Shown here: positions 1 to 64,000 of the stretch, piece by piece | How positions within the stretch are numbered: position 1 is the stretch's first letter | Layout: every line of letters starts with the position of its first letter | From: Candidatus Aenigmatarchaeota archaeon | GTDB lineage: Archaea > Aenigmatarchaeota > Aenigmatarchaeia > Aenigmatarchaeales > JACQIB01 | DNA length: 64,000 nt | Assembly (NCBI GenBank): GCA_016198755.1 | Contig: JACQIB010000005.1 | Location: forward strand, 64,001-128,000 | Direction: 5' to 3' | Notes under the pieces: model-generated | The model's input: the letters and a program-made list of their open reading frames with translations, nothing else | What the model was told of the DNA's origin: nothing | Database searches by the model: none | Position numbers and translations under genes: made by a program

Positions 1-1726
1 TGTCAAAAACCCCATAAGCGCTTTCCCCGTGTATAGTTCCGGCAACAACATTTGCTAAAGCTCCAATCCTCATTGCCTCGTACAGGGCTATTGCTTCTCT
101 CGATCTTACCTCGCCAATAAACAGACAGGAATCTCCCATTCTAAGAGCTGTTCTGATAGCCTCCTCAGCAGAAAGCTCAAGCTCAACTTTTGTTATAACA
201 CTTCTGGATTTCATTCTTTCAACATTATAGCTCAGCTTTCTCAGAGCCTCTATTGGAAGTTCATAAGTATCCTCAACTGTAATAATTCTGTAATAAGGGA
301 TAACCTGCAACATTAAGGAACCGAGTAGAGAAGTTTTTCCAGAGCCTCTGGTTCCTGCAACTAACAGTGTTCTCCCGTATGTTGTGAAAAACCAGAGCAA
401 ACCAGCTGTTAGTGGATCAAAGAAATGGTTTTGTATAAATAATGGAAATGTCCATGGTTCAAACCTGTGCCTTCTGAAAGCAAAAGCTAATCCTTCCGGT
501 GAAACTCTTGGCCCAATAGCTGCTACTCTTGCAACACCTCCTGGAACAGATATTTCAGTGTCTAAAACAGGATTTGCCTCGTCTAATGGGCGGCCTGATA
601 AAAGCTTAAATCTTGTTGACCATCTCTCCCCGTCCTCTTTTGTTGGAATAATATTTGTTTCACATTCATCAAATTCCTGATGTAGAATAAAAAGCGGTTG
701 TTCACCCAATGGGCTGTTTATGTGTATATCCTGTATCTTTGAGTCTGCAAGCAAAAGCTCCAGTACCCCCAATCCTGTAGTATACCTAGTAAGTATTTGT
801 GCTAACTCTTCAAGTTTTTCCTGTGAAAAGTTAAACCTGCGCAGGCTTGATATGTCCCTTAAAAGTTCTAGAGAAATAGAATGGAAAATATCCCTCATTT
901 TCTCCTGATCTCTGACCTCAAACTCCTGCGGCTTTCTCTCCTCCAGAGCCTTCCTTGAATCATCCAGTACAGTATATTCTTCCTCACTCAAAACAAATTC
1001 GGGCGGAGTTATCTGGTAAATGGGCCTTACTTTTCCAGGAACCTTAAAAATCTCAACTCTTGTTCCCCCGACATTATACTTGTCTATTATTTCCCCGCCT
1101 GCCGGAGGTTTTAACACAAACTTTGTAAGCATAAAGTTAGGTCTTATTATTGGGTGGAACAGTTTTCTGTATACTGAACGATCCCCTATATGGTAGCCTG
1201 TTAAAAAGGGCTGGGCGTTTTTAATTAGGTCTGTTTTTCCCAAAATTGTTTTTATAGGCTCCAGAACAGCTGATAAATAATGTTCAAGCGCTTTTTTCTC
1301 CTTTTCATTTTCTGTTCTTTTCAAAATTATTTTTATATGCCTTATTTCCCTTTCGATATCTAAATATCCTCCTATAGGATCCCCCCTCAACTGGACTGAA
1401 ACAAGTGTATAAAGCCAGCTTTTCCATTTGTCGAAAAACTTGCCGGAAATGGATTTGTCCAGATTTTCATCTGATATAATTTTTTCCTCCATTACGATCC
1501 TGTTTATTGAAGCTGCAATCTGAACAAGCATTTTTGTCTGCTCTGGACCATACTCATTTTCCCTCGTTTCTGCCATTACAACGCTTGTTACTTTTCTCTC
1601 TGAAAGCAGCTTATCTACTACCCGTGCCATGCAAACATCAAAGTCTTCTATGCTGGAGCCAAACAATGCTCCGGAGCAGTTTATCTTCATCCTCCCATCC
1701 TTCAGTTCTGTTACCTCATAAACCAA
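1..1726 (-). CDS. Type II/IV secretion (archaeal pilus assembly) ATPase, VirB11/FlaI-like; runs off the window edge
   Basis: Absent from the ORF track; translated by hand. TTG start at 1726 behind GGGGGAG gives MVYEVTELKDGRMKINCSG... Walker A LLVAGTRGSGKTS, Asp box IITVEDTYEL, Walker B ALRMGDSCLFIGEVR and His box GTIHG are all in the same frame. Confidence 0.92.
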   Translation of the reverse strand, partial: MVYEVTELKDGRMKINCSGALFGSSIEDFDVCMARVVDKLLSERKVTSVVMAETRENEYGPEQTKMLVQIAASINRIVMEEKIISDENLDKSISGKFFDKWKSWLYTLVSVQLRGDPIGGYLDIEREIRHIKIILKRTENEKEKKALEHYLSAVLEPIKTILGKTDLIKNAQPFLTGYHIGDRSVYRKLFHPIIRPNFMLTKFVLKPPAGGEIIDKYNVGGTRVEIFKVPGKVRPIYQITPPEFVLSEEEYTVLDDSRKALEERKPQEFEVRDQEKMRDIFHSISLELLRDISSLRRFNFSQEKLEELAQILTRYTTGLGVLELLLADSKIQDIHINSPLGEQPLFILHQEFDECETNIIPTKEDGERWSTRFKLLSGRPLDEANPVLDTEISVPGGVARVAAIGPRVSPEGLAFAFRRHRFEPWTFPLFIQNHFFDPLTAGLLWFFTTYGRTLLVAGTRGSGKTSLLGSLMLQVIPYYRIITVEDTYELPIEALRKLSYNVERMKSRSVITKVELELSAEEAIRTALRMGDSCLFIGEVRSREAIALYEAMRIGALANVVAGTIHGESAYGVFD

Positions 1727-1800
1727 GCCAAACTCCCCCCTTCTTTTATATATATAGGACAATAAAACTATATTTATCTTTACAGATAAAGGTTTTCCAA

Positions 1801-2142
1801 ATGCCAGAAGTGAATCTTTCAACAGTGCTGAACGAGGCTTTTAGGAGGCTTAATGAAGCTTCCAGAAGATTGAGAGCTTCTGAAGAGAGGTATGATGTTC
1901 TTGAAACAAGGCTGGAAGGGCTGCAAAATACAATGCTTAAAATCAGCGATGAGCTTTCAGGGAAGATAGAGAAAAGTTCAGGGGAACAGAAGGATTTTGA
2001 AGCAAGGTTAGTTAGGATAGAAGCAGATCTTACAAAAATTGGGCAGGCTATGGAAAAGAGCGCAAAATCCTCTGATTTGGAGGAGTTAAAGAATCTTGTG
2101 GAGCTTTATTCCCCGTTTAAAGAAAAGAGAAAGAGTGATTGA
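1801..2142 (+). CDS. Small coiled-coil hypothetical protein (113 aa)
   Basis: ATG at 1801 (MPEVNLSTVLNEAFRRLNE...) with heptad pattern. The upstream part of the listed ORF overlaps the ATPase and is not credible. Confidence 0.8.
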   Translation: MPEVNLSTVLNEAFRRLNEASRRLRASEERYDVLETRLEGLQNTMLKISDELSGKIEKSSGEQKDFEARLVRIEADLTKIGQAMEKSAKSSDLEELKNLVELYSPFKEKRKSD

Positions 2143-2143
2143 A

Positions 2144-2791
2144 ATGGCAGAGAAAAGAGTTTTCATACCAATTGATCTGGCTAAAAAACTGGCTGGGGAA
2201 GGGAAAAATGAGGGGGATATTATTGAGGAATTAAAGAAAAGGGGATTTACACCCTTCCAGATTGACAATGCTCTGAAAGCAGCGCTGAAAGATGCTGTTG
2301 TTCCAAAAAGGCCTTATGTTTCAACCTTACCCCCGCCTCAGGAAAGTATTCCAATGGCTGAATCTGAAACACCTGTGAACGTTGCAGGCGTTGAAAAGCC
2401 TTCTGAAGGCTATCCTCCAGAGAAGATTTTAATTCCTGAAAAGCTCCAGCCATTAGCTCCACCTGGGGAAAGGCCTCCTGCAATGGACGAGACAAAGCCC
2501 AGCGCGGGCGAAGTAACAGTAGAGGAACTTGTAGAGTCTGTTGTTGAGGAGAGATGGCAGGGAATGGCTGAAAAAATCGGTGCTTTTTTGAACAAGGAAG
2601 AATCTATAGCTTCTGAGTTAAAGTCCCTTAGGGAAAAAATAGAGGATGTTTCATCAGCAGAAAAGGCAACAGATTCTACTCTTTCACAGCAGATAGACCA
2701 GTTTTCCTCAGACCATGGGAAACTAGAAACCCGCCTAAAAGCTCTTGAAAAGGCTTTTAAAGAATTTGCAGAATGGTCAAGGAAGAAATAA
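2144..2791 (+). CDS. Hypothetical protein: N-terminal helical domain, Pro-rich linker, C-terminal coiled coil
   Basis: ATG 1 nt after the previous stop; MAEKRVFIPID...IIEELKKRGFTPFQIDNAL; VEELVESVVEERW followed by heptads. Confidence 0.8.
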   Translation: MAEKRVFIPIDLAKKLAGEGKNEGDIIEELKKRGFTPFQIDNALKAALKDAVVPKRPYVSTLPPPQESIPMAESETPVNVAGVEKPSEGYPPEKILIPEKLQPLAPPGERPPAMDETKPSAGEVTVEELVESVVEERWQGMAEKIGAFLNKEESIASELKSLREKIEDVSSAEKATDSTLSQQIDQFSSDHGKLETRLKALEKAFKEFAEWSRKK

Positions 2792-3313
2792 CTACTGACG
2801 CTGCTGTGGGGGCCCTTCCTGTTTCTCCTTTCCTTCCATTACCATCCATATTATAGCAACTATTATTACAATGAAGAAGAATAATGTTACATTTGCCTGC
2901 CCAGAAATATCTATTTGAGGGAATCCAATAAGCTGTAGCCCGCCTGCTCCAACGAAAACAAGCACTGCTATTATCACAAGAGCTGCAGCAAAATATACTT
3001 CGTACTTTTTAATCAGCGTCCCGCCCTTTCCAATTCCAGCTATTTCTAAAAATACCAACAAAATGAGTATTCCCAATACAACCATTACAAGAGCTGAAGA
3101 TAGTTTTGAAAGGAAGCTAATTATTTCTGTGGGAGCTGAAAAAATAACCAAAAACCCTACAACTATAGAGATTATTGCACGTGCAGCATTTGATTGCGGA
3201 AGCTTTACTTGATGTAAAACTCCGTAAACTATTGCAAAGCTCAAAAGCCAGAGCAGTATCTCTGGAAACCCTAAATTTTGTAATGTTGATAAAAATTCAG
3301 CCATTTTTTCCAC
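2792..3313 (-). CDS. Multi-pass membrane protein, paralog 1 of 3
   Basis: About 5 hydrophobic helices; motif LLWLLSFAIVYGVLHQVKLPQSN. Confidence 0.85.
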   Translation of the reverse strand: MEKMAEFLSTLQNLGFPEILLWLLSFAIVYGVLHQVKLPQSNAARAIISIVVGFLVIFSAPTEIISFLSKLSSALVMVVLGILILLVFLEIAGIGKGGTLIKKYEVYFAAALVIIAVLVFVGAGGLQLIGFPQIDISGQANVTLFFFIVIIVAIIWMVMEGKEKQEGPPQQRQ

Positions 3314-3316
3314 CTA

Positions 3317-3838
3317 TTATTTTTTATCCCCGCCTGGCATACCTTCTTTGTACATAAACCAGAAGGCAACCGCGATTATTATTGCGAAAATTACTATCGC
3401 AACAAGTGTATCAGATATTTCTGGAACAGAGATATTTATAACACTCAACCCGCCTGCTCCAATGAAAACAGAGAGAAGAATAAGCAAAATAATGCCTCCG
3501 AAGAACTTTGGATGTGCCATGAAAATATGGGTTCCGCCTGTTTTAACCTGTCCTATCTCAAGGAAGATTACAGCAACTAACAGTCCAACAGCAATCAATA
3601 CTCCAGCTACCACAAGGTTCTGGAGGAAAGCTACAGCTGGGGAAGCTGCTGATGCTAAAAGAACAAGGAAAGCAGCTGAAAGTGCAATTACCCCTTTTGC
3701 AGTGTTTGACTGGGGTATTTTTGCATGGTGTAACATCCCATAAACAACAGCTAAAGTAAGCAGCCAGAGTAAAACCAAAGGGGCTCCAGCATCCCTCAAA
3801 ATCACAATCATATCTTCAATTCCTGCCATTTTAACCAA
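3317..3838 (-). CDS. Multi-pass membrane protein, paralog 2 of 3
   Basis: LLWLLTLAVVYGMLHHAKIPQSN and FLEIG...GGT...FIGAGGL align with paralog 1. Confidence 0.85.
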   Translation of the reverse strand: MVKMAGIEDMIVILRDAGAPLVLLWLLTLAVVYGMLHHAKIPQSNTAKGVIALSAAFLVLLASAASPAVAFLQNLVVAGVLIAVGLLVAVIFLEIGQVKTGGTHIFMAHPKFFGGIILLILLSVFIGAGGLSVINISVPEISDTLVAIVIFAIIIAVAFWFMYKEGMPGGDKK

Positions 3839-3867
3839 TCCTATTTTGCCTCCTATTTATTTAAAGC

Positions 3868-4353
3868 TCAGCCTGCCTGCTTGGGATCGTACTTATAGGC
3901 TATCCAAAAGATGAAAAATATTAAGACCAGCCCTATAATAAAGGCCAAGTTCTGCGAACCTATACTGGGTATGTTTGGAACAGCTGTTATTCCAACCATA
4001 AGGAAAGCAATGAAAGCCAACCCTACAACAATGAGGGTGAAAGGCTCAACCTTTTCTTTCCCAGTCTTATCCTTTCCTATCCCCAAAGCTTTTGCAAGGA
4101 AAATTATAAAGAAAAATACAACAAAAAACCATGCTAAACCCGGTAGGATTTGAAAGAAGGTTGTTGTAAAAGCACTGTTAGTAGCAGCAAAGAGAGCTAT
4201 TCCCAAAGCTACAACAGCATTAACAGGCTTGCTTTTTAAAACTCCAGCAGTCTGCAGAATCCCGAAAACAATTGCAAAAACAAGGACAAAAGGCAGGTAA
4301 AAGGTTTGGTCTAATAAATTAAATGGTAAGCTGAATTCTGCCATATAAACCAC
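3868..4353 (-). CDS. Multi-pass membrane protein, more distant paralog 3
   Basis: LPFVLVFAIVFGILQ...NAVVALGIAL; same helix layout as paralogs 1 and 2. Confidence 0.82.
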   Translation of the reverse strand: MVYMAEFSLPFNLLDQTFYLPFVLVFAIVFGILQTAGVLKSKPVNAVVALGIALFAATNSAFTTTFFQILPGLAWFFVVFFFIIFLAKALGIGKDKTGKEKVEPFTLIVVGLAFIAFLMVGITAVPNIPSIGSQNLAFIIGLVLIFFIFWIAYKYDPKQAG

Positions 4354-4985
4354 TAAACAAATTCCTTTGACCTTTCTAGTTCGCGTATCTTAGCTTCTAA
4401 ATCAGCTTTCCTGAGCCTCCATGCATTTCTGGACTCTTCTAATGCCCTTCTCTCATCTCCGGCTTTAGTGGCCGAATAGGCTATATTCAACTCTCTCATC
4501 TTCTCATCACATACAATTATATCACTCTTCAGCCTGTCAATAACCTTTCCCTGCTCCCTTCTAGACCATATTTTTCCACCCGCTTTTTCCAGCAACATGC
4601 CTCTGGCCGCAGTTGTTGAAGGGTGTAATATCTTAGGTAGCATAAAAATAACCAAGCTGGTTCCAACAGTTACGAGCATCCAGAACTGGGCTGCCGAAGC
4701 TATAAATGCGTACCAACCATTCCAGATAACAAAAATGTAAAATGCAAAAGACATTAAGAGTCCCAGACCTTTATGACCGGTTCCTATTCTACTATATACT
4801 ATAAAGAGCCACAAAACTATGACTATATGTGGGAAGAAAAGCAAATTCAATAAATCTGATGTCATATCTCCGGTTGGCTGAATCTTTAGAATCCCGAAAA
4901 TTAACTCTGCAATATTGACTTGAGACAGGTCTGGAATGTTAATATTGGGGAGTGTTCCGGCCCCTATCTGAAAGAGTGGAAACAT
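4353..4985 (-). CDS. Membrane protein with C-terminal coiled coil
   Basis: About 3 hydrophobic segments followed by a charged heptad tail (LKSDI...LEAKIRELE). Confidence 0.8.
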   Translation of the reverse strand: MFPLFQIGAGTLPNINIPDLSQVNIAELIFGILKIQPTGDMTSDLLNLLFFPHIVIVLWLFIVYSRIGTGHKGLGLLMSFAFYIFVIWNGWYAFIASAAQFWMLVTVGTSLVIFMLPKILHPSTTAARGMLLEKAGGKIWSRREQGKVIDRLKSDIIVCDEKMRELNIAYSATKAGDERRALEESRNAWRLRKADLEAKIRELERSKEFV

Positions 4986-5015
4986 AAGAATTATTCATGA
5001 GCTATACTTATAAGC

Positions 5016-6458
5016 TTACTCTTTCTTTTCATCATCAACTGGTGTTGATGTAACCTCTATTGGCTTATCTTCTGCTTTATCTGGAAGAATATATGTGAAA
5101 GAATCTGCGGCACCCTTTCCACCCTGAACTTTTGTCTTGCCCCTGAAAAATTTCCCAATTGGAAGAGAACCAGGTTTTAGCAACTCGGCTCTTTTCTGTA
5201 TATAGGCAACAACAGTGGCATCTGTAAGCTCCCCGGCTTTTCTCGCCTCGTCCACATCCCTTCTTGCCTGATCAAGTGTTAATCTCAACCCTGCAACATC
5301 GCGACCAACTTCATCTAACATACCCTGCTTTACAGTAGCATCATTTTCTGCAGCCTCTGCCCTCTTTCTCAGCTCTTCAACCCCTATTAACAGGGTTTCC
5401 CTGTCTGAAGGTGCTGCCTGAGCTTGCTGTACTATTTTATCTGCCTCTGCTTTCACTCTTTCTGCTGCAGCTGCCCTTTCCTCTGCAGTTTTCATGGCAG
5501 CCTCTAAAACTTCCCTCCTCCGCTGCATATCACCCTCCTGATCAACAATTCTTGCTTCCCTCAGATTGAGCGCATCTGCTATTGCTTTGTATTTTACAGA
5601 ATTTTCATCTTCAACAGCCTTGAGACCAGCCTTTTCTTTCTCCAACGCCAGCCTTTGCTGTTCTATGTCTTTTTCTTTCCTGCTAACCATATCAAGTTCA
5701 GCTGCAAGAGCAGCAGTTCCAAGCTGCCTCTCCTTTTCTCTATCTTGATATGCTGTCTCTTCTGTCCTTAGCTTGTCATCCCTTTCTTTCAAACTATCTT
5801 CAAGCTCTCTGTATTGAACCCAGCGCTGCCCCAGTTCCTTTGAACTTGCATCTATATCTGTTCTCTTGGCTTCTAGAGCTCTTGAAGTAGACTCAAATGT
5901 TTCTTTTGCCTGCTTAAGTTCTTCTTTCTCCTTATCAATCCTAGCTCTTTCTTCATCTATTTGTGCCTTTTCCCCAGCCAGTTCATTGTCTTTCTCTTTC
6001 ATGCGCGCTGAGGTCTCTGTATTAAACCTTATGTGCTCCTGAAGTTCTGACATTTGTGAATCATACCTGACTTCCCTTCCTGTTAGATTTTCCTCCCTTG
6101 CTCTCAAATCCCTCTCAACACTTCTCAGATGATTCTGGGCTGCCTTTATCTCATCTTCTCTGGCTTTAACTCCATACCTGCTGTTCTTTAGAACATCTGC
6201 TTCCTCTCTGAGTGCAGCAGCATATTCCCTCAAAAACCAGGTTGTTGCATCCCTTTCTAAATTATTTCTTGTTTCTTGGGTACCTATGGGATCTGCAGTC
6301 CTGTAGTGAGAAATAATATCAGCAAACTGCCTATATGCCTTATCACTTAAGCCCTCTACTTCCGGAAGTCCAAATTTTGATGTTATATGAGTGTAAAGGC
6401 TTTGAGCTGCTTTTATGTCCTTTTCTGCTCCGGCTGCCCTTGGATCATCATTTATCAT
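5016..6458 (-). CDS. Long coiled-coil protein with a novel N-terminal domain
   Basis: 480-aa ORF; roughly residues 80-410 are E/K/R/A-rich heptads; own TATA box and SD. Confidence 0.85.
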   Translation of the reverse strand: MINDDPRAAGAEKDIKAAQSLYTHITSKFGLPEVEGLSDKAYRQFADIISHYRTADPIGTQETRNNLERDATTWFLREYAAALREEADVLKNSRYGVKAREDEIKAAQNHLRSVERDLRAREENLTGREVRYDSQMSELQEHIRFNTETSARMKEKDNELAGEKAQIDEERARIDKEKEELKQAKETFESTSRALEAKRTDIDASSKELGQRWVQYRELEDSLKERDDKLRTEETAYQDREKERQLGTAALAAELDMVSRKEKDIEQQRLALEKEKAGLKAVEDENSVKYKAIADALNLREARIVDQEGDMQRRREVLEAAMKTAEERAAAAERVKAEADKIVQQAQAAPSDRETLLIGVEELRKRAEAAENDATVKQGMLDEVGRDVAGLRLTLDQARRDVDEARKAGELTDATVVAYIQKRAELLKPGSLPIGKFFRGKTKVQGGKGAADSFTYILPDKAEDKPIEVTSTPVDDEKKE

Positions 6459-6489
6459 ATTTTATCACTGAATATTAAAACTTAAATAC
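6456..6489 (-). promoter_or_regulatory. Duplicated promoter/start region, copy 1 (TATTTAA box, GTGAT SD, ATG)
   Basis: catattttatcactgaatattaaaacttaaatac matches 8078..8111 at 32/34 nt. Confidence 0.8.
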
Positions 6490-8080
6490 TACCCCATCTT
6501 GCATATGGATCATCATCTGTTGGATTAATCTCTCCTGGTGTTCCACCGTTTCTTTTATGAGGCACTACAGCTGGTTCTACTTCCAACGCTGGCTCCTGTT
6601 CTAAAGGCGGAGCTGATGGTGGCTCAGCGAAAGATACTGGTGGATATGGAACCGATCTTGGTCTAAATGGAACTGGTCCTGGTCTCCATGCTGGAGGTGG
6701 CTGTATAGGCCGTGAACCCTCTTCTACTTGTCCAAATGAAGCAGGCAATGGCTCCTCTCTTCCAGCTCGTTCCCCTTCTCCATATGCCCATGGTGGAGGT
6801 GGTGGAACAGGAGATTGTACTGGTTCATCATACTGAGATGGTGAATATGGTGGTGGCTCTCGAGGAGGAGCGAGTAATGGAATTGACTGTACTGGAGATT
6901 TTGGAGTCTCCGGAGGCGGAGGAATTGGTGATTTGCGTCGTGATAAATAGTATCCTAAACCAGCTCTCATTCTCCCTGCCCCGACTCCCATTTTATATAG
7001 GCCATCACTTGCATACCTTCTAGCAGACCTTCTTGCTGATTTTGCAGGTTTATTTGCTTCTTTTACACTATTCGCTAAGCTCTTTATCCCATCTAAAGTG
7101 TCAATCTCTTTGTTAGCCCATTCTTTTATGCGTTCCAATCTATTATTGTCTCCATAAAAAATAACACGATATCCAGGAGGAGAATTTTTGGAGATATCCA
7201 TCGGAACTTTTCCTTTGAGACTCGAAATTGTTGTTACTGCCCTTTCATCAATTGCAGTGCTATTACGTATCAGGTGATTTACTGCAGCCTCTACTTGGGC
7301 TTTGCTGCCGTAAAATCTTCCTCTCATAACTCTGCCTGTTTTAAGAGGCTTTGTAAGATCTGTTTTTTTCATTAAATATTCAGCAGCTCCGGATTTTGGT
7401 ATTAGAATAGCTGACCCGTCACTTCCGTAGTATGCGTTTGCTTCCCTACCTGGTTGAAATTCATAAGTAACTTTTTCTTTCTTAGGCTTTTGTGTTTTTC
7501 CAGGTTTAATTACTATAACAACCTCATCATCCGCATTTCCGGATTGAGGAATACTGTTACCTGACTCCCGTATATTAAATACCCCACCAATTGGAGTATA
7601 AGGCGATTCCCCTCTGAACCAACTTCTTGGTTTTCCGGTAGTAACTGGTGCTTGTCCGAAAGAAGATGGAACTGTTATGGGCGGAACTCCAGTAACCGGT
7701 TCATCTGAACCAGATGCACCGCTGGGTGAAAGATACCCAGGTCCTTTAACATCCGGAGTAGAAGAAGGTGGTGACGCTGTAGAACTTCCCCCAGCCCTCG
7801 ATTTGGCTGGATTATAAAAAGTATCCATAAACCAGTTGTATGCTGCATCAGCCTCTTCCCTTGAAATTTCTTTGAATCTTCCAGGATCTCCCATTACACG
7901 TGTGTCGACCCTTCTTACAGTAGATGATAATACAGCTAAAACGTCTTTCTCAGGTATTCCGTATTCTTTAACATCGCTCTCAAGAACTCCTGCCCTCCTT
8001 AATATGGATTTGTATAGAGTTCTGGCTCCCTGCATATCTGGACTTTCTGGAGGCGGTGTTGGTTTTTTGAATATTCCCAT
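6482..8080 (-). CDS. Pro-rich multidomain hypothetical protein (532 aa)
   Basis: Long ORF with two globular-looking segments separated and followed by P/S-rich low-complexity regions. Confidence 0.85.
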   Translation of the reverse strand: MGIFKKPTPPPESPDMQGARTLYKSILRRAGVLESDVKEYGIPEKDVLAVLSSTVRRVDTRVMGDPGRFKEISREEADAAYNWFMDTFYNPAKSRAGGSSTASPPSSTPDVKGPGYLSPSGASGSDEPVTGVPPITVPSSFGQAPVTTGKPRSWFRGESPYTPIGGVFNIRESGNSIPQSGNADDEVVIVIKPGKTQKPKKEKVTYEFQPGREANAYYGSDGSAILIPKSGAAEYLMKKTDLTKPLKTGRVMRGRFYGSKAQVEAAVNHLIRNSTAIDERAVTTISSLKGKVPMDISKNSPPGYRVIFYGDNNRLERIKEWANKEIDTLDGIKSLANSVKEANKPAKSARRSARRYASDGLYKMGVGAGRMRAGLGYYLSRRKSPIPPPPETPKSPVQSIPLLAPPREPPPYSPSQYDEPVQSPVPPPPPWAYGEGERAGREEPLPASFGQVEEGSRPIQPPPAWRPGPVPFRPRSVPYPPVSFAEPPSAPPLEQEPALEVEPAVVPHKRNGGTPGEINPTDDDPYARWGSI

Positions 8081-8111
8081 ATTTTATCACTGAATAGTAA
8101 ACCTTAAATAC
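8078..8111 (-). promoter_or_regulatory. Duplicated promoter/start region, copy 2
   Basis: catattttatcactgaatagtaaaccttaaatac. Confidence 0.8.
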
Positions 8112-9299
8112 CTATGGTTTCCCTCCTTCGTCATTATAAATAGTTTCCCAGTCAATTTCTGGTTTGGCATTCTTTTGAGGTGCGGACTTTTTTCTCCTGC
8201 CAAACAAAGTCCACTTTCTTTTGGGAGGTCCTTCTACTACTGTTATGCCTGATTGAGGAACTGGAACTGATACGGGATTAGAAGGTATTGTAGGTCCTAC
8301 AAGAGCTGTTAAACAACTTTGATAAAATTGTTCTGTCGGTCCCCTCAATTCAACATTATCACCCATACCAGCTAGGTCTCCTTTTGCCTTCAAAAGAGCA
8401 TTCATAATATTTCTTTGTTTATCAGTTACCCACAAAACAGCAGACTCCCCATCCCCATCTAAAGGAACTACACCTTTTATTTTAGAAACCATAACTGAAC
8501 CGGGTTTGTCTAAACTATATCTACCTTTCCTGAGTGTATCCAAAACACCGTCTGCATCTGTTTGTGTCATATTAATTAATCTTAATTGTTTTCCGGTATT
8601 TTGCCTTCTTAGATATTCCACTGCACCAGGTGTTAAATAAAGTTTAACTTCACCACCATCAAACCTTCTTATTTTTATTCCCGGCAGGCCTTCAGGAACC
8701 TCTTCATTATAGCCTACTCCGCCTTCTCCTGCAGATTCAACTCTTATTTGAATTGTTTTTACATTACTTTCTGCTCCATGTGAAGATGTTTCTGAACCTC
8801 CTTTAGTATCCTCATGAAATTCAGATGGAAGATTGTCGATCATGACAGTGTTCCAGTAAGCAGCAAATGATTTTGCATCTTCTCCACTAACCTCGTAATT
8901 GCCATTTCCAACATCTTTTACTGTTAATTTGAATCTCTTACCTAAACCTTCGCTATCAAAAACCTCTTTTCTTATCTTATCTAGATAGAATACACTTGAA
9001 TCAGTACGTTGTTTACTGCCCGGGAGCTCTGCTACACTTTGTCCAGTATCTTCGTAAACAGGATCAAGATCAGAATTAGTTGCCTTTTTCCATGCATCTC
9101 TTATTCTTTCAGCATCTTGACCTTCTACTAAGTATCCAGTATTATCCTTTGTGGGGGTTATTGTAATATCTAGGATTCTATCCCAAGCTCTTCTTTTGAT
9201 TTCTGTAAGATATGTTGCGTTTATAACATACCCCTTTACATTCCTGTTTTCTGGACTCTGAGCTTTTGGTTCTTTAGAATCTTCTGCTGCACCTTCCAT
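8112..9299 (-). CDS. Hypothetical protein (395 aa) with an internal tandem domain repeat
   Basis: YLTEIKRRAWD...GYLVEGQDAERIRDAW versus YLDKIRKEVFD...NYEVSGEDAKSFAAYW. Confidence 0.85.
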   Translation of the reverse strand: MEGAAEDSKEPKAQSPENRNVKGYVINATYLTEIKRRAWDRILDITITPTKDNTGYLVEGQDAERIRDAWKKATNSDLDPVYEDTGQSVAELPGSKQRTDSSVFYLDKIRKEVFDSEGLGKRFKLTVKDVGNGNYEVSGEDAKSFAAYWNTVMIDNLPSEFHEDTKGGSETSSHGAESNVKTIQIRVESAGEGGVGYNEEVPEGLPGIKIRRFDGGEVKLYLTPGAVEYLRRQNTGKQLRLINMTQTDADGVLDTLRKGRYSLDKPGSVMVSKIKGVVPLDGDGESAVLWVTDKQRNIMNALLKAKGDLAGMGDNVELRGPTEQFYQSCLTALVGPTIPSNPVSVPVPQSGITVVEGPPKRKWTLFGRRKKSAPQKNAKPEIDWETIYNDEGGKP

Positions 9300-9302
9300 A
9301 TT

Positions 9303-9998
9303 TTATCCCCCAAATCTTTTTGCACGTGCATCAGTGTCACTCAGTATTCTTTCTATTCTCCTATCAAGAGCTACGTCTACACTTGCACCTGCATATGCAA
9401 CCATTCCCCTGTAAAGTGGACTCTGAGCTATCTTTAATCCTTCCATTACACCGGCGAATGTAGCGCCATCATATCCCCTATATTCTACTTGTGCATTTCC
9501 AACAATTACATTATGTGGTGTTCCAGGAGGAAATGCCTGATAAAAGCCTATACCTTCCTGTAATCCAGCAATACGCTTACCTGCATCCTCTTTTACTCTA
9601 ATTAGAGCTTGTTTCTTTACTTCTTTTAATGTATCTGGTTTTTCTATGTTTCTACTCGCTATAAGTGCCGCATCAGATGATGCAGTCAACTCAGACGCAG
9701 GCTTAATTCCCTGTGTAGTAGCTGTATAAATTGCATCTGCTTTCTGATAACCTCCACCGAAAGCTATGCCTCTAAAAAAGCGGTATACATCTCTCAAACC
9801 TATTACACCTAGCAATGGTCCAATTCCAAGATCCTCCCAATCCATCCTTTCTGCAATTGTTAATGTTGCATCGGGCTGCCTCTCCTTTCTTCCTCCGGCA
9901 GTTAACACTGTCTGCTCTGCTCCTAGAATTACATCTATAGGATCATTCTTATCGGGAGGAAGTGACTCCGGTACAAGAACTGTTGTTGTTGGTGCCAT
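9303..9998 (-). CDS. Hypothetical protein (231 aa)
   Basis: ORF preceded by GTGATAAAATATG; ends 3 nt before the start of the next gene. Confidence 0.8.
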   Translation of the reverse strand: MAPTTTVLVPESLPPDKNDPIDVILGAEQTVLTAGGRKERQPDATLTIAERMDWEDLGIGPLLGVIGLRDVYRFFRGIAFGGGYQKADAIYTATTQGIKPASELTASSDAALIASRNIEKPDTLKEVKKQALIRVKEDAGKRIAGLQEGIGFYQAFPPGTPHNVIVGNAQVEYRGYDGATFAGVMEGLKIAQSPLYRGMVAYAGASVDVALDRRIERILSDTDARAKRFGG

Positions 9999-10094
9999 AT
10001 TTTATCACTCATTATTTGGCAGCAAAACAATAAATCCTGAGTGTGAAATTGTTTTACTACCTAATAGTAGTATGTATTAACTAGTATATAAAGC

Positions 10095-11297
10095 CTACTG
10101 TTCGGGTGTTCCACCATTTCCCTTTTGCAACTCTTCCATCATTCTGCGCCTTATTTTGCTTAGTTCCACATCATCTGAATCAGATGGCTCTACTGGAGGG
10201 CTGGATTTTACTTTCTCTGCTACTCTCGCGGTTTCTGAGTCCGGAGACCTTTCACCAAAACCTAAATCCGCCAATACTCTCTTTTTGTTTTCATCGTCTT
10301 GAGATGGCTCAACAGGAACACCACTTTTTATTTCTTCTAAAACTCTATCTGTTTCTGGATCCATAGCCCTTCCGCTTGGTACTCCAGTACCCTGGCCTGC
10401 TTCTGGTTTATCATTCCGCACAGGTGGAACATATCCTGGAACTGGTTTATCAGAAGGCGGCTCGTATGTTGTAGAGACATGAGCTCCTGCAGCATAATCA
10501 CCTAAACCTGGAGTTTTAGCAGGTTCATCACTCTCAAACTCTGCTCCACAACATCCGCACCTAGCATCAGCAGCGCCAACATCTGCACCACACGATGGGC
10601 ACTCGAAAGCTTCTAATTTTTCGTCTTCTCCTTTTGGAGAATCTTCTCCATCTCCGCGATCAAGTCTTGTGAGTCTTGGACTACCGAAACCTTTATCCTT
10701 GGAGATTTTTAACCTGTCTAAAGCAACCCCTACAAGCATCTGGGCTTTTCTTAGATTATTTTCATAATGCAGATCTCCACTGCCCTTCCTCTCTGCTGCC
10801 TGTAAATGAAGCATTGCTGCAGTCACATCAGCCCCTACCTTCTCTGCAGCTTCTATATACCCCCTAACTCTTTCCATCTTAGGATCTAAAATAAGAACGC
10901 GACTTGACCTGTATGGAGGTGCGGGTGGAACTGGCGCCCTTCTTGGCGGTGATGGAGCAGGTCGGGAAGATGAAGGATTAGGATTATGACCTGCCGGAGG
11001 AGTTGGAATTCTCCTTGGAGGTTCATAACCAGAAGATTCTACTGTAGCTGGAGGAAGCGTTATAGGAAGTGCAGTGGGTTTCCTGCTTATTGCTATAGTC
11101 AGCCTATCCTGAATATCTTCTATTCTTGAATCAACTCCAAATTTGCCTTTATAGGGAGTTAAAGCATTCAGAGCAAGTTGGTAAGCTTGTGCAGCTGAAC
11201 CATAATCATGTAACCTTGCTAATCTGTCTCCTGCTCTTACGTAAGCATCTGCTCCAGCAACTTCCTTTCTCTTTTTAGTAATAAGGAGTAATTTCAT
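10095..11297 (-). CDS. Hypothetical protein with TPR/MIT-like helices, Pro-rich linker and double zinc ribbon
   Basis: AGDRLARLHDYGSAAQAYQLAL; FECPSCGADVGAADARCGCCGAEF; short C-terminal repeat ETxRVxExxKSxxPVEPS twice. Confidence 0.82.
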   Translation of the reverse strand: MKLLLITKKRKEVAGADAYVRAGDRLARLHDYGSAAQAYQLALNALTPYKGKFGVDSRIEDIQDRLTIAISRKPTALPITLPPATVESSGYEPPRRIPTPPAGHNPNPSSSRPAPSPPRRAPVPPAPPYRSSRVLILDPKMERVRGYIEAAEKVGADVTAAMLHLQAAERKGSGDLHYENNLRKAQMLVGVALDRLKISKDKGFGSPRLTRLDRGDGEDSPKGEDEKLEAFECPSCGADVGAADARCGCCGAEFESDEPAKTPGLGDYAAGAHVSTTYEPPSDKPVPGYVPPVRNDKPEAGQGTGVPSGRAMDPETDRVLEEIKSGVPVEPSQDDENKKRVLADLGFGERSPDSETARVAEKVKSSPPVEPSDSDDVELSKIRRRMMEELQKGNGGTPEQ

Positions 11298-11330
11298 TCT
11301 TATTACTGTATGGTAGTTAATATTTAAAGC

Positions 11331-11582
11331 TTACTGTTCTGGGCGCTGGAAGACTCCAAGCTGTGTGCAAATCTCCAGTATAGCCCAAGCCCAGATTACT
11401 GCCTCAAAGGCTCTAACTAAGTCACCGGAGCCTAGAAAGTGCTTTGAGTCGGAAATATAGGCTTTCATGTTTTCCATCATTTCTTCTCCTTTTTCGTCTG
11501 AGAGTTGTATTTGGTCTATAAATGGCTCTATTTTATCCAGCCACTTTTCAACTTCTTTCTCTGTCAGTTTCAACTTGTCCAT
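11331..11582 (-). CDS. DUF357 domain protein
   Basis: MKAYISDSKHFLGSGDLVRAFEAVIWAWA matches the archaeal DUF357 pattern; the family is often found next to dph5. Confidence 0.85.
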   Translation of the reverse strand: MDKLKLTEKEVEKWLDKIEPFIDQIQLSDEKGEEMMENMKAYISDSKHFLGSGDLVRAFEAVIWAWAILEICTQLGVFQRPEQ

Positions 11583-11633
11583 TCTATCTCCCCGGTCTGT
11601 TTCTTGCGCTGCAAAATTTGGAGCTGGCTGTAT

Positions 11634-12392
11634 TTATTGGCTGCGGGTGGCCTTGAGTTTTTCCAATATAGATTTTTTGACAGACTTGAACTCCGGCACC
11701 ATTGGTATAAGTGGGTCTAGTTCAGAGTTCCAGATAGCCTCTTTAAGGTTCAGGTGCTTTTCAAATTTACCTGGGCTCCAGCTTTCCCTATAATATTCCA
11801 GTTTTTTATCTGTCAATTCCTTATCAAAGGAAACTCCTTTCTCAAGCAGGAACCAAAGATCATAAACATCCCTGGCTTTTGTTCGGCTCATTATAGCCCT
11901 GACCTTTTCAGCCAGTATTTCCCTTTCGTCCATTACTAGGACATCAAACTCCGGTAGTTCCTCAATAAATCTCCCAACGGTTTTAATTAGTGGTTTCAAG
12001 GTTACATTTTCCCTAAAGCTAAAGTCTATGATAAAATTGCAAATGCTGTGCCTTACACCAAGATATAACGGTCCAGTTATTCTAAGAATAATTTTTAAAC
12101 CGTTTTCATACTCCTTTGTCTCAATTTCGTACTCTATACCAAATCTTTTCAGTCCAGACTCTAATTTTTTAGTGTCTACCTTGCCTACGCATGTAAAATC
12201 CAAATCTTCTGAAAACCTGTTCAGACCATAGCATTTTTTTAAGGCAGTGCCACCCTTAAAAATAAGGGTGTTTCCATACTCTTGGTAGAGAATAAACAAT
12301 ATTATATTCTGGATATAGTCCTTTTCTGCTTGGCCTAGATTTTTTAGACCTGCAACTTTTGCATAGTTTTTTAATTCTTCCTTTTGTATCAT
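11634..12392 (-). CDS. AbiEii/DUF1814 nucleotidyltransferase toxin (type IV TA)
   Basis: EKDY, FKGGTAL, RFSEDLDF, EILAEKVRA and KARDVYDL motifs. Confidence 0.92.
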   Translation of the reverse strand: MIQKEELKNYAKVAGLKNLGQAEKDYIQNIILFILYQEYGNTLIFKGGTALKKCYGLNRFSEDLDFTCVGKVDTKKLESGLKRFGIEYEIETKEYENGLKIILRITGPLYLGVRHSICNFIIDFSFRENVTLKPLIKTVGRFIEELPEFDVLVMDEREILAEKVRAIMSRTKARDVYDLWFLLEKGVSFDKELTDKKLEYYRESWSPGKFEKHLNLKEAIWNSELDPLIPMVPEFKSVKKSILEKLKATRSQ

Positions 12393-13075
12393 ATCTTTAG
12401 CCTCCATTTACTATATGTTTTTTCCCATTTCTTTGAGAATGGATTTAAAACGACATAGTTTTTGTCTAAGATAAAGTTGTGAGATATATCCACGCTCTTA
12501 ATAGTTTCCAGTAAATAACCGACTCGCTTAATAACATTGTTATTGCCTGTGATCTGGAGGTATTTAACAACTTTATCCTCATCTATTTTTGCGTTCTCAA
12601 ATATTTTTATTATTTCGTCAAAATTTCCACATTCCTTTGGTCTCAGAAAACAGTCTATTAAAAGCTTTTCATCCTCTGCAATAAAAATATCCCCCTCGTC
12701 CGTTCTTATTTTTTTATAGCCAAAAACTGGCTTAATGGAAACAAATTTTATATCGTACCCTTCAAACTTTATTGGGACGGCTCTTCTTGTGGTCGCGACC
12801 TGAACAGTGTTAAGAATCTGTTCTGTGTAACCAAGAAAGTAGGATGCTGACCAGAACGAGATATAGGAAGGATAAACTATGTTGCTAGCTATCAAGAAAA
12901 TGCTGTCCTTTGTGGTGTAAGCGTTTCTTTTTATCTTTTTTACTAACCCTCTTTGTTTTAACCTGTTCAAAATCAACTTTGCATATATTCCCTTACAATA
13001 CCCAATACGCTCTATATCTTGTATCTTAAAGACCGCTTTAGCTCTAAGCTTATCTAAAAGTTCTATCGCTTTCAT
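12389..13075 (-). CDS. AbiEi-like antitoxin/transcriptional regulator
   Basis: N-terminal wHTH; PSYISFWSASYFLG; EKLLIDC; IKRVGYLLE; stop overlaps the toxin start. Confidence 0.85.
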   Translation of the reverse strand: MKAIELLDKLRAKAVFKIQDIERIGYCKGIYAKLILNRLKQRGLVKKIKRNAYTTKDSIFLIASNIVYPSYISFWSASYFLGYTEQILNTVQVATTRRAVPIKFEGYDIKFVSIKPVFGYKKIRTDEGDIFIAEDEKLLIDCFLRPKECGNFDEIIKIFENAKIDEDKVVKYLQITGNNNVIKRVGYLLETIKSVDISHNFILDKNYVVLNPFSKKWEKTYSKWRLKI

Positions 13076-13098
13076 ATTATATTGTTTCTTGTTTTATG

Positions 13099-13191
13099 TA
13101 TATAAAGTTATCATTTTTGATAACTATCACTATACTTTATAGGAAAATATCTTATTTCAATTCTATATAATGATCAAATTTGATAACTATC
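13099..13191. promoter_or_regulatory. Putative AbiE autoregulatory operators
   Basis: Perfect palindrome AGTTATCA-TTTT-TGATAACT (13106..13125) beside the TATA box; degenerate second copy at 13164..13191. Confidence 0.65.
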
Positions 13192-13216
13192 TGGCAATTT
13201 TTTAGGAACTGCAGAC

Positions 13217-13942
13217 CTATTTGCTGTAAGTTTCCAGAGCTTCCTTTTCCTTAAAGTGGAGCTTTCCTGGCAAAATTAGAACTGCAGGGTATGGGAACCT
13301 TTTCTCCAGCAGTTCTTTTACAGGCGCGTAAACTATAGTTTGCTCTGGGGTTCCTAAAGCTGCTGCAGCAACAAATTTTTCTGCTGGCTTTGTTATTTTG
13401 GCTTTTAACAAAAACTTTAAAGCATCCACAGGGCCCATGTATAGGTTTACTTCAGAGTCTAAGTCTAAAAGCAATAGTGTATGTAAACCGAGCTTTTTGT
13501 TGCCTTCTATTGTTTCTTTCACAGCAGTTAGTTGGCCTGTAAATGGAATAGTAGCTGTGCGTCCGAACTTGTAGAGTTGGAGACCTGTTTCAGCTATTAC
13601 AGAAAAAATGCTTACAGAATGGAAAACCTTACAGGGAACAGACTGCTTTTTGCACTCAAGCAAAAGCTCCATATGGGTTGTGGCTGATAGAGGGTCTCCG
13701 ATTATCAGAACAGCAATATTTTTCTCCTTTGCTCTTTCAACTAGCAAGACAGAATCATCCTCCAAACCCTTCCTTTTAAGCAAAACAGGTTTTTTCCCCA
13801 TTGCCTTTTCTATATCAGCTGCAGAACCTTTCCAGAGGGAAGTATATTGTTCTATATACAGCTCATCAGCTGCTTTTCCAGCTTCTATTCCACCAACTGT
13901 TAAGTCTGCTGGGGAAAGGCCTATTCCAATAAGGTAGAGCAT
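13217..13942 (-). CDS. dph5: Diphthine synthase
   Basis: MLYLIGIGL, YIEQYTS, GDPLSATTH, GLQLYKFGRTATIP, GLHTLLLLD, PGKLHFKE. Confidence 0.95.
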   Translation of the reverse strand: MLYLIGIGLSPADLTVGGIEAGKAADELYIEQYTSLWKGSAADIEKAMGKKPVLLKRKGLEDDSVLLVERAKEKNIAVLIIGDPLSATTHMELLLECKKQSVPCKVFHSVSIFSVIAETGLQLYKFGRTATIPFTGQLTAVKETIEGNKKLGLHTLLLLDLDSEVNLYMGPVDALKFLLKAKITKPAEKFVAAAALGTPEQTIVYAPVKELLEKRFPYPAVLILPGKLHFKEKEALETYSK

Positions 13943-13971
13943 ATGGGAAATTAGTATGTAAAGTTTATAAC

Positions 13972-14544
13972 CTATAACAGGGCCAGCACCCTTTTCCTTA
14001 AAATTGCTGGGTATGATTTCAGATAGTCATTAAGCTTTTCCCTGTCTATGCGCTTTCTGAACTCCCTTATTGTTTCCTTATCCAGATATTGGTTGAAATA
14101 GACAAAATCTATAAGTGTTTTTTCTATGTCAGAAACTGGAAAATAAAAATCCCCCTGTTTTATCATTTCAAAGCCAAACAGGTATTTTGGTTTTATCCTA
14201 TGCAGGAAAACCTTGTTTTCAAAAACCATTACTTTTCTGTGTTTAACCTTCTGGGCGGTAACTATAATTGTTACTGTTTCCTGCTCCCATAGATTATGTA
14301 TGCTAAGTGCCTCATTCAAACCTAGATAAGCTGGTCTGTAGCAAAACACAGCAAGTGTTGGATCATCTTGGAGGGAATAAAACCCTTTTTTAATTCTATT
14401 TAACTCCCCCCTCTTTATCATGTTATTTACTAGCAGATAACTATAATTTTTGTTCCTTACATCTATGTTTATGTCCCCGAGTGTGGCTACTGGAGTTTTT
14501 TTCAGAAATTCCCTTATTTGCTTTATGTATTTTATTCTGCCCAT
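13972..14544 (-). CDS. AbiEi-like antitoxin
   Basis: wHTH (RGELNRIKKGFY); PAYLGLNEALSIH; SDIEKTLIDF. Confidence 0.82.
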   Translation of the reverse strand: MGRIKYIKQIREFLKKTPVATLGDINIDVRNKNYSYLLVNNMIKRGELNRIKKGFYSLQDDPTLAVFCYRPAYLGLNEALSIHNLWEQETVTIIVTAQKVKHRKVMVFENKVFLHRIKPKYLFGFEMIKQGDFYFPVSDIEKTLIDFVYFNQYLDKETIREFRKRIDREKLNDYLKSYPAILRKRVLALL

Positions 14545-15179
14545 CTTTTAATACCCTCCAACATCTCGGACATTCTGGGAGTGACGCCAGAGAAAACCAA
14601 CTGCTCCAAGTTTTCCGGGTCCACGGGCTCTTTGAACCCCTTTATAAATTCCTTAAGGGAAGATTTCAGATTTCCGCCATTTGTAATCCTTAAAAGGAAA
14701 TATATATCATAGAGATCCCTTATTTTTCTTCTCTCCTTATAGGTTGCCAGTTTTTCTTTTAACAGCTCTTCTGGGGAGAGCATATTTATGTTGAGAAACG
14801 TCCCGTCTGAGAGCTCAAAAGGTTTTGTTACAAAGGTCTTTTTATTCTGAAAAACTGCTTCAAACCTTAGTATAATGCTGGAATAGGAAAATTTTGAGTA
14901 TATTGAACGGTGCTTTTCTCTAAATTTTATAGTTCCAAACCCCTTGTTCTCAAGGCTTTTTTGGAATTTAATTAAATCCTCAGAATTGCTTAAATCCTCA
15001 GGAAGGTAAACGTCTATATCCTCTGAAAATCTATTGCTTCCATAACATCTCCATATTGCAGTGCCTCCGTGCAGGACAGCTTTTGGAATAATTCTAAAAA
15101 GCTCAGAAACCATGATATCCTGAGCTAGAGCCAGCTCTTTTTGTCCCCGTTTTCTCAGCCTGCTCATAAGCGGCAACAT
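14532..15179 (-). CDS. AbiEii/DUF1814 nucleotidyltransferase toxin
   Basis: LHGGTAIWRCY, RFSEDIDVY, EELLKEK, KIRDLYDIY. Confidence 0.9.
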   Translation of the reverse strand: MLPLMSRLRKRGQKELALAQDIMVSELFRIIPKAVLHGGTAIWRCYGSNRFSEDIDVYLPEDLSNSEDLIKFQKSLENKGFGTIKFREKHRSIYSKFSYSSIILRFEAVFQNKKTFVTKPFELSDGTFLNINMLSPEELLKEKLATYKERRKIRDLYDIYFLLRITNGGNLKSSLKEFIKGFKEPVDPENLEQLVFSGVTPRMSEMLEGIKRWAE

Positions 15180-15311
15180 ATTATATATTGTGCCATCCTT
15201 ATATATAAATATATGTTTGGCTTAATGTACTTGGTTATACAGCTTCCTTCTTTTGATTAAGAAAAGCTTATACATACCCATAGCTTACACTGAATCGTAT
15301 TAGGTGGTTAG

Positions 15312-16040
15312 ATGAGGCTGGCTTTTGATGTTATTGGGGGGAAGGAGGGGGCTGTTGCTGTTATTGAGGGGACTGATAAAACTGCAGCAAAAGAGATAAT
15401 GGAAAGGCATAAAAACGTACAGGCTGTTTTCGGGAAAGTTGGGGAGAGAAGGGGAGAATACAGACTATATAAGCTTAAACTACTGGCTGGTAAACCCAGT
15501 GAAGTTGTACACAGGGAAAGCGGGCTTTTGTTTAAGCTGGATCCTAGGAAAGTTTACTTTTCCCCGCGCGAAAGTACTGAGAGGCAGCGCTGTGCTGAGC
15601 TTGTTGGAAAAAAAGAAAATATTCTTGTATTGTTTGCAGGTGCAGGACCGCTGGCTATTGCTATTGCGAAAAAGCAGCCCTATGCAAAGGTTGTGGCTGT
15701 GGAAAAGAATCCTGCTGCTGTTAAATACGCGCAGGAAAATGTGAAACTTAACAGAACAATGAATGTTTCTGTTTTGAAAGCTGATGCTGCAAAGTTTAAG
15801 AGTAAAGAGAAATTTGACAGAATTTTCATGCCTTTGCCTGAGGGAGCAACGGGGTTTTTGCCTGTTGTCAAAAAGTTAGTTAAGCCAAAAGGCATAGTGT
15901 ATCTGTATACACTCTCGCATGAGAAAACTCTGTTTAGGGATGTTAAGGGACTGGATAGCTGGAAAATTGTTGGACAACAGAGAGTTCTTCCTTACGCACC
16001 CAGAGTTTGGAAGGTTAGGATTGATTTGAGACCAATATAA
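15312..16040 (+). CDS. trm5: tRNA (guanine37-N1) methyltransferase, Trm5 family
   Basis: HRESG, VYFSPRESTERQR, LFAGAGP, EKNP, DRIFMPLP. Confidence 0.8.
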   Translation: MRLAFDVIGGKEGAVAVIEGTDKTAAKEIMERHKNVQAVFGKVGERRGEYRLYKLKLLAGKPSEVVHRESGLLFKLDPRKVYFSPRESTERQRCAELVGKKENILVLFAGAGPLAIAIAKKQPYAKVVAVEKNPAAVKYAQENVKLNRTMNVSVLKADAAKFKSKEKFDRIFMPLPEGATGFLPVVKKLVKPKGIVYLYTLSHEKTLFRDVKGLDSWKIVGQQRVLPYAPRVWKVRIDLRPI

Positions 16041-16168
16041 TATTTTGTATTGTTTATCTTATATAATAAATAAGATTTGTAATACGAAAGATTTATTTAT
16101 ATTTAGACGGCAATGTCTATAGACAAAAATGTCTAAAGTATAAAAACTAGCTCGAACATAGAAGATTT

Positions 16169-16894
16169 ATGAAAATAGAGGCTGTTAGCGAGAAGGGGTT
16201 TATTGACATGCCAAAACTCCTCTCCCCATTTGTAAGGAAAGAGATAAATGGGCAGTATGTATGTGTTCCAAAAATAACTGAGGAATTTAAGTGGGTTTTT
16301 ACAAAGGAGTGTATGGCTACTGAAAAGCTGGATGGAACAAATGTAAGTATTGTTGTAAGAGGGGGGAAGATTATTGCTGTCTATAACAGGCTTAATCCAA
16401 TTGACCTGTTTGCAAAGGGGAATAAGAGATTTGCTGAGGGTATTTTGGAGGCTGTTGAACGAGGGTATATTGACCTGAAAAAGCTGAATGGGCAATACTT
16501 TGGGGAACTGATAGGACCACAGGTAAATGGGAACCCCTATGGTTTGGAGAAACACTTATGGATGTCGTTTGAGCAAATAAAAGAGCATTTGGGATTTAAG
16601 TTCTGGGGGGAGTTTGTGGAAGAATTAAATGGGTTAACAGATGAGGAGGTGTATAAGAAGGTAAGTGAAGTGTTTAAAGGGTTGTGGAGCCTTTATAAAA
16701 GAAAGAGGGGGGTAAAGGGGGAGGTAAACGAGTATACAAAGTTCGGGGGGCTGGCTGCTGAGGGGATTGTTTTCTACAGGAGGGGGGCGGAGATAAAGCT
16801 TGCGAAGGTGGAGAACAGGATAACTACTTTAGAGCTCTGTAAATTGAGGAGGGATATGTTTGATTGGTTTAAGGGGGAGGGGCATGCACAGTAG
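16169..16894 (+). CDS. ATP-dependent RNA ligase family protein
   Basis: Nucleotidyltransferase motifs: I TEKLDGTN, III YFGELIG, IV EGIVF, V CKLR; no OB domain. Confidence 0.8.
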   Translation: MKIEAVSEKGFIDMPKLLSPFVRKEINGQYVCVPKITEEFKWVFTKECMATEKLDGTNVSIVVRGGKIIAVYNRLNPIDLFAKGNKRFAEGILEAVERGYIDLKKLNGQYFGELIGPQVNGNPYGLEKHLWMSFEQIKEHLGFKFWGEFVEELNGLTDEEVYKKVSEVFKGLWSLYKRKRGVKGEVNEYTKFGGLAAEGIVFYRRGAEIKLAKVENRITTLELCKLRRDMFDWFKGEGHAQ

Positions 16895-16905
16895 CTCATC
16901 TATAT

Positions 16906-17733
16906 CTATGATAAGGCTATCTTGAAAGAATAGTGCCAAACATGCGGGGCATACGGTTTTATTCTGCGGTCTGTTATTTTTGCCCTGAACCCATGAGTTT
17001 GGCAGATTTTTTCTATTTTCTTTTTTGTCTTTTCCAAATCTTTCTCATGTATTTTTTTATGGAAGTGTATTATACAGCGCCTTTTGGCCATGTTGAGAGC
17101 TGCTGGCAAAAACTGCTCTGTATTATGCAAATAGCCCATTATAATCCTGTCTGCCTTTTTTTCCAGAACTTTCGAAAAGTGCCTGCAGTCGCCCTCAAAA
17201 ACTTCAATATTTTTTATTTTGTTAAGCAGAATATTCTTTCTTAGGTATTTTACAGAAAGTGGGTTTAGTTCTATTGAATAGACTTTTGAAACTGGAGTGG
17301 TTTTTGCTATTGGAAGGGACCAGTATCCAATTCCTGCAAACATATCCAGAACAGTTTCCTTCCTCTTTATTTCCCTGCAAATAATTTCCTTTTCCCCTTT
17401 GTTCCGTTCAGAGAACATTAACAACTCTGGGGGGAAGCTGTAAAGGACATTTAGTTCAGTGTGCACTATTTCTCTCTGCTTTTTCCCTGCCAGCAGCTCT
17501 GTTTTAGGCAGCCTGTAAACTCCATGTGAACCTTTTAACATATAAACAGCTTTCACATAAGGATATATCTTCAGTATAGCTTTTCCTACCAGTTTTCTTT
17601 TCTTTAACAATATAGAATTTAGGTGCAGGAAAATTACGTTTCCCATCATAAGATAACTGTGTGGTAGGAGAGCCGTTTCTTTTTCAGAAAGCTTTGGCTT
17701 TAGAGTTTCTGAAAGAAGAGTGTAGAAGCTCAT
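16906..17733 (-). CDS. Taw2/Tyw2-like (Trm5 family) tRNA wyosine-pathway transferase
   Basis: LMFSERNKGEK, DMFAGIGYWSLP, ELNP, N-terminal to ADRIIMGY. Confidence 0.8.
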   Translation of the reverse strand: MSFYTLLSETLKPKLSEKETALLPHSYLMMGNVIFLHLNSILLKKRKLVGKAILKIYPYVKAVYMLKGSHGVYRLPKTELLAGKKQREIVHTELNVLYSFPPELLMFSERNKGEKEIICREIKRKETVLDMFAGIGYWSLPIAKTTPVSKVYSIELNPLSVKYLRKNILLNKIKNIEVFEGDCRHFSKVLEKKADRIIMGYLHNTEQFLPAALNMAKRRCIIHFHKKIHEKDLEKTKKKIEKICQTHGFRAKITDRRIKPYAPHVWHYSFKIALS

Positions 17734-17775
17734 TTCAAATCATTTGGTTGCAGAGGCTTTAAACCTTTTGTTCAA

Positions 17776-18792
17776 TTATCTGCGAGGCCTGCGTCTGGAT
17801 CTCTCTGCAGTTTCCATGTCACGATGTACAGCTTCGGCTATTCTCTCATGCATGGGTCGTTGTGTCACAACAACTGGATCTCGTTCTCTAGCTGTTGCCA
17901 AAAATAATGATGACTCAGACAAAGGTTTTTTATTTCCAGTTGGATACGCAAGTTTGTTTTCTTCGTAAGCTACAGCACGCTGGAATGCTTTTCCATTGTT
18001 CCCTAAAGTAAACAGCCAAGCTTCCGTTGGAGTAAGCTCGTTTTCGCAATATCCATTCCATATTCCATAATCAAGTAATGGCAAAATTCTTCGTAAATGT
18101 TCCTCTGGACTGTTGCCTGGGGGATCTAACTTCATTTCAGTTTCCATTTCCTTTATTTTTCCTGTCCTAAACTCCAAAGCCTGATTTTTTCCTGTCATAC
18201 TGGAATAGAGTGATGTTTTCCAATGATAGCCTCCAAAAACACCTCTCACAGGCTTCAATATAGTCCATATTTCAGAGTTGTCATCTGATTCCAGCATTCT
18301 GCCGACAGTCAGATGATGTTCCCTATCTTTATTAGCTGAATTATATGCCTGAGCATAAGGAACTCTTTTTTGAGCGGGTTTAAGTGGGTTTGGCATAACG
18401 TTCATATATATAGTCATTGATGGCTCCCTGCTTTCAACGTCTCTGTCAGAAATGCTCTTCTCATATTCTCTCAAAAGATATATTCTAACCGGGCTTCGCC
18501 TGCACGGTTTCTTCCACTTTTCTACAACAGCGAGTGGATCGGGATCTGCTGTTTTATCAGGAACTAACATGGGCATTAGAAAGCGGTCTACACCAAGAGA
18601 AGCTGCTAATTGCACAGGAACGTCAGAAGAAACATGAATATAGATATTGGTATCCGAAGGGCTTAGTACCAGACCATATGGCGGACTTACACCTAAACTT
18701 ATTCTTCTGTTATCTTGGCTGTCATATATAACATGATTTCCATTAGAATCTTTTTCCCCGATTTTTCTTACAGTTAATTCTGGCATGTCCAT
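17776..18792 (-). CDS. Hypothetical protein (ORFan, 338 aa)
   Basis: Long ORF with a TATA-like box about 25 nt upstream; no recognisable motif. Confidence 0.75.
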   Translation of the reverse strand: MDMPELTVRKIGEKDSNGNHVIYDSQDNRRISLGVSPPYGLVLSPSDTNIYIHVSSDVPVQLAASLGVDRFLMPMLVPDKTADPDPLAVVEKWKKPCRRSPVRIYLLREYEKSISDRDVESREPSMTIYMNVMPNPLKPAQKRVPYAQAYNSANKDREHHLTVGRMLESDDNSEIWTILKPVRGVFGGYHWKTSLYSSMTGKNQALEFRTGKIKEMETEMKLDPPGNSPEEHLRRILPLLDYGIWNGYCENELTPTEAWLFTLGNNGKAFQRAVAYEENKLAYPTGNKKPLSESSLFLATARERDPVVVTQRPMHERIAEAVHRDMETAERSRRRPRR

Positions 18793-18817
18793 ACTTTTCT
18801 TACATACAAGAAGTTAT

Positions 18818-19066
18818 TTAAGCATTGGTTTTTTTGGTGCTATATTTTTTCCAGCGCGCTATCATCCTTTTTCTTTTAATCCAGTCTTTCAAAATATAGA
18901 AGTGCTCCACATATTCTTCTATAAAACTAAACAAAATAGCCAGTATTGCTATTATTGCTAAAACTTCAAAGGAGAGTTTTCCACCAGAGACAAAAACAGC
19001 TATTATATCCTCTATCAAACCAACAAAAAAGAAGAGCACAAAAAGCTCTATTTTTTTCAATTCCAT
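18818..19066 (-). CDS. Small two-helix membrane protein
   Basis: Hydrophobic 82-aa ORF (FFVGLIEDIIAV...AILFSFIEE). Confidence 0.7.
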   Translation of the reverse strand: MELKKIELFVLFFFVGLIEDIIAVFVSGGKLSFEVLAIIAILAILFSFIEEYVEHFYILKDWIKRKRMIARWKKYSTKKTNA

Positions 19067-19096
19067 ATGTAAATTAGGATTTGCAGCTTTAAAAGT

Positions 19097-20893
19097 TTAC
19101 TGCTTACTTTCCACAGGAACCGGGCATGCATGGTCTGCGCATTCAACGCAAACAGCTTTGTTTTCAACCTGCAAAACTTCTGCATCCCTTGAGCCAGATC
19201 TGTAAACTGTTATTCCCTTGCATCCGGTTTTCCATGCCTGAATATAGGCTGCTGCAACATCTTCTTTCGTGGCTGTAAATGAAAAATTTATTGTCTTTGA
19301 GACTGAATTATCACACCAGCGCTGGAAAGCAGACTGCATTTTCACGTGCCACTCCACAGATATTTGAGCTGAGATAACAAAAGTCTTTTTCAGTTCATCC
19401 GGAAGGTTTGCAGGACAGGAACCTGTCTTGACCATTTCTTTTAACAGTTCAGGACTCCACAAACCAGCTGCTTTTAACTTTTCTTCGAAAACAGGGTTAA
19501 CCTCATACAAAGTTTCACCATCCAGAACATTTCTTTTGAAAGCTAATGCAAATGTAGGTTCTATTCCACTGCTACAACCTGCAATAATGCTTATTGTTCC
19601 TGTGGGAGCAATTGTAGTTACAGTGCTGTTTCTGATTGATGGTCCGCCTGAGTAAATACTTGCACGGAAAGCTGGGAATGAACCGCGCTCTTCTGCCAAA
19701 ACAATAGAAGCTTTCTTTGCTTCAGTTTGTACAAACTGCATTATTTGTTCCCCAGTTAAGACGGCTGCTTCAGAGTTATAGGGAATTCCCATTTTGAAAA
19801 GTAAATCAGCAAAGCCCATTACACCCAAACCAATTTTTCGCGTAGTTTTGGTCATATCCTCTACTGATGGAAGCGGGTGTTTGCTCACACTTATTATATT
19901 GTCTAAAAAGTGAACCGCAGACCAGATTGTTTTTCTCAGTTTATCCCAGTCTACTCCATTTGAGAAATGGTTCGATATATTTATTGAACCCAAATTGCAG
20001 GACTCATACGGTAAAAGCGGGAGTTCGCCACAAGGATTAGTTGCAATCATTTGACCTAAAGCAGGTGTTGGATTGTATTTGTTTACAATATCCAAAAATA
20101 TTGCTCCCGGCTCCCCGTTTTTCCAAGCACCCTCAATAATCTCGTTAAAAAGCTCGTGCGCAGGAATTGTTTTCACAATTTTTCCATCATGCGGATCTGT
20201 CAGATCCCAGCCTTTCCCGCTTTCAACAGCCTCCATAAAAGCATCTGTTATTCCAACGGAAATATTGAAATTTGTTATTTCATTTTCCTTTTCTTTGCAG
20301 TGGATAAACTCCAAAATATCCGGATGGTCGCAGTTCATTATTCCCATATTAGCTCCCCCTCGGGCTAAACCCTGCCTCACAGCTTTCAGAGCCGCAGAGT
20401 ATATTTTAAGGAAAATAACTGGACCCGCTGCAACATCAGCAGTGTTCCTGACTGTTGCGCCTTTGTGCCTTATTTTGGAAAAGTTAAATCCTGTCCCGCC
20501 TCCGGCCTTCTGTATTTTAACTGCATCTTTCAGCGTGGAAAAAATACTGTCCATATTATCCTCTAAGGGAAGAACAAAACAAGCTGAGAGCATTCCAATA
20601 TCTGTACCAGCGTTAAGGAGAGTGGGGGAATTGGGAATAAAGTCCAAAGAACTGATAAGGTTGTAAAATTCCTGCTCCATTTTATCAATTTTAGCATTCT
20701 CGTTGTTAAGCAGATCCCCGGCTGCAATTGCCTTTGCAACTCTCCTGAACAACTCTTCAGGATTCTCCTTTGTACCGTCAGCTTTTGTGCGCAGGTATCT
20801 TTTATTCAGAACAGCCAGAGCATTCTCAGTAAGGGAAGGCATTTGTAGGGATTCTCGTGGGGGTTTATTAAGCATTTCTGTGCTGGGAAGCAA
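19097..20893 (-). CDS. nrdJ: Adenosylcobalamin-dependent (class II) ribonucleotide reductase; start uncertain (20842-20893)
   Basis: PNSPTL, LSACFV, GGGTG, RGGANMG, NFNISV, TNPCGE, CNLGSIN, TIAPTGT, SKTIN, KGITVYR. Confidence 0.95.
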   Translation of the reverse strand: MLPSTEMLNKPPRESLQMPSLTENALAVLNKRYLRTKADGTKENPEELFRRVAKAIAAGDLLNNENAKIDKMEQEFYNLISSLDFIPNSPTLLNAGTDIGMLSACFVLPLEDNMDSIFSTLKDAVKIQKAGGGTGFNFSKIRHKGATVRNTADVAAGPVIFLKIYSAALKAVRQGLARGGANMGIMNCDHPDILEFIHCKEKENEITNFNISVGITDAFMEAVESGKGWDLTDPHDGKIVKTIPAHELFNEIIEGAWKNGEPGAIFLDIVNKYNPTPALGQMIATNPCGELPLLPYESCNLGSINISNHFSNGVDWDKLRKTIWSAVHFLDNIISVSKHPLPSVEDMTKTTRKIGLGVMGFADLLFKMGIPYNSEAAVLTGEQIMQFVQTEAKKASIVLAEERGSFPAFRASIYSGGPSIRNSTVTTIAPTGTISIIAGCSSGIEPTFALAFKRNVLDGETLYEVNPVFEEKLKAAGLWSPELLKEMVKTGSCPANLPDELKKTFVISAQISVEWHVKMQSAFQRWCDNSVSKTINFSFTATKEDVAAAYIQAWKTGCKGITVYRSGSRDAEVLQVENKAVCVECADHACPVPVESKQ

Positions 20894-20936
20894 CTATGCA
20901 GGTTTCTATTTATAGGAAAAAAACACAACTTCTTTC

Positions 20937-21548
20937 ATGGAAATAACATTCAAAGGAAGGGAAATAATTTTCAACAAGGAGATGAATTTCCTGGACAAGC
21001 TGGTGGTGGAATTCTGCGGGATTTTGGAAGCTGCCGGCATAGAGTATGTTATTGTTTCGGGCTATGTTTCTATTTTATTTGGAAGGACTAGGACAACAGA
21101 AGATGTTGATATGTTTATTGAAAAGGTTTCCAAGGAGAAACTTGCGGGGGTTTTGGATGTGCTGGAAAAAAAGGGTTTTTGGGTAATAAATTCGGGTTCT
21201 GTTGATGATGCATTTGAAATTTTGAGCGATAATATAGCCATACGGATTGCTAAAGCTGAAAAAACTCTGCCGAACTTCGAAGTAAAATTTGCAAAGAAAG
21301 ACACAGATTTCTATTCCATGAAAAAAAGGCTGGCTGTAAATCTGCCTGATGGGAAAATATATATTTCACCAATAGAAATGCATATAGCATACAAGCTCTA
21401 TTTGGGAAGTGAAAAGGATATGGAAGATGCTTATCATGTCTATAAATTATTGAAAAACAATATTGATATAGGAGAGCTTAAGAGGTTGATAAATATGTTG
21501 GGGGTTGAAAAACAGGCAAGGAGGGAGCTGGCTGGTTTGTATGTTTAA
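20937..21548 (+). CDS. DUF6036-like nucleotidyltransferase
   Basis: YVIVSGYVSILFGRTRTTEDVD; IAYKLYLGSEKDMEDA. Confidence 0.78.
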   Translation: MEITFKGREIIFNKEMNFLDKLVVEFCGILEAAGIEYVIVSGYVSILFGRTRTTEDVDMFIEKVSKEKLAGVLDVLEKKGFWVINSGSVDDAFEILSDNIAIRIAKAEKTLPNFEVKFAKKDTDFYSMKKRLAVNLPDGKIYISPIEMHIAYKLYLGSEKDMEDAYHVYKLLKNNIDIGELKRLINMLGVEKQARRELAGLYV

Positions 21549-21699
21549 TCTCGAAGAGCTTGAAAAAGACAGGAAAATTAACAGGCTGGAGAGAAGAAAA
21601 TTCATTGATCTCTGGATTGATTTTATGGAAAAAAACCCTAATTATATATGGAGCAGGCAGCATGCAGATTTTGTGGATATGGTCTACGGGAAGAAATGA
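21541..21699 (+). CDS. Small partner protein of the nucleotidyltransferase (52 aa)
   Basis: ATG overlaps the upstream gene end; MFNLEELEKDRKINRLERRKFIDLWIDFMEKNPNYIWSRQHADFVD. Confidence 0.7.
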   Translation: MFNLEELEKDRKINRLERRKFIDLWIDFMEKNPNYIWSRQHADFVDMVYGKK

Positions 21700-21784
21700 T
21701 ATGATTAGAGAAGAACTTGAAATTTTGGAGTAATGTGAATCGGGGATTTGGAAGGTTTAAATGCGCTTTCTCCAAGTATGTTGG

Positions 21785-22276
21785 ATGCCAATAACTCCTT
21801 TCCACTGGTCTGTTCTGGCTTTAGGTTTTCTAGTCTTCAACAGCCTGTATCTGCCTGCTTTAGCAATCTCCTCTGTTATAATGGATATAGAACCTGCTTA
21901 CTATATGTTTATTTCTCCAAGAGCAGATGGACTGCTGCATGGATTTTTTCACACCTATATTGGAGTTACAATAATTGGATTGCTTGTTGGGTTTGTTCTT
22001 GTAAGGTTTAGGAAAAATGTAGATAGAATAATGGGTTTTCTAAAAATTCCTCAGCAAAGCATAAGCAACAGGCTTGTTTATGTCTCCTCATTGCTGGCAG
22101 CTTTCTCACATGTTTTTCTGGATTCTTTCATGCACTCGGATATGAAGCCTTTCTATCCGCTGCAGCAGAATCCTTTTTTGGGTTTGGTGAGTACTTTTGA
22201 TATTTACCTTTTAACAGGAATTGTGCTGCTTTCTGTTCCTGTTCTTTATTTGATTAAGGTTGTGAGAAAGGCTTAG
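21785..22276 (+). CDS. Membrane-bound metal-dependent hydrolase (DUF4184/YdjM-like)
   Basis: MPITPFH...D...HGFFHT...SHVFLDSFMH...PFYP. Confidence 0.82.
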   Translation: MPITPFHWSVLALGFLVFNSLYLPALAISSVIMDIEPAYYMFISPRADGLLHGFFHTYIGVTIIGLLVGFVLVRFRKNVDRIMGFLKIPQQSISNRLVYVSSLLAAFSHVFLDSFMHSDMKPFYPLQQNPFLGLVSTFDIYLLTGIVLLSVPVLYLIKVVRKA

Positions 22277-22362
22277 TGAAAGCTATAATAAAGGCATTAG
22301 AATAATGCTTCTGACTCTGTGTAAAACTAAGCAAATCTACAAGCACTGACTAAGGAAGAGCT

Positions 22363-22647
22363 TTACTGCAAAATTTTCATTGCAGTTGTTAATGCTCCTA
22401 TCAGGGCAGATACCAAGCCTATGGCACCGAAAATTGCAGAGCCAACTGAAAGGCTTGCTGCATAACCTGCCACAGAACTGAATCCACCTAATGCCTCGAA
22501 TGCTGCAGCAAGCAGGAAGAAAACCCCACCTACAGCAATCCAGGCAAATCCTTTCTCAGCTCTTGCCCTAACCTTTGCAAATTCTGCCAGAGCTGGCGCC
22601 AAAATCAGCGAAATGCTGAATGCCACCAGCGAAAACTCTAGGGCCAT
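22363..22647 (-). CDS. Small three-helix membrane protein
   Basis: Hydrophobic 94-aa ORF. Confidence 0.75.
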   Translation of the reverse strand: MALEFSLVAFSISLILAPALAEFAKVRARAEKGFAWIAVGGVFFLLAAAFEALGGFSSVAGYAASLSVGSAIFGAIGLVSALIGALTTAMKILQ

Positions 22648-22689
22648 GCTTTTCTATATGGGAGAACCAGTTAATAAGCGTTTCTTTGC

Positions 22690-23634
22690 CTAAAATCTCC
22701 TTATCTCCAGAGCTGCCTCATCAACTTTCCTTATGTATTTTTCTCTGTTTCCTGTAAAATCGACAAGCGTATATCTACTGACCTCATTGAATGGTTCTAT
22801 AACCTGCTCAGCCATGAGCTGTTTTATATTGCCTTCTTCCATGCTTGTACTTGGGTCTGCCAAGCAATCTCTGACTAATTTTAAGCGTTCTCTGGTTACC
22901 TGCGCACTCCCCATCAGAGTTGCAATATAGTTCCAGTCTATATGATTTGATCTGTATGCAATGAGGTTTGCAACATCAGAAACGTCCTTTATCCATGTTT
23001 TAGGCGCTCCATTTTCATCCTTTATCCTCTGCATATTCGTGAGCTTAAATGCTATAAAGTCATTTACCCCCTGAAACCTGACATGCTGCCCGCCGATATT
23101 GGCTGTGCTGGCATGGCTTTCTAGTCCAGCTAATGCAACAGCTGGATCAGGAAATATCCCTCTGTTAAAATAACCTTTTGTATAAAAACCCGGATCTATA
23201 ACATCCACAGCAAGCTCTGCTGGCAACTCTGTATTGCCATCTATAGGCTGCTTAAGCTGCACTGTTCCAACACGAATCTTCCTCTGACGTGGCCTGTCTT
23301 TGCCTGCTGCATCCTTTGTATATTTAGAACTCCGCTGTTCATAGGTTGGACCTAGCCTTGAAACAACTCCTTCGTCCGTAAGTGTTGAATAAAAATCTAC
23401 ATCCCCAACATATCTCAGTCTTTTCCTGTGAGTTAGCCATTCGGGAGTGGGGTTTATAACCCTGCCAGCAGAAACAGCACTGCCGGAGAGCGCATCAAGC
23501 ATATTCAGCTCATAAGCACAGCCCCCAGTTACTATTCCTCCTCCCAGTATTCTTGAAACATCAGACTCAACTCCCAGCCTTACTTCAAAAGGTATAAACT
23601 GTTCGCTCAGGGATTTCGGTTCCATTTCTGACAT
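22690..23634 (-). CDS. Divergent Pol-beta-superfamily nucleotidyltransferase
   Basis: IVTGGCA...VGDVDF...VDVID...IAFKL...KDVSDV layout. Confidence 0.65.
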   Translation of the reverse strand: MSEMEPKSLSEQFIPFEVRLGVESDVSRILGGGIVTGGCAYELNMLDALSGSAVSAGRVINPTPEWLTHRKRLRYVGDVDFYSTLTDEGVVSRLGPTYEQRSSKYTKDAAGKDRPRQRKIRVGTVQLKQPIDGNTELPAELAVDVIDPGFYTKGYFNRGIFPDPAVALAGLESHASTANIGGQHVRFQGVNDFIAFKLTNMQRIKDENGAPKTWIKDVSDVANLIAYRSNHIDWNYIATLMGSAQVTRERLKLVRDCLADPSTSMEEGNIKQLMAEQVIEPFNEVSRYTLVDFTGNREKYIRKVDEAALEIRRF

Positions 23635-23782
23635 AATAATTATTGGGGAGAAAAGCTTAAATCAGACCCTGATAGTAACAGAGGTTTTATGCACCTCTAA
23701 TAAACCAACACTGCAATGCGACTTCAATCATTAATGTGCTGCAAATTACGCCGTAAAGGTATAAAAAGATGTTCTTTGTATG

Positions 23783-24364
23783 CTATTTTATTTTACTCTC
23801 TACAGACCTTAGTGCATCAGAAAACTCTCTCTGAGCCTGCTCTACCGATCCCGTGTTCTGGATAACATGCAATTGCAATCCTGCGGCATTTGAATAATAC
23901 TCTGCTGCACGCCTTTCCATATGCAGTTCGTACTCTACTACAGCTAGGTCTTTAGATCTCCTTTCTCCAGCATCACTGTGGTCTGCCACCCTCCTTGCAA
24001 GCACTTGTTCTGGTGCTGCCTCAACCAAAAGATAACCTGTGATATGGTTCTTGGCTAACCAGTCGGGTATTCCCATCTCCCAACTACGTGGCATAGTACC
24101 GTCCATTATTAGAATTGTGTAATGGGAATCTACAATCACCTTTCGATTTGCCCTAGCAATTGCCTTAAAGGTTTCATCCCCAACCCTTGCCCGCTCGTCA
24201 TAAGGCAATCTATTGAGCATATCATTAGTAATACCATACTGGTTTGCATACCTAACCATCTCCTTGCTGACCGATACAACATCCCGCCCCAGCAAGTCCG
24301 CACCTTTTATTATGGTGCTTTTTCCAACAGCGTGCACTCCTCCAATCCAGACAGCATCAACCAT
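23783..24364 (-). CDS. P-loop kinase, archaeal adenylate kinase-like
   Basis: GGVHAVGKST, IVDSHY, LVEAAPEQVLARR...D...RR. Confidence 0.78.
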   Translation of the reverse strand: MVDAVWIGGVHAVGKSTIIKGADLLGRDVVSVSKEMVRYANQYGITNDMLNRLPYDERARVGDETFKAIARANRKVIVDSHYTILIMDGTMPRSWEMGIPDWLAKNHITGYLLVEAAPEQVLARRVADHSDAGERRSKDLAVVEYELHMERRAAEYYSNAAGLQLHVIQNTGSVEQAQREFSDALRSVESKIK

Positions 24365-24401
24365 TTTATCTATATAATAATAAAAAACAAATCTATTTAA
24401 A

Positions 24402-24971
24402 TCATCCTCTGAAAGTCTGGGATTGGAAACTGTAGAGTTTTATTGGATTTGTTTTCCAGCCGTCTGGAGGCAGGTTTACTTTCTTTGCTAAATTTTCTAA
24501 AAATTCTTCAGTTGTCCACTTGTTTTGGATAGGAGTGGATGGAAGGAAAATTCCTCCTAAAGATTTATGCTGCATTATTAGCCCATCTGTGGCAATCCTG
24601 ATTTGTTTAATATAATCATGCGGATCTTTTGCAAGCAAAAGGTCAGGTTCTGTCAAAATAGAAAGTTCTATTGTTAGCATTGGAAGGTCCTGCAACTCAA
24701 GCTGCGGGTAAGTTTTGTCCTGAGAAGCTGAAATAACAGCATCTGTTGAGGTTTTTATCAAAGAATCTGTTGGGAACGGTATTCCCTTAGAACCTCTTAA
24801 CTGTTTTTCCAGCCCAATTTTTTTGTAAAGCTTTACATAAACCCCGTGCTTTTCCTTTAGCTCTGGGGATAGAACACGCGGGAAGTCTATTACCCTTCTG
24901 TGCCTTAAGTAAAGCTCAAGAGCCTGCCTGCAAAACCCAGTCAAAAACCTGCCTGTTTCTTCTGAAACCAT
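24402..24971 (-). CDS. AMMECR1-domain protein
   Basis: GVYVKL...LRGSKG...IELSILT...DGL...GIFLP...W...EFL. Confidence 0.85.
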   Translation of the reverse strand: MVSEETGRFLTGFCRQALELYLRHRRVIDFPRVLSPELKEKHGVYVKLYKKIGLEKQLRGSKGIPFPTDSLIKTSTDAVISASQDKTYPQLELQDLPMLTIELSILTEPDLLLAKDPHDYIKQIRIATDGLIMQHKSLGGIFLPSTPIQNKWTTEEFLENLAKKVNLPPDGWKTNPIKLYSFQSQTFRG

Positions 24972-25015
24972 GTTAATCTATTGTTTTACAAGAATAAAAG
25001 GGTTTGAAAATTAGG

Positions 25016-25768
25016 CTAGGTGCGTGTCAAAGCCAATCTGGAATGTGTTGGCCTGTAATGTGTAAGAATAGATAAAGCATCATCATAAACAATAACAGGC
25101 TCACCGCTCTCTAAACTAATTCTTGGGGAAGCCCAGCCATCATCGCCGAAAGTTAAGCTTCTTATTGATGGAAATATCTCAAGTTCCTCCTCTATGTTTT
25201 CTGCTGTTACATCGCCCTTTAAAACTATTATTCCCTCCCTTGTTTTCACACTAGCAACGCCTCTTATTCCCATAGTTCTTGTTATGTCAACAACAGTTGG
25301 CACAACCTCACCGGTTTTTGAAACAGTTATTGTTGGCTTTTTAGCTACTATTCCTGAACTGTGCACGAGAGGGCCATATAAATGCTCAGGAGCTTCCCCG
25401 TAGTTTCTTCCGGACTTACTTTCTTTCAACAGTACCTTTCCAAATTCATCAGAATCCTGCAAACCAACCAAGCTAGCTTCCCATGTTTGCCCCCTGTATC
25501 TTGGTATTTGTAAGTGGGAAATAAGATAAACTGCCTGAGCCCATTCTACTCTGACTGTTCTATCAGGGCCAGCAAACATTTCTTTCAGGTAGGCTGGCGT
25601 TGATTCCTTTAACATTAAGGGAGATCCTAAGCACCTCCCATTAGGCAGTCTGGTATAGTTGCCAGTTGTTACAGAACCAGAATATCCCCAACCATAGCCG
25701 CGCTCCATTGGTGGAAGAGATATTTGTCCAGTAAACCTGTTTAGAAGTGCAACATTTGTTTTGGGCAT
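25016..25768 (-). CDS. Hypothetical protein (ORFan)
   Basis: Likely ATG at 25768 (MPKTNVALLNR), about 25 nt below a CTTAAAT box. Confidence 0.7.
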   Translation of the reverse strand: MPKTNVALLNRFTGQISLPPMERGYGWGYSGSVTTGNYTRLPNGRCLGSPLMLKESTPAYLKEMFAGPDRTVRVEWAQAVYLISHLQIPRYRGQTWEASLVGLQDSDEFGKVLLKESKSGRNYGEAPEHLYGPLVHSSGIVAKKPTITVSKTGEVVPTVVDITRTMGIRGVASVKTREGIIVLKGDVTAENIEEELEIFPSIRSLTFGDDGWASPRISLESGEPVIVYDDALSILTHYRPTHSRLALTRT

Positions 25769-25891
25769 TAGAGATAAAGTGCAGAAAAGAGATTTAAGCT
25801 TGCAGAGACCGCTGCAAGCGCCGAATGGAAAAGAAGAAGAAAAAACACGAAAAAATTCGGTTTTTTGGGTCTCGGAAAGCACTTGGCTCCC

Positions 25892-26272
25892 TTACCCAAT
25901 CTTCACTGAGCCTGCTCTCCATATTGACTCAATAGCCACTATAACTGCAGCTGGTGCTGCAAGTGCTGCAAGATTGCCCACGATATCACCCAAGTAACCC
26001 CCAACTGATGGGAAGTCCTTTAGGGAGAACTTGGCTGCTCCTGCAAGCAACAGAGCTATTGTTGCCAATAGGAAGGTCTCGGATTCATCCTTGGATACTG
26101 AACCCCAGCCGAGAGCTGCTAATAGCCCTACAACTGTTCCCAGTACTACCAAGGCGCTTCCTGCCCAGGGAAGGGTTGCGGAACCGACTACTCCTGCTAC
26201 TACTGAGATTATTACTCCCAGTATGAACAGATAGCCGCTTACCTTTACCCAGTCACCTGTTTTTCCTGCCAT
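25892..26272 (-). CDS. Four-helix membrane protein
   Basis: GGTGA SD; hydrophobic helices; LGTVVGLL...ESETFLLATIALL...APAAVIVAI. Confidence 0.8.
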   Translation of the reverse strand: MAGKTGDWVKVSGYLFILGVIISVVAGVVGSATLPWAGSALVVLGTVVGLLAALGWGSVSKDESETFLLATIALLLAGAAKFSLKDFPSVGGYLGDIVGNLAALAAPAAVIVAIESIWRAGSVKIG

Positions 26273-26361
26273 TGGTTTTCACCTTTACTTCTATTGGAAA
26301 GGGGTATACTTAAAGCTAACCCTAGCAAAAGCCGTATTATATTAGGTTTATATACCCCCTT

Positions 26362-26385
26362 AAAATACGGTAAATGCCGTATTTT
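26362..26385. promoter_or_regulatory. Inverted repeat (operator or terminator)
   Basis: AAAATACGG-TAAATG-CCGTATTTT; an extra half-site CCGTATT at about 26332. Confidence 0.5.
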
Positions 26386-26409
26386 CTAAGAATTTCCTTT
26401 ATAAAGTGG

Positions 26410-26857
26410 CTATCGAGCCGGATTTGAACTTGGAAAGAATACCTTTCTATATTGCTCTATCTCCTCTGGTGTCGCAGGAGTAGGATCTGTGCACAATTCT
26501 TGCAGCTCATGATGCCTTAATAGCCGTTCGTCTCCGTCAATAAAACATCCTAAAGTAGTTCCTTTTTCCAGAGTAGCTGGAATATGAACAACAAGTTTTT
26601 CCTCTCCTGAAAATTGGGAGAATCCTCGTGGCCTGACACCCATCTCAAGCAATTCTAAAACATTTACAAAGGGATTTGGATTGGCAAAGAGTTTTGGATC
26701 GGTATCTGGATGAGCTGATGCTGCTTCCCATGTTACATAGCTCACTGCATATGCTGCTGCATGACCCTGTTCAGTGGGTATATGTACCCTGGCTGGATAC
26801 TGCAGCATTTACTTTAGATGATACCGCATCCGACAGTGGTGCATCTGATATTACCAT
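26410..26857 (-). pseudogene. Hypothetical gene, probably frameshifted
   Basis: The promoter-proximal ATG at 26857 reads MVISDAPL...SQGTYTH then stop; the main ORF 26410..26808 is in another frame. The shift coincides with a CAGGGT(A)CAT direct repeat. Confidence 0.5.
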
Positions 26858-26900
26858 ATTGAAAATGAGGAAACAAATCTATTTAAAGTGAACTTTTGTG

Positions 26901-27434
26901 CTATAGAACCCTTCTTACAGCAGCATTAAAGTCAAACCTTAATTCTTTTGCTATGTCAGCGGCTCTCTGTTTTAGAGAATTTGAGTTAATTTCACCCATG
27001 GATGGAGGACGTTCTCCATATCCTAAAAAGAAAAACATCTTTTTCTGGGTGGGAAATACTAAAATATCCTCTTCTGGTATGCCTGCGCCATGTTGAGAAT
27101 ACTGCAACTTTGCCATGAACAACTCAGCATTTATCCCTGTGGGGAACTCTGTGCTGGGAAAGGCCCTGCCTGCATTAGGCACAACAATATGTGTTAGTCC
27201 ATTTACCTCCCTTGCCCAAGCCATGCCAGCAGCAGCCCTCCTTGTTATCTCATCTTGCAAAGCAACATAATTTCCAACAGTGCCTGAAATAACATAATCT
27301 GTAGAGAGCCTGCGTGGCCATATTCTATATCCATTATAATGTTTTACATGCTCCAGCGGGAGAAATCCGCGCAGACAAATCGAAGAACCTTCACTATCAA
27401 AACCGGCGTTATTCTCTGTAATATATGTTGGCAT
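26901..27434 (-). CDS. Hypothetical protein, paralog of 27475..28089
   Basis: FLPLEHVKHYNGYRIWPRRLSTD; MFFFLGY; RPPSMG. Confidence 0.75.
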   Translation of the reverse strand: MPTYITENNAGFDSEGSSICLRGFLPLEHVKHYNGYRIWPRRLSTDYVISGTVGNYVALQDEITRRAAAGMAWAREVNGLTHIVVPNAGRAFPSTEFPTGINAELFMAKLQYSQHGAGIPEEDILVFPTQKKMFFFLGYGERPPSMGEINSNSLKQRAADIAKELRFDFNAAVRRVL

Positions 27435-27474
27435 ATAGAAAAGGGAGAAAGAAAGCTATTTAAATAGATATTTT

Positions 27475-28089
27475 TTAATCTTCTGTTTCCCAGAACTCCT
27501 GCCTTCCAGCTACCGGAAACCAATGATCTGGAACAGAACTAACAACTTTGCTCTCTAAAGTTTGGCGCTGTTTGCCTGTAGAAGGGGGTTTTCCCCTGTA
27601 TTGCAACCTATAGTACATCATACCCGCCAGAAACCTAAACATAACAGACTCGGTTCCTATCCATGGATGCCTGTCTTCGGGGAGAATATACCACAGAGTT
27701 GCTCCAACAAGCTTAGCTCTCTCCGTTACTAAAGGCTCTTCGCGGAATGATCTACAGCCAGGAAATATTGCCTCAGTATTCCCATGATTCTTTGCCATTG
27801 TTATTGGATCAGCAGAGGTGCCCAAAGAGTTTCTTAGACTTTCCATTACAACAGTATCTTCACCTTTAAAAACATACGACATATTTACTCGGGCTGGATA
27901 AACAGTATCTGCGCTCAAGCCAGCAGGCCATATCAATCTATCCCCAGCATATTTTCTCAGTGGGACAAATCTTTCCACCACTGGATTGGAAACAGGATTA
28001 TATCCTGGATTAAGAGTTCTATAAAAAGTTCTTTCTTCATCCTCAGCAACGCGAGTCGGCTCTAAACCCAGCAAAGACATTACTCCCAT
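27475..28089 (-). CDS. Hypothetical protein, paralog of 26901..27434
   Basis: FVPLRKYAGDRLIWPAGLSAD; MFRFLAG; KPPSTG. Confidence 0.75.
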   Translation of the reverse strand: MGVMSLLGLEPTRVAEDEERTFYRTLNPGYNPVSNPVVERFVPLRKYAGDRLIWPAGLSADTVYPARVNMSYVFKGEDTVVMESLRNSLGTSADPITMAKNHGNTEAIFPGCRSFREEPLVTERAKLVGATLWYILPEDRHPWIGTESVMFRFLAGMMYYRLQYRGKPPSTGKQRQTLESKVVSSVPDHWFPVAGRQEFWETED

Positions 28090-28143
28090 TCAAAGGACTG
28101 TACAAAACAAACCTTTTAAACCTTTGCTTTTGGAAGAGAAAAG

Positions 28144-28234
28144 TGGTAGCGGAGGCTTGATTTGAACAAGCGACCTTCGGGTGTTTCAAGTTTTTTATGA
28201 GCCCGACGAGCACTCCAGGCTGCTCCACTCCGCT
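28144..28234 (-). tRNA. Initiator tRNA-Met(CAT) with a 13-nt intron (28183..28195) and encoded CCA
   Basis: AGCGGAGTGGAGCAGCCTGGAGTGCTCGTCGGGCTCATA[AAAAACTTGAAAC]ACCCGAAGGTCGCTTGTTCAAATCAAGCCTCCGCTACCA; A1-U72 pair, GGG/CCC anticodon stem, TTAAATA box upstream. Confidence 0.93.
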
Positions 28235-28349
28235 GTTCCTCTCTTTAGCCCCATTCTATTTAAGCCTTTCCGCGCGATTGTTCGGAAAAATACTGTGAAA
28301 AACATACCTTTCTAAATAGGTTTTTTCCCAAGTCAGATTTGGTGAGAAA

Positions 28350-28496
28350 ATGGGATGTAATTCAAGGCAGCTGAAAAGCAGGATTGAAAGGAATTTGAGG
28401 GAAAGGTGGAACAACAGACCACGCTACCCAACAAACCAGCCTGCAAGTTATGGACTACGGTCTGGGGATTCTCTGTATAAAGAAAAAGGGTTATAA
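28350..28496 (+). CDS. Small basic protein (48 aa), below the ORF-track cutoff
   Basis: GGTGAG SD then MGCNSRQLKSRIERNLRERWNNRPRYPTNQPASYGLRSGDSLYKEKGL. Confidence 0.5.
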   Translation: MGCNSRQLKSRIERNLRERWNNRPRYPTNQPASYGLRSGDSLYKEKGL

Positions 28497-28507
28497 TAGA
28501 CAGGAAT

Positions 28508-28837
28508 TTAAGAAACCTTTTCAGGTATTCCCTCTGATAGGTCAAAAACCTTCCAGTCTTTATAATTAAGTTTAACTGCGAGCAAAGCTTTTGCACCGCA
28601 GCTTTCAGCTGCTTTTTTAAGCTGGTTTAGCTGTTCCAGATGTTCGCGGCTATAGAAAGTTTTCTTTCTACTTTTTACCTCAATCAAATGTGTTACACCG
28701 CTGCGCACAGCAATTAAATCGCATATTGCTGTATCCCCAACTCCTGATCCAGCCACCCTGTGAACTAAAAACCCCTTTGAGCTTAAATGTTCCAGAAACT
28801 CCCTCTCCCTGCGCGAGCCTTTGCTATTCTGTGCCAT
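28508..28837 (-). CDS. hjc: Archaeal Holliday junction resolvase
   Basis: KGSRRERE...GFLVHRVAGSG...DLIA...IEVKS. Confidence 0.92.
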   Translation of the reverse strand: MAQNSKGSRREREFLEHLSSKGFLVHRVAGSGVGDTAICDLIAVRSGVTHLIEVKSRKKTFYSREHLEQLNQLKKAAESCGAKALLAVKLNYKDWKVFDLSEGIPEKVS

Positions 28838-28970
28838 AATCAAACCTCTCTGGTTTGAGTACGCAAACATATAACGTGTTTGCTGTAATCAAAACCTCTG
28901 TGTTTTGGGTATGTTAAACCCATGGGGGTTTCCCATGGTAAATAAATAGATTGCAACCTATAAAAGTCCC

Positions 28971-29894
28971 ATGCCTGGATTCAAGGATTTCAGTGGAAGG
29001 AAAGAAACAATTTCTTCAATGCTTCGTTTTGTTCAGGGCTGGAGAAAAGGAAAGGGATTCCTGATTTATGGGCCTTCTGGAACAGGTAAAAGCTCACTTG
29101 TAAGAACTTTAGCATATGAAACCGGAAGGGAATTAATAGAATGCACTGCAGCTGACTCCAGAGCTGCAGAAATGCTTGAAAAAACCATTGGATCTGCTTC
29201 AAAACAGAAGAGTTTGGTTGGAAAGGATAAAATAATTTTAGTAGACGAAGTGGATGCTCTTGCAGCGGGAGAGGGTGGAGCTATAATAGCAAAAATAATA
29301 AAAACCAGCTCTTATCCTGTTTTTCTTACAGCAAACAAACCCTTCCTTCCAAAGCTCTCACAGATAAGGGAGTGCTGTAATCTGCTGGAAGTCAGAGGAC
29401 TTTCAAAAGCTGAGATTGAGAAGGAACTGATAGGAAAGGGTATTGATAAGGGAAGGGCAGGGGAAATTGCTGCTGCAGCAGCTGGAGATTATAGGGCTGC
29501 ACTATTGGGTATAGAAGGTACTGATGGAAAGGATTTGGAAAAAACTGTTTTTGAGCTTCTTGGAGCTGTTTTCTACTCTAATCCAAAGGATGCTAAAGCA
29601 GCGCTGGAAAACCCTGCAGTAGATGGGGGGGAACTTATCAGGTGGATAGAAGAGAACTTGCCCAGTGTTTATTCCGGAAAAGAGCTGGAAAAGGCTTTTG
29701 ATTTGCTTAGCAAAGCTGATCTGGCAAAAGGAAAAAGAGCTAAAATTTACCTTAGTCTTTTGTCTTCTTTAAAGGGAAAAAAGAGCTTTTTCAAGTATCC
29801 TAAATGGATACAAAAACCTGATGTGGAAAACCTGCCTCACTGTTCTGCTAGAAAATCTGCTGTAGAAAAGAGCTTCATTAAAGGAAAACTTTAA
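28971..29894 (+). CDS. rfcL: Replication factor C large subunit-like AAA+ ATPase (short)
   Basis: YGPSGTGKS, ELIECTAADSR, IILVDEVD, PVFLTAN, WIEENLP, LSKADL. Confidence 0.82.
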   Translation: MPGFKDFSGRKETISSMLRFVQGWRKGKGFLIYGPSGTGKSSLVRTLAYETGRELIECTAADSRAAEMLEKTIGSASKQKSLVGKDKIILVDEVDALAAGEGGAIIAKIIKTSSYPVFLTANKPFLPKLSQIRECCNLLEVRGLSKAEIEKELIGKGIDKGRAGEIAAAAAGDYRAALLGIEGTDGKDLEKTVFELLGAVFYSNPKDAKAALENPAVDGGELIRWIEENLPSVYSGKELEKAFDLLSKADLAKGKRAKIYLSLLSSLKGKKSFFKYPKWIQKPDVENLPHCSARKSAVEKSFIKGKL

Positions 29895-30298
29895 ATTTCC
29901 CTTACAGCAGAGCGCGCACCGCATGCCTGGCATTTTAACTGCAAAATCCTGTTCTGCATTATAAGGTCTGTGTCAGGCCTTTTGCATTCTTTGCAAATAA
30001 CAAATTCTGTTTTATAACTTTCAATTTTCTGCTGCAAAATCCTTGCTGACAGTTTTGTCTGGAATGTACAGCGATCCTCGTCTATCGATCCTGGGGAAGC
30101 AAGCTCTTTGCTCAGAAACTTTAACAAATGCTTTGGCTCGCGTCTGAGAGATTTTGCTATCGGGGAAAAATTCTTTACTATTGTTGAGGTTCCTTGGAAC
30201 AACAATTCAGGTTCAGGAACTTCGAGCCTTTCTGTTCCTTTCTCAGTTTTAGGCAGCTTTTCAAAAGCCGAATGCAGCATTTCCTCATAGGTTTTCAT
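29891..30298 (-). CDS. eif2b: Translation initiation factor aIF-2 beta subunit
   Basis: YEEML...ERLEVP...TIVKNF...HLLKFLSKEL...VICKECKRPDT...CQACGA. Confidence 0.95.
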   Translation of the reverse strand: MKTYEEMLHSAFEKLPKTEKGTERLEVPEPELLFQGTSTIVKNFSPIAKSLRREPKHLLKFLSKELASPGSIDEDRCTFQTKLSARILQQKIESYKTEFVICKECKRPDTDLIMQNRILQLKCQACGARSAVREI

Positions 30299-30371
30299 AC
30301 TGCCTCTTTCTCTCTTAGGGCTTAAATAGGTTTTGCTAGGGTTATGTTTATTCAAGACCGTAGTCAGGAAC

Positions 30372-30893
30372 TTAAATGGAGTGGTGAAGATCAGGATTAA
30401 AGCCCCTTGACTGGCTCTTTAGAATTCTCATCCCAGTCTCTTTTGCAGCAGATTCAAAGGCATCCCTTTCTAGAAATCTATGGGGAGATTGGAAAACCCC
30501 GTAACCGCGTCCCCTGAGATAAACATCAAGCCAACAGCGGGGAGTGTTTTTTGTGTAAAGCAGGTGAGCTGAGTGCATTCCCATGTTTACACCATCGCTT
30601 AACTCTAAACCCTCCTCCAGCCTTCCAATTCCATATGCAACAATTACCAGTTCATTCCCATCTTCCATTGGAGCTACTGTCCTTGCATATGTTTTCTCCC
30701 TGATGGTTTCACAGAAGCCAGTATCCCAGAAATCAGCAGGCAGAGTTGAAATGCTCCTTGGTTTTGGAAAGCCAAAAGAATAGGCTACATTAGCATAACA
30801 TGGATAAACCCCGTTAACAGGCATATAAGCCATTACTTTAGCAGGAGTTGACACTGTACCAAAACCAGGATCACTTGTTAATAAGCCTCTCAT
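30372..30893 (-). CDS. Hypothetical protein (ORFan)
   Basis: 173-aa ORF with a TTTATA box upstream. Confidence 0.7.
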   Translation of the reverse strand: MRGLLTSDPGFGTVSTPAKVMAYMPVNGVYPCYANVAYSFGFPKPRSISTLPADFWDTGFCETIREKTYARTVAPMEDGNELVIVAYGIGRLEEGLELSDGVNMGMHSAHLLYTKNTPRCWLDVYLRGRGYGVFQSPHRFLERDAFESAAKETGMRILKSQSRGFNPDLHHSI

Positions 30894-30925
30894 AAGCTAT
30901 TTGGTGAAAGAAAGCTTTATAAAAG

Positions 30926-31684
30926 CTATATTTTCTTCAGGAAACCTGCGCGGGGCTCAAAGCAGATGCCATCCTCTAAAAGAGCTGATATTGCAGAATC
31001 TACAGCAGGCTCTGGAAAGGCAAGAGACTTTGCCACAGCTGAATATTCAGCCCCGCTTCCCTTATCTAGGCTTTCTATAGCAACCAGAACTTTGTCCTTT
31101 ACTTCAGTTTCCTTCAGAACATTTTCCTCTGTTTTTTGCTCTATAAGCTCCTGAGCTTCATGTATAGCTTCCACATCATCAGCCTGTACTCCCTGTGCTC
31201 CGGCTAAAACTTTCAATTCAGCCAAATCTGCAGCTTGTTTCTGCAGCTGGTGCACAATGGAAATTTTCTTGCGCTGATCCTGCAAAAGTTTTTTAAGCTC
31301 CAAAACCCTTAAAGTTTCAAAATTTGAGGTAACACCGCGTATTATTTCAGGTGCAAGATACACTTCCCCGTTATATTCCCTAACCTTCCCTGTAACATCC
31401 ACTAAATCTCCGGATTTAAACCCTTCAAGCATTTTTATATTAACAAAAACCTTGCACCTTAATGTATCAGAGCCATCATCCAATGTTATAGAACCATAGT
31501 TGCCGTCTTCTGAAACAAATTTATCCACAATCAAACCAAGAGTCCTGATTCTGCTCATTCTCCTTCCTAGGGATGTTATTATATAGCTGCTTTCAAACCC
31601 TGATTTTTTAACAAACTTTCCTTTTACAATCTCCTCAATCCCTGCTTTCTTTGCTGTAAGTCTTTTCTTCTCCATCTGCACCAA
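30926..31684 (-). CDS. Replication protein A, RPA2-like (OB fold plus C-terminal winged helix)
   Basis: RIRTLGLIVDK...TLDDGSD...VTGKVREY; C-terminal ALLEDGICFEPRAGFLK. Confidence 0.85.
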   Translation of the reverse strand: MVQMEKKRLTAKKAGIEEIVKGKFVKKSGFESSYIITSLGRRMSRIRTLGLIVDKFVSEDGNYGSITLDDGSDTLRCKVFVNIKMLEGFKSGDLVDVTGKVREYNGEVYLAPEIIRGVTSNFETLRVLELKKLLQDQRKKISIVHQLQKQAADLAELKVLAGAQGVQADDVEAIHEAQELIEQKTEENVLKETEVKDKVLVAIESLDKGSGAEYSAVAKSLAFPEPAVDSAISALLEDGICFEPRAGFLKKI

Positions 31685-31716
31685 CCCTCATTTTTCTGTT
31701 AAAAGTATTTATAGGG

Positions 31717-33720
31717 CTAAATTTTCTGCACAAAACCTGTGCGCGGCTCGAAAATCATACCCTCCCTCTTAAGCCTCTGTAAAAGTTCCTCGAAATCCTT
31801 CTCGTTTATACCTTCATCCTCTGCTGCAGCAAGCAGCTCTTCTTTTGGAATCTGCTTTCCTAAACTCTTTTCAAGCTTTCCAATCAAATCCAGTATCATT
31901 GTTATCTTTGTCCTTTGGGAAGCCGGTGTTCCTCCTTCCAGCTTATCCACATCAAGCTTTCCTGTCTCATAATCATATCCAAGCTGTTTTATTGATTCCT
32001 GCATCACATTTATTGCTCTTTCAGCATCCTGAACTTCAACTGTTGGAGATAGCCTTATTTTAGCTGAAGCTTCTGAAAGCCTGATTAATGCTTCGTTCTG
32101 CCTGAGTGTTATTGCTACTGTGTTTGAGCCTGAGTATAGACTTCTCATTGTCAGATAAAACTGCTTTAACCTCTCAGCTGCTTCGCGTGTCATTATTGGA
32201 TGGGCATTTTTCCTGCAATAAGCTATGTATTTTCTCAAAAACTCTGGCTTGATTAGAGGTTCTACTTTTTCTGGTGCAAGCCTTGTTTCCAGAATATGCG
32301 CAGCTAACTTTTCATCCTTTACTGGATCTGGAATATCTCTCAGGGCAAACTTTAGGTCAAACCTGCTTAACAGAGTATCTGGTATTGTTAATTGTTCAGC
32401 TATAGATTTGTATGGATCAAATCTGGAAAATTTTGGATTTGCACCAGCCAATACAGAAACCTGAGCTGGGAGCGTTGCAACTATAGAGGCTTTTGCTATG
32501 CTCACAGTCTGCTGTTCTAAAGCCTCGTGCATAGCAACCTGATCCTCAACTGAAATTTTGTCAAACTCATCTATTGCCATTATTCCCTTATTTGCCAGAA
32601 CCATTGCGCCTGCTTCCAGCACCCAGCCTCCCATTAACTCCTCATCTTTGACTACAGTCGCGGTCAGACCAGCGCCAGTTGCACCCCTTCCTGAAACATA
32701 CTTGCCGCGCGGGATTATTGAGGAAGTGAGCTTTAGCAATTGGGATTTTGCCACTCCCGGATCTCCTAAAAGCAAAACGTGAATATCGCCCCTGATTTTT
32801 GTACCATCAGGGAACTTATGCCTGACACCCCCGAAAAGTTGCAATATTATAGCATCCTTAATCTCACCCAGACCGTATATCGAGGGAGCAAGAGACTCGC
32901 GCAGCTTTTTATAAATCTCCGGATCTGCTGCAAACTCCATTATCTTTTCCTCATCCTGAGCTGTTGTGTTTACCTCTTCCCACTCTACATCAGTTGATTC
33001 AATGGAATTTGTTTCTATGAACATCTCCATTTGAGTTTTCATTCTTCCCTTTATCATCCTATGCAGCTCTTTTACAATCCCTACAATCTTCAGCCTGTTG
33101 CCAGGGTCTGTTTTCCTCTGCATATCAGGAGTTGTCAGATCCTCTTTCATGGAAATATTTACTTCACCTGGCCTTTCCCCGCTTGCTGTTTCATAAGGCT
33201 CCTCCAAAGTTATAACACGGGAATCATACAGCTTCCTGTCCACCATATCAAACCTTGCTTTTATTCCGCATTCAGGACAGGCTACTGGGCCGTTTAACAT
33301 CCTTTCCTTCTGCTCAACACCAAATTTTGCAGTACATTCAGGGCACTGGAAAATAGCTATTGAAATTTCCGGCCTGACCTCAGAAGCTCTCCTTACTGTA
33401 CCTTCTACAGCAATAAATTTCCCTATATGTTCTGAACGTAAGCTGCGTATCCTTATTGTTGCTGATTCCGGCAAATTAATGAACCTGACTTTAAACCCTT
33501 CTGTTCCTTCAGGAACATCAAGCTCGCGCAGGGCAAAGTTTACAATGGGCAGGAGCCTTTCTGGTTCGTTTAAAAGCTTGTCAGCCAGTTCAGGATCAAA
33601 TTTATCCAGATTTGAAAAATCAACTGCAATAGATTTTTTTCCTTCCCTTGTAGCTGTCAGTAAATCCTGCTCATAAAACTGCCTTAAAAATTCCTCAAAT
33701 CTTTCCTGTTCATTATCCAT
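31717..33720 (-). CDS. mcm: MCM replicative helicase (no intein)
   Basis: C4 zinc finger; GDPGVAKSQ; IDEFDK; arginine finger LLSRFD; TLRQNEA. Start MDNEQ at 33720. Confidence 0.97.
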   Translation of the reverse strand: MDNEQERFEEFLRQFYEQDLLTATREGKKSIAVDFSNLDKFDPELADKLLNEPERLLPIVNFALRELDVPEGTEGFKVRFINLPESATIRIRSLRSEHIGKFIAVEGTVRRASEVRPEISIAIFQCPECTAKFGVEQKERMLNGPVACPECGIKARFDMVDRKLYDSRVITLEEPYETASGERPGEVNISMKEDLTTPDMQRKTDPGNRLKIVGIVKELHRMIKGRMKTQMEMFIETNSIESTDVEWEEVNTTAQDEEKIMEFAADPEIYKKLRESLAPSIYGLGEIKDAIILQLFGGVRHKFPDGTKIRGDIHVLLLGDPGVAKSQLLKLTSSIIPRGKYVSGRGATGAGLTATVVKDEELMGGWVLEAGAMVLANKGIMAIDEFDKISVEDQVAMHEALEQQTVSIAKASIVATLPAQVSVLAGANPKFSRFDPYKSIAEQLTIPDTLLSRFDLKFALRDIPDPVKDEKLAAHILETRLAPEKVEPLIKPEFLRKYIAYCRKNAHPIMTREAAERLKQFYLTMRSLYSGSNTVAITLRQNEALIRLSEASAKIRLSPTVEVQDAERAINVMQESIKQLGYDYETGKLDVDKLEGGTPASQRTKITMILDLIGKLEKSLGKQIPKEELLAAAEDEGINEKDFEELLQRLKREGMIFEPRTGFVQKI

Positions 33721-33917
33721 TTTCCCACCCAAAAAGAGTTGGAGAGAATAGAATTTCCAAAGGTTAAATAGCTGAATGGAACTGAGAAAAAGTGAATCCA
33801 TGGGAAATTTTTTCTTTAACCTAAGCTTCCAGTGGGCAGGTAAACTGCTCAACAGAAAAGTTCTTAAACCTACCTACGGGAAAGAAAGTATTAATTCTAG
33901 ATTTGAGAATTTATTCC

Positions 33918-34325
33918 ATGGCTGTGGGGGCTGCAGAAGGGGTAAGAGAGGTGGTGGATGTTGATTTTTTAGCTGTTGCTATAGAACAACCAGTACTATT
34001 GGCTCTTATGCTAGATCTTAATGGCCGGAGACCGATGGATAGGGGTGCTTATGGAACTGCTTTCACATCAAGATACAACAAAGAGCATCAACCCCCTACT
34101 ACACAACAATACGTGGATGGTGTAATAGGAATTCTGGTTGAGAGAGGTATTGTTGGAACAACTCCAACAATTGATGGAGAAGATGTTTATGTCAATAAAG
34201 GACAACAGGCTCTGTTCGCTGTGCTTGGAAAATACAAAGTTGAAAGTGGTTGTGTTATTACAAAACCCAATGGACATTCAACACCGAGAAGCCAGCTACC
34301 TATTTTTGAACAAAAACAAACTTAG
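33918..34325 (+). CDS. Hypothetical protein, possibly winged-helix-like
   Basis: ATG at 33918; the stop lies inside repeat copy 1. Confidence 0.65.
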   Translation: MAVGAAEGVREVVDVDFLAVAIEQPVLLALMLDLNGRRPMDRGAYGTAFTSRYNKEHQPPTTQQYVDGVIGILVERGIVGTTPTIDGEDVYVNKGQQALFAVLGKYKVESGCVITKPNGHSTPRSQLPIFEQKQT

Positions 34326-34378
34326 CTCTGTATTATTTTTTTATTAAGATTCTTCAGCCTCTTATCTACCTTTACAAC
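34309..34378. repeat. Direct repeat copy 1 (duplicate of the tbp 3' end and flank)
   Basis: Near-identical to 34983..35051 (2 substitutions, 1 extra T). Confidence 0.92.
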
Positions 34379-34394
34379 GACCCGTCTTATATGC

Positions 34395-34661
34395 TTAATT
34401 CCTTCTGAGCTTTTTGTATACTACGCTCCTATGATCTACTAACCTAACAAATATTTCCCTTTTTGATTCCTCTATATCCAATATAACCCTATAGTCACCA
34501 ACCCTTAGCTTATACCCGTTGTCTCCGGCTAAACGGGAAACGAAGATATGTGGGCTTTCTTTTAGAGACTCTATTTTAAGAAATATTCTTCTCGCAAGAA
34601 TATGCTCCAATTTTCTCATTTGTTCCAGAGATTTCGGATCCCACAATATTTTATATGCCAC
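34395..34661 (-). CDS. relE: RelE/ParE family toxin
   Basis: YKILW...RRIFLKIESL...YKLRVGDYRVI...VDHRSVVY. Confidence 0.9.
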   Translation of the reverse strand: MAYKILWDPKSLEQMRKLEHILARRIFLKIESLKESPHIFVSRLAGDNGYKLRVGDYRVILDIEESKREIFVRLVDHRSVVYKKLRRN

Positions 34662-34683
34662 AAGAATATTGCTGTCCGCTCCC

Positions 34684-34881
34684 TTATAAGAATTCCCTTC
34701 TGACAGCTTCGTGTTCTGTAAATTCGCTCTTCTCTCTCCTTCTGGACTCCGCTAATAGCCTTTTGGCGTGGCCTGACAACTCTATTTCATCTTCTATTAC
34801 CATTCTAAGCTCCTCAACATTCTCCTTTAACGACAGTATATCCTTGTGCATGTGCTCTAAAGATAGCTGTTGGGTTTTCAT
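34684..34881 (-). CDS. Putative antitoxin of the RelE toxin
   Basis: Small acidic protein directly upstream of relE; EFTEHEAVRREF tail. Confidence 0.75.
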   Translation of the reverse strand: MKTQQLSLEHMHKDILSLKENVEELRMVIEDEIELSGHAKRLLAESRRREKSEFTEHEAVRREFL

Positions 34882-34925
34882 AATAAAGAGTTGTTTTTTA
34901 TAACTTATAAGGCTTTGCCTGTTCA

Positions 34926-34968
34926 AAGGTTCTTCGGCCTTTTATCTACCTTTACAACAGCGCGCTCA
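34926..34968. repeat. Partial third copy of the tbp 3' segment
   Basis: aaggttcttcggccttttatctacctttacaacagcgcgctca matches 35019..35061 with 3 mismatches in 43 nt. Confidence 0.88.
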
Positions 34969-34982
34969 GATACCCGCATTTT

Positions 34983-35051
34983 AACAAGAACAAACTTAGC
35001 TCTGTATTATTTTTTATTAAGGTTCTTCAGCCTCTTATCTACCTTTACAAC
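34983..35051. repeat. Direct repeat copy 2 (native tbp 3' end)
   Basis: Encodes VVKVDKRLKNLNKK-stop on the minus strand. Confidence 0.92.
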
Positions 35052-35549
35052 AGCGCGTTCAACATCGGCTATGCTTCTGCCTCCAGTGCAAATAACTTTT
35101 CCTGAACCAAACAACAAAAAGGTCACTTTAGGATCGTCCATTCTGTAAACCAATCCTGGGAATTGTTCAGGCTCGTATTCTGTGTTTTCTAAAGTGAAAG
35201 CAATATCATCTAAATTTAATTCCCCTTCAATTTTTGCAGAAGCAACAATATTTTCCAGCCTTACAGTATAGTTGGAAGGTATCCTTATGCCAAGTTTTCT
35301 CATTTTTCCAACTATTTTAGCTATGACTTCCTTTGATTCCTTTGGACTTTTTGCACCTGTACATACAATCTTTCCTGAAGAAAAAATCAAAGCTGCTGCT
35401 TTCGGCTCTTTCATTCTCAAAACCACTCCAGGAAACTGTTCAGGCTCGTACTCTATCCCTTCCAGTCCAGCCACAACCTTTTCAAGCTTTACTTCAGTAT
35501 TCAAGTTAGCAGAAGCCACAACGTTCTCAATTTTTATTCTATAGGCCAT
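35007..35549 (-). CDS. tbp: TATA-box binding protein
   Basis: Two repeats of ENxVAS...YEPEQFPG...LxFxSGKxxCTG. Confidence 0.97.
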   Translation of the reverse strand: MAYRIKIENVVASANLNTEVKLEKVVAGLEGIEYEPEQFPGVVLRMKEPKAAALIFSSGKIVCTGAKSPKESKEVIAKIVGKMRKLGIRIPSNYTVRLENIVASAKIEGELNLDDIAFTLENTEYEPEQFPGLVYRMDDPKVTFLLFGSGKVICTGGRSIADVERAVVKVDKRLKNLNKK

Positions 35550-35634
35550 TTTAGAACCCCTTTCAAGCTTAGGGTATTTATAAAGGAGGGGGTATTTAAA
35601 TACCTTTTTAAAGGCCTGCAGCGCAGGTTTTCGA

Positions 35635-36321
35635 ATGAAATGCGCAGCTTTGTTTTCGGGAGGAAAGGACAGCACACGGGCAATTTACTTGGCACAGAAA
35701 GCTGGGCACGATGTGGTTGTTTTGTTAACAGTTTTCAGTCAAAACGAGGAAAGCTATATGTTCCATACATGCAACATTGAGCTGAGCAAATTGCAAGCTC
35801 AGGCTATGAAACTGCCGCAGCTTGTTGCAGAAACTGAGGGAAAAAAGGAGGAAGAACTGGAGGATTTGGAAAAACTAATTGCAGAAGCCAAAAATAAGTT
35901 TGGTATAGAGGGTGTAGTTTGCGGGGGTTTGGCTTCTGTTTACCAAGGGAGCAGGATTGAAAAGATTTGCAAGGGATTGAAACTGGAAATGTTAGCTCCT
36001 TTGTGGTGTATCCCTGCTGAGGAACACTTGAAAGGATTATTGAGAGAAGGGTTTAAGGTTATTTTTACTGGAGTTTTTGCTGATGGGTTGGGAAAAGAGT
36101 GGTTAGGAAGGGAACTGGATGAGAAAGCTGTGCAGGAGCTTTTGGAACTGGAAAAAAAGAAGGGAGTTAGCCCAGTTGGGGAGGGGGGAGAATTTGAGTC
36201 TGCTGTTCTGGATTGCCCTCTTTTTAAAGGGAAAATAAAAATTGTTGAATCTGAACCCAAATGGGAAGGTTTATCTGGAAAATTACTGATTAAGAAAACA
36301 TATCTTATTTCTAAGCCTTAA
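35635..36321 (+). CDS. dph6: Diphthine--ammonia ligase family PP-loop ATPase
   Basis: FSGGKDS, SYMFH, PLW, GEGGEFES. Confidence 0.88.
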   Translation: MKCAALFSGGKDSTRAIYLAQKAGHDVVVLLTVFSQNEESYMFHTCNIELSKLQAQAMKLPQLVAETEGKKEEELEDLEKLIAEAKNKFGIEGVVCGGLASVYQGSRIEKICKGLKLEMLAPLWCIPAEEHLKGLLREGFKVIFTGVFADGLGKEWLGRELDEKAVQELLELEKKKGVSPVGEGGEFESAVLDCPLFKGKIKIVESEPKWEGLSGKLLIKKTYLISKP

Positions 36322-37345
36322 GACTTCCGTTTGCATAGTAAGGATAGAGTTTAGGGTCCCATCTAACGCTCCCCGGATAACATACATCAGCTGTCTCAAC
36401 CGTGGCCATTATTGTTTGTACATGGATTATTGAACGGTGGTTTTCAGAAATCTTTCCGGCTTCATTCTCCCTTCTCAGCTCCTCATCCTCAAGCTCCCTT
36501 ATTTCAGCTGATTGTCTACCTCTTGCTGCAGCCAGAGTTTCGAAGTATCTGTTATTAGCCTGCCTGTTCCTCCTTCCATACCACCAGATTTTCACTGGAC
36601 CTGATAGGACAAATGTGGCTGCTGAAGAAAGGAATGGAACCAATACTTTAACCACTTCTGCATCTGGCATTCCAGCAAACAAGCCAATACCCAATGCCCC
36701 TGCTGTTGCAAGATTCTTTACTTGTCCCTTTAGCTCTCCAACCTCTATTTTAGTTTTCTGTATATTATCTATTTCAATCTTCCATCTATTTTCCATTGCT
36801 GTAATATCATCTTCATAATCCCTTTCAACTCTTCTTACTCTCTCTGTATATGTGGTTTCTATATCTGCAAGCTCAGCCCTGAGCCTGCCCCTCGCAGAAG
36901 CCAGCCTTGCCCCAGCATTTCTTGCATGGGTTACATATGTGGTCATATACCTGACATTCAACAAATCTATATCATCCACTGTATCATCTGTAACTTTTCC
37001 AGCAAGCTTTTCCAGCCAATCAACTTCATTTTTAGCTTGCTCTATTCTGGCAGGTCTGGTTTTCCCGTCAGCTTTTTCATCCAAAAGCGTTGCATAATGG
37101 TTTGAATAATCTACAACCTCAAATGGTCCGGGAACAGGATCTCTTGGAAAATACTTCAAATCAACCTGTATTCCAAACCTTTCCGCAAACAAATGTTGCC
37201 AGCTTGCATACCTGTTAAGATTCAGGTCTTCAAGCCTGTATAGGTCTGTTGGAGAAACGCTTAGTGGAGCCACATGCCTTGGCCTAACACTGTTATCTGT
37301 TACCCTCCTTCCAGCTGTACCGCCAGCTAACATTGTTCCTATCAT
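36311..37345 (-). CDS. Hypothetical protein: coiled coil, hydrophobic hairpin, coiled coil
   Basis: 344-aa ORF; LATAGALGIGLFAG...VLVPFLSSAATFVLSG between charged helices. Confidence 0.78.
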   Translation of the reverse strand: MIGTMLAGGTAGRRVTDNSVRPRHVAPLSVSPTDLYRLEDLNLNRYASWQHLFAERFGIQVDLKYFPRDPVPGPFEVVDYSNHYATLLDEKADGKTRPARIEQAKNEVDWLEKLAGKVTDDTVDDIDLLNVRYMTTYVTHARNAGARLASARGRLRAELADIETTYTERVRRVERDYEDDITAMENRWKIEIDNIQKTKIEVGELKGQVKNLATAGALGIGLFAGMPDAEVVKVLVPFLSSAATFVLSGPVKIWWYGRRNRQANNRYFETLAAARGRQSAEIRELEDEELRRENEAGKISENHRSIIHVQTIMATVETADVCYPGSVRWDPKLYPYYANGSLKA

Positions 37346-37378
37346 AATAGGGCTTGGATAGAAATCTTTTTATACCCA

Positions 37379-38161
37379 TTATAAGAGGGCATCCTTTAGT
37401 GCCGTACTGCACTCACAGGAACGCTCAGCAGGCAGGGCTTCTATTGCTGAAAACAGGAGTTTGCGTGCATTTTCAACATTTGCAGACATTGTTTTTAAAA
37501 TCTCCTGTATGCTTACATGAGAATCCTTCCAGCAGTCATAATCTGTTACAAGAGAAATGTTTGAATAGCATATTTCTGCTTCTCTTGCTAAAACAGCCTC
37601 AGGAACCAGAGTCATGCCAACCACATCAACCCCCCATTTCCTGAACAAATTGCTCTCAGCTTTAGTTGAAAAGCGGGGACCCTGAATGCAGATGTAGGTT
37701 CCTGCTGGCTTTATTGGCAGATTTAATTTTTGGCCGGCAGCTATAATAAGGGAGCGAAGCTGGGGACAAAAAGGCTCTGCAACAGAGATATGGCAGGTTT
37801 TGCTGCCTTCATAAAAGCTGGAAGAGCGGCCCGCGGTGCGGTCAATAAACTGGTCCAGCAAAACAATGTCTCCGGGCTTTAGCTCTTCCTTTAAGCTTCC
37901 GCAGGAACTGGCTGCAAGTATCCTTTTTATTCCCAACTCTTTTAAGGCCCAGATATTTGCCCTGTAATTAACTAAGTGCGCAGGATACTGGTGTCCTCTC
38001 CCATGCCTTGATAAGAAAGCAATTTTCATACCATTAAAAGTTCCTATAATAATATTGTCTGAAGGCTTCCCATATGGGGTGTGTACTTTTACCTCCTCTA
38101 TATTCTTCAGCTCTTCCGCGCTGTAAAGTCCCGAACCCCCGATAATTGCTATCTCAGGCAT
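37379..38161 (-). CDS. mtnP: S-methyl-5'-thioadenosine phosphorylase
   Basis: IAIIGGSG, TPYGKPS, RHGRGH, NYRANI, GPRFSTKAES, VGMT, TDYD. Confidence 0.93.
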   Translation of the reverse strand: MPEIAIIGGSGLYSAEELKNIEEVKVHTPYGKPSDNIIIGTFNGMKIAFLSRHGRGHQYPAHLVNYRANIWALKELGIKRILAASSCGSLKEELKPGDIVLLDQFIDRTAGRSSSFYEGSKTCHISVAEPFCPQLRSLIIAAGQKLNLPIKPAGTYICIQGPRFSTKAESNLFRKWGVDVVGMTLVPEAVLAREAEICYSNISLVTDYDCWKDSHVSIQEILKTMSANVENARKLLFSAIEALPAERSCECSTALKDALL

Positions 38162-38204
38162 AGGGTATTTATGTGAATAGACAAAAATATAAACCTGTGA
38201 TAAA

Positions 38205-38660
38205 ATGACAATAGACAAGCCTTTATACGAGCTCAAGCCCAGCAGGATATCTTTTGTTACAAATTACTTTCTTTCTGCTGTTCTTGTTAGTATTGTTGGA
38301 GCTGTAAAAGCCCTTGGATTGTACATAAATGAAGTTGGAATTGCTGCTGCGGGGGGATTGGTTTTAATTCTTTTGGTTATTCCTGAAATTGCAAGGGTTA
38401 GGCATCTGTATAAAATTACACCTTCGCAGGTTGTTCAGGAAGTGGGAATTTTAAAAAAGCAGAGGGATAGCATTTTTCTCAATAATATTGCAGATTTGAA
38501 TTCTGACCAGAACTTTTCCCAGAGGTTGCTTATGTTTGGGGATATAAAGATTGGATCTTCCTCTGGGGCTGAGAAGATTGTTTTAAAGGGCATTAGAAAC
38601 CCAAGGGAAATTGTTATAGAGCTTGAAAGGCTAATGCACGAATACGGGAAAGATAAGTAG
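38205..38660 (+). CDS. Membrane protein with a bacterial-PH (bPH_2) domain
   Basis: Two TM helices then YKIT...GIL...Q...QRLLMFGDIKI. Confidence 0.8.
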   Translation: MTIDKPLYELKPSRISFVTNYFLSAVLVSIVGAVKALGLYINEVGIAAAGGLVLILLVIPEIARVRHLYKITPSQVVQEVGILKKQRDSIFLNNIADLNSDQNFSQRLLMFGDIKIGSSSGAEKIVLKGIRNPREIVIELERLMHEYGKDK

Positions 38661-38661
38661 T

Positions 38662-39657
38662 TTATTCTTCAAGTCTTGGGAGTGAAGATAACTCTTTTTT
38701 CAAAGATTCAATTGTTTCAGAGCTGTTTGGGTTTATTCCCAAATCCAGAGCAAGATAAACGCTTATCAGGTCTGCCATGTACAATAATGAAAAGATTTTA
38801 CAGAGAAGGCTTTCCCCAAGAGCCCAAAGCTCTGTATTGGTTTTAAATGCCAGCCTTTTTGTTAATTCAATTCTCTGCCCAACCCTGTCATCCTCCTGAG
38901 GGTCGCGCAGCAAAACAGCTATTGTTTCCTTCGCTCTCGGATCAACAGGCCATGCCATTATCTCGTTGTGATTCATTTCTGGAAACTCTGACCAATAAGA
39001 AAGTGTTCTGCAATCTTCTTGTAACCTGTTGGAAAACCTGCGGGCTATTGATGTATATGGACCTGCACCGAAAATAATCGGAAACTTCCCTCTCAATAGA
39101 ACTGCAACGCCTTTTGCACCGTTATCCACCGAAACATAACCCAGCTCAGGTTTCATGCTGTTTAACAAATTAACTGTCTCAATTACGTTATTCTCCATAT
39201 CTAAAAACCCTGAAACATGGAGTGTTTTCAGCATTGGGAAAAATAGGGTTGCAACTGCAGCACGCGGCTGGGGTGCTTTTGGAATCTTAATAAAAACTGC
39301 TCCTGAGCTTGCACAGAGTTCTTCCAGCTTTCCTCCAGTCCCAATACCCACAACAATTGCACCGCGCTCGAGTGCTTTTTTAGTTGCTGTTAAAGTTTCT
39401 TCTGTATTTCCTGAATGGGAAACTGAAAAGAAAAGGGTCTCGCTGGAAACAAAGGCTGGTATTGAATAGGAACGGTTTACAAAAACCGGTATCGGGAGAG
39501 TTTCCAGCAATAAGGATTGTAAGATATCCCCGCCTATTGAGCTGGCACCCATGCCGGCAACAACAATATTTTTTGGCTTCTGCACAGTAGGTACAGGCAA
39601 AGACCAGGCTGCATAAATCTGGTTTGGCATCGACAATGTATAGTTTAGGAAATCCAT
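38662..39657 (-). CDS. Bifunctional phosphoglucose/phosphomannose isomerase (SIS)
   Basis: GMGASSIGG, SHSGNTEET, PQPRAA, FPEMNHNEI. Confidence 0.9.
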   Translation of the reverse strand: MDFLNYTLSMPNQIYAAWSLPVPTVQKPKNIVVAGMGASSIGGDILQSLLLETLPIPVFVNRSYSIPAFVSSETLFFSVSHSGNTEETLTATKKALERGAIVVGIGTGGKLEELCASSGAVFIKIPKAPQPRAAVATLFFPMLKTLHVSGFLDMENNVIETVNLLNSMKPELGYVSVDNGAKGVAVLLRGKFPIIFGAGPYTSIARRFSNRLQEDCRTLSYWSEFPEMNHNEIMAWPVDPRAKETIAVLLRDPQEDDRVGQRIELTKRLAFKTNTELWALGESLLCKIFSLLYMADLISVYLALDLGINPNSSETIESLKKELSSLPRLEE

Positions 39658-39661
39658 ACCT

Positions 39662-40411
39662 TCATTTCCCAAGATTCTTCCCTCTTTCTCCCGTATATTC
39701 ATACTCAGAACTCTCTAATCTTTTTGCAAAGGGCTTCTCTTCTGTCAGCTCCTCAATAACATGAGCTGAAATCCCTGCTGTGCGGGGGATAACAAAAAAG
39801 GCTTTTGCTACCCTCCAATGGAACCCCATTTCAGAAATTATTGCTGCTATTGCTCCGTCTACATTCAAACACAACTTTTTTCCCTGGGATTTTTCAAGTT
39901 CTTTCTCTAGTTCAAGAGCAAAGTTGCAGTAGCTCCCGAAAATCCCAAGTTCTTTTGCAAGCTTGAAAAGTTTATGAGTTCTTGGATCTGTTGTATAAAC
40001 TTTATGTCCATAGCCTGGAAGCCTTTCTTTCTTGGCTGAAAAGGCAGAAACAACATCCCCAGCTGTTTTACCAAGGTTCTCCTGCAGTACCTTGGCACAG
40101 CCTTCACCAGCACCCCCGTGATGTTCTCCTATTGCAAGTATTCCGGCTGCCAAGCCCTGCACAAAACTTCCGGAACCGGAAGCTGCTGTCCTTGCAGACA
40201 TTATTGAAGGAGTTCCTATACTATGTTCAGCAACAGAAACCAAAATTGAATCAACCATTTTCCCTTCCTCAGCTGTTGGAAGCTTTCCCCTCAGCAGTAA
40301 ATAAACCATTTCAGCATAACTTATTTTTCCTACAAGCTCTTCCAGAGAGTAGCCACGAACAGATGTTCCCTCGTCCGTAGAGTCTGAAATTTTCGTTTTC
40401 CACTTTACCAT
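39662..40411 (-). CDS. ccl: Citryl-CoA lyase (citrate synthase-like fold)
   Basis: WKTKIS...RGY, HGGAGE, PGYGH, DPR, LNVDGAIAA; 249 aa. Confidence 0.88.
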   Translation of the reverse strand: MVKWKTKISDSTDEGTSVRGYSLEELVGKISYAEMVYLLLRGKLPTAEEGKMVDSILVSVAEHSIGTPSIMSARTAASGSGSFVQGLAAGILAIGEHHGGAGEGCAKVLQENLGKTAGDVVSAFSAKKERLPGYGHKVYTTDPRTHKLFKLAKELGIFGSYCNFALELEKELEKSQGKKLCLNVDGAIAAIISEMGFHWRVAKAFFVIPRTAGISAHVIEELTEEKPFAKRLESSEYEYTGERGKNLGK

Positions 40412-41311
40412 TTAAATCGCCCCCTTTATCAGTTCCCCTAACTTATCATGGGTTTCAGCTATTAAAACACCTGCTTCTCTCAGAGCTTTTATTTTCTCTG
40501 TTGGGCTCCCTCTCCCATTTTCTATCAATGCACCGGCATGCCCAAACTGAGTTCCATGCGGGAGTTTTTCAGCAAAAACACCTGCAATAAAGGCTGCTAT
40601 AGGTTTTGTAAACTCTTTCTTTTTTATTGCTTCAGCAATCTTATCCTCGTAAGTTCCCCCAGGCTCACCGAAAATTACAACGCCCTTTGTTTCAGGATCC
40701 TTCTCAAACATTCTTAACAGATCCACAAAATCTGTTCCCAAAATTACATCCCCGCCTATTCCAATTACTGTGCTCTGTCCTAAGCCAGCAGAGCGCACAA
40801 CCCAGGCTGTTTCATTTGTCATTCCACCACTCTTTGATATTACTCCAATAGGGCCCGGTGTGTAAATTTTATCAGTATCGTCCTTTATCCCTCCCAGAAC
40901 TCCAATCTTGCACTGCTTTGGACTAACTATTCCAATAGAAGAGGGTCCAATAATCCTTGCACCATATATATTCGCATACCTTATCATCTGCACAGTATCC
41001 TGTATTGCAACCCCTTCTGTTATCAGATTTACAAGCTTAATCCCGTTGGAAACAGCTTCTATAACAGCTTCCTTCGCAGCTGCAGGCGGAACATAAACAG
41101 CTGTGCAGTTTATTTCAGGGTGGTTTTTCAAAGCTTCATGTACAGAATTATAAACAGGAACTCCTTCTGTGGTCTGTCCTCCCTTTCCAGGTGTTACCCC
41201 AGCAACAACTTTAGTTCCATATTCGAGCATTGTGCGGAGGGCTACCTGCCCAGTCCTTCCAGTAATGCCTTGTATCAAAACCCTTGTATCTTTGTTTACC
41301 AGAATGCTCAT
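40412..41311 (-). CDS. CoA-binding alpha subunit of citryl-CoA synthetase (succinyl-CoA synthetase alpha family)
   Basis: [23 protein letters not shown], phospho-His FGHAGA. Confidence 0.88.
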
Positions 41312-42477
41312 TTTAACCTCTCCATTATTGTTTTTGCTGTCGAAGTCATTGAAACTTCAGAACCATGCACTTCCAAATCCAGCCCTAATTCCTTTCCAAC
41401 ATCTCTTAAAAGCTGTAGTCCTTCCCTCTCATAAGGTCCAGAGCGGCGCACAACAATTGGATATTTTGGCTTCACTTCTCTCAGCGCTTCAACAACGCCC
41501 TGCATTGTCTGGTCCACTCTTGTAAAATTTGCAATCGCCCCTACAATCCATAATCCTTTCAAACAAGGCTGGCCCAGAATAGCTTTTGTTAGAGCATATA
41601 CTTTTTCTTTCGGCGGATCTCCTGAAAACTCAGCATAATTCGCCGGATTCCCACCAGCCAGAATCAAAGCATCCATAGCAGCCATGCTTCCTCCGCCTCC
41701 GGCAGCAAGAAAACCAATATCCCCCCCAAGTTCAATAAACTTTACAGAACCTCTATAGTCTGCTTCATCAACCTGCTTAACAGAAAGCTCCCTGTCTGTT
41801 AGTTCCCTTCCAACACCTATCATTCTGGGTGGGTAAACCCTGTCTTTGTGTTTGTAGCCAGCATCATTATCCAGTTCAATTAAGGCTCCAACAGCCACCA
41901 GCTCCCCCTCTTCAGTCAGGGACAATGGATTTATTTCAAGCAGCCTGCAATCCTCCTCCAGAAAGACAGAATAAAGACGCAATGCAAACTCCGATATTTT
42001 AGGTATTAATTCTGAAGGAAACCCTGCATCCACAGCAGCATCCCTTGCCTGCCACTCTTTTAACCCTAACAACTGATCTATTGGCTTCTTTACCAAATTT
42101 CCTTTTGCAAGCTCGACAACATCCACTCCCCCGCGCGTGCTTAATAGGAGAACAGGCAGCTGGGAATCTGTATCATATAGGAAACTAATGTAAAATTCTT
42201 CCTTGGTTTTTGTTTTTCTTTCAAGCAAAACAGATTTTACTTTTTCTTTCAGCACAAGAGAACCCAGCAAACTGTTTGTAAAGTTAACTGCCTCAGCAGA
42301 GTTGGAAAAGGCCTTGATAGCCCCAGCCTTCCCGCGCCCGCCTGAAAGAACCTGAGCTTTAACAACAACATCATCAAATGGCATTTCTGAAACTGCTGAA
42401 GTAGAGAGAATACCTATGGGAACTTTAATCCCGTGCTTTCTCAGCAGCTGTTTACTTTCAAACTCGTATAGTCTCAT
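41308..42477 (-). CDS. ATP-grasp beta subunit with an ATP-citrate-lyase-type citrate-binding domain
   Basis: [46 protein letters not shown]. Confidence 0.88.
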
Positions 42478-44423
42478 TCAACCACCACTAACGCAGGCAG
42501 TTCATTCAAGCTGCGTATCCAGAAGTCAGGGCTTCCCTCTTTGTTTTTACCTATCAAAGCTGTTTTTGCACCAAAAGCATGCGCATCTTTCAAATCCCTT
42601 TCCCAGCTGTTTCCAACCACAAGAACGCGCTCTGGGTTTGTTTTCATCTGAGAAAGGATAATTTTAATATACTCTGGGGAAGGTTTCATTGTGCCCGTTT
42701 TCTCCGGAGTTATTATTGTTTCAAACATATGGAAAACCCTGCTGTTGAAAGCAGAGTTAATCTTCTTCTTTAATTCAGGTAAAAACTCATCGCTTGCTAT
42801 ACAGATATCGCATGAATCTGAGAGTATATCCAAAACATTTTCCACACCCTTCTCAACCTCCAAATCAGCACCAACCTGCTTCCAGAACTGCTCCAACCCC
42901 TTTTCTATAGTTCCTCCATTGACTTTTGTTCCCAGCTTTTCTAATGTAAGGTTAATTGCATGCTCCCTTCTCCTTTTCTCTGGTTCTTTAGAGTCTTTTA
43001 GGCTGGAAACAACTGTTTTCCATGTTCCTTCTATCAAAGCTTCTGGCAAACCTGTGCTTTTGGAAAGTATAATAAACAAATTCTCGTAAGCCTTGTCAGC
43101 ATGTATTTTATATAATGTTCCGTCAGCATCAAAAACAACTGTATCAAACTTTTTTGCAGGTATTTCCCTTTTCTTTTTAATTCCGTTAAACTCTGAGTAA
43201 TAAGTTGTATAGGATTCTATATTTTCCTTAACGAGAGTCATTGGACCTATAACAGTATTACAGCCCACTAAAACCCCTGGCATTATGTTAACTCCGGTCC
43301 CAACTTTAACATTATGCGCAAGCACACAGCCAAAATAACTCAGGCCAGTCCCAACTCTTTTCTCTCTTACTGTAGACTTTATTTCTCCCCTGTCTATCCT
43401 CCTGTTTGCTGTTGTAAAGCCTGTTCCTATCTTGCAATTTCTTCCGAAGACAGAATTGCCAAAATAACCATTGTGTACATGACAACCTTCCTGAAAAATG
43501 CTTCCTGTAACTTCGGCATGAGCACCAACCATTGTATTGTTTTCCAGATTAGAATATCCTCTTACCAGTGTTCCGTTTCCAACAACACAATTCTCTCCTA
43601 TATAACATGGACCCTTTATAATAGCGTTCTCATAAATTATAGCACCCTCGCCAATCCAGACATCTCCTATAATTTTTGCCCCTTCCTCTATTTTTGCTGT
43701 TTCCGCAATCTTCTGCCCACTCAATCTATAATTCATCAAAAGCCTGCAACAAGTCAGCATATCCCACGAATACTTTAGGGAAGGGAGTTGCTGCTCTGTT
43801 ATTATAACACTGCAATCTTTTTCCTTTCCCATTAGGTTTAGAGCTTCTTCAAATGAATATTCCTGTGCGGGAACTTTTTTGTGGAAAGAAAAGAAGTTTT
43901 TTGGCAAAAGGTAAATGCCGCATACCATTACATCTGAAGGAGCTTTGCCGTCTTCAGGTTTTTCTATTGTTTCAATAAACTTGTCTCCATTTAACTTGAA
44001 AAACCCTCCTCTTGATAAGTCCACAGAATGCTTACCAACGAAAACTGCAGCTGCGCCTGTTTCCTTCTTCTTTTCAACCATTTGCTTTACCAAAGAACCG
44101 CAGGTAAAGTGGTTTGCATTAAGTACAAAGAAGTCCCCGTCTATCAGGGATTCAGCCTGCATTAGGGCATCTCCCATTCCCTTTGGTTCTTTTTGCACAA
44201 CAAACTGCAAATCAAAAGAGAATTTCTTTCCTGCAAATTCTTTCTCAGCCCCCCTCTCAGGACCCTGAACAACAACAACTTTATTTAACCCAGCTTCTTC
44301 CAGTTCTATCAATGTCCATTCCAAAAGGCTGCGGCCCATTATTTTGAATAAAGCTTTCTTATGCTTCTCAGAAAGCGGCCAGAATCTTTTTGATTCACCT
44401 GCGGATAAAACAACTGCCTGCAT
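42474..44423 (-). CDS. GlmU-like sugar-1-phosphate nucleotidylyltransferase/acetyltransferase fused to a HAD hydrolase
   Basis: LSAGESKRFWP; EKP; hexapeptide repeats; C-terminal VVFDADGTL...KP...VGNSWERD. Confidence 0.88.
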   Translation of the reverse strand: MQAVVLSAGESKRFWPLSEKHKKALFKIMGRSLLEWTLIELEEAGLNKVVVVQGPERGAEKEFAGKKFSFDLQFVVQKEPKGMGDALMQAESLIDGDFFVLNANHFTCGSLVKQMVEKKKETGAAAVFVGKHSVDLSRGGFFKLNGDKFIETIEKPEDGKAPSDVMVCGIYLLPKNFFSFHKKVPAQEYSFEEALNLMGKEKDCSVIITEQQLPSLKYSWDMLTCCRLLMNYRLSGQKIAETAKIEEGAKIIGDVWIGEGAIIYENAIIKGPCYIGENCVVGNGTLVRGYSNLENNTMVGAHAEVTGSIFQEGCHVHNGYFGNSVFGRNCKIGTGFTTANRRIDRGEIKSTVREKRVGTGLSYFGCVLAHNVKVGTGVNIMPGVLVGCNTVIGPMTLVKENIESYTTYYSEFNGIKKKREIPAKKFDTVVFDADGTLYKIHADKAYENLFIILSKSTGLPEALIEGTWKTVVSSLKDSKEPEKRRREHAINLTLEKLGTKVNGGTIEKGLEQFWKQVGADLEVEKGVENVLDILSDSCDICIASDEFLPELKKKINSAFNSRVFHMFETIITPEKTGTMKPSPEYIKIILSQMKTNPERVLVVGNSWERDLKDAHAFGAKTALIGKNKEGSPDFWIRSLNELPALVVVE

Positions 44424-44424
44424 T

Positions 44425-45393
44425 CTAATCACCAATTACCTCCAGTAAGGCTGCTGCTGTTTCCGCAGGTTTGTGTTTTATTATATGCGGCCAGTCTTTC
44501 ATTCCGCCCCCCCTAACCCTGTCTTTCTTTTGGGCCTCGCCCAGTGGAGTTTTGTCCACCAAATCCTTAACGATAATTTTTATTCCATCTACATTATCTA
44601 TAGTAACTAGGTCCATTCCAGAATTTTTGTAAAATTCCAGCACATCATCTGAAGGAGTGCCATTGTTTGCAATAACAACATCGGGTTTTCTGCCTGCATA
44701 CTTCTCAATCTCAGCACAGTGCATAGATAATGTAAAACCGGATCTGGAGGTAATGTTTGCTACGTATATGATCTTTTTGCCTTTCAGAGATTCTTTTACT
44801 CCTTCAGACAGAAGTATGGGTATTGTGCTTGTGGAAAGGCCGCCAGGAGCCAGCACAACAAAATCAGCATTTTTTATACTTTCTATCACAGCTTCTGTTG
44901 CCTTTGCAGAAGGATCTAAAAAAAGCCTGTCTACTCTGCTGCTATTATCCCTTGTTCCAATCTCCTGCTCCCCTTTCAGTATTTTCCCATCACCAAGCTC
45001 AGCAACAATATCTGTTTTTTCCTCTGAAACGGGCAAAACCTGACCACGTGCGCCAGAGAGCTTGCCCAGTTTTTCCAGTGCAGCTGTAAGGGAGCCCTCT
45101 GTTTTTATTTTTGAAACAAGCATAAGGTTACCTAAAGAAACACCTTTCATCTCACTCTCTGTAAACCTGTAGGATAAAAGCTTTGTAACAGGATTTTCAG
45201 GATCTGCTAAAGCAGCCAAACAGCTGCGTGCATCACCTATTCCTATAATTCCAAACTGCTCCCTTAAAATTCCTGAATGTCCACCGTTGTCTGTTACAGT
45301 AACAACAGCTGTTAAATTATGGGGAGTGTTGCGCAGCCCGCGTAAGAGATGAGCAAGACCGGAGCCGCCACCGAAGAGAACGATTTTCTTCAT
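44425..45393 (-). CDS. YvcK/GlmR (UPF0052, CofD-like) protein
   Basis: GGGSG, VTVTDNGGHSG, GDAR, GNL, APGGLSTS. Confidence 0.88.
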   Translation of the reverse strand: MKKIVLFGGGSGLAHLLRGLRNTPHNLTAVVTVTDNGGHSGILREQFGIIGIGDARSCLAALADPENPVTKLLSYRFTESEMKGVSLGNLMLVSKIKTEGSLTAALEKLGKLSGARGQVLPVSEEKTDIVAELGDGKILKGEQEIGTRDNSSRVDRLFLDPSAKATEAVIESIKNADFVVLAPGGLSTSTIPILLSEGVKESLKGKKIIYVANITSRSGFTLSMHCAEIEKYAGRKPDVVIANNGTPSDDVLEFYKNSGMDLVTIDNVDGIKIIVKDLVDKTPLGEAQKKDRVRGGGMKDWPHIIKHKPAETAAALLEVIGD

Positions 45394-45398
45394 TATAA

Positions 45399-46100
45399 TC
45401 ACTCCTCCATTAGCTTTCCAGCCAGCTTCACATCAGCATCCAAAAACTCTTCAATGCTATCAAAGTCCATCCAACCGCTGGAAACCTTAAAGGTTTTTAC
45501 ATACTGCTTTGCAGCAAGCTTGTTAACAGCTTCCACTAAAGACAATTCACCTCCATCTATTGGAACAATGCTTTCTATCTCTTCAAAAATATTTGATTCA
45601 AACCTGTAGAGGGCTGTGTTTATCAGGTTTGTTGGGGGGTTTGCAGGCTTTTCTATTATTGCTTTCAGTTTATCCCCCTCCGTTATAACAACTCCATATT
45701 CATGTGGATTTGAAACCTCTGTAACACCAACAGCTGTCCCAGTTTCTGCAAGAGCTCTCCCTACATCAGCTGTTGAATAAAGGGAATCACCCATAAGGAC
45801 AATGAACGGCTCGCGCCCGACAAACTTTTCAGCTGCTGCAACAGCATGCGCTGTTCCTCTTAGCTCACCCTGTTCTATCAGTGTTATGCCAGAAAAGTTT
45901 TCTTTCTTCAAAAATTCCATTATCTTTTCCTTCTTATACCCAACAACAATGCCAATCTCATCATTCCCTGATTTTTTCAAAGCAGTGACAAGATACCAAA
46001 GAAGCGGCTTCTGGCCTATATTTATCAAAACCTTTGGTATGCTTTCTGTCAGCGGGGCTGCCCTTCTGCCCATCCCTGCTGCCAAAATAACTGCTTTCAT
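45399..46100 (-). CDS. Sugar-phosphate nucleotidyltransferase
   Basis: ILAAGMGRR..PLT..PK; GTAHA; GD; EKP. Confidence 0.9.
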   Translation of the reverse strand: MKAVILAAGMGRRAAPLTESIPKVLINIGQKPLLWYLVTALKKSGNDEIGIVVGYKKEKIMEFLKKENFSGITLIEQGELRGTAHAVAAAEKFVGREPFIVLMGDSLYSTADVGRALAETGTAVGVTEVSNPHEYGVVITEGDKLKAIIEKPANPPTNLINTALYRFESNIFEEIESIVPIDGGELSLVEAVNKLAAKQYVKTFKVSSGWMDFDSIEEFLDADVKLAGKLMEE

Positions 46101-46741
46101 TTCATACCCTCCAATGCTTTTCCTTTATTCAGAAACTCTGTTAGCGATACGAAGACTTCATCAGCTGCAGATAAACCAGAAACATAAGACTTGTTTGGTA
46201 TCGCAACACAATACAAACCTGCGTTCTTCGCATCTCTCACTCCCTTTGCAGAGTCTTCAAGTACAAAGCAGTCTTCAGGCTTTAATTTCATTTTAATTAC
46301 AGCATTTCTATACGCCGCAGTCTTTGTGCCAAAATCTTCTGAGGAATTTATTATAGGGAAGTATACATCCAGACCTGTGCCCTTTAGTATTTTTGCTATT
46401 ATGCCCTTTGAACTATTGGAAACCAAAGCCAATTTTAATCCATTCTTCTGGAGTATCAATAACAACTGTTTATACGCTTTTTTAGTCTTTATTTTTGCAG
46501 GTATGGCATCCAGAACAAGTCTATTATATCGAGATACTATAGCCTCGTCTGAAAGCATTATTTTGTAATCGTTCCTGTATACTTCTATATTTTCAGTAGC
46601 GCTATTCCCTATAAACTTTTTATAATCATCCAACGTTAAATTAAATCCAAGGGTTTTTAAAAATGCCTTCTTGCCTAGCCAGTGGAATTCCTCTGTATCT
46701 GCAATAACTCCATCCATATCGGAAATAAATCCTTTGAACAT
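46097..46741 (-). CDS. HAD family phosphatase (beta-PGM/CbbY-like)
   Basis: DMDGVIADTE; VSNS; LEDSAKGV..AKNAG. Confidence 0.88.
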   Translation of the reverse strand: MFKGFISDMDGVIADTEEFHWLGKKAFLKTLGFNLTLDDYKKFIGNSATENIEVYRNDYKIMLSDEAIVSRYNRLVLDAIPAKIKTKKAYKQLLLILQKNGLKLALVSNSSKGIIAKILKGTGLDVYFPIINSSEDFGTKTAAYRNAVIKMKLKPEDCFVLEDSAKGVRDAKNAGLYCVAIPNKSYVSGLSAADEVFVSLTEFLNKGKALEGMK

Positions 46742-46742
46742 T

Positions 46743-49700
46743 TTATTTCACCGTCACCGATTTGGCTAAATTTCTTGGAAAGTCAGGATTGCATCCTCTC
46801 ATTATGGCAAGGTGGTAGGCGAGAACCTGCATTGGTATTATCTGGCAGATGGAATTGAAAACTCCCGCATCCCATACTCTTATCCAGTGGTCAAACACCT
46901 CGTTGTTCTTGGGTCCGACTCCGATTATAATTGCTCCACGGGCTTTCAGCTCTGTTGCATTGCTTATAATATCTTTTTCTGTGTCCTCTGAAACAAAAAC
47001 AATACATGGAGTTCCTTTGTCTATCAATGCTATTGTTCCATGTTTCAGCTCCCCCCCAGGATAGGCTTCTGCATGTATATAGGATATCTCTTTTATTTTC
47101 AGCGCTGCTTCCATTGCTGTTGTATACTGCAAACCTCTCCCAATCAGATAGATATGCTCTTTGTCCTTTAGCAGCTCTGCAACCTTTTTTGTATGCTCCC
47201 TTGCAGCTCCTGAGGTTAAGTGGTATAAAATGTAGATAAGGTTCTGAAGTTTTTCTTTCCCGTCATCATATTTGCCTGCAACAGCATATGCCAAAAGGGT
47301 TAGCAGAGCAACCTGTGCAGTAAAGGCTTTGGTGGAAACAACTGAGATTTCTGGACCAGCGTTTGTCATAAGGTAATGGTCTGCCTCCCTCATTATAGTA
47401 GATCCCATAACATTTACAATGGCTACAGTTTCTGCTCCCCTCTCCTTTGCAGCCTTTATTGGAAGGAGGGTATCCATTGTTTCCCCTGACTGGGAAACTG
47501 CTATAACAAGAGTTTTCTCATTTATGAAGTCGGCATAGTTCATGAACTCTGAGCCTGTTATTGTTACTGTATTCATCTTTGCAACTTTTGCGAAAATATA
47601 GTTAGCATGCCTGCATGCATAGGAAGCTGTGCCGCATGCCACAAAAACAACATTCTCAGCTTTTCTTATCAGCTTTGCAATATTCTCAACTTTTTGCCTG
47701 TTTTGAAGTAAAGAACGCTTAACTGTATCCACTTGTTCTAGAATTTCCTTTATTGTAAAGTGATCGAAATTGCCTTTTTTTGCCTGTTCGGGAGACCAGT
47801 CTATTATATCCGGCTTCCTATCTACAACTTCTGCTGTCAGAAGATTTTCCAGCTTAACTCCGCTCTTGTCTATTATTGCCAGTTCATTATCCCTGAAAAA
47901 TAAAACCTTCTTTGTATGGTCTAAAAAAGCAGGTATATCAGAAGCTATAAAATATTCCTTCTCCCCTACACCTATAACAAGCGGGGAGTCCCTGCGCGCA
48001 GCCAGAAGCATTGGATAATCCTTATGGACAGCCAAAATAGCATAGGCTCCGTCTATTGTTTTTACTGTTTCCTTGAAAGCTTTTAGGAAATCCATTCCCA
48101 TATCCATAAAGTACTGGACTGCGAGGGGGATGGTTTCCGTGTCTGTCTGGCTGGCAAATTTGTATCCTTTTGACTGGAGAAAATTGCGCAGCTCCTGGTA
48201 ATTCTCAACTATCCCGTTATGTATAACAGCAATTTTTCCGTCATTTGAAAGGTGTGGGTGGGCATTTTCTTTCGTTACGCCTCCATGAGTTGCCCACCTA
48301 GAGTTGTGACTTATTAAACCATCTGCAACAAAATTTTCTGTCCCTGGAACTTGTAAGTCATAGACATAAGGAACATCGCTGACAAATTTTCTTATTTCAG
48401 TTATTTTTTGAAAAACAACATCGCTATTCAAATATCTACCAAGATCTGACGAGACTTCTATATTTCCTTTTGCCTGCATCAAGCTTAATAATTGAAGAGC
48501 TGATGTTTTTGTTATAAAGGCTTTTCCGTAAAGCGCTTTGCCCTTTATAGCATATTTCTGGTACATTTCTGCTTTTGTAAGCGGGATGGATTTGTAAGAA
48601 TGTGAGTGTCCCTTGATCATTTTAGAAAGTATACGCTCAGCTTTTTGTAGCTTTTCCGTGCTTGTAAAGCCAATGTTTTTTAAGAATCCCTCTACATCAT
48701 CCGCTGTGTTTATGTTTAGTCCATATACTGGACCCCATACTCTTTCATATTTACTGAAGGAAGACAATATTCCGAATCTTAACAAAAGGAGCTTTAGAGC
48801 CTTTATTAAATTTTCATTATTCATTCTAATCATAATTTGCCTGGATTTTGTGTTGCAGGCTGACTCTGCGTCAAACAATCCGCGTATAAAACCTCTTAAC
48901 TCTTCATCTGGTGTTCTGCCAATGAGTGGGGGCAGAGCCTTGCCTCTTCCAGTCTTGCATATTTCAGGAAAGTTGTACCTTATCCAATCGCATAAAAATT
49001 TGCTATTAATTTCTAATAGGAATGCCTCAGCTTCTTTTAACTTAACTATTCTGCTATTTACATTAAACAGTTTTTTTGCAATTTGTGCATATTTTTTCAA
49101 AACATCTTTTCTGGAGTCTTTAAACCTGATACACCTCTCGTGCACATGTCCGTCTCCAACTAAATAACCTAAGAACTGCAAAAGATCTTCACTGGTGGTT
49201 TCAGGCAATATAATATCTTTTCCGTGTATAGAGTAAACTACTAAAAACCTTTCAGGCTGTATGGAACATATTTGAGATAATTTTATCATAAAACTCTCTT
49301 CAAAATTTCTATCCATGCTACAGAAGTGATCTAAAACAGACCTGCTTAAGCCTGCAATAGTTGCAAATTTATCTATTGTAAGATTATTTTGCCTTAAATA
49401 AGACTTGAAGAGCTCTACAACATCTTTATCATATTTGTAATATCTCTTTAGTGGAACCGTACTTAGATGTTGCGTTTTCCCCTCTATAGTTATTCTAGAT
49501 GGGCATATTAAAATATCTCCGGTGGATAACTCACTTACATGCTTTACAGAAATTTTGCCACTATTTGCAACAAACATCCTGTGCTCTCCAGTACAGACTA
49601 AAGTATTTGCTGGGGTTTTTATCTCAAAAAGCTCATGAGGACTTTCGTGTCTCATTGCATAACAGCTTCTGGTTTTAAGCTTTAGAGTGTCAAAATCTAA

Positions 49701-50000
49701 TGTCATAACTTCTTTATAATCCATTATATCTTCTATTTTGCAGACTGTACCGTCGGCCAGCTGTATATAACTGTTAGGATGTAAGCAGTGGGCAAATGCA
49801 ATCTTTCCCTCAAACTTCTGGGCATCAAAGCCTGAAAAAACCTGATTTACCTTCCCAACATCCTTGTGAACAAGAACTCCGGAACCGTTTACAATAGCTA
49901 CCCCAGCAGAGTCATACCCCCTGTATTCCAGCTTTTTTATTCCATCCAAAACTATTTCCGTCCCGTTTCTCTCCCCAAAATATCCTATTATTCCGCACAT
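46743..50000 (-). CDS. glmS: Glutamine--fructose-6-phosphate transaminase with an intein
   Basis: MCGI, EYRGYDSAG, RWATHG, NAHPH, HNG, SQSGET, GELKHG, PRNLAKSVTV. Confidence 0.97.
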   Translation of the reverse strand: MCGIIGYFGERNGTEIVLDGIKKLEYRGYDSAGVAIVNGSGVLVHKDVGKVNQVFSGFDAQKFEGKIAFAHCLHPNSYIQLADGTVCKIEDIMDYKEVMTLDFDTLKLKTRSCYAMRHESPHELFEIKTPANTLVCTGEHRMFVANSGKISVKHVSELSTGDILICPSRITIEGKTQHLSTVPLKRYYKYDKDVVELFKSYLRQNNLTIDKFATIAGLSRSVLDHFCSMDRNFEESFMIKLSQICSIQPERFLVVYSIHGKDIILPETTSEDLLQFLGYLVGDGHVHERCIRFKDSRKDVLKKYAQIAKKLFNVNSRIVKLKEAEAFLLEINSKFLCDWIRYNFPEICKTGRGKALPPLIGRTPDEELRGFIRGLFDAESACNTKSRQIMIRMNNENLIKALKLLLLRFGILSSFSKYERVWGPVYGLNINTADDVEGFLKNIGFTSTEKLQKAERILSKMIKGHSHSYKSIPLTKAEMYQKYAIKGKALYGKAFITKTSALQLLSLMQAKGNIEVSSDLGRYLNSDVVFQKITEIRKFVSDVPYVYDLQVPGTENFVADGLISHNSRWATHGGVTKENAHPHLSNDGKIAVIHNGIVENYQELRNFLQSKGYKFASQTDTETIPLAVQYFMDMGMDFLKAFKETVKTIDGAYAILAVHKDYPMLLAARRDSPLVIGVGEKEYFIASDIPAFLDHTKKVLFFRDNELAIIDKSGVKLENLLTAEVVDRKPDIIDWSPEQAKKGNFDHFTIKEILEQVDTVKRSLLQNRQKVENIAKLIRKAENVVFVACGTASYACRHANYIFAKVAKMNTVTITGSEFMNYADFINEKTLVIAVSQSGETMDTLLPIKAAKERGAETVAIVNVMGSTIMREADHYLMTNAGPEISVVSTKAFTAQVALLTLLAYAVAGKYDDGKEKLQNLIYILYHLTSGAAREHTKKVAELLKDKEHIYLIGRGLQYTTAMEAALKIKEISYIHAEAYPGGELKHGTIALIDKGTPCIVFVSEDTEKDIISNATELKARGAIIIGVGPKNNEVFDHWIRVWDAGVFNSICQIIPMQVLAYHLAIMRGCNPDFPRNLAKSVTVK
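48303..49787 (-). mobile_element. 495-aa intein with LAGLIDADG homing endonuclease and HTH insert
   Basis: AH|CLHPNS..., TGEH block B, FLGYLVGDG, FIRGLFDAES, VYDLQV..TENFVADGLISHN|SRW. Confidence 0.95.
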
Positions 50001-50060
50001 GCTTCTCCCTTAATCCCCTTTATTTAAACCCTTACTGAATCATAGGTACAAAAGAGACTT

Positions 50061-50124
50061 TATCTTTTAGATAAGTAAGCTATTTAAAGCCCTATTAAAA
50101 ATATTATAATAGCACTAAAAGATA
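50061..50124. promoter_or_regulatory. Inverted repeats in the divergent glmS/regulator promoter
   Basis: TATCTTTTAG (50061) and CTAAAAGATA (50115); inner CTATTA and TAATAG. Confidence 0.55.
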
Positions 50125-50139
50125 GTTTGTAGTGGTTGT

Positions 50140-51051
50140 ATGGCAAGGATTTTTGAGACAGTGAAGGGTGAAACGCTTGGTCAGAGCGCTAAGTTACTGC
50201 AGCCCAGCCAAATAAAGCCTGCTTTATCCCAGCTTTCTTGGAAAATTTTGAAAAGCTTGGCTGAAAGGAGTTCATATCCAAAAGCTGTTGCAAGATCTCT
50301 GGGGGAGAATGAACAGAAAGTATATTACCATATACGCAGGCTGGAAAAAGCTGGCTTAATCAGGATTGAAAGCAGGATAGAGAGGGGTGGTGGTGTAGCA
50401 AAAATATACTCTATAACAGCGCCTGCGTTTGCTTTGATTCTAAAACCGCTTGAACCTGTCTCAGCCGGAATAAAGGAAACTCCTGAAGTCTTGGAGCCTT
50501 TTGTGCAGAATGAAAAACTAAACTGCAAAATTATTGTAGCCAGCCCTGAGCCTCATGGGTATACTGGAGGGAGGGGGAAGGACGCGCCTGTTTCAACAGA
50601 GCTTGGATTATTCTTGGGGCAGTTTGTCAATAGCTTTCCACCGCGCTCTGTTTTATTTGATGCTGAAGCGCATGAAAATATTTTAAAACAAAATATTATT
50701 GTTATTGCAGGGCCTGGAGTTAACTCTGTTACTTTTAAGGCAAACAAAAAGCTTCCAATAAGGTTTGAGGGAAAGGGGGAATTTTTCACATCCCTGTTTT
50801 CAACTGCAACAGGGAAAAAGTACGCAGATGAAAGCTGCGGAGTTGTTTTGAAAATAAAAAATCCTTTCAATCCTGCAGCAGAGCTTATTCTTTTAGCTGG
50901 ACGCAGAGCAGCTGGAACGCGCGCTGCGATTGTTGCCTTTACTCAGAAGCTGGAGTATATTTCTGGTGGAAAAAAGCACTGGGCACATGTTGTTAAAGGA
51001 TTTGATACAAACAGGGATGGTTTTGTGGATGATGTGAAAGTGCTGGAGTAA
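50140..51051 (+). CDS. ArsR-type HTH transcriptional regulator with a C-terminal alpha/beta domain
   Basis: WKILKSL...YPKAVARSLG...VYYHIRRLEKAGLI; C-terminal NIIVIAGPGVN, NPFN, AGRRAAGT. Confidence 0.85.
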   Translation: MARIFETVKGETLGQSAKLLQPSQIKPALSQLSWKILKSLAERSSYPKAVARSLGENEQKVYYHIRRLEKAGLIRIESRIERGGGVAKIYSITAPAFALILKPLEPVSAGIKETPEVLEPFVQNEKLNCKIIVASPEPHGYTGGRGKDAPVSTELGLFLGQFVNSFPPRSVLFDAEAHENILKQNIIVIAGPGVNSVTFKANKKLPIRFEGKGEFFTSLFSTATGKKYADESCGVVLKIKNPFNPAAELILLAGRRAAGTRAAIVAFTQKLEYISGGKKHWAHVVKGFDTNRDGFVDDVKVLE

Positions 51052-51188
51052 AACTGCTTTATGTTGAAAAATTTGCAGCGTAAGCTCCCGAATAAGGATC
51101 AAAATACTCCGCATAGCCGGCTTTCCTCATAAAATATCTCTGCATGTCTTTCCTTGTTTCCTCTATCTCTTTTTCTGTTTTTACTCTG

Positions 51189-51464
51189 TCATCTTCCATT
51201 TTTCTCACCCCCATTTTTCAAAACCCTTCCAAACTCTGTTACTCTCAGAAAAACTGAGCCGTTCCCATACTCCAGAAAACCAAGCCTCCTGAACTTCCTC
51301 ATGCTGTGCCAGACTGAAGTCTCTGAGAAACCATGCTTTTCAGACACTGTCCTTACAAAACTGGAAGCTGTAACAGACCTGTCAAAAACAAAAGCCTCCT
51401 GCAAAACCAGCAGTTGCCTCCTGCTTAAAGCAGCCCTAGCTAATGCGGAAACCTGCTCTTTCAC
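51189..51464 (-). CDS. Small winged-helix protein
   Basis: LSRRQLLVL...SETSVWHSMRKFRRLGFLEY...VTEFGR. Confidence 0.7.
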   Translation of the reverse strand: MKEQVSALARAALSRRQLLVLQEAFVFDRSVTASSFVRTVSEKHGFSETSVWHSMRKFRRLGFLEYGNGSVFLRVTEFGRVLKNGGEKNGR

Positions 51465-51646
51465 CCTGTTAGTTGGTAGATACCAATCCCCATGAGAATC
51501 ACCATTTTAGAAAGCTTATGGGAGACTTTACAGTATAAGAATCAGGATTTTGCCTGAGTTTAAAGTCTCTGCTTTCATTTTCAAAACCTTTTAATCATTG
51601 GAAGGTAGAAATATTTAAAGCATATCTACTAAAGTTTTAGGGCATA

Positions 51647-51982
51647 TTACTCTATTAATTTATAGATAATATGTCTTATTTTATTAAAAGTTTCTATTTT
51701 AATTTCTCCAATTTTTAACTTAATAAGAGATTTGCTTATGCTGAAAATTCTGTCAACCTTAACTTTGCTATCTGTGATTAGCCTGCCAGTTTCTAGGTCT
51801 TTATTTGTTATTAAAAGTGTGTGTTCCCTTATTTGTATATTTGTTGTCATGGGGACTACTATTATATCATCAAATTTTGAATTGTAATTGTTATTCGAGA
51901 GTACTATAACAGGCCTTACCTTAGAGGTTTTCATATCAGAAAATGGAAAAGATAATAATACTATATCCCTTTGCGAGACCAC
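51647..51982 (-). CDS. mazF: PemK/MazF toxin
   Basis: DIVLLSFPFSD...KVRPVIVLS...VPMTT...IG. Confidence 0.9.
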   Translation of the reverse strand: MVSQRDIVLLSFPFSDMKTSKVRPVIVLSNNNYNSKFDDIIVVPMTTNIQIREHTLLITNKDLETGRLITDSKVKVDRIFSISKSLIKLKIGEIKIETFNKIRHIIYKLIE

Positions 51983-52257
51983 TTCTTACCACCTTTTAAG
52001 TAGAGATTCCATATTTCATCCTCTTTGTTGTTCCACAACGCCTTGACAGATAGTTCGGCAGCCTTTTGTATATCCTCAAAAGTATCTATTTTCCTAATTG
52101 CTATTTCTGGTTTTTCTAATATAATATTTTTATCTTTACTTATCAATAAAAGCTCATCGCCTTTTTTAATTCCAAACTCTCTCTGTATTATTTTAGGTAG
52201 AGTTATCTGGCCTTTAGATGATACTTTAATCGAACTTATTGTAGGCAACCTTTTCAT
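51961..52257 (-). CDS. AbrB/MazE-type antitoxin
   Basis: KVSSKGQITLPK.I...GIKKGD; tail LWNNKEDEIW. Confidence 0.88.
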   Translation of the reverse strand: MKRLPTISSIKVSSKGQITLPKIIQREFGIKKGDELLLISKDKNIILEKPEIAIRKIDTFEDIQKAAELSVKALWNNKEDEIWNLYLKGGKKWSRKGI

Positions 52258-52264
52258 AATTAGA

Positions 52265-52280
52265 GTAAGAATTTTCTTAC
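52265..52280. promoter_or_regulatory. Palindromic operator of the MazEF-type operon
   Basis: GTAAGAA-TT-TTCTTAC between the TATA box and the ATG. Confidence 0.7.
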
Positions 52281-52312
52281 ATATAAAGCTTTAGTACATG
52301 ATAATAGTAGTA

Positions 52313-53752
52313 TTACTTATTTAACTCCTCTTCCAGCACAGTCTTCACAACAGCACCATCTATTTTTCCTCTTGCCTCTTTCATTACCTCGCCCATCAGC
52401 GCGGGGAACTTCTTTTCTCCAACTAAAGCAGGCCATTTTTGGAAAACTTTCTTTACTAATTTTCTTAAATCCTCTTCTGAGAACTGCTGCATTGGGAGAG
52501 TGGAAAGCGGCATTTCAGGGTTGCGGGAAAGCTTTTCCAGAAGCTGCGGAACAGCTTCCTTTGCAATTTTCTTTAACTCAAGAGCAGAAAGCAGCTCGCG
52601 TAGCTGGGAATCCTGTATACTTTCAACAGGTATTCCTTTCCTTCTCAAGTCTTTTATGGTATTTGTTAGAACGCTTGCTATAAGCACATGCTCTGGGCTG
52701 CGCTCAAAGCTCTCGAAAATATCCAAATAGTCAGACTTCAGAACCTGTTCTGCTAAATCTTTGGGAAGGATTGACTGAAAACGGGCAAGTTTCCTTTCAA
52801 AAGTTTCCGGTGTTTGTATTGAAGCCAAAAAGTTTGGAAGCAGTGATATCGGGGGCACATCTGTTTCAGGATACATTCTTTCCCCACCTGGAAGAGGTCT
52901 TGAAAAAACTGTTGTGCCATCAGGCTGTGCAACTCTTGTTTCCTCCTCACTCTTCCCTATTTTCATAAGCTCAACCTGCCTTAGAACTTCTTTCTCTATA
53001 AGAGTTTCCATTAGATCCAGCTCTTGCACTCCTTTAACTTCAACCCTCTTTCCTCCCTTTACTGAAAGATTAATATCCTGCCTTGTAACACCAATTCCCC
53101 GCTGGCTTTTCCCTGTACTTCTAACAATCATTCCAAGCTTTTCAGAAACCTCCCTCGCGTGCGCAGCGCTTTTTACTTCTGGGAAAGTGCTAATCTCTAT
53201 TAGTGGTATTCCTAACCTGTCAAGCCTGTAAACAACTCTATCTTCCTTTTGTTCCACAATTCCTGCAGACTCCTCTTCAATGGAAATTGCCTGTATCCTC
53301 ACTGGTCCAAGGGAAGTGGATATTATTCCTCCTGTAGCAATCAGGGCTGTCCTTTGGAAAGAAGTTGTATTAGAACCGTCAATAATCGTTTTTCTCATTA
53401 CATGAACTTCATCCACAATTCTGCTTCCCAAAAGCTTGCAAACCTGTATTGCAACAGTTAAAGCTTCCATATTTAATGGATGCGGAGGCTCCTCGTCCCT
53501 TTCCACTTCGCATGTTATATTTGGAAAACACTGGTAATGGAAAGTGCGATCCCTTAAAAACTCATAGGAAGCTGCAACATCCACCCTTCCCATTTCCCCT
53601 GCAACAGGTCTCAGCCTTCTTGTTATTGTAAAGTTTGGCTTTTCTGCCGAGAGCTTTGGAATACAAGAACAGAATAGTTTCTCGTGGGTAGAAAGCCTGT
53701 TGTGGATTTCTATCCCGCATTTGAACCCAACAGCTTCGTAATCAACCACCAT
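52313..53752 (-). CDS. gatE: Glu-tRNA(Gln) amidotransferase subunit E (short form)
   Basis: KCGIEIH, KLFC, DEEPP, MRKTIIDGSNTTSFQRT, DRLGIPLIEI, RQDIN, RPLPGGERMYPETD. Confidence 0.95.
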   Translation of the reverse strand: MVVDYEAVGFKCGIEIHNRLSTHEKLFCSCIPKLSAEKPNFTITRRLRPVAGEMGRVDVAASYEFLRDRTFHYQCFPNITCEVERDEEPPHPLNMEALTVAIQVCKLLGSRIVDEVHVMRKTIIDGSNTTSFQRTALIATGGIISTSLGPVRIQAISIEEESAGIVEQKEDRVVYRLDRLGIPLIEISTFPEVKSAAHAREVSEKLGMIVRSTGKSQRGIGVTRQDINLSVKGGKRVEVKGVQELDLMETLIEKEVLRQVELMKIGKSEEETRVAQPDGTTVFSRPLPGGERMYPETDVPPISLLPNFLASIQTPETFERKLARFQSILPKDLAEQVLKSDYLDIFESFERSPEHVLIASVLTNTIKDLRRKGIPVESIQDSQLRELLSALELKKIAKEAVPQLLEKLSRNPEMPLSTLPMQQFSEEDLRKLVKKVFQKWPALVGEKKFPALMGEVMKEARGKIDGAVVKTVLEEELNK

Positions 53753-54203
53753 ACAGCTCCCTCCATGCTTCCTTTATCAGCGCCACATTCTTTTTTGTTT
53801 CTTCTGTTCCAACAACCCGCAGGCTGGGATCCTCTATTTTTTCATACCATTCCCCGCTCTCGTCCTTGGTTCTGGGTATTATATGCCAGTGTAAGTGGGG
53901 GATAGATTGTCCTGCAATTTCTCCTTCCTGCAGAGCTATGTTAAAACCCTCTGCATTGTATGTGTGTACGACTGCTTTTGTTGCCATGTGAAGTATTCTG
54001 GACATCTCTTCCACCTCATTCTCACCCATCTCTAGGAAGCTTGGGATATGTTTTTTGGGGGATAAAAGGATGTGGCCCATAAAAACAGGTTTTAGGTTGT
54101 AAAACAAAATAAACTTTTCATTTTCAAAAATTATTTGGGCTCTGGCAACAAACCCTTTCCCTACTATATCCTTCTCCTCTATGGTACAAAATGGGCAGCT
54201 CAT
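53742..54203 (-). CDS. HIT family hydrolase
   Basis: CPFC; GH..PKKH; AGQSIPHLHWHIIPR. Confidence 0.92.
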   Translation of the reverse strand: MSCPFCTIEEKDIVGKGFVARAQIIFENEKFILFYNLKPVFMGHILLSPKKHIPSFLEMGENEVEEMSRILHMATKAVVHTYNAEGFNIALQEGEIAGQSIPHLHWHIIPRTKDESGEWYEKIEDPSLRVVGTEETKKNVALIKEAWRELYGG

Positions 54204-55567
54204 ACAAAAAACACCTCTGTTCTGTCAGAGAGCTCGCCGCGCAGGTTTTTGCCAAACAACTCTTTTGCTTCCTTTGGATAGTTGCTGAGTAACCAAGAAA
54301 GCTTTATGTAAGATGTATCTGTTGTCATGTCTGAAAAGTTGCCTAAAATACCTATGCTTTGCAAAGCCCGCTGGTTTTCATAAACGTTAAGATTAAGCCT
54401 GCCGTAGATTGCCAGTGGGCTGAGAGCCACAACAGTTCCGCCCTTAACAAGCTCTTCTAGGGATTTTAAAATTTTCGTATGTTCTTTTGTAAATTCATCT
54501 ATCTCTGAAGTTGGAAGGTTTCCTAAACCTGATGTTTCAACTATTAACCCGTCATAGTCCTTGTAAAACAAAAATTCTGAAGCAAACATGTTTACCCTGA
54601 ATCTCAAGATACCCACTTTTATTTTTTCATTGAATAGCTTGAGCCTGAAGGGGCCTGGGGTTTTGGTGGGTTTTGAAACCCAGTCTATTTTCCTTGTTCT
54701 GTAGTCTACAAAAGCATATGGATAGGAATTTACAGGGCGAAAAGCATCCCTGCGAGAAGAATGGAGTTTTCTGCACTTGCAGGCTGGCAAAATCCAGCAA
54801 CGATCATCGGAGCTGGAGGAATGCATACAAACACCGACGGCTGGAAAGTCTGCTGTGGCTGCGAAAAACACAGCGTTTATCAGGTTCATTGCAGCATCCG
54901 AACTCCCCCTGTCAGAACTTCTTTGAGAGCCAGCTAAAATAACTGGAACAGAAAGATTTTCAAGAGCAAATGAAAGAGCTGCTGAAGTTATGTGCAAAGT
55001 ATCTGTGCCATGAGTTATAACAATGCCGCGCGCGCCTGCGCGGATTTCCTTTTCTATTTCCTTAGCAAGTATATTGTAGTGGGGAAAACGCATGTCCTGC
55101 GACCACATATTCCTTACTAATCTTGATTTAATGTTTGCAAACTCTGCTATCTCAGGGAACATTCCTATAATGTCCTCGGGGGTAAAGGAGGAGGCTACAC
55201 CACCGGTTTTGTAGTCTACCTTGCTTGCTACAGTACCGCCTGTGTGCAGGATTGCTATCGTAGGCTTAGAAGAATCTGTTTTAAACTTGGGTTTTTCATG
55301 CACTCCGGACTCAGAAACTGGAACCTTCGGGACTGCAGGCTCTTTTGTATGGGAAAGCTCTATGGAAACTCCCTTCACAAACTTTATACCTATATTGTAG
55401 CCGGAATCCATTTTTAGTACAATGCAGTCTGGAGAGCCCTGCGATATTCTGGGCATTAGTATTCCTTCATAAACAGCTGTACCCTTGGAAACCTGTACTC
55501 TGTTCCCTAACTTAGCCTTTGCAATCTTTATTGCAGCCTGCACAGCTGCAGAGTAGTTCTCTAGCAT
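54200..55567 (-). CDS. gatD: Glu-tRNA(Gln) amidotransferase subunit D
   Basis: KMDSGYNIG, TGGTVASKVDYKTG, HGTDT, SQRSSDRGSSD, KLHSSRRDAF. Confidence 0.95.
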   Translation of the reverse strand: MLENYSAAVQAAIKIAKAKLGNRVQVSKGTAVYEGILMPRISQGSPDCIVLKMDSGYNIGIKFVKGVSIELSHTKEPAVPKVPVSESGVHEKPKFKTDSSKPTIAILHTGGTVASKVDYKTGGVASSFTPEDIIGMFPEIAEFANIKSRLVRNMWSQDMRFPHYNILAKEIEKEIRAGARGIVITHGTDTLHITSAALSFALENLSVPVILAGSQRSSDRGSSDAAMNLINAVFFAATADFPAVGVCMHSSSSDDRCWILPACKCRKLHSSRRDAFRPVNSYPYAFVDYRTRKIDWVSKPTKTPGPFRLKLFNEKIKVGILRFRVNMFASEFLFYKDYDGLIVETSGLGNLPTSEIDEFTKEHTKILKSLEELVKGGTVVALSPLAIYGRLNLNVYENQRALQSIGILGNFSDMTTDTSYIKLSWLLSNYPKEAKELFGKNLRGELSDRTEVFFV

Positions 55568-55592
55568 AGAAAGAATTCTGCCGCGCCCGTAT

Positions 55593-56441
55593 TTAAGTTT
55601 CTGCTGACGCAACTTTTCTGGCAAAGATGTGGCTATATTGGCTGGTTGCCCTTATATCCTCTTCAACAACTAAGCCAATAGCTGGAGAGCCTTCAATTTT
55701 CTCTCTTACAAAAGTATCCCATGTAAGCTCTGCTGCCTTTTCCTCGGATAGGAAGGGGGGAACATAGAACGCATAATCATTTATGTTGTCATCTACTACA
55801 ACAATGCCCCTGCTGGTTGTGTTTTTCGCCATGTTACTAAGGGCAGCTACAACATTTCCATCAGCTAACTCTTTATCGTGATTAAAGAAGTGGGTCAAAA
55901 CGTTCAGGCAGATACACAAGTCAAATTGCCCGTATTTTGAAAGTCCCTTGGTAGCGATATTGCCCCGAACCAGTTTTACTTCACCTTCTCTAAGCTTCCT
56001 CCTGAAGGATTCTGGTATTTTGGCTTTTGTGGAAGCTGGTTTCTTTTGTTGGCCTGTATCATCCAAATACTGGTTCCATATACCAATAGATTCCTGTGTT
56101 GGATGTGTGTTAGTTACAGAGTGCTTTCGTTCCAATGCCCTAAGATTGTGCGGGTTTATGTCAAGAACAACCATCCTATAGTCTTTTGAAAGCCCTTCAA
56201 GAGCACCAGCAACTTCAAATGGCTCTGATATGCTATACCCTGCATCTCTGCTGTCTGCACCAACACCAACCAGTAGAACATTTGGATCCTGTGGAAGGGC
56301 TGCAATATACCTTCTCAGCGGTGCATACAAAAGAGGATACCTGCCGAAGTATGTTTTGTTTATAGGACTGGAAGAAGGTACACGGGTTTTGAGACCTGTA
56401 GACAGAGACATTAATCTGGCTGAAACCGCGGATTCTGGCAC
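55593..56441 (-). CDS. Divergent class I SAM-dependent methyltransferase-like protein (CheR-like motifs)
   Basis: VLLVGVG...EPF, VLDIN, GNI, FDLCICLNVLTHF. Confidence 0.6.
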   Translation of the reverse strand: MPESAVSARLMSLSTGLKTRVPSSSPINKTYFGRYPLLYAPLRRYIAALPQDPNVLLVGVGADSRDAGYSISEPFEVAGALEGLSKDYRMVVLDINPHNLRALERKHSVTNTHPTQESIGIWNQYLDDTGQQKKPASTKAKIPESFRRKLREGEVKLVRGNIATKGLSKYGQFDLCICLNVLTHFFNHDKELADGNVVAALSNMAKNTTSRGIVVVDDNINDYAFYVPPFLSEEKAAELTWDTFVREKIEGSPAIGLVVEEDIRATSQYSHIFARKVASAET

Positions 56442-56481
56442 AATATAATATACACAAAAAACAATTTAAAGATATTAAATC

Positions 56482-56685
56482 CTAAAATTTTGTGAGCGGC
56501 TTGGAGCTTTCTAGCAGGGGGGTTACTTTTGGTTTTCCCCTTTCTTTTTCTATAAGCTTTGCGTATTTGCATTTTGGGCAGGTTAGCCAGCTTGTAAGTG
56601 TTCCTGGGATTGTTAAAAGGTCTGCGCTGCAGCGGGGGCACTGGGTGCTTGCTTCAGTTATCTTAAGTTGCTTCACTACCACCAC
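56482..56685 (-). CDS. Small zinc-ribbon protein
   Basis: CPRC...CPKC; GTG start overlapping the upstream gene. Confidence 0.75.
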   Translation of the reverse strand: MVVVKQLKITEASTQCPRCSADLLTIPGTLTSWLTCPKCKYAKLIEKERGKPKVTPLLESSKPLTKF

Positions 56686-57053
56686 TCTCCTCTTCCCTGC
56701 TTTATCTGCACTTCATGGAAAATTCTGGAGTGTTTATCCTGCAATTCTTCCGGTGAAAGTATGCTTTCAGCTTTGTTTACAAATATCATTTCAAGATCAC
56801 CCATCTTGTTCTCAAAATTTCCTGTAAGGCTGAAGCGCACTCCTTTCTTCAGCATCAGTTTACAGAAGGGTTGTTTTGACTGGAAAAGCCTGTCCACACC
56901 AACATCTTCCAGAAAGCCTACAATAATATAGTTTGTCTGCTCTACAGCAACAAGTTTTTTCAGCAGCTTTCTGGCCTTTTCCTTTGATTTTTCTATAGAG
57001 CTGAAATATCCGCGGGGTATCAGCTCTGCCTCTTCCCTTGTTCTTGCTAACAT
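56676..57053 (-). CDS. Hypothetical protein (125 aa)
   Basis: GTGAT SD; coupled to the zinc-ribbon gene. Confidence 0.7.
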   Translation of the reverse strand: MLARTREEAELIPRGYFSSIEKSKEKARKLLKKLVAVEQTNYIIVGFLEDVGVDRLFQSKQPFCKLMLKKGVRFSLTGNFENKMGDLEMIFVNKAESILSPEELQDKHSRIFHEVQIKQGRGEWW

Positions 57054-57167
57054 TTTATCACTGCCTATAATTTAGGCAAAAACCTATTTAAGGGAGTATG
57101 TGCTCACAGGCAAGTGATTGATTTTCAGCAAAAATAGTTATTTAAAGGTTGTTTATGTATAATTGCC

Positions 57168-57470
57168 ATGCGAGAAAGGGATGGAGCTGCATTGGACAAT
57201 TGGAGACCTGATGCTTTGGGATTTGTTTTAGTTAGTGCTGCAATACGTGAAGAGAGGAATGTATACAGAAGCTTATGCGATCTAAAGGAAAGGGCAGGAA
57301 TACATGCTAGGCCAGTTTATGTTGAATCATTGTTACCTGGTGTTTGTGATGCTATAGTGAAAATAGAGGGGGAAGATTATCAGGCGATGGGAGACTATGT
57401 ATCTAATGTTATTCGGGTTTTACCTGGTGTTGTAGATATAAAAACTCTTACAGTAACTAAACCCGAATAA
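57168..57470 (+). CDS. Lrp/AsnC ligand-binding-domain-only protein
   Basis: GFVLV...G..DAIVKIE...IRVLPGVVDIKTL. Confidence 0.75.
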   Translation: MRERDGAALDNWRPDALGFVLVSAAIREERNVYRSLCDLKERAGIHARPVYVESLLPGVCDAIVKIEGEDYQAMGDYVSNVIRVLPGVVDIKTLTVTKPE

Positions 57471-58289
57471 TCAGGCATGGATTTCCAGTATATCTTTATC
57501 AGCCAGCTTATGCTCTAATCCAACTTTTTCCCCTACATGTTTTACAGATTTGCCCCAAACTTTTGCAAATTTGAAAAAGCGCAGGAAGTCTTTATGCACA
57601 TGGGAAGCAGCATCCTTTACATTAGAGCCCCGTTTAAGTACCAGAGCCCTTTTTTCAGGCTGTTTTCCGGGTTCTTTTGTGTAAATATGGATTAGTTTCA
57701 CGGAAGACCAGACTTTCTCGAAAATACCAGTTGGGTTCCTTGAATCTATGTAAACAAAGGGTGTACGAATCCTGAAACGCTCAATCAATCCTATCAAAGA
57801 TTCCTTCTGCTCTTCTATGCTTCTTGTAGAGTCTATTACCAGAACAATACAGTCTGAACTTGCTGCAATACTCATCCACTGGGGAATAAAGGTTGATGGA
57901 ATTTCCACAAACTGCATTTTAACACCCTCCCATTCTGCAACACCCATTTCAGGCTTTACTGTTGTATAGGAACGGTTGGAAATCTCTACCTTTGAGCCTG
58001 TCAAAGCTTTGAGAAGAGTTGACTTACCTGTTTGTGTTAATCCAAGCAGACAAACCTGTAAATCCCCCTCCTTCTGTATCTTGAAAGAGCTGCGCGTCCC
58101 TTTCTTTTCTGTTTGAGAGAGGAGTTTGCTTAATTTTGCCTTTAAATCAGCCTGCACATGGCTGGTTCCTTTGTGTTTTGGTATAGTAGAAATCATTTCC
58201 CTGAGCGCAGCTATTTTTTCATCCTTTGTTCTGGCATTTATGTACTTCTCATGCGCCTGTGCATACTCTACTGTAACATTTGTTGGCAT
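57471..58289 (-). CDS. DRG/OBG-family GTP-binding protein with TGS domain (shortened)
   Basis: MPTN...PKHKGT...LKAKLSKL; GLTQTGKST; YTT; IYTKEPG...HKDF..FKFAKVWG...VGLEHKLADKDI. Confidence 0.88.
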   Translation of the reverse strand: MPTNVTVEYAQAHEKYINARTKDEKIAALREMISTIPKHKGTSHVQADLKAKLSKLLSQTEKKGTRSSFKIQKEGDLQVCLLGLTQTGKSTLLKALTGSKVEISNRSYTTVKPEMGVAEWEGVKMQFVEIPSTFIPQWMSIAASSDCIVLVIDSTRSIEEQKESLIGLIERFRIRTPFVYIDSRNPTGIFEKVWSSVKLIHIYTKEPGKQPEKRALVLKRGSNVKDAASHVHKDFLRFFKFAKVWGKSVKHVGEKVGLEHKLADKDILEIHA

Positions 58290-58298
58290 TGAACCACG

Positions 58299-60605
58299 TT
58301 AGTAATACTCGCTTCTGTAAGTGTCTTCTTTTTCGGGTAAAAAGACTGTTTCCTCGCTTTTCTTTTCCTCTTTCTTCTCTGCAGGTTTGTGTTTCCTGAA
58401 CTTAAGGAAGTAAACAAGGGCAGCTATAACAGCCAAGACAATAACTAAAATAAAGAGTTCTGTGTACGGGAAAGAAGGTTGGGGGGGAGGTTTTTGCAGC
58501 TCTGATTTTAGCTGTTCTAACTGAGATTCCGCGGTTTCTAAGTTTGAAAGGGCTGCTTCTATATCCCCTTCAGCCAGCTTTGATTCTGCTGAAGATATTG
58601 TATTGTTTACATTTTCATAGAGATTTGTTAAGCCTTTTGAGGAGGCTGTAAGCCTAAGTGTTTCGAGCTCTGATAAGAGAGATGTTATGTTCTCTGAAAG
58701 GTCCTGCACCTCGAAAACAGCAGATAATATGGCCGTGCCAATATTAGAACTGATTTCTATATCCCCTCTATATACTCCGGATTTCAGCTTTGTACCATCA
58801 ACTGAAAGTTTTATAATGGAAGAGTTCTTGCCTAAAATATAGTTTGGAACCTGAACCACAGAAACAATTCCCTCCAAATCCCCTTTGGATTTAACTGAAA
58901 TTTCCCCCAAAATCAAAGGAGCTCTATTTTTTAACACAAATGTTTTTGTAAGCGGCTCTTTTGTGGATATTGGGCTTTTCCATTCCTTGGGCTCTATATC
59001 AATCCATGTGCCTGTTATATTCCACAAGCTTAGAGTAACTGGAATTGTTCTGGAAAACTGGTCTGCTGTAAACCCTAAATCAGCATAATAATCCCCTTCT
59101 TCAAGTTTTGTGCTGTTTAAAGTTACTGTAAATGAACCGGTTTCCTTGGGAAGGATTTCGCGCGGAGGCAGGCTAAAGCTTATCCTGCTTGATAGGAAAC
59201 CGGAAACAGTCAAATTAAGGTTTGTTATTGATTTGTTTCCTGTGTTTTTGACTGTAAAAGTCTGGGTTGAAACTGTGCCAGACCTGAGCGGTATTATCCA
59301 TTCTGTAGGTCCTATGGAGTAATCCTTATCTGTGAGTGGGGAAATCATTGTTATTTTCTTATAATCCCCGCCTGTTTCTGTATTGTTCAGGGCTGTTACT
59401 TCGAGATAAACATCCCCATATTGTTTAAGCTCATATTCACTCCTGTAAAGGCTGTTATAATAGGCAAGCCTTCCGCTCCCTACCTGAGTCAGGTTCTCTA
59501 ATAAAATTCTATAGGAAAGCTCTGCTGGTAACGAGCTGTTTGCAGAAATTGATATTGAACCTGCTTTATAGGAGTTTGTTAAAATATCGACTTTAATATT
59601 TCCAACAGTAACATTGTAAAGATAGTTTGTGTCGCCTGCTGTTATGTTCAGGGTTTCGTTCTTTGAAAGCTTTACACCCTTTAACACCCAGCCGCCTATT
59701 ATATTATCATAACTTAGCAGAGTTTCTGTTCCGCCTAATGGAAGGGAGAATTTTCCAGCTTTCACATCTTTTCCAAACCTGTCTTTTACATTTAACAGCA
59801 GCCAAAACTCTTTCCCTGCTGTTGGATGGGAAGGGAATGTTGAAGTTTCGATCTTCAAAAGATGGTCATTCATTGTATAAACTACAGCCCTGTCAAAAAT
59901 CCCCCATGTTGAATTTGTATACAAACTTGTTTCATCAAGCCCCCAAAAAAGAAGCTTTCCTTTGGCTGTGATTTTGCTTGAAACAATATCATAAAAGGAT
60001 ACTGGTATATCTGCGGAGGAGCATTCTGCTGTAAGCCAGGAAATATCCGGCTGGGCCGTGGACAAAGCTATTCTTACCCGCCCCTCCTTTGTGTATACAT
60101 CAGTAACCTTTCCTAAATCTTTTGTAACATATCCATCTGTCTCTACTTTTACAGACTTTTTAAGGCAGCTGTTGGATTTGTGCGGATAAGAGGAATAGTC
60201 AATAAAACATCCTTCTATTCCAGCTGTTCTGTTAACAGTAGCTGAGCCCATTGTAAGGAAAGCTGGCTTTTTCTGGGAGGTTATATTGTTGCAGAAAAAG
60301 TTTCTTTGTGCTTTTGAGGAGTTTGAGAGGTCTATCGAGGTTGTGCCTACAAAAACCATATCTGCTGCAGAGATGTAGCTATTTGCAGTACTTGTACCCG
60401 CAACAACCTGCTGCTCATTCAGGACTGTAACCGTATAATTAAGGCCTGATAACCTGCTGCAAAAATCCTTGTCAACGCCCTTTAAAGCAGAACAGGGGCT
60501 TTCGGTGTCTGCAGCTGTTATATAGACTATCATTTTTCCTTCTGCAGCTACAGGAATATACAGCAATGCCAGTATAAACAAAGCTGCAAGAATGGGTTTG
60601 TGCAT
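58299..60605 (-). CDS. Secreted, C-terminally anchored surface protein with Ig-like repeats
   Basis: Signal peptide; many N-x-S/T sequons; two beta-rich repeats (TFTVKNTG / TFVLKNRA; G.Y...I); coiled-coil stalk; TM helix and basic tail. Confidence 0.85.
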   Translation of the reverse strand: MHKPILAALFILALLYIPVAAEGKMIVYITAADTESPCSALKGVDKDFCSRLSGLNYTVTVLNEQQVVAGTSTANSYISAADMVFVGTTSIDLSNSSKAQRNFFCNNITSQKKPAFLTMGSATVNRTAGIEGCFIDYSSYPHKSNSCLKKSVKVETDGYVTKDLGKVTDVYTKEGRVRIALSTAQPDISWLTAECSSADIPVSFYDIVSSKITAKGKLLFWGLDETSLYTNSTWGIFDRAVVYTMNDHLLKIETSTFPSHPTAGKEFWLLLNVKDRFGKDVKAGKFSLPLGGTETLLSYDNIIGGWVLKGVKLSKNETLNITAGDTNYLYNVTVGNIKVDILTNSYKAGSISISANSSLPAELSYRILLENLTQVGSGRLAYYNSLYRSEYELKQYGDVYLEVTALNNTETGGDYKKITMISPLTDKDYSIGPTEWIIPLRSGTVSTQTFTVKNTGNKSITNLNLTVSGFLSSRISFSLPPREILPKETGSFTVTLNSTKLEEGDYYADLGFTADQFSRTIPVTLSLWNITGTWIDIEPKEWKSPISTKEPLTKTFVLKNRAPLILGEISVKSKGDLEGIVSVVQVPNYILGKNSSIIKLSVDGTKLKSGVYRGDIEISSNIGTAILSAVFEVQDLSENITSLLSELETLRLTASSKGLTNLYENVNNTISSAESKLAEGDIEAALSNLETAESQLEQLKSELQKPPPQPSFPYTELFILVIVLAVIAALVYFLKFRKHKPAEKKEEKKSEETVFLPEKEDTYRSEYY

Positions 60606-60636
60606 GTAAATAACTTTCCCTCTGCAAATAAAAACC

Positions 60637-61203
60637 CTATTGGCTGGCTTCCAGAAGGAGTATTTTCTCGAAAAACAGGCTTTCCTCAGCTACACTCTTG
60701 GTTTTGAACCCCTCCTGCCTGAAAGCCTGTAAAACCTTTTCCAAACCTGTAAGGCTGCTGATTAAAAGCAAAACTCTTCCATTTGGAAACAAATGGATTT
60801 TGCAGTTTTCAATGAATTTCAAAATCAATTCTGAGCCTTCGCCAGCGCTCCATTCTTTCTCTTCATCAACAGGCAAATATGGGGAATTAAAAAGAATAAT
60901 GTCAAATTTGCCCTGAACAAAGGAAAAAAGGTCTGATTGGAAAGCTTTTATTTTGCACCCGTTCTTTTCAGCGTTTTGTAGAGTGCATTCTACAGCTTTT
61001 TCATTTATGTCTACAGCTGTAACTTCAGCCTTCCCTTTGCTGCAGAGTATTGAAAGCAATCCTGAACCACAGCCTATCTCCAAAATCTTCTTTCCCTTTA
61101 AATCAAGATTCTCAAGAAAGTGTGCAAACAGGAAAGAATCCTCGCGGGGCTCATAAACCTCCTCTGTTTCCAGTACAATGCTGCGGAAAAACACCTTTCC
61201 CAT
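60637..61203 (-). CDS. HemK2/PrmC-like protein methyltransferase
   Basis: VYEPREDS, LEIGCGSG, DIN, SDLF, FNSPY. Confidence 0.88.
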   Translation of the reverse strand: MGKVFFRSIVLETEEVYEPREDSFLFAHFLENLDLKGKKILEIGCGSGLLSILCSKGKAEVTAVDINEKAVECTLQNAEKNGCKIKAFQSDLFSFVQGKFDIILFNSPYLPVDEEKEWSAGEGSELILKFIENCKIHLFPNGRVLLLISSLTGLEKVLQAFRQEGFKTKSVAEESLFFEKILLLEASQ

Positions 61204-61251
61204 TTTTATCACAGGTGTTGTTTTAAATATAAAGCTGCAAAAACTCTAGGA

Positions 61252-61833
61252 ATGGCATTTGGTTTGGGATGGATAGATAAAGCAGTTGGATGGGATAGAA
61301 CACTGCTTCAATCTATAAACAACTTATCCGGAAATCCACTACTGGATTTATTATTTATATTTATAACTAATGTTGGTTTTTATGCTGTATGGGCTCTACT
61401 GGCTGCTATTCTGCTCTGGAAAAGAGAGAAAAAAGCCGGCCTGACTTTGCTTTTTGGGCTTGCAGTGGATATTGTTACTATAGTTGTACTGAAAACTGCA
61501 TTCCACCGCCCGCGTCCCTTTGAGGTTTTCGAGCTCCGCCTGCCAGCGGGGGGAGAAATTGGCTCCTCTTTTCCTTCGGGTCATACACAAACTGCTTTTA
61601 TGGCTGCAACCATTTTGGGCAGCTTTTATAGGAAAGCGCGCTGGCCCCTGTTTGCTCTGTCTATTTTAATCGGCTTCAGCAGGCTTTACTTGGGTGTTCA
61701 TTATCCGCTGGATGTGCTGGCAGGAGCCCTGACAGGAGCTTCTATTGGATTGTTTATGCTGAATATTTTTCCAATTCAAAAATTGCAGGATAAGCTGCAG
61801 GGTTTTTGGAATAGAATGAAAGGTGACAAATAA
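61252..61833 (+). CDS. PAP2 family membrane phosphatase
   Basis: KxxxxRPRP, SFPSGH, SRLYLGVHYPLDV. Confidence 0.92.
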   Translation: MAFGLGWIDKAVGWDRTLLQSINNLSGNPLLDLLFIFITNVGFYAVWALLAAILLWKREKKAGLTLLFGLAVDIVTIVVLKTAFHRPRPFEVFELRLPAGGEIGSSFPSGHTQTAFMAATILGSFYRKARWPLFALSILIGFSRLYLGVHYPLDVLAGALTGASIGLFMLNIFPIQKLQDKLQGFWNRMKGDK

Positions 61834-61888
61834 TAGATTAAATAGACATATGGATCTGTTTTATATAATTTATGTACGAATTTGTTAT

Positions 61889-62488
61889 ATGGCAGGAAAA
61901 GGTACTGGAAATGAAATATTGATAATGCCTGTTCGGTTTTCTACTTTTACGCATGAGTATTCTTTTCCACCTCCGTTAAGTTTTCTTGTTCCGTTAGAAT
62001 ACGCAGAAATTACAAGAGCCCCGCAGAAACATGTTAGAATCGTCGGTGCTCATAGCGAAACTCCACGTGTTGTTGCCAATTATAAAACAGCTGGTACACC
62101 ATCAGATAGATTAAAGGATTATATGAAGGAAACAAGCGGAGCAGACAGATATACTTCTAAAGATAATTCTGTAACATTATGGTTTCCAAGAAATCTGCAG
62201 GATGTTGTCATTTTTGGACACGATACTGTACCTGAGACTGCAACAATTTCATCGGCTTTTGTTTGCTTTTCAAATGAAATAAAAGAAGATAATTTTAAAG
62301 ATAATTCAGTTAGAGTTTTGTATAATACGAGAAAACCGCCTGGACATGTGTCAGGCATGGATTATTCAGTTGATTACAGCAGGGTAAAAGAACCTGTTAG
62401 GAGCATTGTGGAAGCTGTGCTGGAATCAAGGGGTATTATAAAACATGATATTCATGTTAATAGAACCGAAGCTGTTGCAGCAGCTTAA
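61889..62488 (+). CDS. Hypothetical protein (ORFan)
   Basis: ATG at 61889, about 25 nt below TTTTATATA. Confidence 0.7.
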   Translation: MAGKGTGNEILIMPVRFSTFTHEYSFPPPLSFLVPLEYAEITRAPQKHVRIVGAHSETPRVVANYKTAGTPSDRLKDYMKETSGADRYTSKDNSVTLWFPRNLQDVVIFGHDTVPETATISSAFVCFSNEIKEDNFKDNSVRVLYNTRKPPGHVSGMDYSVDYSRVKEPVRSIVEAVLESRGIIKHDIHVNRTEAVAAA

Positions 62489-62607
62489 AATTCAAACCCG
62501 CAGTTAATGCAAGTATAATTCTTTCTTGGGTTTTCTGTATCCAGAGAAGGAAGTGAACGGTCAGACTGAACTGTGGGTGAGTTGCAGCGTCTGCACAGGA
62601 TTGTCAT
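62485..62607 (-). CDS. Micro zinc-finger protein (40 aa), missed by the ORF track
   Basis: MTILCRRCNSPTVQSDRSLPSLDTENPRKNYTCINCGFEF; TTTAAATA box about 25 nt upstream. Confidence 0.72.
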   Translation of the reverse strand: MTILCRRCNSPTVQSDRSLPSLDTENPRKNYTCINCGFEF

Positions 62608-62747
62608 GTAAAAGTTTACGTATCATAACTATTTAAAAACTGTGTTAGGCAAATTTAACTCGCAGTACCGAGTAAATTTATTTGAGCTTTTTGTTTTCCA
62701 GCTGATTTAAAAGCTGCGCAGGCAAATTAGGTTGGAATGTGAGAAGA

Positions 62748-63740
62748 ATGTTGGCAATAGAAATGAAGGGTGTTGGAAAGCAATATGAACAGAATATTGT
62801 AGAGCCTGGCATAGCTGGGGCTGTAAAGTGGTATTTGCATAGAAAAATAAAAACTGTACAGGCTCTGAAAGGGTTTTCCCTGTCTGTGAAAGAAGGTGAG
62901 ATGATGGGGGTTATTGGACCAAATGGAGCAGGAAAAAGCACTGCAATAAAAATAATGACGGGTATATTGAGGTCTGATTCCGGAAGCGTCAGGGTTTTAG
63001 GGAAGGATCCGTTTGAACAGAGGCAGGATCTTGCAAAGGATATTGGAGTTGTTTTTGGGCAAAGAACTCAGTTGTGGTGGGATTTACCCCCAAGGGATAC
63101 TTTTGATTTGCTGCATGCAATCTATAATATTCCTGATAAAACTTTCAGTAAAAACCTTGAGATGTTTACAGAAATTTTGGATCTGGGGCCTTTGTTAGGA
63201 AAGCCTGTTAGGAAACTCTCGCTAGGAGAGAGGATGAGATGTGAGATAGCAGCTGCCCTTTTGCATAATCCGAAATTAGTTTTTTTGGATGAGCCAACTA
63301 TAGGGTTAGACTTGATAGCAAAGGAAAACGTAAGGGATTTTTTAATAAAAATAAACAGGGAAAATAAAACAACCATAATACTTACAACACATGATATGGG
63401 AGATATAGAAGAACTGTGCGATAGGGTTGCGATTGTAGATATTGGAAAAAAGGTTTATGATGGGAAGCTGGAAAAGATAAGAAAATTGTTTGGAAAGGAA
63501 AAGGAAGTTTCAGTTGAGTTCCATTCACAGCCCTCTGCACAGGAATTAAGAAAGCTTGGGATGAAGATTGTAAAGAGAGAAGGGGAAAGGTATTGGTTTT
63601 CTGTTCATGGGAATATTTCTTCTGCTGTTAAAAAGCTTGTGAACAGGTTTAACCTCCATGATATTGAAATAGAAGAACCTGAGATAGAAGAGATTATAAA
63701 GAAAGTTTATAGGGAAGGTGTGAGGAATGCCAAATACTAG
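62748..63740 (+). CDS. ABC-2 type exporter ATP-binding subunit
   Basis: GPNGAGKST, LSLGERMR, FLDEPT, LTTH. Confidence 0.95.
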   Translation: MLAIEMKGVGKQYEQNIVEPGIAGAVKWYLHRKIKTVQALKGFSLSVKEGEMMGVIGPNGAGKSTAIKIMTGILRSDSGSVRVLGKDPFEQRQDLAKDIGVVFGQRTQLWWDLPPRDTFDLLHAIYNIPDKTFSKNLEMFTEILDLGPLLGKPVRKLSLGERMRCEIAAALLHNPKLVFLDEPTIGLDLIAKENVRDFLIKINRENKTTIILTTHDMGDIEELCDRVAIVDIGKKVYDGKLEKIRKLFGKEKEVSVEFHSQPSAQELRKLGMKIVKREGERYWFSVHGNISSAVKKLVNRFNLHDIEIEEPEIEEIIKKVYREGVRNAKY

Positions 63741-64000
63741 GGGATTGTTAGCTCTATCTAAAACTGCGTTTAAAAATTACACGGCTTACAGGGCCGAACT
63801 GCTTGTAGGTTCTGTTACAGTTTTTGTTTCTGTCACAATATCAGTGCTTTTCTGGGCTGCTGTATACGGATGGGATTACCAAAGAATAATTGCAGGGTTT
63901 ACACTGGCACAGATTGTAACATATTCTGCACTTTCCCTTTTCATAGCAAGGATAGCTGATACTGGGATAGAGTATGAGATGGAGGAGCTGGTTAAAACAG
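63727..64000 (+). CDS. ABC-2 type exporter permease (partial)
   Basis: MPNTRGLLALSKTAFKNYTAYRAE...FWAAVY...GFTLAQIVTY; overlaps the ATPase end. Confidence 0.85.
   Translation, partial: MPNTRGLLALSKTAFKNYTAYRAELLVGSVTVFVSVTISVLFWAAVYGWDYQRIIAGFTLAQIVTYSALSLFIARIADTGIEYEMEELVKT

Follow-up and report, generated by a model that had tools for sequence, protein, structure and literature searches.

Predicted coupling of ATP-dependent citrate cleavage to UDP-GlcNAc synthesis in an operon of Candidatus Aenigmatarchaeota archaeon

An operon of Candidatus Aenigmatarchaeota archaeon from groundwater probably, though by no means certainly, couples two-enzyme ATP-dependent citrate cleavage to the synthesis of UDP-GlcNAc. 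The operon spans positions 38662-50000 of the window, which is the whole 64,000-nt stretch of DNA analyzed. It consists of nine close-packed genes, all on the minus strand and identified with Pfam and NCBIfam, in the order GlmS, HAD, NTP-transferase, YvcK, GlmU-HAD, beta subunit, alpha subunit, citryl-CoA lyase (CCL), and PGI/PMI. From GlmS to PGI/PMI, the junctions are a 1-nt gap, overlaps of 4, 4, 11, 4, and 4 nt, a 0-nt gap, and a 41-nt overlap. The tightly coupled nine-gene run described in the initial annotation was confirmed by the coordinates and both profile sets, and the genes are presumably co-transcribed. A plus-strand gene (38205-38660) lies downstream of PGI/PMI. Upstream of GlmS, a divergent plus-strand gene (50140-51051) encodes an HTH_20/ArsR-type protein (Pfam HTH_20, 29.5 bits), a possible regulator; an HTH_20 protein occupies the same divergent spot in locus L004, which comes from another genus of the same family.

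The large (beta) subunit of the predicted citryl-CoA synthetase (CCS; 41308-42477) is, by its sequence, of the CCS/ATP-citrate lyase (ACL) type and not a SucC, because it carries a Citrate_bind domain, has the Hydrogenobacter CCS as its best solved relative, and keeps the citrate contacts. Pfam reports ATP-grasp_2 (PF08442, 147 bits) and Citrate_bind (PF16114, 116.6 bits), and no Ligase_CoA, the domain that SucC has in this place. Together with the score of 243.5 bits against the SucC models of NCBIfam, well below the cut-off of 370, these domains contradict an assignment as SucC. In comparisons with the PDB, the whole subunit scored highest against the CCS large subunit (6hxq_B, 218.8 bits), followed by Chlorobium ACL-beta (185.6 bits) and the best SucC (171.2 bits). 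The C-terminal domain matched ACL-beta (104.6 bits), CCS (102.1 bits), Methanosaeta ACLY-A (86.7 bits), and human ACLY (71.8 bits), all above the best SucC in the PDB (63.2 bits). In the PDB alignment, the motifs IANFT and RR replace GGIVRCD and VVRLEG of SucC. The ACL-type motifs (15 residues) pointed out earlier occur in the subunit and line up with Chlorobium ACL-beta and human ACLY, and the proposal of a CCS/CCL-type rather than a SucCD-type enzyme was borne out by the Pfam, NCBIfam, and PDB comparisons.

Citrate-contact positions of human ACLY, as given in the accessible part of PMC11365397, were transferred to the beta subunit via the 3mwd_A alignment. Ten of these 13 contacts are identical, including N346, T348, and R379, which are invariant or near-invariant across 18 homologues, and three differ (Y307F, A310D, and S343A). 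Among 18 homologues, residues N317, F318, R344, and R345 of the beta subunit are invariant, and T319 is kept in at least 90%.

The small (alpha) subunit (40412-41311; Pfam CoA_binding and Ligase_CoA) contains a CoA-binding domain and the phosphohistidine loop GHAGA, visible as FGHAGA in the PDB alignment. It is nearer to archaeal SucD (2yv2_A, 297.2 bits), its best solved match, than to the CCS small subunit (6hxq_A, 247.7 bits), and it falls below the SucD cut-off of NCBIfam. The CCL (39662-40411), a short citrate-synthase homologue of 249 aa, scored 317 bits against NF004869 (cut-off 212) and 239.6 bits against NF004866, just under the cut-off of 245. Its best PDB match was the Hydrogenobacter citryl-CoA lyase (6hxp_A, 246.2 bits), and the next match reached 79.8 bits. 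The alignment displays the motifs HGGA, GYGHKVY, and NVDG, which we take to have catalytic roles.

The three proteins resemble CcsAB and Ccl of Hydrogenobacter thermophilus (6hxq, 6hxp), the best solved relatives of the beta subunit and CCL, in being separate polypeptides: an ATP-grasp and citrate-binding beta subunit, an alpha subunit with a phosphohistidine loop, and a short citrate-synthase-like lyase. With SucCD the synthetase shares the superfamily, the fold, and the phosphohistidine mechanism. ATP-citrate lyase (AclAB/ACLY) performs the same chemistry, but its alpha and lyase parts are fused, whereas here a TAA stop, followed immediately by ATG in the same frame (40414-40409), divides the alpha subunit and CCL into two ORFs; the fusion that marks ATP-citrate lyase (EC 2.3.3.8) is thus missing. 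We predict a citryl-CoA synthetase (EC 6.2.1.18) and a citryl-CoA lyase (EC 4.1.3.34), with citrate as the presumed substrate. The ligase and lyase might instead act on a citrate analogue, e.g. methylcitrate, citramalate, or hydroxymethylglutarate, as the three changed contacts, the SucD-like alpha subunit, and a Chloroflexia homologue (37% identity) that adjoins PrpD with no CCL nearby could suggest. We regard this as quite unlikely, given the conservation of N346, T348, and R379 and the 246 bits between the CCL and the characterized Hydrogenobacter enzyme.

The remaining genes of the run encode enzymes of amino-sugar synthesis and associated proteins. GlmS (glutamine--fructose-6-P transaminase; 46743-50000; 1085 aa; NF001484, 652 bits, cut-off 381; Pfam GATase and SIS) contains an intein at about residues 72-567, with Pfam Intein_splicing at 79-566 and a homing-endonuclease domain (LAGLIDADG_3) at 367-444. 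The adjacent gene (46097-46741) encodes a beta-phosphoglucomutase-like HAD-IA hydrolase (Pfam HAD_2, 83.9 bits; TIGR02009, 69.7 bits, below the cut-off), a candidate sugar-phosphate mutase or phosphatase. It is followed by a stand-alone sugar-1-phosphate nucleotidylyltransferase (45399-46100; 233 aa; Pfam NTP_transferase, 129 bits), which aligns to the N-terminal half of TIGR03992 Arch_glmU (200.1 bits), and by a YvcK/CofD-related UDP-GlcNAc-binding protein (44425-45402) that scores above the YvcK family cut-off (TIGR01826, 231.6 bits against 196; Pfam CofD, 247.5 bits). The archaeal-type GlmU (42474-44435; 653 aa) comprises NTP_transferase (7-206) and Hexapep/LbH (245-344) domains with a C-terminal HAD fusion (431-633); it matches TIGR03992 across profile positions 1-393 with 272.2 bits, just under the subfamily cut-off of 292.1. 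The last gene of the run (38662-39702) encodes a bifunctional phosphoglucose/phosphomannose isomerase (PGI/PMI; TIGR02128, 229.4 bits, cut-off 213.9; Pfam bact-PGI_C and SIS). GlmM (PGM_PMM_I) was not found by profile search of the organism's own genome, which is 89% complete; in a relative (G030) it is located within the operon.

In the proposed pathway, fructose-6-P from PGI/PMI would be converted to GlcN-6-P by GlmS once its intein is spliced, and a mutase step, for which one of the HAD proteins of the operon is a candidate, would yield GlcN-1-P. The CCS (beta and alpha) would form citryl-CoA from citrate and CoA, with ATP and the phosphohistidine of the alpha subunit, and the CCL would cleave it to acetyl-CoA and oxaloacetate. 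The LbH domain of GlmU would then move the acetyl group off acetyl-CoA, the freed CoA would return to CCS, and the nucleotidyltransferase domain would produce UDP-GlcNAc, which may be sensed by YvcK. The acetyl-CoA released from citrate most likely serves sugar acetylation. ACLY provides anabolic acetyl-CoA in the eukaryotic cytosol, a role that the proposed one resembles.

With 0.89 Mb at 89% completeness the genome is small, and its closest named relatives are DPANN, in agreement with the reduced organism postulated in the initial annotation. Controls for the searches on POR_N, TPP_enzyme_C, AMP-binding, Aconitase, and a second Citrate_synt gave matches in 10 to 14 of the 14 named genomes used, and at 89% completeness a family that went undetected may still be present. 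Aconitase (PF00330), POR_N (PF01855), and TPP_enzyme_C (PF02775) had no match in the genome, and Iso_dh (PF00180) was found in none of the seven family genomes. Since searches of the 89% complete assembly for aconitase, IDH, POR, and further TPP enzymes gave no match, rTCA carbon fixation was excluded, as had been anticipated. CCS/CCL of Hydrogenobacter is an rTCA step, whereas here none of the rTCA partner enzymes was found and the genes lie inside a UDP-GlcNAc operon. It is true that CCS/CCL is classically an rTCA pair, and that many homologues carry the database name "succinyl-CoA synthetase beta subunit". Nevertheless, we consider it extremely unlikely that the genes encode an ordinary succinyl-CoA synthetase with a citrate-synthase fragment, or part of an rTCA cycle: both subunits score below the SucC/SucD cut-offs, the beta subunit has Citrate_bind, a second, more SucCD-like pair is present elsewhere in the genome, and aconitase, IDH, POR/OGOR, and a TPP enzyme were not found in an assembly that lacks about 10% of the genome.

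Neither an AMP-binding protein (AMP-forming ACS) nor a second Citrate_synt was found in the 89% complete genome, and the searches for POR, a PDH-type TPP enzyme, and AMP-forming ACS left ADP-forming acetyl-CoA synthetase (ACD) as the only rival acetyl-CoA route. ACD, encoded on L001 (alpha 5912-7228, beta 4164-4958) and present in all seven family genomes, could make acetyl-CoA from acetate or consume it. Given the missing matches to POR, PDH-type TPP enzymes, and AMP-forming ACS, the CCS/CCL module is probably the main anabolic acetyl-CoA source of the cell, and it probably also feeds the HMG-CoA synthase encoded in a mevalonate operon. POR_N, present in 296 of the 371 genomes of the phylum, is missing from all three of those in which the linked operon was seen (G000, G030, and G031), which fits this role; counting against it, 7/8 of the other CCS-bearing genomes in the phylum also have POR. 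The initial interpretation was retained as to enzyme type, a role outside the rTCA cycle, and the link to N-acetylation, and amended on two points. Cleavage "specifically" for amino sugars is an overstatement, as a mevalonate operon and ACD are also present, and "scavenged" citrate is only inferred, as no citrate-making route was found but neither were transporters of the two families searched for (CitMHS and DASS). Citrate would come from a host or the environment.

Two other directions of flux deserve consideration. Citrate could be fermented, with acetyl-CoA from CCS/CCL converted to acetate and ATP by ACD and the GlcNAc genes co-regulated with growth on citrate; both ACD subunits are kept in 7/7 family genomes, and Bacillus subtilis requires yvcK for growth on Krebs-cycle intermediates. 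Such catabolism is unlikely, as the ATP regained by ACD equals that spent by CCS and energy would be gained overall only through the use of oxaloacetate. The enzymes searched for that might use oxaloacetate (PEPCK_GTP, PEPCK_ATP, PPDK_N, and HMGL-like) were not found in the 89% complete genome, where the related matches were a 34-bit aminotransferase and a 228-aa protein with an Ldh_1_N domain alone; this lack of a route for oxaloacetate also counts against the proposed pathway. PPDK_N is missing from all of G000, G030, and G031 and present in G032-G034. Alternatively, the module may run in reverse, from acetyl-CoA and oxaloacetate via citryl-CoA to citrate and ATP, as ACL/CCS reactions are near equilibrium; a value of about -5.9 kJ/mol for citryl-CoA synthesis is quoted in the accessible part of a preprint (bioRxiv 10.1101/2022.10.25.513756). 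We find this very unlikely, since the only acetyl-CoA source found is the ATP-consuming ACD, no aconitase or IDH was found to consume citrate, and the adjacent acetyl-CoA consumers favour production.

The coupling of citrate cleavage to amino-sugar synthesis is further supported by the neighborhoods of related loci. The arrangement goes beyond chance, because the triad of beta, alpha, and CCL and its amino-sugar link recur in relatives whose beta subunits are 40-50% identical. L004 has the order GlmS-HAD-NTPtr-GlmM-GlmU-beta-alpha-CCL, and a more distant DPANN locus (L017) has GlmS-GlmU-orf-beta-alpha-CCL. A CPR-named clade of the beta tree, which holds four proteins named Patescibacteria, Magasanikbacteria, or Parcubacteria, was evaluated for 29 distinct loci, each with 1 kb or more of upstream sequence. 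A GNAT or LbH (GlmU-type) acetyltransferase lies beside the triad in 24 of them, indicating use of acetyl-CoA rather than the disposal expected for citrate catabolism, and GlmS or YvcK in 23; homologous HADs sit between GlmS and YvcK. The proposed link to sugar N-acetylation held, as independent lineages place three kinds of acetyltransferase next to the module, namely GlmU-fused LbH, small GNAT, and a stand-alone LbH that aligns to positions 211-389 of 393 in Arch_glmU, its acetyltransferase half (152.6 bits). The initial annotation named a non-conserved linkage as grounds for refutation, and here the outcome is divided. Both the window's own family and the CPR-named clade keep the linkage, but the other Aenigmarchaeota/DPANN relatives examined do not: within the phylum it is confined to this family, and it was seen in 2/10 distinct metagenome loci of the DPANN clade and 0/11 of other clades.

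The presence of CCS/CCL homologues in DPANN and CPR, mis-annotated as SCS/CS, is already known from the same preprint, which covers the same gene family and organism groups and, in its accessible part, interprets them in the light of rTCA evolution and syntrophic cycle sharing. A coupling to amino sugars was not found in the literature searched. We tentatively put forward the possibility that citrate from the host or environment is the standard acetyl donor for cell-envelope amino sugars in much of the ultra-small Patescibacteria/CPR and in some DPANN, through repeated joining of CCS and CCL to GlcN acetylation. If so, acetyltransferases of three kinds, non-homologous or of different build (GlmU-fused LbH, stand-alone LbH, and mini-GNAT), would have been joined to the module in two domains of life, and turning citrate into acetyl groups would define a specific dependency in the metabolism of these symbionts.

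The genome from which the window derives (890,842 bp in 6 contigs, ~40% G+C, 89.46% complete and 0.56% contaminated) carries a run of nine ORFs at 38662-50000 on the minus strand, whose identities were assigned with Pfam and NCBIfam. In gene order, these encode GlmS (46743-50000, minus strand; 652 bits against a cut-off of 381), a beta-phosphoglucomutase-like HAD protein, a stand-alone sugar-1-phosphate nucleotidylyltransferase, YvcK (231.6 bits vs a cut-off of 196), a GlmU of the archaeal type that ends in a HAD domain (272.2 bits, below the cut-off of 292.1), a SucC-like beta subunit with Pfam Citrate_bind as its C-terminal domain, an alpha subunit resembling SucD, citryl-CoA lyase (CCL; NF004869, 317 bits, cut-off 212) and PGI/PMI (229.4 bits, cut-off 213.9). 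The successive junctions are a 1-nt gap, overlaps of 4, 4, 11, 4 and 4 nt, a 0-nt gap and a 41-nt overlap, an arrangement consistent with co-transcription. The next gene lies on the plus strand, so the run ends at PGI; upstream of GlmS lies a divergent gene for an HTH_20 protein. The initial annotation had read this gene run correctly in every item, including the motifs it quoted, as judged by Pfam, NCBIfam and PDB alignment. The GlmS gene is split by an intein of ~495 aa with a LAGLIDADG homing-endonuclease domain, and the GlmS of a sister genus (L004:4223-5995, 590 aa) lacks an intein. An Rfam scan of the 64-kb window returned no match. The stretch was present in four DNA runs, all from one study that may be its source, and no RNA run was among the matches. 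Across the 890 kb, ARAGORN called only 9 tRNA genes; the window contributes one, a 91-nt tRNA-Asp at 28144-28234. tRNA genes beyond these nine may be intron-containing, split or unassembled.

The beta subunit was placed in its family by the ranking of PDB scores, by its Pfam domains and by residues. The whole protein scored highest against the large subunit of Hydrogenobacter citryl-CoA synthetase (CCS; 218.8 bits), followed by Chlorobium ACL-beta (185.6 bits) and the best SucC (171.2 bits). With the C-terminal domain alone, ACL/CCS entries reached 104.6, 102.1, 86.7 and 71.8 bits, and every SucC at most 63.2 bits. According to the accessible part of PMC11365397, human ACLY contacts citrate in this part of the protein through residues 280-281, 307-310, 343-348 and 379. 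When aligned with 3mwd_A, 10 of the 13 positions listed there were identical in the beta subunit, among them N346, T348 and R379, and the other three differed (Y307F, A310D and S343A); SucC differs in having GGIVRCD and VVRLEG at the corresponding places. N317, F318, R344 and R345 of the beta subunit were invariant among 18 homologues, and T319 was conserved in at least 90%. The top PDB ranks, the Citrate_bind domain and the contact residues thus bear out the earlier assignment to the ATP-citrate-lyase type rather than to plain SucC, and point to citrate as the substrate. The alpha subunit contains the GHAGA loop and matched archaeal SucD at 297.2 bits vs 247.7 bits for the CCS small subunit. 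CCL matched the Hydrogenobacter lyase at 246.2 bits, with the next match at 79.8 bits. Alpha and CCL are separate ORFs, the TAA of the first being directly followed by the ATG of the second, indicating the split CCS+CCL form and not a fused ACL. These enzymes add new members to a family already known.

Among 371 genomes of the phylum, where the nearest named homologues belong to Aenigmarchaeota, a CCS-type beta subunit (at least 46% identity) was found in 11, and the beta-alpha-CCL triad was intact wherever the contig permitted. Linked amino-sugar genes were found elsewhere in the phylum only in two genomes of the sister genus. One has the order GlmS-HAD-NTP-transferase-GlmM-GlmU-beta-alpha-CCL (L004, in genome G030), and the other is a fragment with GlmU, an inositol-monophosphatase-YvcK fusion, beta and alpha (L003, in genome G031). 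Five loci of more distant genomes have good flanks (L006, L008, L009, L011 and L012), and there the neighbours were unrelated.

Several of these loci had features of their own. YvcK of G031 (L003:411-2168, 585 aa) is fused to a domain of the inositol-monophosphatase/FBPase family, and many YvcK matches in the phylum lie in open frames of 470-570 aa, suggesting that fusions are frequent; G030 has GlmM in the operon slot that holds the fusion in G031. In a 97%-complete relative (L011, G195:C2, 9413-19365), the triad abuts a convergent mevalonate gene cluster with two GHMP kinases, a NUDIX protein and an MVD-like gene (255 bits), which is a second acetyl-CoA-consuming pathway beside the CCS/CCL module. 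At L012 (G264:C1, 11504-12833), thioredoxin-like and DsbD-like genes are inserted between alpha and CCL. In a Chloroflexia record (L005, 8001-12153), an MmgE/PrpD gene is followed downstream by a beta/alpha pair with 37% identity; no CCL was seen near this pair, which perhaps encodes a ligase acting on another tri- or dicarboxylate.

An alignment-based search of metagenome contigs yielded 431 relatives; the 80 best loci were retained. Among these 80, alpha followed beta in all 43 that had 4 kb or more of downstream sequence, and CCL was present in 39 of them. The four CCL-less loci (L034, L035, L038 and L041) are near-identical members of one clade with beta and alpha, and no CCL was seen within at least 4 kb downstream. 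GlmS and YvcK were encoded on the same strand within 6 kb in 19 and 18, respectively, of the 36 loci among the best 80 with at least 4.5 kb upstream. A beta tree of 99 rows, built with the quick search of IQ-TREE and lacking the four short loci L032, L076, L084 and L085, was rooted with the SucC-like paralogue from the window's own genome. It resolved a DPANN clade (SH-aLRT 100), linked only in the window's subclade of five rows, and a second clade (support 99) holding proteins named by their source as Parcubacteria, Magasanikbacteria (two) and Patescibacteria group. The archaeal beta of L012 grouped with a Patescibacteria-named clade (SH-aLRT 95), a hint of inter-domain transfer.

For the counts per clade, distinct beta sequences having 1 kb or more of upstream sequence were used; as the loci are related, the counts are descriptive rather than a statistical test. 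An acetyltransferase gene lay near the triad in 24/29 sequences of the CPR-named clade, 2/3 of a smaller Patescibacteria-named clade, 2/10 of the DPANN clade and 0/11 of the remaining clades; GlmS or YvcK was present in 23/29 of the CPR-named clade. Synteny in DPANN and CPR had been put forward initially as a check of the linkage, which is kept in the window's family and in the CPR-named clade but not in the phylum beyond that family. Transfer of the operon en bloc from CPR was unsupported, the beta subunit of the window belonging to the fully supported DPANN clade. For its YvcK, relatives within the phylum reach 43% identity, a value not directly comparable with the 69-157 bits (phmmer) of the CPR-clade YvcKs.

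The most telling detail is that three different acetyltransferase solutions adjoin the CCS/CCL module. In the window's family, an LbH domain is part of GlmU, encoded directly upstream of beta. Many CPR-clade loci have the order NTP-transferase-GlmS-(HAD)-YvcK-GNAT-beta-alpha-CCL, in which the small GNAT (107-111 aa) gave weak PDB matches, glucosamine-phosphate N-acetyltransferases at 29 bits among them. A stand-alone LbH protein of 210-234 aa is encoded upstream of beta at L045, L048, L049 and L058 and after CCL at L039 and L040; that of L048 matches Arch_glmU over its acetyltransferase half (positions 211-389 of 393, 152.6 bits). Since the module recurs beside different enzymes that share only a co-substrate, it likely supplies that co-substrate, acetyl-CoA, to the adjoining acetyltransferases.

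Family searches of the window's own genome (89% complete) gave no match to POR_N, Aconitase, AMP-binding, TPP_enzyme_C, Thiolase_N, PEPCK_GTP, PGM_PMM_I, CitMHS or Na_sulph_symp, where controls were positive in 10 to 14 of 14 genomes (PEPCK_GTP in 2 only). CCL was the only Citrate_synt match in this genome. Iso_dh, PEPCK_ATP and HMGL-like were found in none of the seven family genomes, and PPDK_N only in G032-G034. The initial statement that citrate is not cleaved for carbon fixation therefore holds: the reductive TCA (rTCA) cycle is excluded, so far as an 89%-complete genome allows, by the missing Aconitase, POR_N and TPP_enzyme_C together with Iso_dh in 0/7 family genomes. POR_N was present in 296/371 genomes of the phylum and not found in the three with the linked operon, nor in G029 and G032, which both lack CCS. 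Seven of the other eight genomes with CCS have POR_N, so CCS/CCL is no strict replacement for POR across the phylum.

An ADP-forming acetyl-CoA synthetase (ACD; alpha L001:5912-7228, beta L001:4164-4958), present in 7/7 family genomes, and a mevalonate operon with HMG-CoA synthase, diphosphomevalonate decarboxylase, HMG-CoA reductase and GHMP kinases give acetyl-CoA one other conceivable source and at least one other large biosynthetic sink. The initial interpretation, cleavage of scavenged citrate specifically for amino-sugar synthesis, thus stands in substance; "specifically" is too narrow, and "scavenged" is still unproven, neither of two citrate transporter families (CitMHS, Na_sulph_symp) being found in this genome. 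The mevalonate operon has the order HMGCS, MVD, NUDIX, HAD, SucC2, SucD2, a weak HMGR-like 488-aa protein, HMGR and three GHMP kinases. Its second, more SucCD-like pair (L002, G000:C5:54000-68000, 4965-6901; SucD2 379.5 bits, above the cut-off of 336, and SucC2 244.7 bits, below 370) may serve the mevalonate pathway by activating a scavenged acid, perhaps acetoacetate or HMG. CCS and HMG-CoA synthase did not go together across the phylum, an HMGCS-like match with the query used being found in 2/11 CCS genomes and 13/360 others. Adjoining the ACD subunit genes and an arginase-family gene is a 228-aa ORF (L001 2685-4114, G000:C6) with Ldh_1_N only and no C-terminal LDH/MDH domain, which may be truncated or a minimal dehydrogenase.

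In the proposed mechanism, CCS would convert imported citrate, ATP and CoA to citryl-CoA via a phosphohistidine on alpha, and CCL would cleave it to acetyl-CoA and oxaloacetate. PGI/PMI and GlmS would provide GlcN-6-P, which a mutase would convert to GlcN-1-P. GlmM was not found in this genome with PGM_PMM_I, and a HAD-type mutase is our guess for this step; HAD-family alpha-phosphoglucomutases exist. GlmU would then acetylate and uridylylate GlcN-1-P, returning CoA to CCS, and YvcK would bind UDP-GlcNAc, the function named by NCBIfam; in Bacillus, YvcK has a GlmS-stimulating role. No oxaloacetate-using enzyme was found with PEPCK_GTP in this genome, with PEPCK_ATP and HMGL-like in the family of seven, or with PPDK_N outside G032-G034. 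Gluconeogenesis from oxaloacetate feeding GlmS was accordingly unsupported for this genome, where PEPCK_GTP, PEPCK_ATP and PPDK_N had no match.

CCS/CCL is usually taken to indicate carbon fixation by rTCA and, in the accessible portions of the literature, metagenome surveys score it accordingly. The accessible text of bioRxiv 10.1101/2022.10.25.513756 describes homologues in DPANN and CPR, mis-annotated as SCS/CS, and explains them by rTCA evolution and syntrophy. The genes are mentioned under carbon fixation for a few DPANN MAGs in the available part of PMC8091004, and in the accessible Patescibacteria-related literature ACL is mentioned solely as a marker for rTCA or in the legend of a figure. 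Coupling of CCS/CCL to amino sugars was not found in the literature searched (citryl-CoA with GlmS, N-acetylglucosamine and CPR, and citrate lyase with Patescibacteria). With their conserved position in UDP-GlcNAc operons and no rTCA cycle around them, the CCS/CCL genes represent a new functional variant, and the rTCA-marker reading would be wrong in these genomes. Most CPR bacteria and DPANN archaea cannot be grown, which keeps the supply of their central precursors a standing question. Here, a conserved operon links predicted citrate cleavage with glucosamine acetylation, giving a concrete and testable dependency (citrate in, oxaloacetate out, acetyl groups to the cell wall or glycans), a hint for cultivation, namely to supply citrate, and a prokaryotic parallel to what ACLY does anabolically in eukaryotes.
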